The notes beneath the pieces were generated by a model that made no database searches, was not told the origin of the DNA, and was given only the letters and a program-made list of their open reading frames with translations. From Saccostrea cucullata (taxonomy: Eukaryota): a DNA stretch of 64,000 nucleotides. Position 1 is the stretch's first letter. Every line of letters begins with the position of its first letter. This document shows positions 1-64,000 of the stretch, in pieces. The DNA lies in the NCBI RefSeq assembly GCF_032062105.1, contig NW_026920581.1, positions 1,426,001 through 1,490,000 on the forward strand. Reading direction: 5' to 3'. Both the position numbers and the translations under genes were made by a program.

Positions 1-264
1 ACACGTAGAGCTTGGAATCAAACGATTGCCGATATGTACCTTTATTTTCTCAAAAAATTCTTCTGAATAGTGAGTGCAATTCATTTTAAATAAATTTCTG
101 AGTAACATTATTAGCTGATATATTTTCAGCATCATAAACATTATTCATACAGAAGCAAATCATGGTAAGCAAAATTAAGGATATCCAATCAACGTCCAGG
201 AAGGAAAACTCTCAAATTTATAATTTAATTTTAAAAAACTCAACAAGCTCGAAATTTAATACTT

Positions 265-1638
265 TGAATTCACCAATTTTAATTTTATGCATAATTGTAT
301 GTATTCCATTTCCATGTGAGAAGGCCTATCTTTGTATACCAACAATTTGACCTTTTGATCTTGTCATTGGAATTTAAACAAATTATCAAGAATTTACACA
401 TTTTTAACCTCTACCATAACTTTTGAACAGTTGATGCTATGGTTTTCTTGCTTTACATGTATATTGACTGGTGATAAGACCTGTCCATGGATATGATTTT
501 TTTTTTCACCTTTTAAGGACAGACGAGACGTTCCTTAATAATAGATAAATTTTTCTAAAAGTTTGTCATTGAAATATTGCTACTTAAACATGTTTTCTCA
601 CAAAAAATTGAGGTACCTTACCAAAAACAGGGATAGTTTTTCTTATATAATCCTTTGGGCAAGAAAAATAATTTTCCAATTTCAAATGTTTAAGTGTTTG
701 GATTTTTTAAAAACGTTTAGAAACTGGTTTAGAAATCAGAATGTCATGAAAATTTTGAATATTTTTCAAACATTACGAAACAGATTTTTAGGAACGTCTC
801 GTCTGACCTTAATCTTGACCTTTGAATTATACCCACTTAAAAAACGTTAGCCTTTGACATAACTTTCGAACAATTGGTACTAGGGTCTTCATATAGTCCA
901 GTCCAGACTTTGCAATAGTTATATCCCTTTGCGGGGCCTAACAAAAGGTCAAAAGGGAAAGAAATGACATTTCTCCTCTTTATGCTACTAAACATTTGGG
1001 TGTGCTCTAATAAAACCACTGTGTTTAATTTTTTTTCTTTCGATATATATGTGTAGCCCCATCTTGGGGCAATCATTATACAATATGCACATAATTTTCC
1101 CAGTCAGATGACAAAGTTACAAACCAGAAAACTATAAAGGCTACTGTGATGATTCAATTGGTTTTTCCCCAAAGATTGGGGCCAAGGGACATAACTTTTA
1201 AAAAGTGTGGATTCAACTATTTCACAGGCGTCTTTTTTGTGACAAGGCCTACTTTGGATACCAACAATTTTGACCATTGATCTAGGAGTTTGACCTACTT
1301 TTGAAAAACGTTCTTTTTGGCTAAAACGTTTGAACAGTTGGTGCTAGGGCTTTAATATTTCACATGTGTATTTCTCTTGAATGTATACCTTTAATTGGAC
1401 CCTTTGACCTTGGAGTTTGACCCCCAATAAAAACATTTACCTTGGCTATAACTTTTCAATGGTTCAAGATTGGGTTTTCGTATTTCACACAGGTATATTC
1501 ATTGAGAGCAAGTCAATTTTTAGTAACAACATTTTTCATCCCATGTAAATATGAGATTGACTATCATTTGAGAAACTTCAACCTTCGCCATAAGCCAACA
1601 TACGGGGGCATCAGTGTTTCACAAATACATCTTGTTTT
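265..1638 (-). mobile_element. Degenerate Helentron/HINE-type non-autonomous repeat
   Basis: Minus strand begins AAACAAGATGTATTTGTGAAACACTGATGCCCCC (~1638). Recurring internal TTTGACCTT/GGAGTTTGACC subrepeats. Left boundary approximate. Confidence 0.5.
517..808. mobile_element. Kolobok-like MITE (TTAA TSD) nested in the HINE repeat
   Basis: TTAA|GGACAGACGAGACGTTCCT ... AGGAACGTCTCGTCTGACC|TTAA. Same family as 46701-47018. Confidence 0.85.
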
Positions 1639-2069
1639 AAAAAATTAAGTATACATATAAAGTTAACGTTATTTTGAGTACATCATGTAAATTTGAAAGC
1701 TACATGTACAATGAACAAATTACTCACACATAAGTATTGTTCAGATAGTTTCAATCCATTTAGTTTTACAATTGAATTAAAAAAAACAATATAATTGTAA
1801 TTTATTAATTTTCAAATAAATATTTATTGGGTGATTTGTCTATTTTGAATAGTTCTGAAGGTGAGTTTTTTTTTATTTTTGACTGTAAACAATTACTCTG
1901 AAGTTGATATAAAATAAAATGCTTGATTGTCTGATTGACAATATCTATGTGTTTTGGAGACCAGGTCTTCAAATAATTTGTTGGAATTCCCATTAATACC
2001 AATTATGCCCCATTATAAGCAGAACATTTGTAATCAAATGAAGCAGAATTTACTCAAAATTCTTGTACA

Positions 2070-2560
2070 TGAGTAGAAGAAAACACTTGTGGTGGCCTTC
2101 AACTCGGTATTTAGATATAACGACGTATATTCAATTAACAATAGATATTGCCATTCATATGTCAACACGATATGTCCCAGTGAGCTTAAAATAAAAGATA
2201 CCACCAAGTCTGATCTGGCACACCTGTTTCATATTTAGATATTTTACAAGAAAACGATTTTAATGGTAACCTAACAACAAAGATTTATGATAAACGCAAT
2301 GCCTAACTTTTCACTCGTCAATTTCCCTTACGCACGCAACAATATATCCTTATCACCTAAATATGAGGTTTATATGTCTCAGTTGATTCGATACACAAGA
2401 CCATGTTCTACGTATGAACAATATCTTAAATAGGGTAATTTATTGACAAACAAGTTGATGAAAGAAGGATATCAACAGACTCGTTCTAAGTCATCAGTTT
2501 GTAAATTCCATGATCGGTACAATGACCTTGTCAGCACAAACAATCATTTTTCATACTAAT
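2070..2560 (+). pseudogene. Decayed Penelope-like retroelement reverse-transcriptase fragment
   Basis: Frameshifted remnants read PSELKIKDTT...SYLDI...TKIYDKR...VNFPY...VYMSQLIRYTRPCSTY...LLTNKLMKEGYQQTR, typical of the PLE RT C-terminal region. Confidence 0.65.
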
Positions 2561-4585
2561 TGTTACACCGAAATGTCATCGGTTTTTCCCATCTTGTCCC
2601 GATCATAAAAAGAAGCACACAGCAGGTGGGAATGCTCACTCCTCCACCTGACACCTGATCCCACGTTTGATGTTTTAGAGATCCCTGTTTGCTCCAACTG
2701 ATTTGTATAGTTTGAATGCACTTTTGAGCTTGAACCCTGTTCGTCAATTAAAACATACAGAAATGAAAATCTTAGAATTCGATAAGACTGTTATTAATTT
2801 CAAGATTCATATGAAGAAATTCCATTTGGGGGATGATGGATGTAAACTTCGGAAAACCGTAATGACTAATTGTGCTGGATTGTCAAATTAGCAAGAATAT
2901 TTAAAACAGTTGCCAAAATGGCTAAACAAAAGCCGTTGCATTGAATAGTCTATGACAACTACAATCTATAGTATCGGGAAGCGCGTTGTCGAGACCTTTA
3001 TCTAACTGTGAATGGTTTAATTCACTATGTTCCCGTAATAAACATCATATATAAAAATCAGTGCTTTCTATACATGACGGTCAACAGTAAATTATTTCCA
3101 AGCAGGTTATTGTATGGCTAAGTGAACAGAATCAATGGCCACACAAGTCTCTCGATATCTAATGGAATAAAATTGGGAAAATCTACTCCAGAATTCTTTG
3201 AGCCGTGGTATAAGTGCCAAACTGTTAATTTGCTGTCAAATACTGTATTTTATTCCTCGTTTAACAAAGCCCTTACAGTGTATCGAAATGAAAGCGCTCA
3301 TGTTGAATAATAAGCGGAGTCAAAAGTTGATTTACCAGCAAATTATTATGGATTCTTCACTGAGCTTTGGATTAATTTCGATCTGCACTCTATGTAGTGA
3401 TTAATGTTAATAATTACTCATATAATGTAGTGAAGTAAATATATACATCTATGTGAATAATAATATTTAAATGGTTACCTCCACTAAACTTTAAGGACAT
3501 ATGTAACGTACCTTATCTTAATTTAAGATTAAAGTGCCATCAGATGTTCGTAGAAAAAAATCAGCATGCATTACCAGGGGTTTTGATTAGATATTTTTAG
3601 ATGAAAATTTTTGTATAATTCAAAATTACTAAACATATATTTTTTAAATTTTTTTTTGTACAAACTTGTTGTAGAAGAAGTTTACAACAACATATATAGA
3701 CATTAAAATGTAGCACATACTTTCTTCAAGTATTGGAACTTTTCAACAGGAAGAAAGACTATAAAATTCAGACTACGTTGCACATTTACTAGCTCTTCTA
3801 ATTCCTAATTATGATATCTACCGCACCAACCAAGTTCATGTGTTTAAAAATTTCTCTTTTATAACTATTTTCCAATAATTTTATTATTAAAAGATTGGCG
3901 AAAGATCGACGCTTGATTTTATACGTTTTAATGATCTTTTTTTTTTATTAACCCAAATAACAATGAATGTTTCACAAATACTCCAAGAGATAATGCTTTA
4001 TACTTGTAGAAACATTAGGAATGTATCTAAGAACCCATGTAACATTCCCGCTGGAATTTGTTTGAACTGGAAAGATTTAAGCTAAATTAATGCCAAGGGA
4101 ACAATATTTTTTATATAAGCGATGTAAAATGAGGTGAACTGCAAAGAAAAAGTATAACTTCCTTGACGAATTTGTGGCAATTAGTAAAAAACATTTGTTT
4201 CTTTGTTATTTGAAATTCATTCCTGTGACCTCACATTGGGAAAATACTTTTATTGTTTCTGTTATTGGTGAGAGGATTTATAACGTTTAGTATTAGAAAC
4301 ATACGATATTCCAAAGCACCTACATTTAAAAAGATTTAAATTCTTCGAATGAAGTGATTAGTCCTTATAAAGAGAGGTTAATTCAGAAACTGCAAAAATA
4401 TGCTGTTTTTAGCCGAAAAAGTCGTTAAAAAACCTGTTCAAATCATCCCCGCCAGTGCTAGGATGGGGCCACAGAAGCATTTTTTCATATAAACATGCAT
4501 ACATACAGAAACTGTTAAGAACACCAATGCTACTAGTGGTAATCTGAATGTGCGAGCACATTAATTAACTGCAGATTCATCTTAA

Positions 4586-5501
4586 GGTAGGATTCTTCTC
4601 TGGTTTCTGACTAGATGAAACATTCAAAGTATATTTACCTATGTGTCTTATATATTGAGGTGTAAGGAATTTCAAAGACCATATTTTTCTTTCCTAATCA
4701 CAACTGTACAACTTTAAATAGAAATGGTAAACTGCGTTTGAAAACTAGCAGGGACTATATTTTTGGCGGAATGGTGGCGTATGAAAATATCTTCTTTTCT
4801 GCCTCTCAAAATTATAATGGAACAATGAATTTAGTTATAATTTTTACACAATCGAAGACTTGGAGGAATTTTCAAATGTAATTTAAATTAATAATGAGGG
4901 ACTAAACTTTCAAAATATATCAAATAAATATGATTTTCCAAACAAACTAGAACTTTGTTAGCTTTTAAACGCTTCCTATCAAAGTGCAGATTTGAGCCAA
5001 AAATCCATAAAAAGTATTTTTTCTCTCTTAGTAAACGATCAAAACTTTTAGTTTTTGTATCATTTTGTACATTTATAAGACTACTCTATTATATGTGAAA
5101 ATAAAAAAAAGTTAAATATAGGAAGCATATGAAAATAACTAATATATCCTAAAAAATTAAGAAAAACAGAGAAAATTCGAATTAGCCAATATCCAGGTAA
5201 GTTAAATTATTTATGTAAATTTGGTAATATCATGCTATAGACCCGATATATTACTATGTTTTTATGCAAAAAGAACAAATTTGAAACTTTTGAAATAGAA
5301 TTAGGTATCACATGATTGGAAACAGTATTTTTTTAATTCTTAATGTCAAGGAAAAAGATAATGACCTTGACCTGACCTTGCCTCTAATATAAAACGGTCA
5401 AATTTAATTTCACTAATACTATCACTTACTAATATTGTCTTCTTGATTCTGTGAAAATTTCATTAATTTTTAAATATTAGAAATATGAGAAGAATCCTAC
5501 C
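4586..5501. mobile_element. Kolobok-like non-autonomous DNA transposon (916 bp)
   Basis: TTAA|GGTAGGATTCTTCTC ... GAGAAGAATCCTACC|TTAA: perfect 15-bp TIR and TTAA TSD. Confidence 0.88.
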
Positions 5502-6061
5502 TTAACAAAGCTAGATTCTTAGAACGAAGGCGATACCCTGTAAGATATGCATGTAAATTCTTGTATAAAATTTCAATGCTTATGCTCCAGTTATTCAAAT
5601 AATTGCCTATACAGTACTTTCAAAAATATATTCTAGCTGCTTTAAATCATCTCCCTTGACTAAACTTAGACATTTTGTAGAACAACAAAACTAAAATTGG
5701 TTGATTAAGTACATTTATGGAATTAATGTAAATGTATCTTTCAATTAAGTTTGAATTTTCTTAAAAATCACCTGCTGAATTAGATAGATAAACGTTCATT
5801 TTCATCTTTTTTTAGCAAGCATCTCCCTCAAATTTCATACACATTGATCGTCTAATGGAATATTAAGGATGCGATTCAAGGTCATTAGTCATTTATGATG
5901 ACCAGGGATATTATAAGGAGACACATGTTTGATCCTATTTTGATTTGAATCTACAATTAATGCTGTTTTAATTCTTTTTCAGGTTCTGACGTTTGTCATG
6001 GATCATACAGATATATAACAACTAGTATATAAAAACTAGAAAGATATAAAGGAGCCCCGCC

Positions 6062-7555
6062 ATGCCAGACCTACAGATCAGTCGACAGACTGTATCTAAA
6101 TACATCTCACAAGTATTCTCAGTAGCCTCGCTTGGTTGTTTTTACGACTGTGAGGTGGATCTAGTGTTTCTGCTGTACAGTGTAGCTGATTCATTGCTGG
6201 ACGCCATCCTCAGACCAAATGTACCCCAGATGGTTTGTTTTACCATGTATCCAGAGCAAACACAACAATGTCGACATATGGAGATGCATGCAGCAATACA
6301 AAGTCATGTTCAAAGAGAATCCACGACATACCTCATCCTACACAAACTTCTGACAAACACGCCAGCATTGGTGTTAGGAATGTTTTGTGGCGCCTGGAGT
6401 GATAAATATGGTCGAAAACTTCCCATGGCTTTGCCGTGTTTTGGAACAACCTTTGCTGTGTTATTTTACATGGCTGCAAATATGGCCTATAAAGGAGCAA
6501 CAAATCTTTTCCTTTGTGGATCTTTTGTTCACGGCTGTTTTGGTAAGACCGCCATGATCAATATGGCAGTAAACAGTTATATTGTCGATGTTACAACAGT
6601 TGAAAAACGAACTAAAAAGCTGGGAATCTTGGCAGCTATGCAGTTCTTAGGGATGTTTGTTGGGTCTTTGCTAGGAGGGTTGTTGATCGATTTGACATCT
6701 GTTCTGACGTCATATTGCATCGTATCTGCAATAAGTGCTGTTGTTGTCACCATGACTTTGCTTTGCCTCCGAGAAACAATTAAAGCTGATGACGACGAAA
6801 ATTTATCTCCATGCAAGTCTTTCTTTCAAGGCAGCAATGTACAAGATTCATTCAAAGTTCTCACAAAGAACAGAAGCAGAAATATACGAACTTGTATATT
6901 TAGTCTTTTTCTCATCGTTATACTTCATCAAACATGTAGAACAGGCTTAACTGACGTCACTCTGCTTTATACGGAAAAGTCTCCACTTAGCTGGCCAACC
7001 TCGTGGTTCGGTTATCTTTCAGCAGCTGAAAATGCTGCAATGGGCATAATTTTGTTGGTACTGCTTCCAGTTTTCTCTAGTGTTGCAAAACTGAACGATG
7101 CAACAATTAGTATGATTGGATTATCTTGCGCATGTGTACGATTTGTGATTATGACTTGGAGCAAAAAGACTTGGATGGTATGGTTATCGATGGTCATTGG
7201 AAGTATCGGGGGCGTCATTAACTCGCCAGTTCGCTCTCTTTTGAGCAAAATGGTCCACGAAGATGAGGTTGGGAAAATGTTTTCCTTACTTGGAAGCGGG
7301 GAGACAGTTGCTAAATTCTGTGCTGTATTTTTTACTTATCTATATGGTCACAGTCTAGATATTTTTCCTGGGTTGCCTTTTATATTAGCAGCCGTTTTAT
7401 ACATTTTTATGATAATCATAATGTTTATAGTGCATATCAATTCAAGAAAATCGACTGATGACACTCCTGATTTACCCCAGGAACAATCAAATTTAGAGTT
7501 GAATCGCATCAACTATACGGCGGCTGAGAATACCCCGTGTAAGAATCGGGGCTGA
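6062..7555 (+). CDS. SLC46-family (proton-coupled folate transporter-like) MFS transporter, 497 aa, single coding exon
   Basis: Long ORF with ~12 hydrophobic segments, MFS motif GAWSDKYGRK, SYIVDVT and RSLLSKMVHEDEVGKMFS as in SLC46 proteins. Splice acceptor TTCTTTTTCAG ending at 5982 suggests a 5'UTR intron. Confidence 0.88.
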   Translation: MPDLQISRQTVSKYISQVFSVASLGCFYDCEVDLVFLLYSVADSLLDAILRPNVPQMVCFTMYPEQTQQCRHMEMHAAIQSHVQRESTTYLILHKLLTNTPALVLGMFCGAWSDKYGRKLPMALPCFGTTFAVLFYMAANMAYKGATNLFLCGSFVHGCFGKTAMINMAVNSYIVDVTTVEKRTKKLGILAAMQFLGMFVGSLLGGLLIDLTSVLTSYCIVSAISAVVVTMTLLCLRETIKADDDENLSPCKSFFQGSNVQDSFKVLTKNRSRNIRTCIFSLFLIVILHQTCRTGLTDVTLLYTEKSPLSWPTSWFGYLSAAENAAMGIILLVLLPVFSSVAKLNDATISMIGLSCACVRFVIMTWSKKTWMVWLSMVIGSIGGVINSPVRSLLSKMVHEDEVGKMFSLLGSGETVAKFCAVFFTYLYGHSLDIFPGLPFILAAVLYIFMIIIMFIVHINSRKSTDDTPDLPQEQSNLELNRINYTAAENTPCKNRG

Positions 7556-8075
7556 AAAATCGTGTTCTTACTATTGTCTAGATATGTGTTAGAGATAAGA
7601 ATATTACATTTTTTTAAATTATCACTTTTTATAGAGATGTGTAAAGTAGATATCTTTTCAACAAAATATTTACGCCATCTTGCCATACGTTCACAGTGCT
7701 AAATCCGATTGCAAGTTCTGCAAATTTAGAATATACGTGTATTTTTTTCTAATTTAGCTCAACTGAGCCTGAGACTTACAGGAGATTAATTCAAAATGGT
7801 TGTCTGTTGTCCGTGTGTCTCTAAAGTAAATAAATTAAGACTGCAATTAATTGACTCCAGCTCCTGTGAAGCCTTGTTTTCGACATTTTATCAGCTAAAG
7901 GAATATGTTGATAAAGACAGTGCTTAGAATCGAATATCCCATCTCGATTGCAAAAATACTGGTACTTGACTTACACAAACTTTGTTCATTGGTAATGGAC
8001 TGTAGAGCTAAACATCAAATGAAAAAAAATATATACATATCTCATTTTTCTATATCCAGTTTGATACAAGCTTGG

Positions 8076-8180
8076 AATTGAAAAAGCTTAACATTTTTTC
8101 TTGAAAAGAAAAAAAGAAACATTGCGAATTGAAAAAGTTTAACATTTTTTCTTGAAAAGAAAAAAAAGAAACATTGCGAA
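8076..8180. repeat. Tandem duplication of ~52 bp
   Basis: GAATTGAAAAAG(C/T)TTAACATTTTTTCTTGAAAAG...GAAACATTGC occurs twice in tandem. Confidence 0.8.
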
Positions 8181-10551
8181 ATGGTCGCCTACTACATGAC
8201 GGTATTCATATGAATATGCGTGACTGTAGTCAACAAAATTTTTAAACATAAAAAGGTTGAATCTGTATGTTTCTTTTTAATTGATACTTCACATCTCGTA
8301 TGTATACAATTAACGTGAAAGGGCAATTGAAAGTTTTATAGACAAAGGCACGTTGCTGTATAGTGAAACACCGAATTGTTAAAAAAAAGTTAATCGATCA
8401 ATCAATTAAAACATTGAAGAATTTATATTTTGTTTAATAGGCAAAGCAATTAAGAAGAATTTCAAAGATTTTAAATTAAACTAAAAAATATTACCCCCAC
8501 TTCGAATATAAATCCCTACATTTATTATTGAAAAGATCAAACGTTGACAAACGGCAATTATGTTTAGGATAAATTGCCGATTCTCTTAGAATTACGGCTT
8601 CTTCTTAACAAAATAATTTGAATTTTTGATAAAATATTTATGCTCAGAATAAAAATAATTGGGAAGACTACCCACTTCCGAGGTAAAATTTCTTTTAAAT
8701 TACTCAATTGAAAAAACTTTTTTACTACTCAATTATAAAAAGATGTAGTTCTACAATTTGAATTTAGTTTGACGGGATAAAAATTCACAAACATAATCTA
8801 AAATAAAAATAGGTTACCATGAATGAGAGTAATTTTAAAGTTTGGATTCGAACTGGAGAACAAAGATTTTGAGGAAATCGAACTTGAAATATTGTGTAAA
8901 ACTATTTGTTATCGATTCTCAAAAACGTTTTTTGAAAAATATGGTGTTTATACAATTGATGTTTTTATTTTATTTTTTACAATAATGAATCTAGAAATAA
9001 TTAATAACTTATTAATCACTAAATGATTAGAATTTCTTTGTAAAAAAAAATTCAATTAAAAGATTAGGAAATTCTTACAACTGTGTTGTTAATACTAATA
9101 CTGTAGAATTGCAATTAGATTGATGATAATTCTAGTGGTGGTAATAAGATTACATGATTAGTGATTGCACGAAAAGCATTTGTACAGTAGAACACGCAAA
9201 TAAAAAAGTCTATTGTGAATTTACATTTACTGCGGAAAGCCATATTTTTCCTTTGAGAGAAAAGATCGAAAATTCAGTATATAACGACTCATTTTCAATT
9301 TGCCCCAGATGGTTGGTTATAACAATGTGTTATTTTCACTGTATTTTATACATATAGTGAACTTATGCTGTAGGAATCCTAATATAATTATGAGATAAAG
9401 ATTATATTTTAATATATAGCAAAACACTCCAATATTGAAGACTACATTGTATTTGTAAGAGGCTATTTTTTTTTTCTAGCAGTGTCTAGTATATGTTAGC
9501 ACATCAAGTATTTTTTGGTTAACAATGTTCACATGTTATACATGTGGTTGATTTTTTTAAAATAAAGTTTTCATTATCATTTAAAAAAAAAGAAGTTTTT
9601 AATGAAAATTTCAAATTGAAATATAGTTTGCTTTTCATGACCATGAGAAAGTTTTTCACTGTGTATATTGAACTGGCTGCTAGGAAAGATGTCAGATTAA
9701 AATATTTTATATCAATACTTAGTTAAATTTACTGGTATACAAAAGTACGGATATTACAGATTTCTTCTTATATATATTTGTGTTATGCTGGTTTGTCTCA
9801 CCATTTTTATTATCTTTACATTTAAAATGATCTCAAAAGTTCGATTTTGTTTTGCTTTGTGTTAGATGTTTTTCAATTACACATGTATTTCATAAAAAAG
9901 AAAGAAAAAATAAATGCGTTTGTTTGAACTCATAAGGCTAAATTTCCTGTCTTTGTATAGTACTTTTATATCTACTGTCAGGAGCTCCCATAAGTTCTGA
10001 TACATTTATACTGATTACCTTTGTATAAATGAAAGAAAAGCAAAAACAAAGTGCGGATGGTCCTTTGCTTACTATAGAACTCTGTTTTTCAAATGGAGCT
10101 ACATGTACATTAAAGATATTTAAAACAATGATGCAGTTTTAGTAATGAATGGTCATTTTGCCTCAAGAGATCATTTAGGAAGATAAATTTTAAGGTAGGC
10201 TACTGGCAGATAAGTTGATACAACAAGGATTTTAACAACCACGTTTAAAAGTCAGCGTTTGTTTATTAGAAGTATGTGAGAGGATTTGCTACTAGTATTC
10301 TTTACTGCCAATTTGCTATAAAACGTATTGTTAATTGGACTTTGTTCAAATGTTATTTCTATAAGTATTCATTTTGCACTATTCTTATGTATCAACAGTC
10401 AGATTCAAGAGTAAATGACGCCAAAGACTGACTTATCGTTCATTCACATTTGAAATGTTGAAAAGGTATTTACCTTATTTAACTCCAGACTTGACATCCA
10501 AAATATTTATAAAAAAAGAAAATAATTAATTTTAAAAGATACAACCTTGTT

Positions 10552-10735
10552 AAAGAGATATCTCACTAACTTTAAGATAAATCTCTAAAGAAATATCTCT
10601 CTACGTAAAAAAACAAAACATTTCTCTTGTTTAAAGAGGTATCTCTGTAAATTATAAAGATATCTCTCTTGGTCAAATAGATATCTGTATAAGCTTAAGA
10701 GATATCTCTCTATGCTAAAAAGAGATCCCTCTTTT
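10552..10735. repeat. Degenerate minisatellite built on the AGATATCT palindrome (~21-bp period)
   Basis: Repeated AGAGATATCTC-like motifs. Confidence 0.55.
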
Positions 10736-11469
10736 AGAAAGAAATTGAAAGTTTTTATATTACGAATAAATTGTAGAAGGGTTTGCCATACTAGAGGCAT
10801 ACATTGATATCGAAAGCACACATTCAGGGTAATTTTGAGTACCAGGACGCAACTGTTGACAACAAATTGGAGATCAATGGAACAGTTCATAGTTACTTCT
10901 TATTCAAAGTAATGGGTTTCCTGCATGGGAATCAAAGGGTTTGTGTGGTAAATGTGGACTTCCAGGTCAGACAAAGTGTCTGGCTTATTCTGTAAGGTCG
11001 TCATCTGCAAGATATTTTAATGGTTTGTTTATTAGATACATCATTTATAAAAACGATTAATCATAAATGTAGCACCATTATAAAATGTTTGCCTTGAAGA
11101 TCCAGTGTGATCGTTCAAGATCACAGGTGTAGGGAACTTCAACGTTACAAGGTTTTGCTTGTAATTTTTATGTAACTTCAATCCAGTAATTTCAAAATTT
11201 AGAATGCTACACTTTCTTCTTTCATAGATTTAACAGACCCAGGAAAACTTTATAACTGGCCCAAATATTCACGACATTAACATTTGTTGTTCTAGAAGAC
11301 ATGAATAACAAAGAGCTTTAACTCTTCCTTGGCTTGTTTAACGCCTTTTACAGTATTTTTCACTCATATGGAGACGTTAGCCGGTGGAGGTTTTTCATTC
11401 ATTAACATTTTGATCATCAAAAAAATGACATGTTCTAGAAAACATGAATAATGAAGAGCTTTGACTCTT

Positions 11470-11735
11470 CCTTGGCTTGTTTAACGTCTTTTACAGTATT
11501 TTTCTCTCATATGGAGGTTTGTAAAATTGGACCTGTACTCGGCACTTATGGCCTATGAGCAGTTACCGTCACTTTTCGTGCTAAAACCTACACGGGAGTC
11601 TCGGTTTTATATGGTCTCATCCGAAGGACTGCGGTCTTCATGTTCCTCAGTGGAAGTCGAAGCCTTGACGTAAGGATCAACACCTAACTCTACTGCTCTT
11701 AGAGCAAACGCTCTAACCATTGCATCACGCAGGCT
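11470..11735 (-). mobile_element. tRNA-derived SINE
   Basis: Minus strand starts with tRNA-like GCGTGATGCAATGGTTAGAGCG. Body GAGACCATATAAAACCGAG...GGCCATAAGTGCCGAG is shared with the copies at 24357 and 63105. Confidence 0.65.
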
Positions 11736-13710
11736 TCGTGTACAATTTTCGTCAAAATATCTGTATTTATTGGAAATTCATTAAATCCTGTTGACAGTTT
11801 ATTTTTTGTGGTAATTAATTGTTTAAAACTGTCAGTTAGATATGAATAGGTAATTACCACATGCTTCTACTCTAAAAACTATGGTTTATTTACTTTGAAG
11901 TTTAACGATAACTTGTTCATTGCATATTTTGTAAGACCTGGGATAGATCATGCAGGGTGAACATTTGCATTCGAAACATTTATTTTAAATACATTTTTTC
12001 TCTCTTTTGCAGAATAAATCCCATAGAGAGCTTTGGTGAACAAAACTTAGAGAAAATTGCCATCGCAAATATTTTCTTACAATTGCATATCTAGTGTCAA
12101 GTTAAAAGTTTGAATTTAGATATTGAATTTCGAGCATAACAACGGCAATGTAAGCATTCACGTTGTTACCAAATTAAATCAAAGTTTGGTTAATCAAAAT
12201 GAAATCATGGGTGTTTGACATGTTATTTTTGTATCAATTCGATCAATTCTTTTGGTTCTGTTTGTCTTCTTAGCTTTTACGTAAAGCTAAAGTTTATTTT
12301 CAGCTGAGATGACATTTCATTTTTACTACACTTATAAGCATACATGTATGATTTCCCCTGACATTCTTTGTTTGATAAAACATGGGATGATACAGCTCAG
12401 ATTTAAAGAATTTTGAGAAATGTCACGGATTAGGAGAACCGAGACCGACTCTTTATACTAGTGTATGCCACACTATGTTGTTAATTAACCAATGGGCAAT
12501 CAGGGGAATGAAATAAAAGCAATACCATTTACTGCTTGTCTGTTACTGTGCAGCCAATTATATGGCAATGATACAGTTGTTTTCCCCGAGTTCATCAGGA
12601 AATATATGTCCCAATAAAATTGTCTGATTAGCACTAACACATCAACCTTCTGAAGAGATTTGATAGCCGACACAAAAAGTTATCTGAACAAAGGCTTCAG
12701 AGATTTTGAAATATATGCGTTTGAATTGTAATGATTGTTGGAGCATTCCATAACACATATATTGATAACCAAAGCCCCCAGTGTCAAGTGTTCTAAGATA
12801 TGAATTTAAATGGTCATAAGGTCTCCAGGAAGAAAACAGATAAGAATTATTGATGTGCAACACGAAGATCAGTGTCGCGTTTAATGGAAATGGTTGGTTT
12901 TATAAACAAATATCTGATTTCTAGAAGCAATTAAGATATCCTTGGTATTCTATTTTATTACAGTTACACCTACAACTTGATATAAATATTGTCTTGACCT
13001 TGGAGAATCGTAGCTATACACTTTGCATAAAACAGAAAGCGCCAATCGAAACGCCATACTTTATATAAAAGGATCTTTTAACGAATGTTGGTTAAACAGT
13101 CAAAGAAATAAGTGTAGCATTTTTAGAACATTTTCCAGTCGCAGAGAAACATATATACTGGAAGAAGAAGCTAATGACAAGAACCTGACTTAAGGTTATT
13201 TTACAAGAACACTAGGGAAATGGTTTTGGCATAAGTAATAATGTTAGAAACGAAAATTTTATGTTAAATGAAAATGTCATACATCTGGAAGGACTTCTTC
13301 TGGGTCAGGGGTTTCTGATCCAATCCGTTCCACATTAATCTTTGACCTAACTGACTAACTTTAACAGTTTACGCAAGTTTAAAAAAAAGTCAAGTGTTCA
13401 AAAATAATAGAGCAACTTGATAGACACCAACAGATATGTTCAACATAGGATTAATAAGAGCATATCGAAACTTTACTTAATTCATGAACTTGTCTTAACG
13501 TATCTTACCAGTAGCCAGGTTAGGCCAATAGTCCGCAGGTGGGGCGGGGGGTCCCGTACTTTTTCTGAAACTATTTTTCAAAAGAAGTTTTACAATTTAA
13601 ATGGTAGATTTTAAAATTATTTTACTTTGTTAATTGTCATTTTGAAGTCCACAAATTTTTTGTGTACGGGCAAAATTGCAGCATTTTCTTTTCAAAAAAT
13701 AAAACAAACA

Positions 13711-14262
13711 AACAAGTGTCTCCTTATTGTAGCTTACGATAAAGGATAAGTTTCTCAAAACCAAGTCAAACTCCAATGTTAAGGTCAAAAGGTTAAAACT
13801 GTTGATATCAAGTGGAAGGAATTTTCACAATGAATATGCATGTGAAATAAGAAAGCTCTAGATTCAACTTTTAAAACGTTGTGGACAGTGTTGAATTTTT
13901 TTTACAAAGTAGGTGAAACTCTAAGGTCAAGGTCAAAGATATATATACCACTTGAAAGGATTTGTCACATTGAATACACGTGTGAAGTATGAAAGCTTAG
14001 CATCAACTGTTCAAAATTTATGGCCAAAGTTAAAGATTGGTATTTTTGTTGAAAAAGGTAAAACTCCAAGGTCAAGGGATCGAATATGGCAGTAACAAAG
14101 AAAAGTCTTGACAAGGAATACGCCTGTGAAATATGAAATTCATAGCCCCAACCAGTCAAAAGTTATGGGCAAGAATAATATTATTGTGGACAAACAGACA
14201 ACTAGACACAGCTAGATATATACACACTGTACGTAAAATCTTCGATTTCGGACGCATAAAAA
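13711..14262 (+). mobile_element. Helentron/HINE-type repeat
   Basis: Starts AACAAG, has AAGGTCAAGG subrepeats and a GACA-like tract, ends with a CTTCGATTTCGGACGCATAAAAA hairpin-like terminus. Confidence 0.55.
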
Positions 14263-14886
14263 ATAAAAGTACAAAAAAATTATAACAATAATATCTATAG
14301 AAAGTAGAGAAAGATTTTAAACCCCTCATCCCCCAATCCGACAAAATAGGATTTTTTAGTTCGGTAAGTTTACATTTGGGTAGGGGTGGTCCCCCGCTTT
14401 GTTCTACGTTCCTTGGGACCTGCTTAAATTTAATAAATGTTTTTGGCGTTCTTCTCATCATTGAAAATACACTTTTAAAACCAGAACGGCAATGAAACCT
14501 TTTGTCTCGTTTGATTATGGACCACTTAAATTTGCTATTGGTGGCCATCTCTCATCGTGTAATTATTTCGAAACTAAATTGATATTTCATGTACAGAATA
14601 TAGTAAAGGATGTAGATAACTTAAAACCTTTAATTTGAATATCAGATTATTTAACGGATCACTTAAGGTATGAATTACTATGTCTTATTGTTTATATGAA
14701 CGGATATTTGAACTGCAAGGTTATAAGTGTGTATCTGGGTCCCCATTGTTAACAGAATCAATACATTTTCATCTCAACTCAATTGTGGAAAACAGGAAAT
14801 TAACTATGAGAGCTGGATTTATTCTTAATACTGTAAGAATCCCATAATGAAAGTGCTACAAACTAATCATGAGAGCTCAAAGCATG

Positions 14887-14888
<2 letters not shown>

Positions 14889-14954
<66 letters not shown>

Positions 14955-14958
14955 TGTG
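14889..14958. repeat. Compound (CT)n(GT)n microsatellite
   Basis: Seen directly in the sequence. Confidence 0.97.
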
Positions 14959-15254
14959 TATTTCATTCCACATAAACGATATACTATGACCCGAGGACCA
15001 AAAATTCACCTTATCATACTTATTTTCTACTCTTTTTGAAAAGTAAATATTAACAAATTGAATATTGGCTAATTATTTACTCTTGATGTTGTAAATGTTT
15101 TCTAGCTCAATACAAAGTGGAATGGATCAACAAAAAAAAATTACTTTTATATTTCAGAAAAAAGATTTTTCTTAAGCTTGATGACATATGGGCCAAGCAA
15201 TTGCATATAAAACATTCCTATATTACATAAGTTACAAAGTTTGAGATATAGAAA

Positions 15255-15380
15255 GGATATTCAATGTTTTGTAGTTGAATATCGAATTTATTTCTGCTTC
15301 GCACTCGTGAAAATATAAAAAAAAATCCTGTTCCACTCGTGAAATAAATTTCATATTCAACTACAAAACATTGAATTTTC
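15255..15380. mobile_element. Short palindromic non-autonomous element
   Basis: Inverted repeat TTCAATGTTTTGTAGTTGAATAT / ATATTCAACTACAAAACATTGAA, with internal CACTCGTGAAA direct repeats. Confidence 0.6.
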
Positions 15381-16023
15381 TGTTTGTTACATTTTTTTTT
15401 ATTTTCCCCGTGCCTCTGTCTTTTTGTAACAGAAAGTCAAAGGCCATCATAATAGAGCAGTTGAGACATCATAGCTTAATTTAGCGATTGCAAAATAAAC
15501 ATGGATTTCAAGAGCCTAATTGGAGAAACTTGGGCGATTTTAGACTTACTCTCTCTATTTTAAAACAGGCCAGGGAGTATTTTTTACAATACACTGCGAC
15601 AGGATATCACTTTTATTCAATGAATAATTACAATATTTCAACGTTGAAAATGTAATAAAAAGAATTTTAAAAAATTGTAATTGAGAAAAAAAATCAAGTT
15701 TTTTTCATAGATATTTCCAAGTAAAACTACGATCCCCCAAAGAGGTCCCTCCTTACCGCGGGGATCAACTTTTAAAAACTGAATTTATTATCGTAAATCA
15801 ACTAATGAATTAATAAACTGAGAATGTTTTCATATCTCAGGACATCTATTCACAAAAAATCTTACGACTAATCGTAGTCGTAAGACAGTCGTAAGATTTT
15901 GTCGTAAGATTTTGCCAATTCACAAAAAATCGTACGATTGACGTTACGTCATATTCTTGTCGTAAGTTTACGTCTAGTCTTGAGCAGACGTAAGTCTTAT
16001 ATTGCTATGGTTACGATTCCAAT

Positions 16024-19000
16024 ATGGCTGCAACCTTTATGATTATGTCTGCTGCAAGCGAGAGAAGAAGGAAACCCCCGCGACCACGGAAATTCAGAGA
16101 TCGGACAAATCCTTTAGACAATTTGTCCGATTTTGACACAATAGCTAGGTACCGTTTGCCGAGACAGGAGATAGTAGAGCTCCTTAATTCAGTTAAAAGA
16201 AGACTACAAAGACCAACAGCACGAAGCCGTGCTGTTCCTGATATCACACAGGTAAAAAAAAATCAATCTAAAAAGAACATTTTTAAGGATATCACATGGT
16301 GCAATTTATAATTATTTTTCATTGACATATCATTTCTAAAAATATATATTTTATATATAATATATCATATCCTTGTGAATTATCATAACATGATTTGATT
16401 ATAATTATACCTGAACTCCGGTCTATGTCAAATTTTACCGACAAAAAGAAAAAAGAAACTCCAAGTGACTATCAAATACAGGCATTCCTGCCCAAGAAAA
16501 ATAGCAGTATATGATCAATTTCAAATTGTCTAGTAACCTTAACTCACGTATTCTATATAACAATATTTTATTTTACATGTAAAAGGACTAACTAAGTTTC
16601 AAACAAAATTCTCATCCTCCAACCCTCACTATGTCTCCTATATACCTCCCCCTTTTTTGTGTGTCTTTGTTTTATCAAAAGTATTCGTTACGTTAACCTA
16701 AATATCTCAAAATCAATCATAATCAAAAAATTTTAGAACTTCACCTACCCCGGTTTGTACTGTATATTGCACAGAACGGAATATGAGGAAATGGCGAAAA
16801 CAGGCGGGAAACATGAAGAAAGCCGTGTAGAGAAAAGTTGCATGTAAAATAACTTAAAAGAATACAAATAATACGTCTATATGCACTATAAGCAATTTTA
16901 TTTGCAAAAGCCGCAAGCGTTAATTCTTATGACTTCCATTTATTATATATGTATATAATACATCTAGAGAGAGAGAGAGCATTTTATTCACTGTGATTTT
17001 TTTTTAAAAGACGGCATACTTACGCATATAAACAACCACATGCACCTGACGTTACTTATTTTTCTTTTAATAAGAAAAATTTTCCCTACCTAATATTGGT
17101 ATATTGTTTTTATTGAAAGAAAAATAAGTAACGTCGGGTGCCTGTGTAAACAACGTTTAAAAAATGTTTTGTAAATATTTTCGAATTCAAAACGTAAAAA
17201 ATTCTCTTCACATCCGCCCTAACCTGACTATAAACAACAAAATAATAGATGAGAAATTAAATAATAAAGTGATATAATATCAATTGTGTTTATTGAAACT
17301 CACCATCAAGGAAGAATATTGTCTAACATCCCCCCTTTCTATTTAAAGAGCTAGCTTTTTAAATCAGGATATCCGATTGTTTTCTGTGCTTATAAAATAA
17401 CAAGAGTTATCTTTCTTAGCGCTCTTGAAAATATTTTTTTTTCTATGAAACAAAATATTAATTACATGGTTATAAACAATTTTGCATATTAAATTTTTAT
17501 AACAATAAAATTAATTATACGTTAAGAGCACAAGCCTTCAGAACGCTTTGATCTGACTGACATGTACAAAAAAAAAATTATACATGTCGGTCAGACCAAA
17601 GCGATCTGAAGGCCAGTGGTTAAGAGATAGAAATATGTCAATTTTTCATTCGAACTAGGTATAAATGTTGGAAGTAAACTATTATAAATAATTAATAAAA
17701 AAAAAATGGTAATAGAAACTAGAAATCAGCATTTGTACAATTGAACAGATTCGATAAAATTGGATTAGAAAGCTGTTCTGATAAATGAAATCTGTAAAAT
17801 CTAACATGATAACTTATTGAATTTCGTGGAAAACGTCTTCGGAGAGTTAACTCTCTTATCAAAATTGTCTTCAGACAGTTATCTCTCTTATCAGAGGGAT
17901 ATTACACCTTAAGGTTGAAATAAATGGGTGGAAAATTAGGCGGGAATCAAGAGTTAGCGTTCTTAATGTAAATGCATTGTATTGTCAGTCAAGCAGTTTA
18001 TGGCATATTTTAATTATATACATCTTAAAGAATTATCTAGTTATTAATTTAGTAGTATTTTTGTGGATATGTAGGTAGAGGACCCCCCCCCCCCCTTTTT
18101 TCCGAAATAGTTTTTTTTATCATGGGTATGACTTTCATATTTCACATGTGTATTCCTTATAATAAGACATTTTTTGGGGTACCACCAAATTTGACCTTTT
18201 GACCTTGACCTTGGATATTTTTCGTACTTATGAAAAAACTTTAACCTTGTGAGAAGACTTTTCATTGGATGCCAAGAACTTTAACCCTTTGACCTTGACC
18301 TTGGAGTTCAGTGATGATTTCTAAACAAATGACATATGATAAGGTGTTCATATTACACACATGTCATAAAAAAATTACATCTCACTCACAAAGACACCGA
18401 AAGCGGGGGACCAAAATTCCTTGAATTTTATTTTATTTATTAAACAGTTATTAGTGTGTCTGCGTTACCTAGCAAAGGGAGATTTCCAGTCAGAATGCGC
18501 AGATTTACACGGAATATCTCAGCCTACGGTCTCAAGGATTATTGGGAGTGTTTTGCTGGCCTTAGATTCTGAACTAAATAATGTGAAGTTTCCCACAACA
18601 AATGAGGAAATCATCAAGACTAAAACAAAGTTTTTCAACATAGCAAATTTTCCCGGAGTAATAGGAGCTGTTGATGGCACTCTGGTTCCAATTTTAGCGC
18701 CAAAAGAAGATGAGTTTGCATATGTATGCAGGAAGGGCTTCCATGCCCTTAACGTCCAGGGGGTCGTCGACGCAACGTTAAGGTAACTTGATAAACATGA
18801 TTTTGTTCATTTTAAAATTTTCATCATTTCGGATATTTACTTTAAATTATTTATTTCCTTTGGTCCATTGATTGACTTAAAATATACCATTTATTTAAGA
18901 GTTTGAATAGTATTGAAGTAGGAGGCCCAATGGCTTTACCTGGGTATAATAAAAACCTATAATCGAAAGAAATTTACTGAAAAAGAAAGATAACTTTCTC

Positions 19001-20440
19001 AAAAACACATGACAAAGTCACTGTCCTTGTTCTTGACCTATTAAGAACTTTATTTCTTGATAATTTTCACAGAAAATGAAAGTGGGGTGGGGGGGTCCTG
19101 TTTTAACACTTATATTTATAAATGCATATAAAGAATGATAAATTAATAGAAGAAAAATTTAAAGATAGCAGTTGGTCACCTGATTGATCAGAGCAAGGTG
19201 ATCAAAAAAGATAAAATATAACGTATAATCTATTTTCTAGATTCACAAATTATGTGTGCAAGTGGCCTGGCTCAGTGCACGACAGCTTCATTTTTCGAGA
19301 GTGTCACCTGTATGAGCTCCTACAAAATCAACATCTTGGATGGCTTCTTGGCGACTCCGGCTACGCCCTTAAGTCCTTCTTGATGACGCCGAAGAATAAC
19401 CCTCAAACCGAGGCAGAAGAAAAGTACAACAGGGCTCACAGTCAAACAAGGATAGTTGTTGAAAGGGCGTTCGGCGTCCTTAAGTCTAGATTCAGGTATA
19501 AAAAATTCTTTATCATGGAACATTGTAAACTCTAAATCATTTAATTAATGCACTACAGTAACTTTATTTTATCAAATTGATGCATAACCATCGCTATCTT
19601 TTACTTTATTACTTTCCGAGTTTAAAAAAGAACAAGGGAACAGAGCAGTGTGGCTAATTATCTCCCCTTGGGGAGGAAAATTGCGAACATCAATTTAGTA
19701 TGGAAAAGCTTAGGTGAATAAGTGGTCCCGACCTACTTCTAAATTGGAGAGGGTGGTATGATTTGAACGAAATTGAATCAACACTTACTTAGGAAGCTTG
19801 TATATTTTTTTTTACAAACCGACTTTTAACCCTTCAAGTTTGATGTGGCCCCATGGTATCCTACCCAAGGCCATTGGGGTCATGATTTGAACTTGAATCT
19901 ACACCACCTGAGGATGATGCCATATAAATATGACCAATCAGAGATGTGCTGTTCTTGAGAAGATTTTTCCTATATATTCATATGTAAAACTTACATAGTC
20001 CATTGTGGCTCCACGATACCTGAATGTTATTTGAACAAGTTTCAAACTGCACCACCTGAGAATGTTTTCATCTTTTTCTGGTCAATTGGTTCTTGAGAAG
20101 ATTTTTCAATGATGCCATAATTTTTTTCATTATTTTGTAATTATCTCCTCTGGGGGAAAGGCTTGGCTCTTCGTTTGTACAAAATCTTATAAAAAAAAAT
20201 GCTTACATTTTCAGATGTTTGCACAAGACAGGAGGTTGCTTGCCTTTTGCACCCCATAAATGCATTAAGGTCATAAGTGTGGCGATTAAACTTCACAACT
20301 GGTGCATAGACAAAAAGGTCCCTTTACTGGCCCCTGACTGCAACCAGGACGCACAGGATGATGCGGAGAATGACATTGAGATTAACACTGATCGGGACGG
20401 ATCCCAGCAAAGAGAAAGACTTGTCCAATTATTTGCATGA
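16024..20440 (+). CDS. Harbinger (HARBI1-like) DDE transposase, 347 aa; exons 16024-16251, 18448-18782, 19241-19495, 20215-20440
   Basis: GT-AG joins keep frame (1044 nt). Motifs LRYLAKG, GAVDGTLV (D), RKGFHALNVQ, WPGSVHDS, LLGDSGY (D), VVERAFGVLKSRFRCL (E), LHNWC. Confidence 0.92.
17529..17618. mobile_element. 90-bp hairpin MITE with 8-bp TSD (hAT/P-like)
   Basis: GTTAAGAG|CACAAGCCTTCAGAACGCTTTG...CAAAGCGATCTGAAGGCCAGTG|GTTAAGAG. Confidence 0.8.
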
Positions 20441-21093
20441 AGCTAGTTGAAGAAATTAGATGTTTCCCCTTTTTCTAACGGGTATCGATGACTTTCAATC
20501 ATTGACTTTTCACATCTGTCAGTATTAATTATTTGCATTGATGAACATGACAATAACTTTAATTAATTGCTATAAAATAATGATATTTGGTAAATTTTAG
20601 CTGTGCTCGGGTTTTGGGGTCACAAAATTGGGAGAGCTTTGCCATACTTTAATAAAACATTAGTGGAATTTTAGACAAAGTACATGTATCTAATTTTTTG
20701 ATGATAAAATCCTTACAGGAAGAAAAAGAAACGTAATGTAACATTAATATATTTTTTTTAATATTCATGAACTAGAAAATTGATTTGTACAAAGAACTGT
20801 TTTTAACTGGATTTGTTTTAGACTAATACAAACAATTTTTCAATGACATGTAAATTAATGCATTTTTCATTTCTGTAAAATAAAGCATTAATATTTTACA
20901 ACATTATCACATTTTTTTTTCTATAAAAATTTAAATCAGGTTAAAGTTACTTAAAAATGGAACTAATTTGGACTGAAACTGTAAAAGATGTTAAAACATG
21001 TATATCTTCATTTAATTCAGAGATTTAATATGTGCAATATGATGCTTATATTCAACATATTTAAAATTATCCACAAGTGTCACAATTCAATAT

Positions 21094-24007
21094 TTATAAT
21101 TCAAAATAAGTTGGGCCATTGACCTTCTCTTCTAGATGTAAGTCTAGTTTTTTCTTCTTTAGAGCAACATACTCCTCGAATGAGGTCAAGATCTTCCTTT
21201 TGATGACAAGATCCTCTCTCATCAAGATCACCATCTCTCTTTGTATGGAGAGAAGCTCAGACGTGTCACCTATAAGAAATTCATTATATACCGTAATGCA
21301 TTAAAGCATGCAAAATTTAACATGTATGCAGACTTTAAACTCCAAATCACAGAAAACATTTTTGCAACATAACTTTTAACTAAATTCATATTCATTAATT
21401 ATACATAAAAAAATCCCAAAATTCACAAATTTAAAAAAAGTCTTTGGAGGGAAAAGGGGGGGGGGGTATAAAAAAAAAGCTCAAGAGGAATCTTACAGTA
21501 CAGGGGAAATAATTGCATCTTTAAGTAAATCTTTATGCAATACAATGAATAATTTACCTTTCCCTTTCTCCTGTACATGTGACTTTCTACTTTGCTTCTT
21601 GTCTGTCAAAACAAAAGTGAAACATGTAGGATATTCTTAAAATAATTTGTTACCGATAAATAAAAAAAAAAACGGATCTCAAAATTCGAAACAAAATATA
21701 ATTTACTTACTGAAATTGCTATTGTCAAGATCTGTGCCTGAAGTACTAGCTACCTCTGAATGAGAATTTTTAACCATCACTATACCAGAAAAAGAAAAAA
21801 AAATTGTTGAGACTTTATTCATGAATTGGTTTGACAGGTAAATTATACGAATGTTACAATTTGTCTAAAATCCAGATATTAAGGGACATTGATTCTCTGA
21901 TAAGAGAGAGATAACTCTTAATGACATAAATGTCTATTGTTCCTTTATTGAAAGGCCAAGTTGAAGTGTCTTTTTTGTCAAATATTGCCCCGCAAGTTAT
22001 GCTATAATTGTTTGTATTATACTTACAAAATACATTTCTTTTGGAAAATCATTACGGTTTAAGCAACATTTTATATGAGTAAGTAGAGGGTTTATGGACC
22101 TTAATTTAAGGACAACTAGAATAAAAGAAATGTTTTAAATCACCTGAGTTAAACTGTCTCTGTTCTTTCGCTGGCTCGTCCACTACAAAATTAATAAGGG
22201 TATATTACACATGTACTAAAGATAAATAACAGACATTTTAGAGTGAAGATTTTTAACCACACTTTACAAAAAAATAATAATAAAAAAAAAAAGAGCAGAA
22301 ACAAAAACTAGACATTAATATGATAGAAAATTTATTTCAGTGATTAATAATGTTTGATGAACATGATGATAAATTAATTCTGTGTTTAAAAGTGCATATA
22401 TTCATAACTGTCTTGCATTGCCAGGGAAATAACATATTGTTAAAAATAGTTCAGAATCGAGATATAATTCATTTATAATCATCTACAAGAAGGAGTGTTA
22501 AATCACCTGTGTCAAACTGCTTCTGCGGATGTTCTTGTTCTGGATTGCATGCTACAAAATATTATATAGGTTATGTTATACATGTACTGAAAATTCATCA
22601 CAAACAAAACACATGTTCAAAATTGCATATCAATCAACTCTGATTATAAAGAGATATGTGACCTCGGGGAAAAAGGGAATGTGGTATTTTTAAAGTTAAA
22701 GTTAGCATAGGTCTACGATATAGTTTATTTCATACCTTCTAAGCTTGTAACTGCCTCTGTGCACAGGAATGAAGCTGACCGGATTGGAAATACAGCACAT
22801 TCACTGTCTATAACAGAAATGATATCACTTGCTTTATGATAGGATACTAACGTAACTGAGATATTAAATCATTATGAAAATAATCAAGTGCCACTGATAA
22901 CTATAAATATAATTTATGTTTACATGTACAAATGTATATGTCAGAAAGCATTATCTACATTTATATTTATAAACAAATCACATACTAACATTAATTGTTT
23001 ATCATATGCCATTTTCAAAAGCAAGTATATATTTTTGTCCATATATTTACAATAAAGAATTTAACCTGAAACAAGACTGTCGCACCCCCCTGCAATGCCA
23101 GAGACCACAGTATTGGACATTATTCCAATGATCTAGAATGAAATTAATCAAAAATTAAACATTTAATATATGAACTCATTATTTATTTTCATCATTAAAT
23201 AAGAAACACACTTAGTTAAATATAATGGTTAATAAACATTTTATTTACATGTGTTGTGCTTTTTCAATTTCTGTATTATTTTGCAAGATTCATTGATAAA
23301 CAAAACCTTTTTCTCCCAATCTTTTATATCTGTTGGGGGTGGACCTCCGCCTGTCTGCCGTTGTGTTTTTAACCTCTCCACCTCCCTTTTTTTCGTGGAG
23401 GACTGAATATCCTGCCACTTCTTTTTCACTTCTTTCAACGTTCGCCCACATCCTCCTATGGCATTGATACTGCAAATAAAATAGATAGATCTGTACAACA
23501 AGAATGTCATTTATATTTTCAATGCGAGAAAAAAAATGATTAAATAAAAGTTATGAGAGAAAAAGTTTTTAATGAAATAGAAAGAATAAAATGTTGGATT
23601 AATCTAATCTGTGCAAAAACACTTTTTTATATACGTCTGAAACAATTAATTTTTACTAGCCCAGACCAACTAGTCTCGGGCGTCGGGCTAGTGGGTTTTC
23701 GTGAAGACTGGTCCCGTACTTGTACATTGTTTGCATAACGTCAATGAAATACTTAATTAGTTACCAAATTCTTGCAATATATCAAACAAATGATTTTTTT
23801 GAAGGGAAACTTGGATTTTTTTTCATAGTTTGTGGCTATTGCCTACCTGTTCATTATGGAAGTCCATGCGGCGGACTTATCAGCCGCAGTTAAGGAAGAC
23901 GAAAACTTTCCCTTTAAAATATCTCGTTTATCTTCGACCTGTTCCACTAACAGGGCAATTTCTGCTTCATTCCAGTTCCTCTTCCGTGCAGCCGCAGCGT
24001 TCTCCAT
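21094..24007 (-). CDS. Harbinger ORF2, Myb/SANT-like DNA-binding protein (~278 aa); exons 24007-23847, 23469-23307, 23132-23066, 22807-22736, 22551-22507, 22182-22144, 21779-21711, 21602-21558, 21269-21094
   Basis: MENAAAARKRNWNEAEIALLVEQV...KSAAWTSI...RTLKEVKKKWQDI...RQTGGGPPP (tri-Trp Myb/SANT plus TGGG motif) and a C-terminal coiled-coil-like exon. All joins are GT-AG and in frame (837 nt). The middle micro-exons are less certain. Confidence 0.82.
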
Positions 24008-24356
24008 TGTTTATATTTCGTCTGCTACTTTCACTTTTCCCGCACAGCTTACTGCGCATGAGCAGGTGTCGGTAACCAAGAAAGAAAAAATCTTACGATC
24101 GATTTTCACTTACGACAATGTGTCGATCTTACGACCACTTTCATGAATAGCTCCTAACTTTTATCTTAGGATTATCGTAAGTTCAAGTCGTAGTCGTAAA
24201 CTTACGATTTTTTGTGAATAGATGTCCGCTCATCATATTTAACAGAAAATACAAGATCACTAACAATCAGACCATTGTCCGCGTGGTGCAAAAATCTCTC
24301 TCCTTAATGGCCCTGAGTGCCGAGCAGAGGACAAAATTTGCAGCTTTCCACCGGAA

Positions 24357-24683
24357 AGTGGTTGTTCGGTCGTTAGAGCGCTCGCTTCGTCATTGGGGGG
24401 TTCGAATTTCAGCCATTCTGACCTAAGTCAATAAAAAATGGGTAGCACCTGTTCTTTCGCCATGCACTCGGCACTTTGAAGTGAAATTTGCTGGTCCTTC
24501 GGAAGTAACCTTAAAAGCGAGGTCCCCTGTCACGGCAGACGTTGGCACGATAAAAATCCCTTACTGCTCAATAGCCCTTAATGCCGAGTAAAGGTAAAAA
24601 TTTTAAAAACTTCACGATAACGATGACGTCTCTATTAGAGTGAAAAATTCTCCAATGGCACTTACAAAAATATTCAATCAATA
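24357..24683 (+). mobile_element. tRNA-derived SINE
   Basis: A-box-like GTGGTTGTTCGGTCG and B-box GGTTCGAAT, body GAGGTCCC...GGCACGATAAAAATCCC...GCCGAG, tail ATTCAATCAAT. Confidence 0.7.
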
Positions 24684-27600
24684 TATCCAATTGGTGTTGT
24701 TTCTTGGCTTCTATCACAGCCAAGATGGAGTACAAGCCACAGTGTGAAGTTTAATGAGTGAGTGCAAAACAAATCAATTTTTTTAATCCACTGGGTTTGT
24801 ATGTAGCACAGACAAAACCACGGACATTAGCAAATGGTACCACGTAAAAGCACTATCTATATTCAGACTGTACGTGACTTGAGTGAATCCACAATGCACA
24901 CACCCATCTTGGTGGGTCATGCTCCTCATATTCAACTGAAAATACAACATCACTAACAATTAGACAATAGAATGAACTTACCATCTTCCAATTTCGTACT
25001 GTTGACAAGTATACTTCAATTGGTTTTATTTCTGGCTTCTATCACAGCCATGACTGAGTACAAGTCACTGTCTAAAGGTTTATGAGTGAGTGGCTCAAAT
25101 CAGTTTTTTAATTCACTGCGTTTATCTACACATGTAGCATAGACAAAACCAGAGACAATAGCAACTGGTACCACGTACTAGCACTACCTATTCAGACTGT
25201 GACTTGAGTGCATCCACAATGTGAACACCTGTCTTGGTAGGCCATGCTCCTCATATTCAACTGAAAATACAACATCACTAACAATCAGACAATACAATAA
25301 ACTTACTTTTCTACTCTGCTGAAATTACAACATTTCAAACAATCAGACAATAGAAAAAACTTAGCATCTTTCAACTGGGTACTGATGGCAAGTATACTCC
25401 AATCGGTGTTGTTTCTTGGCTTCTTTCACGGCCAAGATGAAGTACAAGTCACAGTCTGAAAATGTATGAGTGAGTGGCTCAAATCAGTTTTTTAATCCAC
25501 TGGGTTATTTATAGCGTAGACAAAACTAGGCACATTAGAAACTGGTACCAATTTCTAGCACTACCTACCTATTCAGACTGTGACTTGAGTGCATCCACAA
25601 TGTGCACACCTATCTTGGTGGGCCATGCTCACCATATTCAACTGAAAATATATCAGCACTAACAATCAGACAATACAATAAACTTTATATGCTACCCTGC
25701 TGAAAATACATCATTAACAATCACACAAGAGAATAAACTTACCATCTTTCAATTGGGTACTGCTGGCAAGTATACTTCAATCGGTGTTGTTTCTTGGCTT
25801 CTATCACAGCCAAGATAGAGTACAAATCACAGTCTGAAGTTTTATGAGTAAGTGGCTCAAATCAGCTTTTTAATCCACTGGGTTTGTTTATAGCATAGAC
25901 AAAACCAAGGACATTAGCAACTGGTACCACATACTAGCACTACCTATTCAGACTGTGACTTAAGTGCATCCACAATGTGCACATCTCTCATGGTGGGCCA
26001 TACTTCTCATATTCAACTGAAAATACAACATCACAAACAATACCATCATCCAATTGGCAACTGCTGGGAAGTATACTTCAATTGGTTTTGTTTCTTGGCT
26101 TCAATCACAGCCAAGATAGAGTACAAGTCACAGTCAGAAGTTTTATGAGTGAGTGGCTCAAATCAGTTTTTTAATCCACTAGGTTTGTCTATACCATAGA
26201 AAAAACCAGGGACATTAGCAACTGGTACCCCGTACTAGCACTACATATTCAGACTGTGACTTGAGTGCATCCAGAATACGCACACCTCTCTTGGTGGGCC
26301 ATGCTCCCCATATTCAACTGAAAATACATCACTAACAATCAGACAATACAATAAACTTACTATGCTACTCTGCTGAAAATGCAACATCATTAACAATCAG
26401 ACAAGAGAATAAACTTACCATCATCCAATTGGCTACTGCTGGCAAGTATACTTCAATCGGTGTTGTTTCTTGGCTTCCATCACAGCCAACATGGAGTACA
26501 AGTCATAGTCTGAAGTTTTATGAGTGAGTGGCTCAAATAAGTTTTTTTTTATCCACTGGGTTTGTCTACAGCATAGACAAAACCAGGGACATTAGCAACA
26601 GGTACCACGTATTAGCACTACGTATTCAGACTCTGATTTGAGTGCATCCACAATGTGCACACCTATCTTGGTGGGCCATGCTCCTCTTATTCAAATGAAA
26701 ATGCAACATCACTAACAATCAGACATTACAATACACTTACTATTCTACTATGCTGAAAATACAACATCATTAACAATCAGACAATAGAATAAACTTACCA
26801 TCTTTAAATTGGGTACTGCTGGCAAGTATACTTCAATTGGTTTTGTTTCTTGGCTTCTATCGCAGCCAAGATGGAGTACAAGTCAAAGTCTGAAGTTCTT
26901 TAAGTGAGTGGCTCAAATCAGTTTTTTTTTATCCACTGGGTTTGTCTATACCATAGACAAAACCAGGGACATTAGCAACTGGTACCACGTACTAGTGCTA
27001 TCTATTCAGACTGTGAATGGAGTGCATCCACAATGTGCACATCTCTCATGGTGGGACATGCTCCTCATATTCAACTGAAAATACAACATCACTAACAATC
27101 AGACAATACAATACACTTATTATGTTATTCTGCTGAAAATACAACATTTCAAACAATCAGACAATAGAATCAACTTACCATCATCCAATTGGCTACTGCT
27201 GGGAAGTATACTTCAATTGGTCTTGTTTCTTGGCTTCTATCACAGCCAAGATAGAGTACAAGTCACAGTCAGAAGTTTTATGAGTGAGTGGCTCAAATCA
27301 GTTTTTTAATCCACTGGGTTTGTCTATACCATAGAAAAAACCAGGGACATTAGCAACTGGTACCCCATACTAGCACTACATATTCAGACTGTGACTTGAG
27401 TGCATCCAGAATACACACACCTCTCTTGGTGGGCCATGCTCCCCATATTCAGCTGAAAATACATCACTAACAATCAGACAATACAATAAACTTACTATGC
27501 TACTCTGCTGAAAATGCAGCATCATTAACAATCAGACAAGAGAATCAACTTACCATCATCCAATTGGCGACTGCTGGGAAGTATACTTCAATTGGTTTTG

Positions 27601-29336
27601 TTTCTTGGCTTCTATCACAGCCAAGATAGAGTACAAGTCACAGTCAGAAGTTTTATGAGTGAGTGGCTCAAATCAGTTTTTTAATCCACTGGGTTTGTCT
27701 AGACCATAGAAAAAACCAGGGACATTAGCAACTGGTACCCTGCACTAGCACTACATATTCAGACTGTGACTTGAGTGCATCCAGAATACGCACACCTCTC
27801 TTGGTGGGCCATGCTCCCCATATTCAACTGAAAATACAACATCACTAACAATCAGACAATACAATAAACTTACTATTCTACTATGCTGAAAATGCAACAT
27901 CATTAACAATCAGACAAGAGAATAAACTTACCATCATCCAATTGGCTACTGCTGGCAAGTATACTTCAATCGGTGTTGTTTCTTGACTTCCATCACAGCC
28001 AACATGAAGTACAAGTCAAAGGCTGAAGTTTTATGAGTGAGTGGCTCAAATCAGTTTTTTTTATCCACTGGGTTTGTCTACAGCATAGACAAAACCAGGG
28101 ACATTAGCAACACGTACCACGTACAAGCACTACGTATCCAGTCTCTGATTTGAGTGCATCCACAATGTGCACACCTATCTTGGTGGGCCATGCTCCTTTT
28201 ATTCAAATGAAAATGCAACATCACTAACAATCAGACAATACAATACAATTACTATTCTACTATGCTGAAAATACAACATCATTAACAATCAGACAATTAG
28301 AATAAACTTGCCATCTTCAATTGGGTACTGCTGCCAAGAATACTTCAATCAGTGTTGTTTCTTGCCTTCTTTCACAGCCAAGATGGAGTACAAGTCATAG
28401 TCTGAAGTTTTATAAATACGTGGCTCAAATCAGTTTTTTAATCCACTGGCTTTGTCTATAGCATAGACAAAACCAGGGACATTAGCAACTGGTACCACAT
28501 ACTAGCCCTACCTATTCAGACTGTTACTTGAGTGCATCTACAATGTGCACACCTCTCTTGGTGGGCCATGCTCTTCATATTCAACTGAAAATACAACATC
28601 ACTAAAAATGAGACAATACAATACACTTACTATTTCACTGTGCTGAAAATAGAAAATTTCAAACAATTACACAATAGAATAAACTTACCACCTTCCAGTT
28701 GGGTACTGCTGGCAAGTATACTTCAATCGGTGTTGTTTCTTGGCTTCTATCACAGCCAAGATGGAGTACAAGTCACAGTCTGAACTTTTTATGAGTGAGT
28801 GGCTCAAATCAGTTTTTTAATCCACTGGGTTTGTCTATACCATAGACAAAACCAGGGACATTAGCGAGTGTTACCACGTACTAGCACTATCTATTCAGAC
28901 TGTGACTTGAGTGCATCCAGAATACGCATACCTGTCTTAGTGGGCCATGCTTCCCATATTCAACTGAAAATACAATATCACTAACAATCACACAATACAA
29001 TACACTTACTATGCTATTCTGCTGAAAATACAACAATTCAAAAAATCAGACAATAGTATAAACCTACCATCTTTCAGATGGGTACTGCTGGCAAATATAC
29101 TTCAATCGGTGTTGTTTCTTGCCTTCTATCACAGCCAACATGAAGTACAAGTCAAAGGCTGAAGATTTATGAGAGAGTGGCTCAAATCAGTTTTTTTAAT
29201 CCACTGGGTTTGTCTACAGCATAGACAAAACCAGGGACATTAGCAACTGGTACCACGTACTAGCACTACGTATTCAGACTCTGATTTGAGTGCATCCACA
29301 ATGTGCACACCTATCTTGGTGGGCCATGCTCCTCTT

Positions 29337-32247
29337 GGTTACAGACTACTAATTTTACCCCTATTTCATTGACCACTCAAGTAGTTCCAGTTTAAAAATA
29401 GAGGTTTTTTCTTAAAAATTCTTTGGGGTGTTTATGGGGTGGACTGATGTTATTTCTGGGTTTAGATGGAAAGGAGAGGGTTTGAAAAAAAATAAAAAAT
29501 TGTTAATATGTGAAATTTTGCACTTGCGCGCGTAGTAGGAAGGGTGTAAAGAGGCCCATATTTACCCTTTCCCCGAAGAGAAAGTGAAAAAAGCAGGGTA
29601 GGGGTTATTTGCGATGCCTTAGCAGGAACTGCATGCGATGAATTTTCCTGAGAGTCTGAAAAATTTTTGGACTTGAATTCTTCTTACTCTGTGCCAAGTT
29701 TCAGGTAAGTTGAGCTGGTGTAATTTTTTTAATCATTTTTTATAGTATAAAGGAATGTATAGCAAAATAATTGGTAGTCTGTGTCCTATGAGGTCAAAGG
29801 TCAAATCTCACGTTAATCAATTTATTGGCACTTTTTGGATAATTTGGAACTAATTATGCAAATTGTTGACAAATTTTATGGAAAAAATTGTATTTTGGAG
29901 AAGTTAAATGGATTTAAATAATTGAAAAGGGGGAGGGGGCACCTGCTCAGCTTGTCAAAGGTATGACGTAATGTGTGCAATTGATGTGTGTCAAAAATTT
30001 ATGCAATATGAATTTTGATTCTATATATAATGTTGTAGGTGACATAAAACCCATTCCTCACCTATCCTGCTATTTTAAATGCCAAATGGAGTTCAAAAAC
30101 CAAGGTATGTTTTAAACATTTGATTGTTCAGATTACACTGTTGTTAATAGGAAAGTAATGCCTAATTTCTCAAAACTTTGGCTACTTGGTGTCTGTAATT
30201 TTAGTTGACACAGTTACTTATTAATTTGACACAATTACTTATTAATTATGAATGTGAACTAAAGTTGAAATTCTTAAAAATTTATTTTTTTTTCAGTGGC
30301 TCATTTCTACTGACTGATGTGGGATTGCAAGCAGTTATAGCCTGGATGGGTGGCTTCATAAAAAATCAGGCCAGTTGCCAGTCAGAAGTGAACAATTTTG
30401 TACCAGGAGCAGAGACAATGATCATTCAGAAAACAAGATACAGCTGTCAACAATATTGCAGTCCACAACAGCCAAGTTAAAGGTATATAGTCAACTGACT
30501 CTTAAGTTTGTATTTTTTTTTGTGTGTTTGATTTCTTTTTTACACTGTTTTCATCTGTCATCATCATCTCTTGCCAATCAATGTGTACTCTCTGAAACTT
30601 TCTCTTTTTCCTTCTTCTTTTGGAATTGAATATCTGCTGTCTGATTGCTGGCACTGATCTGTGATTGTCCAAGACAGGGGAGGTCAGTGAGGTGCTCAAC
30701 ATTTCATATGGGATGTTTGGTCCTACTGACTTCTTCTACTCTTGTGGCATCTTGGACATCATTGTCGGTGGTCGCATATCAGACAAAATCATCAGTTTTT
30801 GACAAGGACATATGTTTTCAAGATTTTGGATAAACACTGTGCAGAAATAGTGATACACAAGACAGACAGAATTTATGTACTCCATTTTAATAGAACCTTC
30901 TCTACCCCCCCCCCTCCCTGTTCTAGCTTCCAAGCATCTCCAGGAGTGATTATAGGTGACACAGGCATGGTATGTATTTTCTATGCTGAACCATTGAAAG
31001 TATATAGACATGCTTTTTAATCATTTTGTTTGTTTTGGTACCTTTACAGTGCAGAGTTGCCTCCCTTTTTTTTACAGCAGCCTGAAGAATGTTTGTAGGT
31101 AAAATGCATATATAAATTCCTTTTCTTGTAAATTCAGAATTATAAAATCCAAAATTTCACAGAATTTTTGGTATTTATTATCTAATAATGCATATTGTTA
31201 CAAGAAATACCCATCAAAGAAGTCTAAATATGACCAGGGATAATCCAATTAGAGTAGTAAGTACCACTTCCTGACAGAGGCTGAATTGACCAGGTTGGAT
31301 AATCTGCTTATAACAAAGGTATTAATCTCTTTCCCTTAACTTTTATACTAATTTTTTATAGCCTATATATTGTAGAATTTTTTAATATTTGTTTTACTAA
31401 AATTAAAATGTGCTAAATATTTTTATTTTTAATATTTCCAAGAATTTTATGCTTTTTGAAGGTACTTTTTTGAAAAATTGTTTAAAATATTTACTTATGC
31501 AATAGGTTAAGTTTTGTTCTTGAAATTTGTGTAGGACATATATATCTAGTATACAAAAATATAAGGAAAGAAAATAACTGTCATGCATGTGAGCTGTGAG
31601 CATTTCAAATCTGAGAACTGTGTGCCTAATGCTTATTTTACCCTCTGATTTAAGGTGTTCCAGCACATCAATTAAAGGGCCATAACTCTGCTTAGGAATC
31701 ATCAATTTCAATGAAACTTCACCGGCCACTTTGTAGATACAAAAAACTCCAGCATGTCAAATTTCAGCAAAATCAGACAAGGTTTGTGTCCTTATTAGGT
31801 TACAGACTACTAATTTTACCCCTATTTCATTGACCACTCAAGTAGTTCCAGTTTAAAAATAGAGGTTTTTTCTTAAAAATTCTTTGGGGTGTTTATGGGG
31901 TGGACTGATGTTATTTCTGGGTTTAGATGGAAAGGAGAGGGTTTGAAAAAAAATAAAAAATTGTTAATATGTGAAATTTTGCACTTGCGCGCGTAGTAGG
32001 AAGGGTGTAAAGAGGCCCATATTTACCCTATCCCCGAAGAGAAAGTGAAAAAAGCAGGGTAGGGGTTATTTGCGATGCCTTAGCAGGAACTGCATGCGAT
32101 GAATTTTCCTGAGAGTCTGAAAAATTTTTGGACTTGAATTCTTCTTACTCTGTGCCAAGTTTCAGGTAAGTTGAGCTGGTGTAATTTTTTTAATCATTTT
32201 TTATAGTATAAAGGAATGTATAGCAAAATAATTGGTAGTCTGTGTCC
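29337..32247. mobile_element. KolobokP-like composite element: two 450-bp long terminal direct repeats (29337-29786, 31798-32247) flanking a ~2-kb degenerate internal region
   Basis: The direct repeats are near-identical. Each has its own 18-bp imperfect TIR (GGTTACAGACTACTAATT / AATTGGTAGTCTGTGTCC). A 4-bp TSD TCTT occurs only at the outer ends, and removing the element restores satellite sequence GCTCCTCTTATTCAAATG. Confidence 0.85.
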
Positions 32248-32286
32248 TCTTATTCAAATGAAAATGCAACATCACTAACAATCAGA

Positions 32287-32962
32287 TTTTTTAACAGTAC
32301 TTGCAAGCATTTTCTTTAGGTATATATTGTGTGAACTGTTATTTTCCGTCTGTATCTTACGAAAGTCTGTTCATGTAAATCGCACATTTCAGACAGGAAA
32401 GGCAAGTCTACATATATTGTGTCAATTTTGAGCCCGATTAAATAATAACGAAACACGGGACTGATCCCGCTTTGAAGTCAACATAATGTAACGCATTCAG
32501 AATATTTTTTTTATTTCCGAGTCCAAATAAAAAAAAAGTATTAGTCAAATTGTTGAACTTTTAATTATACTATTGAAATTAATTAATTGTCTTCACACCG
32601 TTTACTTCGCAAGTGCCTTGAATAAAGGTTATGACTGAACGATACATACGGGTGAAATTATACAAGCTTGTTTAATTAAATAATTACATTGCACGTCTAC
32701 TAGATGGCAAAACTACCGTAATCGTTAGCCATAGAAATTAATTTAACAATTGACAAGTTTTATAAAACACCAACAACTACGTGTTTGTATACACTCTCAT
32801 AATTATAATGGCAGTCTACATCTAATCATAGATGATAATAAAATTTCAGTTTATCCTTATAAATCTTTACAAGAATTATTCACTGTATGTTGAATTCGCG
32901 GAATTTTTTTTCCCGCGAATATGGCGAATATTACCTCCGCAAGTTAATTTCCTGCTGTACAG
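32287..32962. mobile_element. 5'-truncated TA-targeting MITE (CTGTA...TACAG family) in the array
   Basis: Right end GCGAATATTACCTCCGCAAGTTAATTTCCTGCTGTACAG|TA resembles the end of 38285-39143. The left TIR and adjacent satellite sequence are missing. Confidence 0.7.
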
Positions 32963-35900
32963 TATTCAGACCGTGACTTAAGTGCATCCACAATGCGCAC
33001 ACCTATCTTGGTGGGCCATGCTCCTCATATTCAACTGAAAATACAACATCACTAACAATCAAACAATACAATACACTTACTATTTTACTATGCTGAAATT
33101 ACAACATTTCAAAGAACATTTCAAAGAATCAGACAAGAGAATAAACTTACCATCTTTCAATTGGGTACTGCTGGCAAGAATACTTCAATCGGTGTTGTTT
33201 CTTGGCTTTTATCACAGCCAACATGGAGTACAAATCACAGTCTGAAGTTTTATGAGAGAGTGAGTCATATCAGTTTTTTAATCCACTGGGTTTGTCTATA
33301 CCATAGACAAAACAATGGACATTAGCAACTGGTACCACGTACCAGCACTACCTATTCAGACTGTGACTAGAATGCATCCACAATGTGCACACCTGTCATG
33401 GTGGGCCAAGCCTCTCATATTCAACTGAAAATACAACAAAACAAACAATCAGACAACACAATACACTTACTATGCTACTCTGCTGAAAATACAACATTTC
33501 AAGGAATCAGACAAGAGAATAAACTTGCCATAATCAACTGGGTACTGCTGGCAAGTATATTTCAATCGGTGTTGTTTATTGGCTTCTGTCACAGCCAAGA
33601 TTGAGTAAAAGTCATAGTCTGAAGTTTTATGAGTGAGTGGCTCAAAGTCAAATCAGTTTTTTAATCCACTGGGTGTGTCTATACCCTAGACAAAACCAGG
33701 GACATTAGCGACTGGTACCACGTACTAGCACTATCTATTCAGACTGTGACTTGAGTGCATCCAGAATACGCACACCTGTCTCAGTGGGCCATGCTCCCCA
33801 TATTCAACTGAAAATACAATATCACTAACAATCACACAATACAATAAACTTACTATGCAACTCTGCTGAAAATGCAACATCATTAACAATCAGAAAAAAG
33901 AATAAACTTACCATCATCCAATTGGCTACTGCTGGGAAGTATACATCAATCGGTGTTGTTTCTTGGCTTCCATCACAGCCAAGATGGAGTACAAGTCATA
34001 GTCTGAAGTTTTCTGAGTGAGTGGCTCAAATCAGTTTTTTAATCCACTGCGTTTCTCTATATCATAGAAAAAACCAGGGACATTAGCAACAGGTACCACG
34101 TACTAGCACTACGTACTCAGACTCTGACTTGAGTGCAACCACAATGTGCACACTTATCTTGGTGGGCCATGCTCCTCTTATTCAAATGAAAATACAACAT
34201 CACTACCAATCACACGATACAATAAACTTACTATTTTACTATGCTGAAATTAAAACATTTCAAAATATCAGACAAGAGAATAAACTTACCATCTCACAAT
34301 TGGGTACTGCTGGCAAGTATACCTTAATTTGTGTTGTTTCTTGGCCTGTATAACAGCCAACAGGGAGTACAAGTCGCAGTCTGAAGTTTTATGAGTGAGT
34401 GGCTCAAATCAGTTTTTTAATCCACTGGGTTTATCTATAGCATGGACAAAACCAGGGCCATTAGCAACAGGTACCACGTACTAGCACCACCTATTCAGAC
34501 TGTGACTTGAGTGCATCTACAATGTGCACACCTCTCTTGGTGGGCCATGCTCACCATATTCAACTGAAAATACATCACTAACAATCAGACAATACATTAC
34601 ACTTACTGTTCTATTATGCTGAAAATACAACATCATTAACAATCAGACAATAAAATAAACTTACCATCTTTCAATTGGGTACTGCTGGCAAGTATACTTC
34701 AATCGGTGTTGTTTCTTGGCTTCTATCACAGCCAAGATGGAGTACAAGTCACAGTCTGAAGTTTTATGAGTGAGTGGCTCAAATCAGTTTTTAATCCACT
34801 GGGTTTGTCTATAGCATAGACAAAACCAGGGACATTAGCAACTGGTACCACATACTAGCACTTCCTATTCAGACTGTGACTTGAGTGCATCTACAATGTG
34901 CACAACTCTCTTGGTGGGCCATGCTCTTCATATTCAACTGAAAATACAACATCACTAAAAATGAGACAATACAATACACTTACTATTTCACTGTGCTGAA
35001 AATAGAACATTTCAAACAATTAGACAATAGAATAAACTTACCATCTTTCAATTGGGTACTGCTGTCAAGTATACTTCAATCGGTGTTGTTTCTTGGCTTC
35101 TATCACAGCCAAGATGGAGTACAAGTCACAGTCTGAAGTTTTATGAGTGAGTGGCTCAAATCAGTTTTTATGAGTGGCTCAAATCAGTTTTTTAATCCAC
35201 TGGGTTTGTCTATACCATAGAAAAAACCAGGGACATTAGCAACTGGTACCATGTACTAGCACTACCTATTCAGACTCTGACTTAAGTGCATCCACAATGT
35301 GCACACCTATCTTGGTGGGCCATGCTCCTCACATTCACCTGAAAATACAACATCACTAACAATCAAACAATACAATACACTTACTATTTTACTATGCTGA
35401 AATTGCAACATTTCAAAGAATCAGACAAGAGAATAAACTTACCTTCTTTAAATTGGGTACTTCTGGCAAGAACACTTCAATCGGTGTTGTTTCTTGGCTT
35501 CTATCACAGCCAACATGGAGTACAAGTCACAGTCTGAAGTTTTATGAGTGAGTGGCTCAAATCAGTTTTTAATCCACTGGGTTTATCTATAGCATAGACA
35601 AAACCAGGGACATTAGCAACTGGTACCACGTACTAGCACTATCTATTCAGACTGTGACTTGAGTGCATCTACAATGTGCACACCTCTCTTGGTGGGCCAT
35701 GCTCACCATATTCAATTGAAAATACAACATCACTAACAATCAGACAATACAATAAACTTACTATTCTACTATGCTGAAAATACAACATCATTAACAATTA
35801 GACAATAAAATAAACTTACCATTATTCAATTGGGTACTGCTGGCAAGAATACTTCAATTGGTGTTGTTTCTTGCCTTCTATCACAGCCAAGATGGAGTAC

Positions 35901-38284
35901 AAGTCACAGTCTGAAGTTCTATAAATAAGTGGCTCAAAATCAGTTTTTTAATCCACTGGGTTTATCTATGGCATAGACAAAACCAGGGACATTAGCAACT
36001 GGTGCCACGTACTAGCACTACCTATTCAGACTGTGACTTGAGTGCATCCACAATGTGCAAACCTCTCTTGGTGGGCCATGCTCACCATATTCAACTGAAA
36101 ATACAACATCACTAACAATCAGACAATACAATAAACTTACTATGCGACTCTGCCGAAAATACAACATCATTAACAATCAGACAATACAATAAACTTACCA
36201 TCTTTCTATTGGGTACTGCTGGCAAGTATACTTCAATCAGTGTTGTTTCTTTGCTTCTATCACAGCCAAGATGGAGTACAAGTCACAGTCTGAAGATTTA
36301 TGAGTGAGTGGCTCCAATCAGTTTTTTAATCCACTGGGATTGTCTATACCATAGACAAAACCAGGGACATTAGCAACTGGTACCACGTACTAGCACTATC
36401 TATTCAGACTGTGACTTGAGTGCATCCACAATGTGCACGTCTCTCATGGTGGGTCATACTCCTCATATTCAACTGAAAATACAACATCACTAACAATCAG
36501 ACAATACAATAAACTTACTATGCAACTCTACCGAAAATACAACATCATTTACAATCAGACAGTAGAATAAACTTACCATCTTTCTATTGGGTACTGCTGG
36601 CAAGTATACTTCAATCGGTGTTGTTTCTTGGCTTCTATCACAGCCAAGATGGAGTACAAGTCACAGTCTGAAGATTTATGAGTGAGTGGCTCCAATCAGT
36701 TTTTAATCCACTGGGATTGTCTATAGCATAGACAAAACCAGGGACATTAGCAACTGGTACCACGTACTAGCGCTATCTATTCACCCTGTGAATTGAGTGC
36801 ATCCACAATGTGCACGTCTCTCATGGTGGGTCATACTCCTCATATTCAACTGAAAATACAACATCACTAACAATCAGACAATACAATAAACTTAGTATTC
36901 TACTATGCTGAAAATACAACATCATTAACAATTAGACAATAAAATAAACTTACCATCATCCATTTGGGTACTGCTGTCAAGAATACTTCCATCGGTGTTG
37001 TTTCTTGCCTTCTATCACAGCCAACATGGAGTACAAGTCATAGTCTGAAGTTCTATATATAAGTGGCTCAAATCAGTGTTTTAATCCACTGGGTTTATCT
37101 ATGGCATAGACAAAACCAGGGACATTAGCAACTGGTGCCACGTACTAGCACTACCTATTCAGACTGTGACTTGATTGCATCCACAATGTGCAAACCTCTC
37201 TTGGTGGGCCATGCTCCTCATATTCAACTGAAAATACAACATCACTAACAATCAAACAATACAATAAACTTACTATTTTACTCTGCTGAAAATGCAACAT
37301 CATTAACAATCAGACAACAGAATAAACTTACCATCTTTCAATTGGGTACTGCTGGCAAGAATACTTCAATCGGTGTTGTTTCTTGGCTTCTATCACAGCC
37401 AACATGGAGTACAAGTCACAGTCTGAAGTTTTATGAGAGAGTGGCTCAAATCAGTTTTTTATCCACTGGGTTTGTCTATACCATAGACAAAACCAAGGAC
37501 ATTAGCAACTGGTACCACATACTAGCACTACCTATTCAGACTGTGACTTGAGTGCATCTACAATGTGCACACCTCTCTTGGTAGGACATGCTCCTCATAT
37601 TCAACTGAAAATACAACATCACTAACAATCAGACAATACAATAAACTTACTATTTTACTATGCTGTAAATGCAACATCATTAACAATCAGACAACAGAAT
37701 AAACTTACCATCTTTCAATTGGGTACTGCTGGCAAGTATACTTCAATCGGTGTTGTTTGTTGGCTTTTATCACAGCCAAGATTGAGTACAAGTCACAGTC
37801 TGAAGTTTTATGAGTGAATGGCTCAAATCATTTTTTTAATCCACTGGGTTTGTCTATAGCATACAAGAAACCCGGGACATTAGCAACTGGTACCACGTAC
37901 TAGCACTGTCTATTCAGACTTTGACTTGAGTGCATCTTCAATGTGCACACCTCTCTTGGTGGACCATGCTCACCATATTCAACTGAAAATACATCACTAA
38001 CAATCAAACAATACAATACACTTACTATTTCACTGTGCCGAAAATAGAACATTTCAAACAATCAGACAATAGAATAAACTTACCATCTTTCAGTTGGGTA
38101 CTTCTGGCACGTATACTTCAATCGGTGTTGTTTCTTGGCTTCTATCACAGCCAAGATGGAGTACAAATCACAGTCTGAAGTTTTTATGAGTGAGTGGCTC
38201 AAATCAGTTTTTAAATCCACTGGGTTTGTATATACCATAGACAAAACCAGGGACATTAGTAACTGGTACCACGTACTAGCACTA

Positions 38285-39143
38285 CTGTATAGGGGATTAA
38301 TTTCACGGGTTGTAATTTTCACGTTTTTCTCTCATCTGACACACGCGGTTTCTTCTTCGCGGAATTTGGTATGTAATAAAAGTTACTTCCCTTGTCTCCA
38401 TTTAATCCATACCCTAGCTACATGTAAGCGACATTAATCAGCGTTATGTCTTTATTTCACGAACAACAGGGTAAGTTATTATAAAATTGTTAGATTTTAT
38501 AAATAATTAATTAACACAAGTGCAGTTATTAATAGTCCCTAAACGTGAAATGAATTTCCTATATGCTATAACGATGAGTGCATGTGCACCCGAGATCTTC
38601 GATACAACACAGCGAAAAACTACTGGACGGAAATAAAACTTTTTATGCAGTTCTACGAAATAATATCCTTCCACACTTCCTTCGTCAGTAAGTTCGATAT
38701 TTATTTGAATGATTTTTTAAAAATCAAAATGTCGATAAAAACTACATGAACTAATATGCATGAGAATGCAGGTAACAAATACACGTGGTAACATTAGTTA
38801 CGCACGGGTAATCAAAACCCATGGCCCACGTGTTTTGATTGATGAAACATGTAGCGTTGGCTATTAAAACAGCTTTTGAACAAACACAAATTATTATCTG
38901 CCGATTTGAATTAAAGTAAAGCGTGATAATTAAAATTAATTGAATGACGGTACTACTCGCAATTACTGAAATGACCATGGACTGCACGAACACCTTTATA
39001 AATCTATCGTAGTGTATTCTCAATTTTCCAAATAAAACATGGAGATTATTGAAAATTTATTCACTGTTTCTTGAATTCACGGATTTGTTAACACCGTGAA
39101 TATAGCGAATATTAACACCGCGAGTTATTTTCCCCCTATACAG
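38285..39143. mobile_element. 859-bp MITE with TA TSD (Tc1/mariner-like)
   Basis: GCAC-TA|CTGTATAGGGGATTAATTTCACGG ... CCGCGAGTTATTTTCCCCCTATACAG|TA-CCTATTCAG. The empty site in other monomers is GCACTACCTATTCAG. Confidence 0.9.
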
Positions 39144-42100
39144 TACCTATTCAGACTGCGACTTGAGTGCATCCACAATGTGCAAACCTCTCTTGGTGGG
39201 CCATGCTCCTCATATTCAACTGAAAATACAACATCCCTAACAATCAAACAATACAATAAACTTACTATTTTACTCTGCTGAGAATGCAACATCATTAACA
39301 ATCAGACAACAGAATAAACTTACCATCTTCCAATTGGCTACTGCTGGCAAGTATACTTCAATCGGTGTTGTTTCTTGGCTTTTATCACAGCCAAGATGGA
39401 GTACAAGTCACAGTCTGAAATTTTATGAGTGAGTGGATCAAATCAGTTTTTTAATCCAATGGGTTTGTCTATACCATAGAAAAAACCAGGGACATTAGCA
39501 ACTGGTACCACGTACTAACACTACCTATTCAGACTGTGACTTAAGTGCATCCACAATGTGCACACCTATCTTGGTGGGCCATGCTCCTCACATGCAACTG
39601 AAAATACAACATCACTAACAATCAAACAATACAATACACTTACTATTTTACTATGCTGAAATTGCAACATTTCAAAGAATCAGACAAGAGAATAAACTTA
39701 CCATCTTTCAACTGGGTACTGCTGGCAAGAATACTTCAATCGGTGTTGTTTCTTGGCTTCTATCACAGCCAAGATGGAGTACAAATCACAGTCTGAAGTT
39801 TTATGAGAGAGTGGCTCAAATCAGTTTTTTTATCCACTGGGTTTGTCTATACCATAGACAAAACCAAGGACATTAGCAACTGGTACCACATACTAGCACT
39901 GTCTATTCAGACTTTGACTTGAGTGCATCTTCAATGTGCACACCTCTCTTGGTGGACCATGCTCACCATATTCAACTGAAAATACAACATCACTAACAAT
40001 CAGACAATACAATAAACTTACTATTCTACTCTGCTGAAAATACAACATCATTAACAATCAGACAATAGAATAAACTTACCATCTTTCAGTTGGGTTCTGC
40101 TGCTGGCAAGTATACTTCAATCGGTGTTGTTTCTTGGCTTCTATCACAGCCAAGATGGAGTACAAGTCACAGTCTGAAGTTTTTATGAGTGAGTGGCTCA
40201 AATCAGTTTTTTAATCCACTGGGTTTGTATATACCATAGACAAAACCAGGGACATTAGCAACTGGTACCACATACTAGCACTACCTACAATGTATTCAGA
40301 CTGTGACTTGAGTGCATCCACAATGTACACACCTCTCTTGGTGGGCCATGCTCCTCATATTCAACTGAAAATACAACATCACTAACAATCAGACAATACA
40401 ATAAACTTACTATTCTACTCTGCTGAAAATACAACATCATTAACAATCAGACAATAGAATAAACTTACCATCTTCCAATTGGGTACTGCTGGCAAGTATA
40501 CTTCAATCGGTGTTGTTTCTTGGCTTCCATCACAGGCAAGATGGAGTACAAGTCACAGTCTGAAGTTTTTATGAGTGAGTGGCTCAAATCAGTTTTTTAA
40601 TCCAATGGGTTTGTCTATACCATAGAAAAAACCAGGGACATTAGCAACTGGTACCACATACTAGCACTACCTATTCAGACTGTGACTTGAGTGCATCTAC
40701 AATGTGCACACCTCTCTTGGTAGGACATGCTCCTCATATTCAACTGAAAATACATCACTAACAATCAGACAATACAATACACTTACTATTTTACTATACT
40801 GTAAATGCAACATCATTAACAATCAGACAACAGAATAAACTTACCATCTTCCAATTGGCTACTGCTGGCAAGTATACTTCAATCGGTGTTGTTTCTTGGC
40901 TTTTATCACAGCCAAGATGGAGTACAAGTCACAGTCTGAAGTTTTATGAGTGAGTGGCTCATATCAGTGTTTTAATCCACTGGGTTTGTCTATAGGATAG
41001 AAAAAACCCGGGACATTAGCAACTGGTACCACGTACTAGCACTGTCTATTCAGACTTTGACTTGAGTGCATCTTCAATGTGCACACCTCTCTTGGTGGAC
41101 CATGCTCACCATATTCAACTGAAAATACATCACTAACAATCAAACAATACAATACACTTACTATTTCACTGTGCTGAAAATAGAACATTTCAAACAATCA
41201 GACAATAGAATAAACTTACCATCTTTCAGTTGGGTACTTCTGGCAAGTATACTTCAATCGGTGTTGTTTCTTGGCTTCTATCACAGCAAAGATGGAGTAC
41301 AAGTCACAGTCTGAAGTTTTTATGAGTGAGTGGCTCAAATCAGTTTTTTAGTCCACTGGGTTTGTATATACCATAGACAAAACCAGGGACATTAGTAACT
41401 GGTACCACGTACTAGCACTACCTACTCAGACTGTGACTTGAGTGCATCCACAATGTTCACACCTCTCTTGGTGGGCCATGCTCCCCATATTCAACTGAAA
41501 ATACAACATCACTAAAAATCAGACAATACAATAAACGTATTTTGCTACTCTGCTGAAAATGCAACATCATTAACAATCAGACAATAGAATAAACTTACCA
41601 TCTTCCAATTGGGTACTGCTGGCAAGTGTACTTCAATCGGTGTTGTTTCTTGGCTTCCATCACAGCCAAGATCGAGTACACGTCGCAGTCTGAAGTTTTA
41701 TGACTGAGTGGCTCAAATCAGTTTTTTAATCCACTGGGTTTATCTATAGCATAGACAAAACCAGGGACATTAACAACTGGTACCACATACTAGCACTACC
41801 TATTCAGACTGTGACTTGAGTGCATCCACAATGTACACACCTCTCTTGGTGGGCCATGCTCCTCATATTCAACTGAAAATACAACATCACTAATAATCAG
41901 ATAATACAATACACTTACTATGCTATTCTGCTGAAAATACAACATTTCAAACAATTAGACAATAGAATAAACTTACCATCTTTCAGTTGGGTACTGCTGG
42001 CAAGTATACTTCAATCGGTGTTGTTTCTTGCCTTCTATCACAGCCAACATGGAGTACAAGTCATAGTCTGAAGTTCTATATATAAGTAGCTCAAATCAGT

Positions 42101-44469
42101 GTTTTAATCCACTGGGTTTGTCTATACCATAGACAAAACCAGGGACATTAGCAACTGGTACCACGTACTAGCACTACCTATTCAGACTGTGACTTGAGTG
42201 CATCCACAATGTGCACACCTCTCTCGATGGGCCATGCTCACCATATTCAACTGAAAATACATCACCAACAATCAGACAATACAATAAACTTACTATTCTA
42301 CTATGCTGAAAATACAACATCATTAACAATCAGAAAATAAAATAAACTTACCATCTTTCAATTGGGTACTGCTGACAAGTATACTTCAATCGGTGTTGTT
42401 TCTTGTCTTCTATCACAGCCAACATGGAGTACAAGTCATAGTCTGAAGTTTTATAAATAAGTGCCTCAAATCAGTTTTTTAATCCACTGGGTTTATCTAT
42501 GGCATAGACAAAACCAGGGACATTAGCAACTGGTACCACGTACTAGCACTACCTATTCAGACTGTGACTTGAGTGCATTCACAATGTGCACACCTCTCTC
42601 TGTGGGCCATGCTCCTCATATTCAACTGAAAATACAACATCACTAACAATCAGACAATATAATAAACTTCCAATTGATGATTTGAGTACTGTTGGGAAGT
42701 ATGGGGATAACCAGTGACATTATTAGCTGTTACGTGTTTTGTTTTTGTTATCCACGCAATGGGAAATATCTTATTTTTTAAATGCACTTTTAACTATCTA
42801 AACATTTTTAATTTTCATTTCAGCAGTGATTTTTAAACCCAATAATTTCATTGTATGTTACTATAAAATAAAAATTCACATTTGACTAGTAGATTGCGTG
42901 TTATAAACGAAAAACAGATCAAGAAATATTCTAGAGAGTAACGGGTATGTTTTTTCGAATGAGGTGAAGTTTTGGTATTTGGTCTTATTTCATGACAATG
43001 CATTCAGACTGTTCTGAAAACTAGTTTTCTTTATAGTTACAATTGTTACGATAATTGTATTTTTATGCTTTCTAGCGTTACTTTGTGTTAAAAGTTATTT
43101 CAAAATAAGATGAACATTGACATAAATTTGATAAAATGCTTTAATTAAGATCACCATACCTGTTGTTCTCGTTTGTATTTCTTTTTTAACCCCTCCTTCC
43201 CTCCGTTCACCCAAAGCCTTCGCGGCTTACAACTCGAGTGAAGTCATGGTAACAGCATCCGGGTTATTTCCACAAGTAACGTTCGGAGCGGAAACTGTGT
43301 AAAAATCCGGAATTTTAAGAGATGTTTTAGTTCATGTCTCAAATTAAAGTGTATTTAAAAAATAATAATGATAATCAATTAAATACAAATTTAAGCAACT
43401 GATTAATATTCAATATCTTTGTGTTATAAAGGGCAAGTACATGAAATGTAGGTTGAAAGAGTAGAAGAAACTGATAATAGTTCAGCATGTTGTTCAATCA
43501 ATATTCATCTTACTTTACATACAGTTTTGTCCAAGCTGATGTATAGTAAATCTGTTTTTTGACTCACTTATCTTCCTTTTTATGCGTGAAAATTATGCCC
43601 GACCAGCATAACTACTGAACATGTATCATGCATCTCTCTGTGCAGTGTTGTTGATAATCAATGAATTATAACAAATAAAGGGTTTTTATTTTCATTTCGT
43701 AAAATAAAATACATTTACAAATGAAGTTTACCCCAACACCAAACATGTTTGTATGAACCAAACCTGTCTGGTTGCTTTCTGCCTTGTATATTTTGCTATT
43801 TCTGTCTCTGCAGGAGTTACACCGTCCGCACACTTTCGCGCTCCATAACTCTTTGTTGACACAGAATCTACTTCCTTGGTAACCGATTCTCATTCGGAAC
43901 ATCCTCTGTCGTTTTCCTATGAAAGTGACCAATATTTCCGAGTGTTTCCTTCATAGACGAGTTATGCCCCTTTCTTTGATTTTTTTTATTGGCGAAAATT
44001 ACACAAATCACCTCTAAACAGTGACGCATAAAACTTGAATCTTCATCCAAGGATACTTTGTGGTAAGTTTAGTGGAAAATGGCCCAGTGGTTTTTTGTAG
44101 ACTGACAGACAGACAGCTAAACAGACAGCTTTCAATAAATGTAGATCTATTTTACGTGGTAAGGTACCATACATGATACAATGAGATTTATTTTGATCAT
44201 CAAGAATTTGTTATCATCAGAGACCTTAATCTCAGCGAGATTCGTAGGGACTAAAATTTTGGTCTAGCGTCCACACACCAGACCAAAATTTAAGTCCCTT
44301 ACACAGTCCTAAAGTTTAAGTTTTAGTACCTGTACATACATATGCTTCCTTGTCAGCGAGTTTTATAAACACATTCTTTAAAAAACAAATTATAACAAGC
44401 AATTATGCCGGGGGGGGGGGGGGGGGGGCTTTTCGAGTTAGTTAGAGGTCAAGTTATCAACTACCTGTC

Positions 44470-44482
44470 AAGCCGGAAGTCA
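44470..44482 (+). promoter_or_regulatory. ETS-like CCGGAAGT motif in the putative PIGP promoter
   Basis: AGCCGGAAGTCA lies ~110 bp upstream of the PIGP ATG. Confidence 0.4.
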
Positions 44483-44587
44483 ACAACGTATGTGAGCGAA
44501 CAGACTAAACACTAAACAGAACAAATTAAGCATTTAAAAATTTAGATGCAGACGTTTGAATTAAAGAAGGACAGTTAAATTAATTTA

Positions 44588-47500
44588 ATGGTTGCCAAAA
44601 GGAAGGATAGGCAGAATAAAGAATCCAGATCACCGCCTTCACCAATACATGTACCAGAAAGAGCAACCTATGGATTCGTTTCCTATTTGTTATGCTACAT
44701 TTCATTTGGTGTGTGGGTTTAATTATTGCTTAAGTTATCTGCATTAAGGACACTCACTGTTATCCATAACGTACCCTAAATTTATATAACTTAAAGGAAA
44801 TGCAGTTTTATACTGTAATTGCAACAGGCGGTTTAACTAGGGTGGTTCTACTTGCACAAGTACTTCTACTTGCATAAATATAATCCATTTGAAGAAAAAA
44901 AATCATATATCAGCATGATGGGAGGGGGGATTCATTTATAGAAAAACATAAATGACAAAATGTAAACCACTTTAAAGGATATCACTGGATATGACCCTGT
45001 ATCTATTTCTTTTTTCTGTATTGTTATTATTTTCAATGTAATCAATTTTCATCAGTGAACTTTTGAACATTGAAAAAGTTCAAGCAGTCTAGCATTATAA
45101 TGGACATATGCACTAAAAATGTTTAAAGCTATATGTGGCATACCTGAGCATCCACATTACTATAATTATATTGACTTTAAACTGTGTCTGCTATTTAAAT
45201 TACAATTAAGTCGGAAATAAATCCATTATTGTTTTAAATCCGTGATATCTATGAAACACAATTGATTTAAACTGTGTTATTTACAGGAAAGTATTATAAG
45301 TCTTATTTTTTTTTTTATAAAGAAACAAAACAAATCATAGGCGTTTGAACAAAATGTCTATTGTAGTATTTGTATAATTTGCTTTAAAGTGCTAAAAATT
45401 GGGATTTTCCTATATAATCCTATAGTAAATGTACCTGTATTTTGAGACGGTCCCTCAAAAATACCTGGATGGTAGATTTCCCCCAAACTTTGCATGTACT
45501 CTGAAGTTAATGTAAGCTATATATGATATAAAAATGAAGAGTTTCGCTATTGTAGTTTTCATACAATAAAACTATAGTCGGCCCCCTTAAGTCGGAAATA
45601 AAATTATAAATCCATTATAATTGTTTTAAATCCATGATATCTATGAAACATAATTGATTTAAATTGTGTTATTTACAGGAAAGTCTTATTTTTTTAATAA
45701 AGAAACAAAACAAATAGAAAGATCTTTCTAATTAGTCTGAACTTATCAAAAATACACCATATGTGACTTAAAATTTCAAGACAGTACTCAACCACTAGAC
45801 AAGAGGAATGAGACCTCGTAAATGTTACTCTCTAGTTACATGTACTGTTGTCTTCTAGTAAAGATGCAAAATCTCAGAGATTTATATGTGATTACAATTC
45901 TCTTATTTTTATGACCCATTTTTATGTTTTAAACAAATGTTTAGCACTGTTATTAAAGCAGGGAGACTTAAATGCAAATTAAATGTAAAAGCTGTTTCTG
46001 TTATCCTCTATTCTGCAGGTATCTTTTTGATTTGGGCTTACACTCCTTACTCTTATCTGGAATGGATTGGTCTTACCTACTGGCCTAGCAAGTAAGTCAC
46101 AACTCGGTCTTGTTTTTCTTTCTTAAAATGTATTTATAAATAACAAGACAATAAGTGAAAAAGTTGTGTTTTGAATTATCTAATGATTTTCAAATCTGTT
46201 ATATATATAAAACCAAATTTGGTAGATGTATTTTAAATTTTTTTTTTTCTAAAAATCCACTTGTCCTTGCATTTAAAGATTATATTCTACTTAGACATTA
46301 CTAAAGGCTAAATGCAATTTTAAAAGACCACTTCAATATGTAATGCTTGTAGGTTTTTAGCTGTTGCCATCCCGCCTTTCCTCTGTGTCTTATTCCTGGG
46401 TAGCTTTGTATTCTATGAAGGCCTAATCTTTACCAATACGGCACCAGTGGATTCTCCCAGTACTGTCTCGGGTAAGAATCATTACGTTTTACCCCAAGTA
46501 CACAGGCACTTGTTGCGGAAATAATTTTTTTAACCCACAGTATTATACTATGGGTTTAAAAAATTATTTCCCAAAGAAGTGCCTGTACATTGTACCCCAG
46601 TACTAAAGGTAACGAATATGAATACAAAATCTAACAAAGAAACATTATGCTTAGTAGGGGTGTGCAATATTACCAATTTCTCAGTTTATTGCAATATTAA
46701 GGTCAGACGACACGTTCCTCAAAAATATATAATTTTCCCTCAGAATTTGTCAATGACGAATAGGTACTTGAACAGGATTCCTCACAAAAAATTAGGGTAC
46801 CTTACCAGGCATTTGGACAAGATACCGCAGGGTCATATTTCTTATATAAACCTTATAGGTAATCTTCTGAATGGCCTATATCACAATTTTTGGTGTACTT
46901 ATATTTAAAAACATTTAGAAAATAATGTAGAAATGAGAAGAGAATGACAAATGTGACTAAATTTTGATTTAATACCAAGAGATACAAAACACATATTTGA
47001 GGAACGTGTCGTCTGACCTTAAATCCAACGAAAATATATGACAGTATTTTTTCAATACTGCATGATTTTGTCAATATGCTATCCAAAAGTATTACATAAA
47101 TGCTAAATCTTGGAAGCACTGAAGTTATGGCCCTTGTAAAAATCAGAGGCAGAAACTTTTTGTATTCATTGGCTGATAATGAAAGAATTGTAAAATATTA
47201 TACATTTATTGCATGATAGTGAGGGAAATATGAAGACTTATTCAGCCAAGAAAATCATATTCCCCGAGGGCTTCGCCCGAGGGGAATATGATATTTTTGG
47301 CTGAATAAGTCTTCATGTTTCCCGAACATTCTGACAAAGAATTGTTTATTATACCGAAACAAGCGAAACCTTTGAAATAAACGTAAACTTTCAAATTCGG
47401 CACCTCTCTCAGATTCACTTTCATTTTTTACGTAAAGTTACTATTAAACCCTTTGTTTAACACATTATCATCAATTTTGTGACGTAAACCAGGCTATTGT

Positions 47501-47830
47501 GACGTCTACTTCTTTCGGGAGTTTTCGTTCAATGAACGAAAAATATATTGCGGGAAAATACACTAGGTGTTCCGAAGAGGTGGAATATGATGAAAAGTGT
47601 GCCAACGGCCAGGAAATATGAAGTTTTACGGCCCGATCACGTGATAACTTAGAACCAATCAGATAATGCGTTGTTTAGAATATTTATAATGAGGTATAAT
47701 AATAATACATGTTCTCTCTTTGATTTCAGATTCAAAGAAGGTGGATTACAAACATTTGCCAAAAGATGCTATTACTCCAATAGAAGAGTTATCAATATGT
47801 GATGTGAATAAGGCATTATATGGAACATGA
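44588..47830 (+). CDS. PIGP: GPI-GlcNAc transferase subunit P, 137 aa; exons 44588-44708, 46019-46091, 46353-46471, 47730-47830
   Basis: Spliced product ...SPPSPIHVPERATYGFVSYLL...LIWAYTPYSYLEWIGLTYWPSKFLAVAIP...AITPIEELSICDVNKALY matches the PIG-P pattern (PSPxPERAxYGF, GLTYWPxKYWAVAxP, I(S)EVN). GT-AG joins are in frame. Confidence 0.92.
46701..47018. mobile_element. Kolobok-like MITE (TTAA TSD) in PIGP intron 3
   Basis: TTAA|GGTCAGACGACACGTTCCTCAAA ... TTTGAGGAACGTGTCGTCTGACC|TTAA. Confidence 0.9.
47196..47701. mobile_element. Non-autonomous element with a long internal palindrome (possibly Crypton-like)
   Basis: ATTATAC ... GTATAAT termini and a ~100-bp hairpin at 47223-47323 centred on GGGCTTCGCCC. 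Confidence 0.55.
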
Positions 47831-48350
47831 TTCAATATGTTAAGCTCTGACAGTGATTTGAAGCTATCCTACTGCTAATGGAAACCTACATTCCTAAAAG
47901 TTCAGGGGTTAATTAAACTTGATATATGCAGTTGCAAATATAAGGAAACATCTTAAAGACCAATATAAAGATTACTATGTATAATCTTTATTCTCTCTTT
48001 GATCTCTCATAGATCTGAAAAAGGAACATCTCTTTTGTTAAAAGTATTGAAAGCTTGCATTTTTGTCAATATCAGAAAAGTTTATATTAGGGATAATATT
48101 GTTCTCCTGATAGTTAAACAATCAACAATTACAATTACCACTAAATGAAAATTTCATTCAAAAAATATGTTTCAAAATCAGATAAATAGACAAATTTTAT
48201 TGGAAGCAAGCCTGCATGGTTTTAGTTTTTTCATATGAGATTTTCACATGGAAAATGATGTACGTTTTCCTTTTTCTTGATCAACAGGGGATACTGCTAT
48301 TTCTTGTTGACTTTTGTTGACTTAGATTCAAAATGTTACATGTGTAATTA

Positions 48351-48381
<31 letters not shown>

Positions 48382-48714
48382 GAAAAAAAAGAAAAAGAAC
48401 TATCTTTATCTGTTAATAAAAATTTATTTAAAATCGGCATGTTTTATTACATTTTTATTGCATAGCATCCAAATGCCTCAAATACTGGCATAGGTTTCAT
48501 AAGCAGACAGTGTTTTTCTTATAAAAGCATTTCCTGTCTTAAAAAATTTTTTTAAAAATAAAGCAGGTTTTAAAAATGCATATAAATAATTGATAAATAA
48601 TCTGTGTATACATAATCTGTAAAAGTCTAAATGATCTGATGTATTAACCTCCAGTGAGAATAATATACCCCATGTCCATACAGCATTTCTGATGCTGCCT
48701 TCTGTTCCTGATGG

Positions 48715-51700
48715 TTAAATGGATTGCTGTAAATGTAGAAAAAAAGGCATTATTTATAAATAATTTCAAAGTAGCTGCAGATTTGTAGCTATCTGTAAAA
48801 ATTTGAATTGACAACCTACAGTGCCATCCAATGAAAAAGTGATTATTTATTGCACACAAAAATGTCATGATTTAGCAAGATACAACCTGCATATAATTTC
48901 AAAGAAGTCTTGCATTAAACAAATGTTCATAATATGTTTGTATCAAAACATTGCATTTAATATTATACAGGTTCTGTTGATAGGGTAGTTAGTCTTAGAT
49001 TCAAAGAATTTTCAGAAGCTAAGTGAGTTAAATAAGTGAGCTCACCGGTAAGACTCTCCCTTTTGTTTCAATTGGTAAAAGAATTGCACAGAGAGCAGCC
49101 AGTGTTCCCAGAGAGCCATACACCCATACGGCAGATGACAAGGACTTGTCTAATAAAACCTATATACAGTATATAAATAAATACATGTATATATGGTCAT
49201 TTTATGATGTGGTCCACAGAATTATCCGACAGAAATACATTTTTAGAGAAAAGGGTTTTCAGTGTAATTTAAGCAGCACTTGGTCCAACACTCTTTCTCA
49301 AAAAAGAAAGTAATCAAGTTATTATCAGCTCACCTGAGCTTAAAGTGTATCAATTTTCTGATCATATTTTGCTTGGTGTTTGTCAGTCTGTCTGTCCATC
49401 TGTTATCATTTCATTTTTTTTTTTTAAATTCTTCTATTGAACCACAGGGCTAATTTCACCAACTCTATTTACTACAAAACAACCTTGGGTGAAGTGGATT
49501 CAAGAGAAAGCCACTCTCTCTTCAAAGGGGAGATAATTAAGAATTAGTGACAATTTAATGGCGCCATTTAAAAATCTTCTCCAGAAGCATTGGGCCAGAA
49601 AAGATGTAATTTATATGTAAGCCCAAGCACACCTTAAAGCTTAGCCTATACAACACAGATATACATTAATTATTCAATATATATGTGGGAAAAATTGTGG
49701 CTTTGATCAGCTTATGATATGATCAGACCATTGCTAACTTATGTGACTTACTTGAGCAATGAATGGTGTCAACATGGCTCCAACTCGAGCCCAGGCAGAA
49801 GCTGTTCCTATTCCTAATGTTCTTATAGTTGTAGGGTATACCTGAAATTTATCCAAACAATTAAACAGGGTAGAGCATGCATTCTGTGTCAAATACACCA
49901 ATGTGGTAATTAGCACTAAGGTACAAATAGAATTGAAGACTGATCGTGACACAGCTAGGTCACAGAAAAAGATTGATAAGGAAACCCTTAGATACTTTGC
50001 ATGAGATACAATAAAATAATGTTTATCTCATTGACATGTATAATTTCAAATGAAATAAAATGTAATTTACCTCTGCTGTGTAAATATAAACAAAATTAAA
50101 TAATCCTTGAGAGAATCCTCGCACCATAAACATGATGACTGTTAGTAAACTTTTTGGCATGTGGATCTGTAGAAGGATGAAAAAGAGGGCCATTCCAAAA
50201 CTGTTTACAGCCCCTGTGTATCGCCTGCCAATTCTGTCTATAAGTGACAGATTCAAGGGAAGTGCTGAAGGTAAAAGTAAATAATTATTTCATTTAAAAT
50301 CAGTGTTTATACATGTGGATAACAAAATCACATTCAGAGGTCCATAAACCACTCTCTTTTATAAAATGCTATATCCCCGACCCATTTTTCTCTTCAATCA
50401 ACCCCAACTCTTAATATTCAGAATGTAGATTTAGCATTATATTGTCAATTTTACACACCAGTCACAGTTTTGTGTTTAAAATATATTTATTTCACTTTGA
50501 AAAGAAAAGCCATTAAACATGTAAAGCTCATTCCGATTAAACTGAATACAATTACTTACCTATAAATTCTCCAAAGGTTGATAATAGCATGGTTATGTAG
50601 TCATCTGAATTCAGGAGGTTACATTTACAGTTCTCTACATCTAAAAAAGGATTTCATTCAGGTATTTAGCAGTAGTTTGTCCATTTGCTGATTATTCACA
50701 ATACAAGAGGCCCACGGGCCTTATAGGTCACCTGAGTATCATGTAACAACTTTCCAGCAACTGAATTTGTTTCGTTTTTTAAACCAAAAGCCATGAAATT
50801 CACAATTTTGAAAGAGGCACCATTGCTTATCATAACTTTACACTTTGCTTGCTTACTTTGATTACTTTATACTCAGAGGTAGATCAGAATAACAAAGAGA
50901 AAATGCACTTCCACTTTATAACTAGTTGTGCACACCACCCCAAAGGAACCACTGACCCTGGGGCCACATATTTCCAAATTCTGGAAATTTTATCATAAAT
51001 TGTATTTCATCATAAATGATGTATTAATACCAAAGAGCAGATTTCAAAGCATTAATTTATTTTCAGACTATGTACCCCACCACCACCCCCTCTCGATACC
51101 ACTGAACCAGGAGGCATGAAATTAACCATTTTGCTAGATGCACATTTCTTCATCAAAATTATATATACTTGGTTCATTGGCATAATACCCAGGAGCAAAG
51201 GAAAAAATTTTCAAAGAATTAATGTATTTCTATTATATAATTAAAAGAGCCCCCCCTCCTACACCAAATGGAAAAACCTCGGACACAGGGGCCATGAAAT
51301 TCACGGTTGAGGCACTCTTGCTCATTATAGATATATATACTAAATTAGTTTTTTTTAATACCCAGGAGCAGAGAAGAAGATTTTCAAAGAATTAATGCAT
51401 TTTCACTATATAATATAAAATATAGTAATACAGGTTGGTTATTTTCCGCAGTTTTCAATTATACAATGCTGAAAATATCACACATGTATGTTGAATGTAT
51501 TTTATAACACCTTCTGTTTATTTCCACTTTTAGTAGGTACTACTCAACTCTAAAATGCTTTTAAAATTGTCCTGTTAAGAAATAAAATTTTGCTTGTTCC
51601 CCTTGACCCATAGATGCTGTATACCAAATTTGGATGAAATTGGTTCCGTGGTTTCAGAGAAGAAGCTGAAAATGTTCAAATGTTAACACACAACACACAA

Positions 51701-51730
51701 CGCACGACGAACGATGACGGACGAAAATGG

Positions 51731-51766
<36 letters not shown>

Positions 51767-54279
51767 GAAAAAACAACCACTGAATTTCATTTTTTCAAAT
51801 CATTCTCACATCAGTAAATTGCATGCAGTTACGTATAATATAAAGATGGAAAAACTGACAATTCATATGATACACATGGATAAATTTTTGATGATGTTGA
51901 TCAATTAACAATGTATACCCTTTGTATCTCCCTTTGTATTATGGACTTGAAGAATCTCAGCACTAGCTAGCACCATTCCGTAGTAGGAGAAGGCAGTAAC
52001 AAACCACATCAACCACATTTGTATCGTAGTGCGACGGTATTCTGGTGACATGAGATCAAAGAAATTCCCCCTAGTTCCCTGTTGATAAAATCAGATTGAT
52101 CATAGTTATAATCCCAAACTGTGGGCTTGTTTGAATAATCATCAATGTCTGTTTTTGAGGTTGGCATGCAACTGTCATAAAATTATATATAAAAAGTCAA
52201 TTTTTTCTCACTGTCTGAATTCAACTCATATGAATTTCCATTTTCCAAACTTGGAATGGATTATCAATAACAATTAACATATCAGATGAGGAGTAAATAC
52301 GAAAAGTCTGCAAGTATTAAAGCACTATGCAAGTCCATCTTTTTAGTAATGAGGGAAAATTTAGCAGAAGATTTTATCACTTCTTCTTGATTAATATGAA
52401 CAAGGTACTGAATTGAAATGTAATGATGCAAAAGATTAAGATCAATTTACATACAAAAATTACAGAATAAACAATCCTTACAACATGTGATGCTGTGAGT
52501 CCTCCTTTGGGAAGTTTTGACTTGTTTAATTTGGCCGCTTTCTGAAGAATACTAAGTGCTTTCTCTTTTTCACCGGCAGCAACTAGGTATCTGGCTGATT
52601 CTGGAAGGAGCTGGAAAAAAGGCTTGCTTGTGAAATAAAATATCTAACCTATACTCAAAACTATGAAATTTGAGCCAATCTTGTGATCTAATCTTGCAAG
52701 CAAATATTTCTCATCATGAACCATTTCTATCATTGTGTATAAATGAAGAATGTTTCCTCAGTATCAGCAATTTTTGCAATTGGATTTCAAACTGACAATC
52801 ACAAAAAATTACATTGTGACCAATAATATTTATAGTAACTTAATTTGTAAATAGAAACTTGTTAATTGTTTTTCGTCATTATACCTACCTTAATTAAGAC
52901 ACAGATGAGAAAAGAAGGAAGTGCTGAGAGAGCTAAAAGCCACCTCCACCCTAGTGCTGGAATGACTATGGAGGCTAGGGAAATTTCAAAGACAGTGCCG
53001 AATGCCCATGCAACCTTAAAATAAAAACAAATAAATACATTCCCCAGCTGAAACTAATGGCATTCAATTAAAAGTTTATTGTAAATATTGTAAATGATTA
53101 GCCTTAAACATTTTCCTGTTAGGAAATTACAATACTGGATGCAAATTTTCTTTCCAGATTTGATATTGAAATGCGAAAAGGATTTTACATCAACAAATGA
53201 TTACATTAATACATCAACTGTATATTATTTAAAGTTGAAATGCATAACAAGAGGCCCAGGGGCCACAGCACTCACCTGAGCACATCAGCTAGGAAAAAGG
53301 ACATATCATGATTTGGACGAACAAGAATCTACACTACCTGAGGATAATTCTACATAAATATTACTAATCATGGCTTTGAAGTACTTGAAAAGAAAATTTT
53401 AAAAGGTTTCCCTATATATTCCTATGAGAATTAATTTTTGGTTGTCCATTTTGGCCCCACCCTACCCCGGGGGTCATGATTTGAACAAACTTAAATCTAC
53501 ACTACCTGAGGATAATTTCACATGAGTTTCATTTTTCCTGTCTCAATGGTTCTAGAGAAGAATTTTTTAAAAAGATTTTTCCTATATACTCCTAGGTAAA
53601 ACTTTGATCGGCCATTTTGGCCCCACCCTACCCTAGGGGGTCATGATTTGAACAAACTTGAATCTACACTACCTGAGGATGATTCCACATGAGTTTCATC
53701 TTTCCTGGCCCTGTGGTTCTTGAGAAGAAGATTTTTAAAGATTTTTCCTATATACTCCTATGTAAAACTTCGATCGGCCATTTTGGCCCCACCCTACCCT
53801 AGGGGGTCATGATTTGAACAAATTTGAATCTACACTATCTGAGGATGATTCCACATGAGTTTCATCTTTCCTGGCCCAGTGGTTCTTGAGAAGAAAATTT
53901 TTCCTATATACTCCTATGTAAAACTTTGATCGGCCATTTTGGCCCAACCCTACCCCTGGGGGTCATGATTTGAACAAACTTGAATCTACACTATCTGAGG
54001 ATGATTCCACATGAGTTTCATCTTTCCTGGCCCTGTGGTTCTTGAAAAGAAGATTTTTTTAAAGATTTTTCCTATATACTCCTATGTAAAACTTTGATCG
54101 GCCATTTTGGCCCCACCCTACCCCCGGGGGTCATGATTTGAACAATTTGAATCTACACTATCTGAGGATGATTCCATATGAGTTTCATCTTTCCTGGTCC
54201 AGTCGTTCTTGAGAAGAAGATTTTTTAAAAATGGCATTAATTTTTCTCAAATTCATAATTATCTCCCCTTGGAAAAGGG

Positions 54280-54310
<31 letters not shown>

Positions 54311-54327
54311 TCTTACTCAAGGATACT

Positions 54328-54367
<40 letters not shown>

Positions 54368-54423
54368 GAAGAAGATGAAAATGTGAAAAGTTTATGACGA
54401 CAACGACAACGACGACAGACAAT

Positions 54424-54480
<57 letters not shown>

Positions 54481-55148
54481 AACAAGACACTATTGAGTGC
54501 GTCAGTAGCATACAGGGAAATGCATGCTAAAAGTGCAAGTCACAGAGGATTCAAAAATAAAAAAAAAAGCTGCAGCCTACATTCTAGCAAAGAGGGAGTA
54601 AGGCAGCTAAGAAAGGGCCTGCTAGTATGACACTCATTACAATGCTTAACTACCTACCTTTGTACACTGACACAGTATTAAAGTCATTGAAATATCCAGT
54701 TTTTGAAGAAATCCATTAGATTTAAAGACCACACTCACTTTTTCAGCCTCTATGGTTAAAAGTGAGATCAAATTAAAGCATGCTCACATAAACCAAAAGA
54801 TTTTTTTTTATAAAAGATGAAAGTGTAAACATGTTTTCATATGTGACAACAGTCCTCCTATCCTTGGGATTTGGGCACTAAAAACTATCATGCTTCCTAA
54901 ACATGGTACAGTGAAATAAATTTTGCCATTATAACCAATAAATAGCTCCTCTTCTCAGCCCTAAGGATACAGGCACCACACACCATAATACTAGTCTAGT
55001 ACAGTTTTGTAAAAACCAAGCTTATTAGACTAACAGTTCCTAAAGAAGTTTTGGTATCAATCATATTTTTTTGTAATGGAAGGGTTGACATTACTACACT
55101 TTTAAATGGGAAAGCCCTTCTTCACAGGAGAGAAGAAACCATATCAAA

Positions 55149-55186
<38 letters not shown>

Positions 55187-56346
55187 CACCAAGGGTAGGA
55201 CTAGTATAAAATGGCTTTTTATTGTAAAGTTTAAATCCAAAAGTAGTCCCATGACCAATCATGGATTTGCTATTTTTTAGAAAATGATTGAGAAGAAGAT
55301 TTTTAAAGAATTTTCCTATATATTTCTATGTAAAACTTTGGTTGGCCATTTTGGCCCCGCCCTACCCCCGGGGGTCATGATTTGAACAAACTTGAATCTA
55401 CACTACCTGAACATGCTTCCATATAAATATGATGAATAATGGCTTTGTCATTCTTGAGAAGAAGATTTTAAAGAATTTTCCTATATATCTCTATGTAAAA
55501 CCTTGGTCGGCCATTTTGGCCCCGCCCTACCCCCGGGGGTCATGATTTTAACAAACTTGAATCTACACAACCTGAGCATGCTTCCATATAAATATGATGA
55601 ATTATGGCTTTGTCATTCTTGAGAAGAAGATTTTTAAAGAATTTTCCTATATATTTCTATGTAAAACCTTGGTCGGCCATTTTGGCCCCGCACTACCCCC
55701 GGGTTGAACAAACTTGAATCTACACTACCTGAGCATGCTTCCATATAAATATGATGAATTATGGCTATGTCATTCTTGAGAAGAAGACTTTTAAAGAATT
55801 TTCCTATATATTTGTACGTAAAACTTTGGTTGGCCATTTTGGCCCCGCCCTTACCTGGGGGGTCATGATTTGAACAAACTTGAATCTACACTACATGAGC
55901 ATGCTCCCATATAAATATGATGAATTATGGCTTTGTCATTCTTGAGAAGAAGATTTTTAAAGAATTTTCCTATATATTTCTATGTAAAACTTTGGTTGGC
56001 CATTTTGGCCCCGCCCTACCCCCGGGGGTCATGATTTGAACAAACTTGAATCTACACTACCTGAGCATGCTCCCATATAAATATGATGAATTATGGCTTT
56101 GTCATTCTTGAGAAGAAGATTTTTAAAGAATTTTCCTATATATTTCTATGTAAAACTTTGGTCGGCCATTTTGGCCCCGCCCTACCCCCGAGGGTCATGA
56201 TTTGAACAAACTTGAATCTACACTACCTGAGGATGTTTCCCCATAAGTTTCATCTTTCCTGGCACAGTGGTTCTTGAGAAGAAGATTTTTAAAATATACC
56301 ACTAAATTTTCATTAATTCCCAATTATCTCCCCTTGAATAAGGGCA

Positions 56347-56386
<40 letters not shown>

Positions 56387-56442
56387 TGATACTTTGTGGC
56401 AAGTTTGGCTGAAATTGGCCCAGCGGTTCTTGAGAAGAAGTC

Positions 56443-56473
<31 letters not shown>

Positions 56474-56479
56474 AGACAG

Positions 56480-56514
<35 letters not shown>

Positions 56515-59500
56515 GACAGACGGACGCCGGACAAAATGTGATCAGAAAAGCTCACTTGAGCCTTTGGCTCAGGTGAGCTAAAAATATTATTCAAATGATA
56601 AAAAAAAAATTAAAACTGTCCAGTCACCTTTGAAAGACATTGGATGATTTTCTCCTTAGTTTAGACTTTCAGTGGGGCCTGGCATTCTCGGCACTACGTA
56701 ATGGCGAATACTAGTAGATTCTCTCTGGTTAAGAAATTAATAACATCAGGAACTTAAAATTGTTGTTGACAATGATGAGATGACTTCTGCCCCACCTCTG
56801 TGCCGTGAGAGAACTATTAATTGACTATTTACTACACCAGTTGACCTTCGGCCGCATTTCTATCATATGTATATTTCAACAGTGAAGGGAAGCTGTGTAA
56901 ATTTCAGAAGTTAATTAGGTAACATCGAGAATGCCACGCCTTACTGAAAGTCCAAACTAAGTGTGTAATTTTCCTACAAGTTTTAACAAAACATTTTCTT
57001 GGCAACTTGCAAGATTGGGTCTAAAGACATTTTCTGACAAATCTTTATAAAGTACATTTTCAAAAAAAGTCCTTGAACAAGCATTACTAAGAAATCTTGA
57101 AACCTTTACAGAAAAGTTTGTCCAGGAGTCTTTTAAAAAGTCCATCTGTACCAGAGACAAGTAACACATTTAGTTTCCTAGTTTATATACATGTATTGAT
57201 GAACATACATAAAGGAAATTAAAATACCTACCCCACCAATCTGCAACATCTTTGCTCTTGATTTTGATGGCAAGAATTCAGCTAATAATGCAAAGCTGAA
57301 AAATAACAGGAATCTTTCAGTGAGTCTCCATATTGTGATACTCTTTCAAGGTACATGTGAATCCCTCTGTTGGGATACTCTTACAAACAAGCCCCTTTAT
57401 TTCAATATTATTACAAGTGAGTCCCTCTTTTGTACTCTAAAAGTGAGTTCCTCTATTGTAATACTCTAAAAGTGATTCCCTCTATTGTGATACTCTTACA
57501 ATCGACTCTATATATTGTAATACTCTAATAAGAGTACCTCCATTGTGATACTCATTCAATCAAGTCCCTATATTGTGACACTATCAAAGAGATCTTCTGT
57601 TGTTTAATGGACAAATGATGTGTACCCCTATTGTGATACTCTCACATGTGAGTACTTCTATTGTGTTACTATTGAAAATGAATATATCTCTGATAAACTT
57701 GCAAGTGTGACCCCCTATTGCGATACTTTTACAAGAGAGTCTTCGTACAAGTGAGTTTTACAAGTGCATCCTTCTATTGTGATACTCTTACAAGTGCATC
57801 CCTTTATTATGATATTTTTACATGTGAGTCTTCTTACAAGTGAGTCCCTCTATTGTAATACTCCTACAAGTGCATCCTTTTATTATGATATTTTTACATG
57901 TGAGTCTTCTTACAAGTGAGCCCCTCTATTGTAATACTCTTACAAGTGCATCCTTTTATTATGATATTTTTTACATGTGAGTCTTCTTACAAGTGAGTCC
58001 CTCTACTGTAATACTCTTACAAGTGCATCCTTTTATTATGATATTTTTACATGTGAGTCTTCTTACAAGTGAGCCCCTCTATTGTAATACTCTTACAAGT
58101 GCATCCTTTTATTATGATATTTTTACATGTAAGTACCTTTGAGGTGATCCTGCGAGTCCAGCTCCAACAAGACCACGTAAGATGAGAACCCAAATAAAGG
58201 AAGGACTAAATGTAGTTAAAAATCCAAAGTAACCAATCCACATTGTCACCATGTACAGTGTCTAAAAAGAAAATGCATGATAATGTAAGCAAAAATAATA
58301 ACAATTGTAAGACTTGGTGACATAGAATGTTTAAAATAGGTTAAACTAACATGAGGAGCTGAAATATTTTTTAGTTCAAATGAGAATCTGGTTCATCTAT
58401 AATTTCTATCAAACTCTCTTCATCTATGACTGAATGAAAATTTAAATCTTCTGTTTATTCAGTGTTTGAAACATCCTTTACTTTCCCCCTGATATCTTGA
58501 ATCCTAGGATATCTCAAAAGGAAGTTTCTCTCAGTACCATTGACTTTGAGATAATGAGGTTTAACTGTATTTCATTCACTCTTTAATTAAAAAATATATT
58601 ATTAATCTAGCAAAATCAATTAGCAGGTACTTCCCATATATGTAGCAAAAATGAAAATGGAAGGAGCCATTCTGATCTCGATGTATCCTACAGTGTCTAT
58701 TATGACTTCTTTAAATGTCTTGGCATAATTGAATTTTAGTATCAGTACATTTGTTTGCTCAAAGTAAGTTTAAAAGACTATGAAATTGTCTAAAATCATA
58801 TTACAATTGGCCATGTCAATAATCGACCACGAAGTACAGTGATTTATCAAGAACTTTAAGACATATTGTTAAAAAGAAGCAACAATGTTTTGATTTTCAT
58901 TAGATCGTACACTTAAACTGCAAGAGACAAAAAGTATGAAACACTGAAATGTTAAAAAAAACAGCATCCCTCGAAAAAGTATGTATCTGTGGTAGACCAC
59001 CTTAAGAAGGCCTTGCCATTGATCAAATATATTAAGTGTCTTGTTGAAATATTTTTTTCAAAAAGTTTAGACCATGCTTACCATTGCAGACAGATACTTA
59101 CTGGTACACATGAAATTTTAGAAATCAAAATATCACTGTTCCAGATGTATCATTAGCCCCTTCAGGATAACTGCGGTACTACACTTTTGCAGGGCAAAAT
59201 AATAACATTTGGTGGAGTTTTTGTTGATAGGTAATCAAATGATGTATTTTAAACATTTACTTTTTACGACATATTTCACCAAACTATATCATTTTGCCCT
59301 GCAAAAGAGCAGTACCGCAGTTACCGTGAAACGGTCTATATCCCAGGGGCAGAAAAAAAAACTTGATATAATGTCGACTGAAGTTGAAGATGAGATAGCA
59401 TGCAAAACAGATCTGTTAAAATCAACTCAACAACAACCCACACTAACTACCCCCCCCCCCTTAAAAAAACATCAAACAACAATGACTTTTCTTTTTCACT

Positions 59501-61950
59501 CAAGTATAGTTCTTTATCTCTTTGATTTTTGGGATGCCAAAGGCCATGTTGTTTAATTCCTTCTACTAGTACTGGCTAGCTATGAATTCAAATTGTTTAA
59601 AAAGATTATTTTACATAAAATCATCTTAAAAGTACCAAAGTCCTGGAATATAGTGTAAATTCAAAAATCAAGAACATTTTTTTTATTCTTTGTAGATTAA
59701 CAACTCAGTTAATGCACTTATATTAAGTTAAAGAGGTCTCTTTCAGTAAAGAAAGTATATAAAAATGAAATGACCTAGAAAACTTCACAGAATAAGTAAA
59801 CGAACAAGCTAGGAGCAAGCAAACATAATACCATAAAAATCGGTCGAAATCCAAGCAGCCTGTTAAAATTGAAAAATTTAATTACTTGTCTCAAAGACTA
59901 GCTTGTTTCATTCAAAAAAAAAAAAAAATTGCTCGATGCTTAATACTTTGCACAAAGCATTAGCTGTTCCATTTTTACTGTTTAATAATGTGCTTTAACA
60001 GTTACAAGATATTAAGGAGTCATTTCTGCAGATATCTAATTTTTTGGAATTTACATATCAAAAAGAGCTGAAACAACAAATATTAAAAGATGCAAATTAT
60101 CCAATACTGTTACATATGTCCTTAGTGATATTAATTAAACTGAATTGCAAATTTAAAATGCCAACATATAATCCCATGTTACCTAGGTAAAACTAAACAT
60201 AAGACTTTCAGATCATATGCCTATAGAAATTTTGGGTTTTTTTTTAATATTAACTTAACTGTATGTAACATCATTTGCAATAATTTTCCCATTGTGATTA
60301 ACATAAAATAAATATCAGCTATAAATCTTTGAAATAGGGTTCTTTTGTATACTTACAGACTGTCTTCCATATTTATCTCCTAAAAATCCCCAGAAGGGAG
60401 CCATGATACACATCCCAATAAAAACAACCTGTAAAGAACAAAAAACTCTCACTGAGGTATACATGTATATGCTATATTTCTGTCAAAAAAAATTTCTCTC
60501 AGTGTATGTTAAATTTTGTTCATTTTAAAAACAAAATTATTTTTTTTTCAATAATTATTATAATTTAAGCAAAACTTTTAAATGAGTGAACAGAAGGTTA
60601 ACACACCTAAAAAAATTTTTTACAAGGTTTAATAAAAACCTTGTTGAGTACATACTTTTAAGAACTAAATTCAGAACTTATGGCCTTACGGTAGTTAAAA
60701 AGGCTACGTGGAAATGATCAAGCTGCCATTCACAACGCAGAGCAGGGGAGAGTACTGCCAGCAACATCATCTCCAAAGCATCTGCTGCCTAAAATACAAA
60801 ACCCAAAAATCATGTCAGTGTGAAAGTTTATTAAGCGTTGTTCATGATTTTAACCTTACTTAATGTAGTATACATGTGTCCCTCTTAGCATTAGAAAACG
60901 TACTTACAGTAAAGAGACCACATATGATGTATAGGCGGATTTGGAAGAACCCAAAACCAATGGATTCCACCGCATCCTCCACTGTAAAAACTTCTCCACC
61001 TTCTACGTTTGAAGAGCCGTATAAATCATCACCGGAACTATCATCTATCAGGGCCACTTGTTCTAAACTTTCCTCTGAAATCAAATGGAAAAAGACAATC
61101 AAATAAGATGAAGATGGTCAACATTTTGATTTTATGCAAATTTCTAAATTTTTCACCCATATTAAAAAATTTTGTTAGGAAGTGTTTTGGAGAATGTAAA
61201 GTGATTTACAGTAAATATAAAACTTAAAGAGACCAGTCTAGATGAATATCTAATTAATTACATAATCTTTAGATGGCATTTTCACTGGCACAAATATAAT
61301 AAAAAATCCACCTCATCTTAGTTTCTAAATCAGGTGAAAAGTTTATAAAACATTAAGTCCACAGATTATGCAGGGCCACCAAAAGGTTGAGACAACCCAC
61401 TGAATAAAAGAGAATCCACATCACCAGATTTTTATATTATAAGTTAAGTATGCATATTATTTAGATGTACAAATCAGACAAAAAAAGTGGAGCTGGATTA
61501 GACATTTCCTAGGGAAGTCATCATCCAGCAGCACATGCCGGGTCCTGTCGCCAGAACCTGCATGGCGAAAGAAAGAGGAGACATCCTTGAAACACCTGGA
61601 TCAAGGTGAGACAAGAAGTCAGAATTAAAGGTGCATGACATAAACTGGCATGGTATGGCAAAAGCAGCCCAAACTGGTGTTTGTAGGACTGTCGTGGATG
61701 GCCTTATGTTCCTCATGGAACAACAACAGTCCTAAGTGAGTATACATCTTATTGATTATAAATTGAAACATACACACACACATTTAGAGACTGTGTCAAT
61801 TAAAATATCATTTAAGTTACCAAATAATTCCTCATCTTCTCCATCTTCGTTGTGTGACAGAAGTTTTGTGTACTTGACAGATTTATGATGATTTGTTGAT
61901 GAAGCTAAATTGTAGAGTCCACCTCCACTGATATCTGCCAAGGACTCCAT
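48715..61950 (-). CDS. SVOPL: SVOP/SVOPL-like MFS transporter, ~520 aa; exons 61950-61821, 61074-60908, 60788-60690, 60428-60357, 58261-58137, 57295-57232, 53014-52889, 52610-52482, 52078-51919, 50640-50560, 50264-50071, 49841-49752, 49159-49046, 48726-48715
   Basis: [74 protein letters not shown]. All joins are GT-AG and in frame (1563 nt). SVOP versus SVOPL assignment is tentative. Confidence 0.88.
49322..49620 (-). mobile_element. Truncated HINE-type repeat
   Basis: AGCTCACCTGAGC terminus followed by a GTCTGTCTGTCC tract, the reverse of the 3' end of 55151-56584. Confidence 0.55.
50703..51770 (+). mobile_element. Helentron-associated (HINE-type) element
   Basis: ACAAGAGGCCCACGGGCC...GGTCACCTGAG start and GGTCACCTGAGTGACTCAGGTGACC terminal hairpin followed by an A-run. 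Confidence 0.75.
53246..54480 (+). mobile_element. HINE-type element carrying ~5 tandem ~166-bp repeats
   Basis: AACAAGAGGCCC...CTCACCTGAG start, GGGGTCATGATTTGAACAAACTTGAATCTACAC repeats, GACAAC tract, AGCTCACTTGAGCCTTCGGCTCAGGTGAGCT end hairpin. Confidence 0.85.
55151..56584 (+). mobile_element. HINE-type element carrying ~6 tandem ~166-bp repeats and a (GACA)n microsatellite
   Basis: GGCCATTTTGGCCCC recurs at 55344, 55509, 55675 and onward. Same termini as 53246-54480. Confidence 0.88.
57320..58132. repeat. Intronic minisatellite (~30-bp units grading into 76-bp units)
   Basis: TATTGTGATACTCTTACAAGTG repeats; GTGCATCCTTTT at 57870, 57946, 58023, 58099. Confidence 0.85.
59168..59323. mobile_element. 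Short palindromic MITE-like element
   Basis: TAACTGCGGTACT..CTTTTGCAGGGCAAAAT / ATTTTGCCCTGCAAAAG..AGTACCGCAGTTA. No clear TSD. Confidence 0.6.
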
Positions 61951-62964
61951 GGCACTTGGTTATCTGAAAAACAGTGGACAAAGATAAGTTCAAGAAAATA
62001 TGCTTAACCTTTAACTGGAGTTTGGCTAACTCATCAGTTCAGGCTCTGAAGCTTTGGATATGATTATGCAATCATCAGATCCTTAAAAGTCGACGTCAAG
62101 TCCAGTAAATTTTATTTACAGTCGGCATATAGGCCCCTATATACAGTTAAACAGAAAAAAAACCATGAGCTGGTAATAGCTTTTTTAACCGACTTGAACT
62201 TATTTACACAAAGATTAAAAAAAACATAATTTTCTTTACAGAAAGAACAAAGTCACTGTCAAAATATAAATGTTTGATCTACTTAAACAACGTACCATAC
62301 TGTTTTTGACTTTACAACATTCAACATGATCTTATCCTGTATATGTGTCACTCAGTGTAAAATGAAACCGGATGTTACCTGTAATGTCAAAACTTCTAGG
62401 TATAGACTGTTTGTAATCCACCCATACTTGTTCTTCCTAAATGAAAAAAAATCTACATTAAGTTGATTTAAAAATAAATATTATTAATTAATTTATTTAT
62501 AAAAAAAAAAAAAATGATGCTACAGATAAATTTTTTTTTCAAAAAATAGTTCAGGGTCTACTTTTACACACATCAGTTAAAATGAAAGTGAAAGTAAAAA
62601 TAGAAAAAAAAGGTAACAGACGTTTCGGAGTAAGTTCGCTGGGTAAATTTAGCCTTTGTCAATGTCTTATTTTTAGGTATTTATATAAGTTATTGCATAT
62701 TCTTTTCTAGCTTCAGATATGTAATCGCTGGTCTGATAAAAAAATAAGATAGACGACCACAATGTGCAGTGCAAAGCGGAATTATTTACTGCGCACTAAA
62801 AATTAATGTGCTCTGTTTCTCGATCTACCTCTCTGTATATTTAAGCTTCTATCTCAAAATATCATTTAATGTGTGTTCCTCACATACAATTTATTCTTTT
62901 ACTACTATTTTAATGGGTTGACACTGGGGGTCTTTAGTCATCCGTCCCTATTTTTTTTTCAAAC

Positions 62965-63078
62965 CTGAGGCATGTTCAGCAGAGCGAACGTTCGCGAGCG
63001 CTCGCCAAAATTACTATTGGAGGTGTAAGGAATTTTGGCAAGTGCTCGTGTACGTTCCCTCTGCTGAACAGACCTCAG
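62965..63078. mobile_element. Short hairpin MITE-like element
   Basis: CTGAGG..TGTTCAGCAGAG.GAACGT...GCCAAAATT / AATTTTGGC...ACGTTC.CTCTGCTGAACA..CCTCAG. Confidence 0.65.
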
Positions 63079-63104
63079 TAGCCAGCGCTGGACTTGATCT
63101 GTCT

Positions 63105-63340
63105 GTCTCGGGTTCGAAATCCCATTGTGGGATGTGGAGACGGTCCTTTGGATGAGACCGTATAAACCGAGGTACCGCAGTAGATCTTGGCACAAAAAGA
63201 TCCCTCACCGCCCAATGGCCTGAGTGCCGTCAGTATATAGGATCACAAAATTTGAAGCTCTCCACCGTCAAATGTTGGCGTAAATCGTCTCCAAATGAGT
63301 GAAAAATTCTCAAGAGAGATGTTAAACAAAAACAAACAAC
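63105..63340 (+). mobile_element. tRNA-derived SINE
   Basis: B-box GGTTCGAAATCCC, body GAGACCGTATAAACCGAGG...GATCCCTC...GAGTGCCG, (AAAC)n-like tail. Confidence 0.7.
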
Positions 63341-63728
63341 AAACCACAGATTTGCAGCTTATTCTTCTCATTTTTTTGGAATGATAAATAAAACAGCATC
63401 TCCAAGACAGCTCACAGCTAGAGGCTTATCATCTTTATTTTCTTATTCTAAACTAACTGTATTTAATGGTATAGTTAAAAAGAAAGAAGATAGATTGATT
63501 GTGGAGAGCATATAGTGTTTTATCAAGTTCTGTTAGATGCTACGCTATAAAATTATCATAATTACACGATAATCCGATTTCTCTAAGTATACACAGTTTG
63601 CACATAATTGCATTGCCTTGAAGAATTTCAGGGATTATGGGAGGTGCTACTTGTTATGTTAAATGCAATGATAAAAATGATAAAAACAAACAGAATTATT
63701 CATTTTTTTTTCAGCTGAAATCTTCAAG

Positions 63729-63870
63729 ATGTGTGTTTTATTTCTCTATTTCAATGACACACCAGAACCCAACAAATACAGGTTGATCGTTGCTAGTAAC
63801 AGGGATGAATTGTGGGATCGAGCGACCAAGCTGCTAGGTTATTGGGATCAAGACAAAAACTGCATGAGTG
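63729..63870 (+). CDS. TANGO2: TANGO2 (NRDE family) first coding exon; the gene continues beyond the window
   Basis: MCVLFLYFNDTPEPNKYRLIVASNRDELWDRATKLLGYWDQDKNCMS: N-terminal MC and NRDE signature. Acceptor TTTTTTTCAG upstream and donor G|GTATGA at 63871. Confidence 0.9.
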
Positions 63871-64000
63871 GTATGATTAAAAGCTTCATTCATCAATTCA
63901 ATGTCATCAATTCAATGAACAATAAAACTTTCTTAGGGAAAAAGGTCATATATTTTTACCCATTCTCAGGACCTATATGTAATTTAGGTAAAATTTTTGC

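Follow-up and report, generated by a model that had tools for sequence, protein, structure and literature searches.

What kind of gene or repeat is a tandem array in which nearly every unit carries the splice signals of an exon and an intron? We addressed this question in a 64,000-nucleotide stretch of the Saccostrea cucullata genome (contig NW_026920581.1, positions 1,426,001 to 1,490,000), referred to here in its entirety as the window. An initial annotation had read the array either as an amplified exon-intron unit or as one long non-coding RNA (lncRNA) of about 35 near-identical spliced exons.

Architecture of the window array

The minus-strand splice motifs of the array are real: the plus strand contains 27 copies of ACTTACCATC and 34 of CTGAAAATACAACA, with no occurrence of either in the opposite orientation. 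The array holds 35 full hairpin cores and 32 complete acceptor-to-donor units, is interrupted at 29335-32962 and 38285-39143, and comprises the following parts.

43764..43990, minus strand: upstream block A, CpG-rich and promoter-like, with a putative alternative first exon; donor AG/GT at 43763
43160..43345, minus strand: upstream block B, CpG-rich and promoter-like, with a putative first exon; donor CAG/GT at 43159
43239-43262: 24-nt family motif in block B
42670..43013, minus strand: degenerate first unit (tentative), monomer remnants with no hairpin and a decayed donor
39141..42625, minus strand: array segment 1, composed of 378-bp exon-intron units, with its first acceptor at 42626
38285..39143, no strand: MITE-like insertion with terminal inverted repeats and TA on both sides; splits one hairpin
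32963..38284, minus strand: array segment 2
36199..36472, minus strand: example exon of 274 nt (42% GC) with stops in every frame; fold z -4.55
36279..36418, minus strand: predicted long hairpin of the example exon, with a 14-16-bp outer stem
36308-36386, minus strand: inner hairpin of the example exon, with an internal loop of 6x5 and an apical loop of 3 nt, both predicted
36248..36271, minus strand: small 3' hairpin of the example exon, whose stem and loop contain an 11-nt miR-2 match
36095..36198, minus strand: example intron, 104 nt, 31% GC; a 46-nt unit doubled around 12 nt
29335..32962, no strand: compound transposon-like insertion, a MITE-like piece plus about 2.9 kb between two direct copies of about 450 bp
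24688..29334, minus strand: array segment 3, whose final unit is cut short at 24688
24225..24275, minus strand: orphan acceptor with a fragment of an exon start, flanked by a SINE-like piece and a Harbinger element

The example exon and intron match their earlier description in position, length and base composition. From its sequence, the degenerate first unit is tentatively a possible second exon. The insertion at 38285..39143 is presumably MITE-like, following the usual rules for terminal inverted repeats and target-site duplications (TIR/TSD). An apparent sharp 5' terminus of the upstream homology at 43991 proved to be an artefact, the edge being caused by an insertion in the window copy.

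Splice sites are kept in most units, with AG present in 28 of 32, GT in 29 (GC in 2 more) and both in 25. Where introns are doubled, the inner acceptor is retained in 28 of 30 and the inner donor in 26 of 30. The 12-nt micro-exon proposed between the halves is unlikely, because its 46-nt flanking introns would fall below the entire set of 95 validated native introns (minimum 56 nt, 93 of 95 at least 79 nt); this set comes from a crude gene finder run on 12 myosin stretches, which also gave 53 unvalidated introns, including ones of 27 and 49 nt. The copies are less alike than "near-identical" implies, mean pairwise identity among 33 exons being 88% (range 70-97%). When one monomer was shuffled 2000 times, a strict donor and acceptor appeared on one strand in 4.75% of cases, so that the splice motif alone is only mildly unlikely. 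Nor are splice sites in the window array more conserved than their neighbours (GT, 3 changes against 3.8 expected; AG, 4 against 4.7), and support for them comes from the remaining family members.

A multi-locus family with a shared promoter-like block

A genome search revealed a multi-locus family in place of one lncRNA, with 38 arrays and 744 full hairpin cores; these probably represent about 28 distinct loci, 10 arrays being probable alleles or recent duplicates. Most arrays are preceded, always in the same orientation, by a common CpG-rich promoter-like block and a first-exon donor. The promoter-like element has 36 genome matches, and each match with sufficient downstream DNA leads into a same-strand array. 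The observed/expected CpG ratio is 0.97 in block A and 1.21 in block B, compared with 0.46 for the window. The block A donor AG/GT is present in 21 of 21 aligned loci and the block B donor CAG/GT lies at most 125 nt downstream in 28 of 32, while all 30 genome-wide matches to the 24-nt motif of block B fall at family loci (control, 0). The promoter-like blocks contain words that we take to be MYB-, E2F- and RFX-like.

Beyond these blocks, 5' homology between loci fades gradually with no terminus, and the 3 kb adjoining each of 29 array ends held no last exon common to the loci. Copy number is labile, as two stretches with a common 3' flank carry 51 and 11 units, and hairpin variants track subfamily descent across different contigs. 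Family exons measure 265-285 nt and none of 398 is open in any frame, as had been noted for the copies translated earlier, which leads us to reject a protein-coding repeat. What stands of the initial annotation is the amplified exon-intron unit, a non-coding gene unit and not a plain satellite, with GT/AG kept across divergent subfamilies and a shared promoter-like block; the single lncRNA does not.

A constrained, predicted long hairpin in each exon

The splicing-centred reading is also incomplete, having overlooked the most constrained part of the unit. Each family exon bears a predicted rod hairpin of about 140 nt, and the fold z-score of the whole hairpin lies between -5.7 and -9.1 in all 7 subfamily consensuses examined. 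The inner hairpin reaches -4.5 to -5.5 in the 7 consensuses, in line with the stable, unbranched hairpin of about 60-90 nt expected of a canonical miRNA gene; for the window consensus, the predicted fold prefers a branched base. Over 41 pairs, 95.2% of cells are paired, compared with 28-39% in slid controls, for a pair structure taken from averaged single-sequence pair probabilities, of which a consensus fold kept only 21 pairs. Two stem pairs are altered on both sides (GC/UA 342/130 and CG/UA 357/140 in 566 copies), each possibly through one event, and both lie in perfect stems, where DNA template switching is also capable of producing them. Double-change pairs do not exceed shuffles (4 against 3.0; 124 of 500 shuffles). 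On the minus strand, changes forming G.U are tolerated somewhat more than those forming A.C, a weak asymmetry (ratio 1.37, 95% CI 0.95-1.98).

The predicted apical loop of 3-5 nt closes a 9-bp stem; no part of the hairpin varies more than this apex, which could open. Canonical pre-miRNAs have a terminal loop of at least 8 nt, longer than that predicted here, and at least 16 paired bases between arms of about 22 nt. Pairing of 22-nt arms here amounts to 15 bases with the loop free, and 17 only if the duplex reaches the apex. The minimum free energy index (MFEI) is 0.80-0.93, compared with 0.90-1.19 for the six miR-2 hairpins of the same genome. As modelled, the inner hairpin is thus atypical for an animal pre-miRNA in its short apical loop, conserved 6x5 internal loop and low MFEI.

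Among eight deep subfamilies, identity is 0.97 in the outer stems and 0.92 in the inner hairpin, 0.92 at the donor and 0.86 at the acceptor, 0.59-0.72 in exon flanks and 0.36-0.40 in the intron interior. All 17 subfamily consensuses have GT, +5G, +6T and AG unchanged, whereas the exon base preceding GT is variable. Within arrays, the hairpin varies less than base-matched exon flanks in 35 of 36 cases, a contrast possibly inflated by the picking of cores with a core HMM, by indel-rich flanks and by the 10 probable alleles or recent duplicates. With a hairpin/flank ratio of 0.87, the window array is among the least constrained and may be a relaxed or decaying family member. Hairpin arms are more conserved than the apex (parsimony rates, 522 cores, 28 stretches), and unpaired bases are likewise constrained. 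Conservation covers about 140 nt including the outer stem, which would be dispensable in a pre-miRNA, with no standout 22-mer; the least variable one is the 5' arm of the inner hairpin.

Many family members have no usable splicing and retain the hairpin, which sits between acceptor and donor and would be intronic only in acceptor-less units. Such units make up 14 of 15, 12 of 14 and 23 of 32 in example arrays, and family introns measure 91-126, 46, 39 or 30 nt, with acceptor loss and re-doubling as further variants. Because young subfamilies kept an almost invariant hairpin while the intron shrank to 30-46 nt, below all 95 measured native introns, or the acceptor was lost, the payload appears to be the hairpin and not splicing. 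Hairpin/flank ratios of 0.22-0.50 in arrays whose units mostly have no acceptor fit a payload released independently of splicing. In two lineages the intron was re-lengthened to about 104 nt through duplication, and the window copy has such a re-doubled 104-nt intron.

Candidate functions

Starting from the observed architecture, family, conservation pattern and absence of coding frames, we tentatively interpret the array as a polycistronic hairpin small-RNA host resembling C19MC or hp-CG4068, a reading to which we give slightly less than an even chance. The family would then likely be a very large, undescribed putative small-RNA gene family. Pol II would transcribe the minus strand of the window from blocks A/B, and introns of 91-126 nt (104 nt in the window) would be spliced. 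Each locus would yield a polycistronic primary transcript, and Drosha/Dicer would cut its hairpins to deliver a very high dose of one small regulatory RNA. Cropping would take place irrespective of whether a hairpin is exonic, lies in a short intron that is retained or falls inside a long one. The family may have been amplified by unequal recombination inside individual loci and by segmental duplication from locus to locus. Molluscs are reported to retain Drosha and Dicer-1 without Dicer-2 (PMC11114477, PMC12479628, in the accessible text). No target complementarity of at least 14 nt occurred in 674 kb outside the arrays (about 0.06% of the genome). We speculate further, while judging it unlikely, that some 750 exon-embedded hairpins of about 140 nt at about 28 co-regulated loci form a new class of long-hairpin RNA gene in a lineage without Dicer-2, with non-canonical processing or a dedicated protein, amplification through germline or early-embryo conflict, and an intron length floor restored by duplication in two lineages.

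The transcripts could instead act intact, as a family of spliced lncRNAs whose repeated exon is a structured protein-binding module, a scaffold or localisation signal like the Firre RRD. This would suit a fold unlike a pre-miRNA, conservation of unpaired bases and of the entire 140 nt, the restoration of the intron to about 104 nt in two lineages, and the exonic position of the hairpin in long-intron subfamilies, where GT and AG are conserved (27 changes against 48 expected). We regard it as unlikely, given that acceptor-poor arrays would splice their hairpins out, yet the hairpins stay constrained, and that no common last exon lies within 3 kb of the 29 array ends. Conserved promoter-like blocks and first-exon donors at nearly all loci argue in turn against a gene of exon, intron and hairpin that once functioned and now spreads as a satellite, with its palindrome driving breaks and gene conversion that would keep the hairpin homogeneous in the absence of any RNA function. 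So do hairpin variants that follow subfamily descent on separate contigs, constraint on unpaired hairpin bases, and short perfect stems with outer arms about 110 nt apart, which make a poor cruciform. Rapid copy-number change (51 versus 11 units), decayed introns, transposon insertions, ragged 3' ends and weak constraint in the window array speak for such a satellite, as does the capacity of template switching to generate compensatory pairs; we hold it to be rather unlikely.

Uni-strand piRNA precursor genes would produce spliced transcripts processed into phased 26-30-nt RNAs, with the conserved segment as a guide or trigger site and the miR-2 match as a possible entry or sponge site. The MYB-, E2F- and RFX-like words assumed in the promoter-like blocks would accord with this, as would the match itself: 11 nt (36258-36268) match the first 11 nt of the miR-2 encoded in this genome, with an 8-mer seed match in 363 of 566 cores and a duplex of -22.6 kcal/mol. 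Available parts of PMC6128900 and PMC12479628 describe piRNAs as abundant in molluscs. The site evolves at an average rate (rank 85 of 208 8-mers, rate ratio 0.99), entire subfamilies have lost it (0 of 15, 1 of 22), and a conserved fold is unnecessary for piRNA precursors, making this origin distinctly improbable. A miR-2 sponge or decoy was rejected as well, the site being real, yet no more constrained than its surroundings. An internal tandem repeat of a non-autonomous (Helentron-type) transposon or a MITE array is very improbable and already largely refuted, despite a common 5' flank, TIR-like inverted repeats of 14-16 bp and the commonness of such satellites in oysters (PMC8268682, in part). 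Loci share no 3' end, their 5' homology fades with no terminus, splice sites are conserved, and the then-known family arrays account for 509 of the 539 genome-wide occurrences of a hairpin 17-mer and for 1037 of the 1116 occurrences of the stem 14-mer; in three singletons that we checked, homology extended no further. A MITE or Helentron-type element should be dispersed in copies that end at the same defined termini, and no such copies were found. Rfam scans found no ribozyme family, which removes a retrozyme, and snoRNA boxes, SECIS, IRE, Y RNA and Sm sites, in the consensus forms we know, gave no conserved match or Rfam support.

Relation to known systems

An Rfam 15 scan gave a best hit at E 0.21, far below the gathering score, and no hit in four other family loci. 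Six family motifs are absent from nine supplements of the Pacific oyster miRNA survey PMC4138081, where a miR-2 control was found, and six 9-10-nt motifs from the supplement of PMC8268682, which possibly contains no sequences. An exact 22-mer is absent from metagenome and viral contigs. Six 13-nt family motifs did not occur in any paper searched, and our search returned no paper on a bivalve repeated-exon RNA, only analogues.

If the hairpins are processed, repeat masking would be concealing a small-RNA family of about 750 assembled copies, in regions whose multi-mapping reads are usually thrown away. By comparison, the accessible part of the Pacific oyster survey gives 100 miRNA precursors in total (PMC4138081). 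This one genome also displays the transition from gene cassette to satellite, its natural intron variants (91-126, 46, 39 and 30 nt, acceptor loss, re-doubling) probe minimum intron length, and the family supplies exact junctions, a promoter and arms as testable predictions.

As in miRNA genes, conservation is stronger in the arms than in the loop. The repetition of non-coding exons that carry consensus splice sites is C19MC-like, the position of the hairpin between acceptor and donor is not, and tandem long fold-backs on one transcript resemble Drosophila hpRNAs by anatomy alone. Fish miR-430 is a massive paralogous hairpin cluster acting at high dose, composed of canonical pre-miRNAs with read support; we know of no exon-intron cassette there or in the Tribolium clusters. 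The Tribolium early-embryo miRNA clusters, as far as the accessible text of PMC4691753 goes, likewise combine massive lineage-specific paralogous hairpins with high dose, but are canonical pre-miRNAs with read support. Oyster dispersed satellite DNAs also form short arrays at many loci; in the available portion of PMC8268682 they differ from the present arrays, which have a conserved upstream promoter-like block, splice sites and a constrained hairpin. In Firre, the local repeat RRD overlaps repeated exons (7 of 13 in human, 11 of 23 in mouse) as an RNA module, but there is one locus with long irregular introns, and no long conserved hairpin is reported in the accessible part of PMC4820808.

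The closest counterparts are small-RNA hosts. C19MC is a non-coding Pol II host whose exons are repeated and whose 46 related hairpins sit in repeated units of 400-700 bp, giving an exon-step RT-PCR ladder (PMC2691840, accessible text). Its pre-miRNAs are intronic and canonical and its single locus is Alu-rich, whereas the oyster family has predicted exonic, near-identical hairpins of about 140 nt at about 28 loci, each with a promoter-like block. The Drosophila hp-CG4068/esi-2.1 and hp-tHMG clusters share tandem long hairpins, a common transcript, 9-20 copies and fast copy-number change (PMC10317233, in part). Fly hpRNAs need Dicer-2/AGO2, however, reported in the accessible text of PMC11114477 as lost in Trochozoa, and derive from and match a target gene, whereas the oyster hairpins had no target match in 674 kb; the oyster arrangement of one intron per hairpin is undescribed for fly hpRNAs in the available part of PMC10317233. 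If processed, the oyster hairpins would provide an invertebrate parallel to C19MC and to the tandem hpRNAs of flies, in a phylum from which the siRNA pathway is reported to be missing.

The window array and its surroundings

The window array has a period of 378 bp and runs on the minus strand from 42702 to 24688, interrupted by two insertions. It lies among the following features:

6050-7552, MFS_1 transporter in a single 501-aa open frame (E 6e-33)
15850-24220, PIF/Harbinger-type transposon immediately downstream of the array, with DDE_Tnp_4 pieces on the plus strand (E 2e-23)
within 15850-24220, minus strand (that of the array), multi-exon Myb/SANT gene of this transposon (E 5e-10)
24300-24640, SINE-like piece between the array end and an orphan acceptor, with tRNA-like boxes
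29335-32962, insertion in the array
29336-29786 and 31790-32233, pair of near-identical ~450-bp copies that have short inverted ends, inside the array
38285-39143, insertion in the array
49737-50027, minus strand, frame resembling a transporter exon, with no Pfam match
53306-56293, two 166-bp tandem arrays, then an ACAG microsatellite, which we take to resemble oyster Helentron-associated satellites
57415-58134, 76-bp tandem repeat built from 29-30-bp subunits
63684-63998, TANGO2 exon at the window end (E 1e-11)

Between them, the ~450-bp copies enclose about 2 kb within the array, in an LTR-like layout of MITE-like units. Immediately past the right edge of the window lie three long frames that overlap (L095, 5540-8711), as is typical of a DIRS-type retrotransposon, a candidate by frame layout.

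The initial annotation had described splice motifs in nearly every monomer, and this holds: AG is found in 28 and GT in 29 of 32 complete units, with GC in two further, and the two splice motifs occur 27 and 34 times, always in the same orientation. Its example exon (36472-36199) and intron (36198-36095) were placed exactly. The array's exons share a mean identity of 88%. A donor-acceptor pair like the monomer's arises in 4.75% of shuffles of one monomer, and the proposed check of splice bases against their neighbours gave no higher conservation within this array; the window alone therefore cannot decide the splice question. Searching the monomer against its own genome, as had been suggested, yielded matches on many contigs (387 matches scored). 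The reading as an amplified exon-intron unit or lncRNA is partly supported, with the single locus giving way to a multi-locus family of hairpin-bearing exons.

Splice sites across the family

In the deep subfamilies, introns measure 78-141 nt, with unrelated interiors and identical ends. All 17 subfamily consensuses agree on +1G, +2T, +5G, +6T and the terminal AG, while the exon base preceding GT varies between G, A and T. Within arrays, with one locus left out, GT and AG changes numbered 27 against 48 expected in long-intron arrays and 33 against 42 in short-intron arrays. Judged from sequence comparison, the splice sites are real at the family level. Among 95 validated native introns from 12 myosin stretches, 93 reach 79 nt or more and none is shorter than 56, so that 104 nt is a normal length for this genome and introns of 30-46 nt are probably unspliceable. 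A midpoint-rooted exon tree nests the window array within the short-intron clade, making its 104-nt intron a secondary doubling; a second lineage reached ~104 nt via a different duplication. The acceptor is wholly missing in 143 of 566 family units.

A common start

DNA upstream of the window array on the minus strand matches 36 places in the genome, each followed, where enough downstream DNA exists, by a same-strand array. The two conserved upstream blocks are CpG-rich, their observed/expected ratios being 0.97 and 1.21, compared with 0.46 across the window and 0.20 across the array. Block A (43764-43990) ends in an AG|GT donor at 21/21 aligned loci and block B (43160-43345) at 28 of 32, the exceptions being two loci broken by an insertion and two joined straight to array sequence. 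A 24-nt block B motif has 30 genome matches, all at family loci (control, 0).

The sample comprises 38 arrays with 744 full cores (complete hairpin copies). Ten of the arrays are probable alleles or recent duplicates, as their flanks or sequence are closely common with another array, leaving about 28. Of the 539 copies of a hairpin 17-mer in the genome, 509 fall within sampled arrays, so the sample is nearly complete and the family is not dispersed. Array 3' ends are ragged, and a search for a common terminus found none. At least one array, at L124 6010-9435, lacks the promoter block in the 6 kb upstream; with decayed donors and an inverted fragment at its start, it is likely an orphan. A second, divergent locus (G000:C2718:1397600-1408000; L040, L067) lies ~60 kb from the window array and faces it, and two loci ~80 kb apart on contig C21811 face away from each other. 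At L026 4470-9342, a higher-order 446-bp unit joins one full core to a hairpin-deleted partial unit.

The hairpin

The exon folds with a z-score of -4.55 (opposite strand, -4.75; whole unit in another phase, -0.45). Averaged pair probabilities predict a ~140-nt rod in which a 14-bp outer stem and a large internal loop lead to an inner hairpin of ~81 nt, itself interrupted by a 6x5 internal loop and closed by a 3-nt apical loop; the rod scores from -5.7 to -9.1 across seven subfamilies. In 51 distinct real copies, pairing is kept in 95.2% of cells, and 40 cells have both sides changed, mostly in two pairs, for which template switching is another possible source.

Comparison of eight deep subfamilies gives identities of 0.97 for the outer stems and 0.92 for the inner hairpin, 0.59-0.72 for exon flanks and 0.36-0.40 for intron interiors. 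Of 36 arrays, 35 show less variation in the hairpin than in base-matched exon flanks (0.6-0.8% against 6-8% in extreme arrays), a comparison limited by its HMM-selected cores, indel-rich flanks and related copies; the window array, at a ratio of 0.87, lies near the weak end. The arms are conserved more than the apex, and the minus strand tolerates wobble-forming changes somewhat better (1.37, CI 0.95-1.98). We regard the predicted hairpin as the probable payload of the unit.

A small 3' hairpin carries an 11-nt match to miR-2 nucleotides 1-11. The 8-mer miR-2 site occurs in 363 of 566 cores, is absent from whole subfamilies and evolves at an average rate. The genome's mir-2 loci (L069-L076) comprise a cluster on C18254, five hairpins in 3.6 kb, and a further paralogue on three contigs.

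Possible function and known systems

What the sequences show are repeated non-coding exons that follow a promoter-like block and first-exon donors, splice sites that long-intron forms conserve, and a predicted hairpin under constraint. The array may be a small-RNA host, a reading we hold tentatively, at a little short of even. Pol II would transcribe the array, each hairpin would be cut out of the nascent transcript and cropped into a small RNA, and hairpin copy number would set the dose. This reading draws chiefly on the persistence of hairpin constraint in units that no longer splice or would splice the hairpin out, as cutting from the nascent transcript would predict. Against this, comparison with the native miR-2 hairpins marks the modelled fold as atypical for a pre-miRNA, and constraint, as read from sequence, reaches beyond 80 nt. 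The alternatives grow progressively less probable: an intact scaffold lncRNA is doubtful, a conversion-driven relic unlikely, a piRNA precursor improbable and a transposon very improbable.

No Rfam family matched, and the family's motifs appeared neither in the full texts searched nor in the Pacific oyster miRNA tables of PMC4138081. The literature searched, which did not extend to subscription papers or repeat libraries, held no earlier description of the family. PMC6128900, PMC8268682 and PMC4691753 provide context only.

C19MC (PMC2691840) and hp-CG4068 (PMC10317233) are the systems the array would work most like. Each has a defining feature that the present family lacks, and we file it in neither: the hairpin here is exonic, unlike in C19MC, and Dicer-2, on which hp-CG4068 depends, is reported lost (PMC11114477, PMC12479628). 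With Firre (PMC4820808), the family has an exonic repeat in common.
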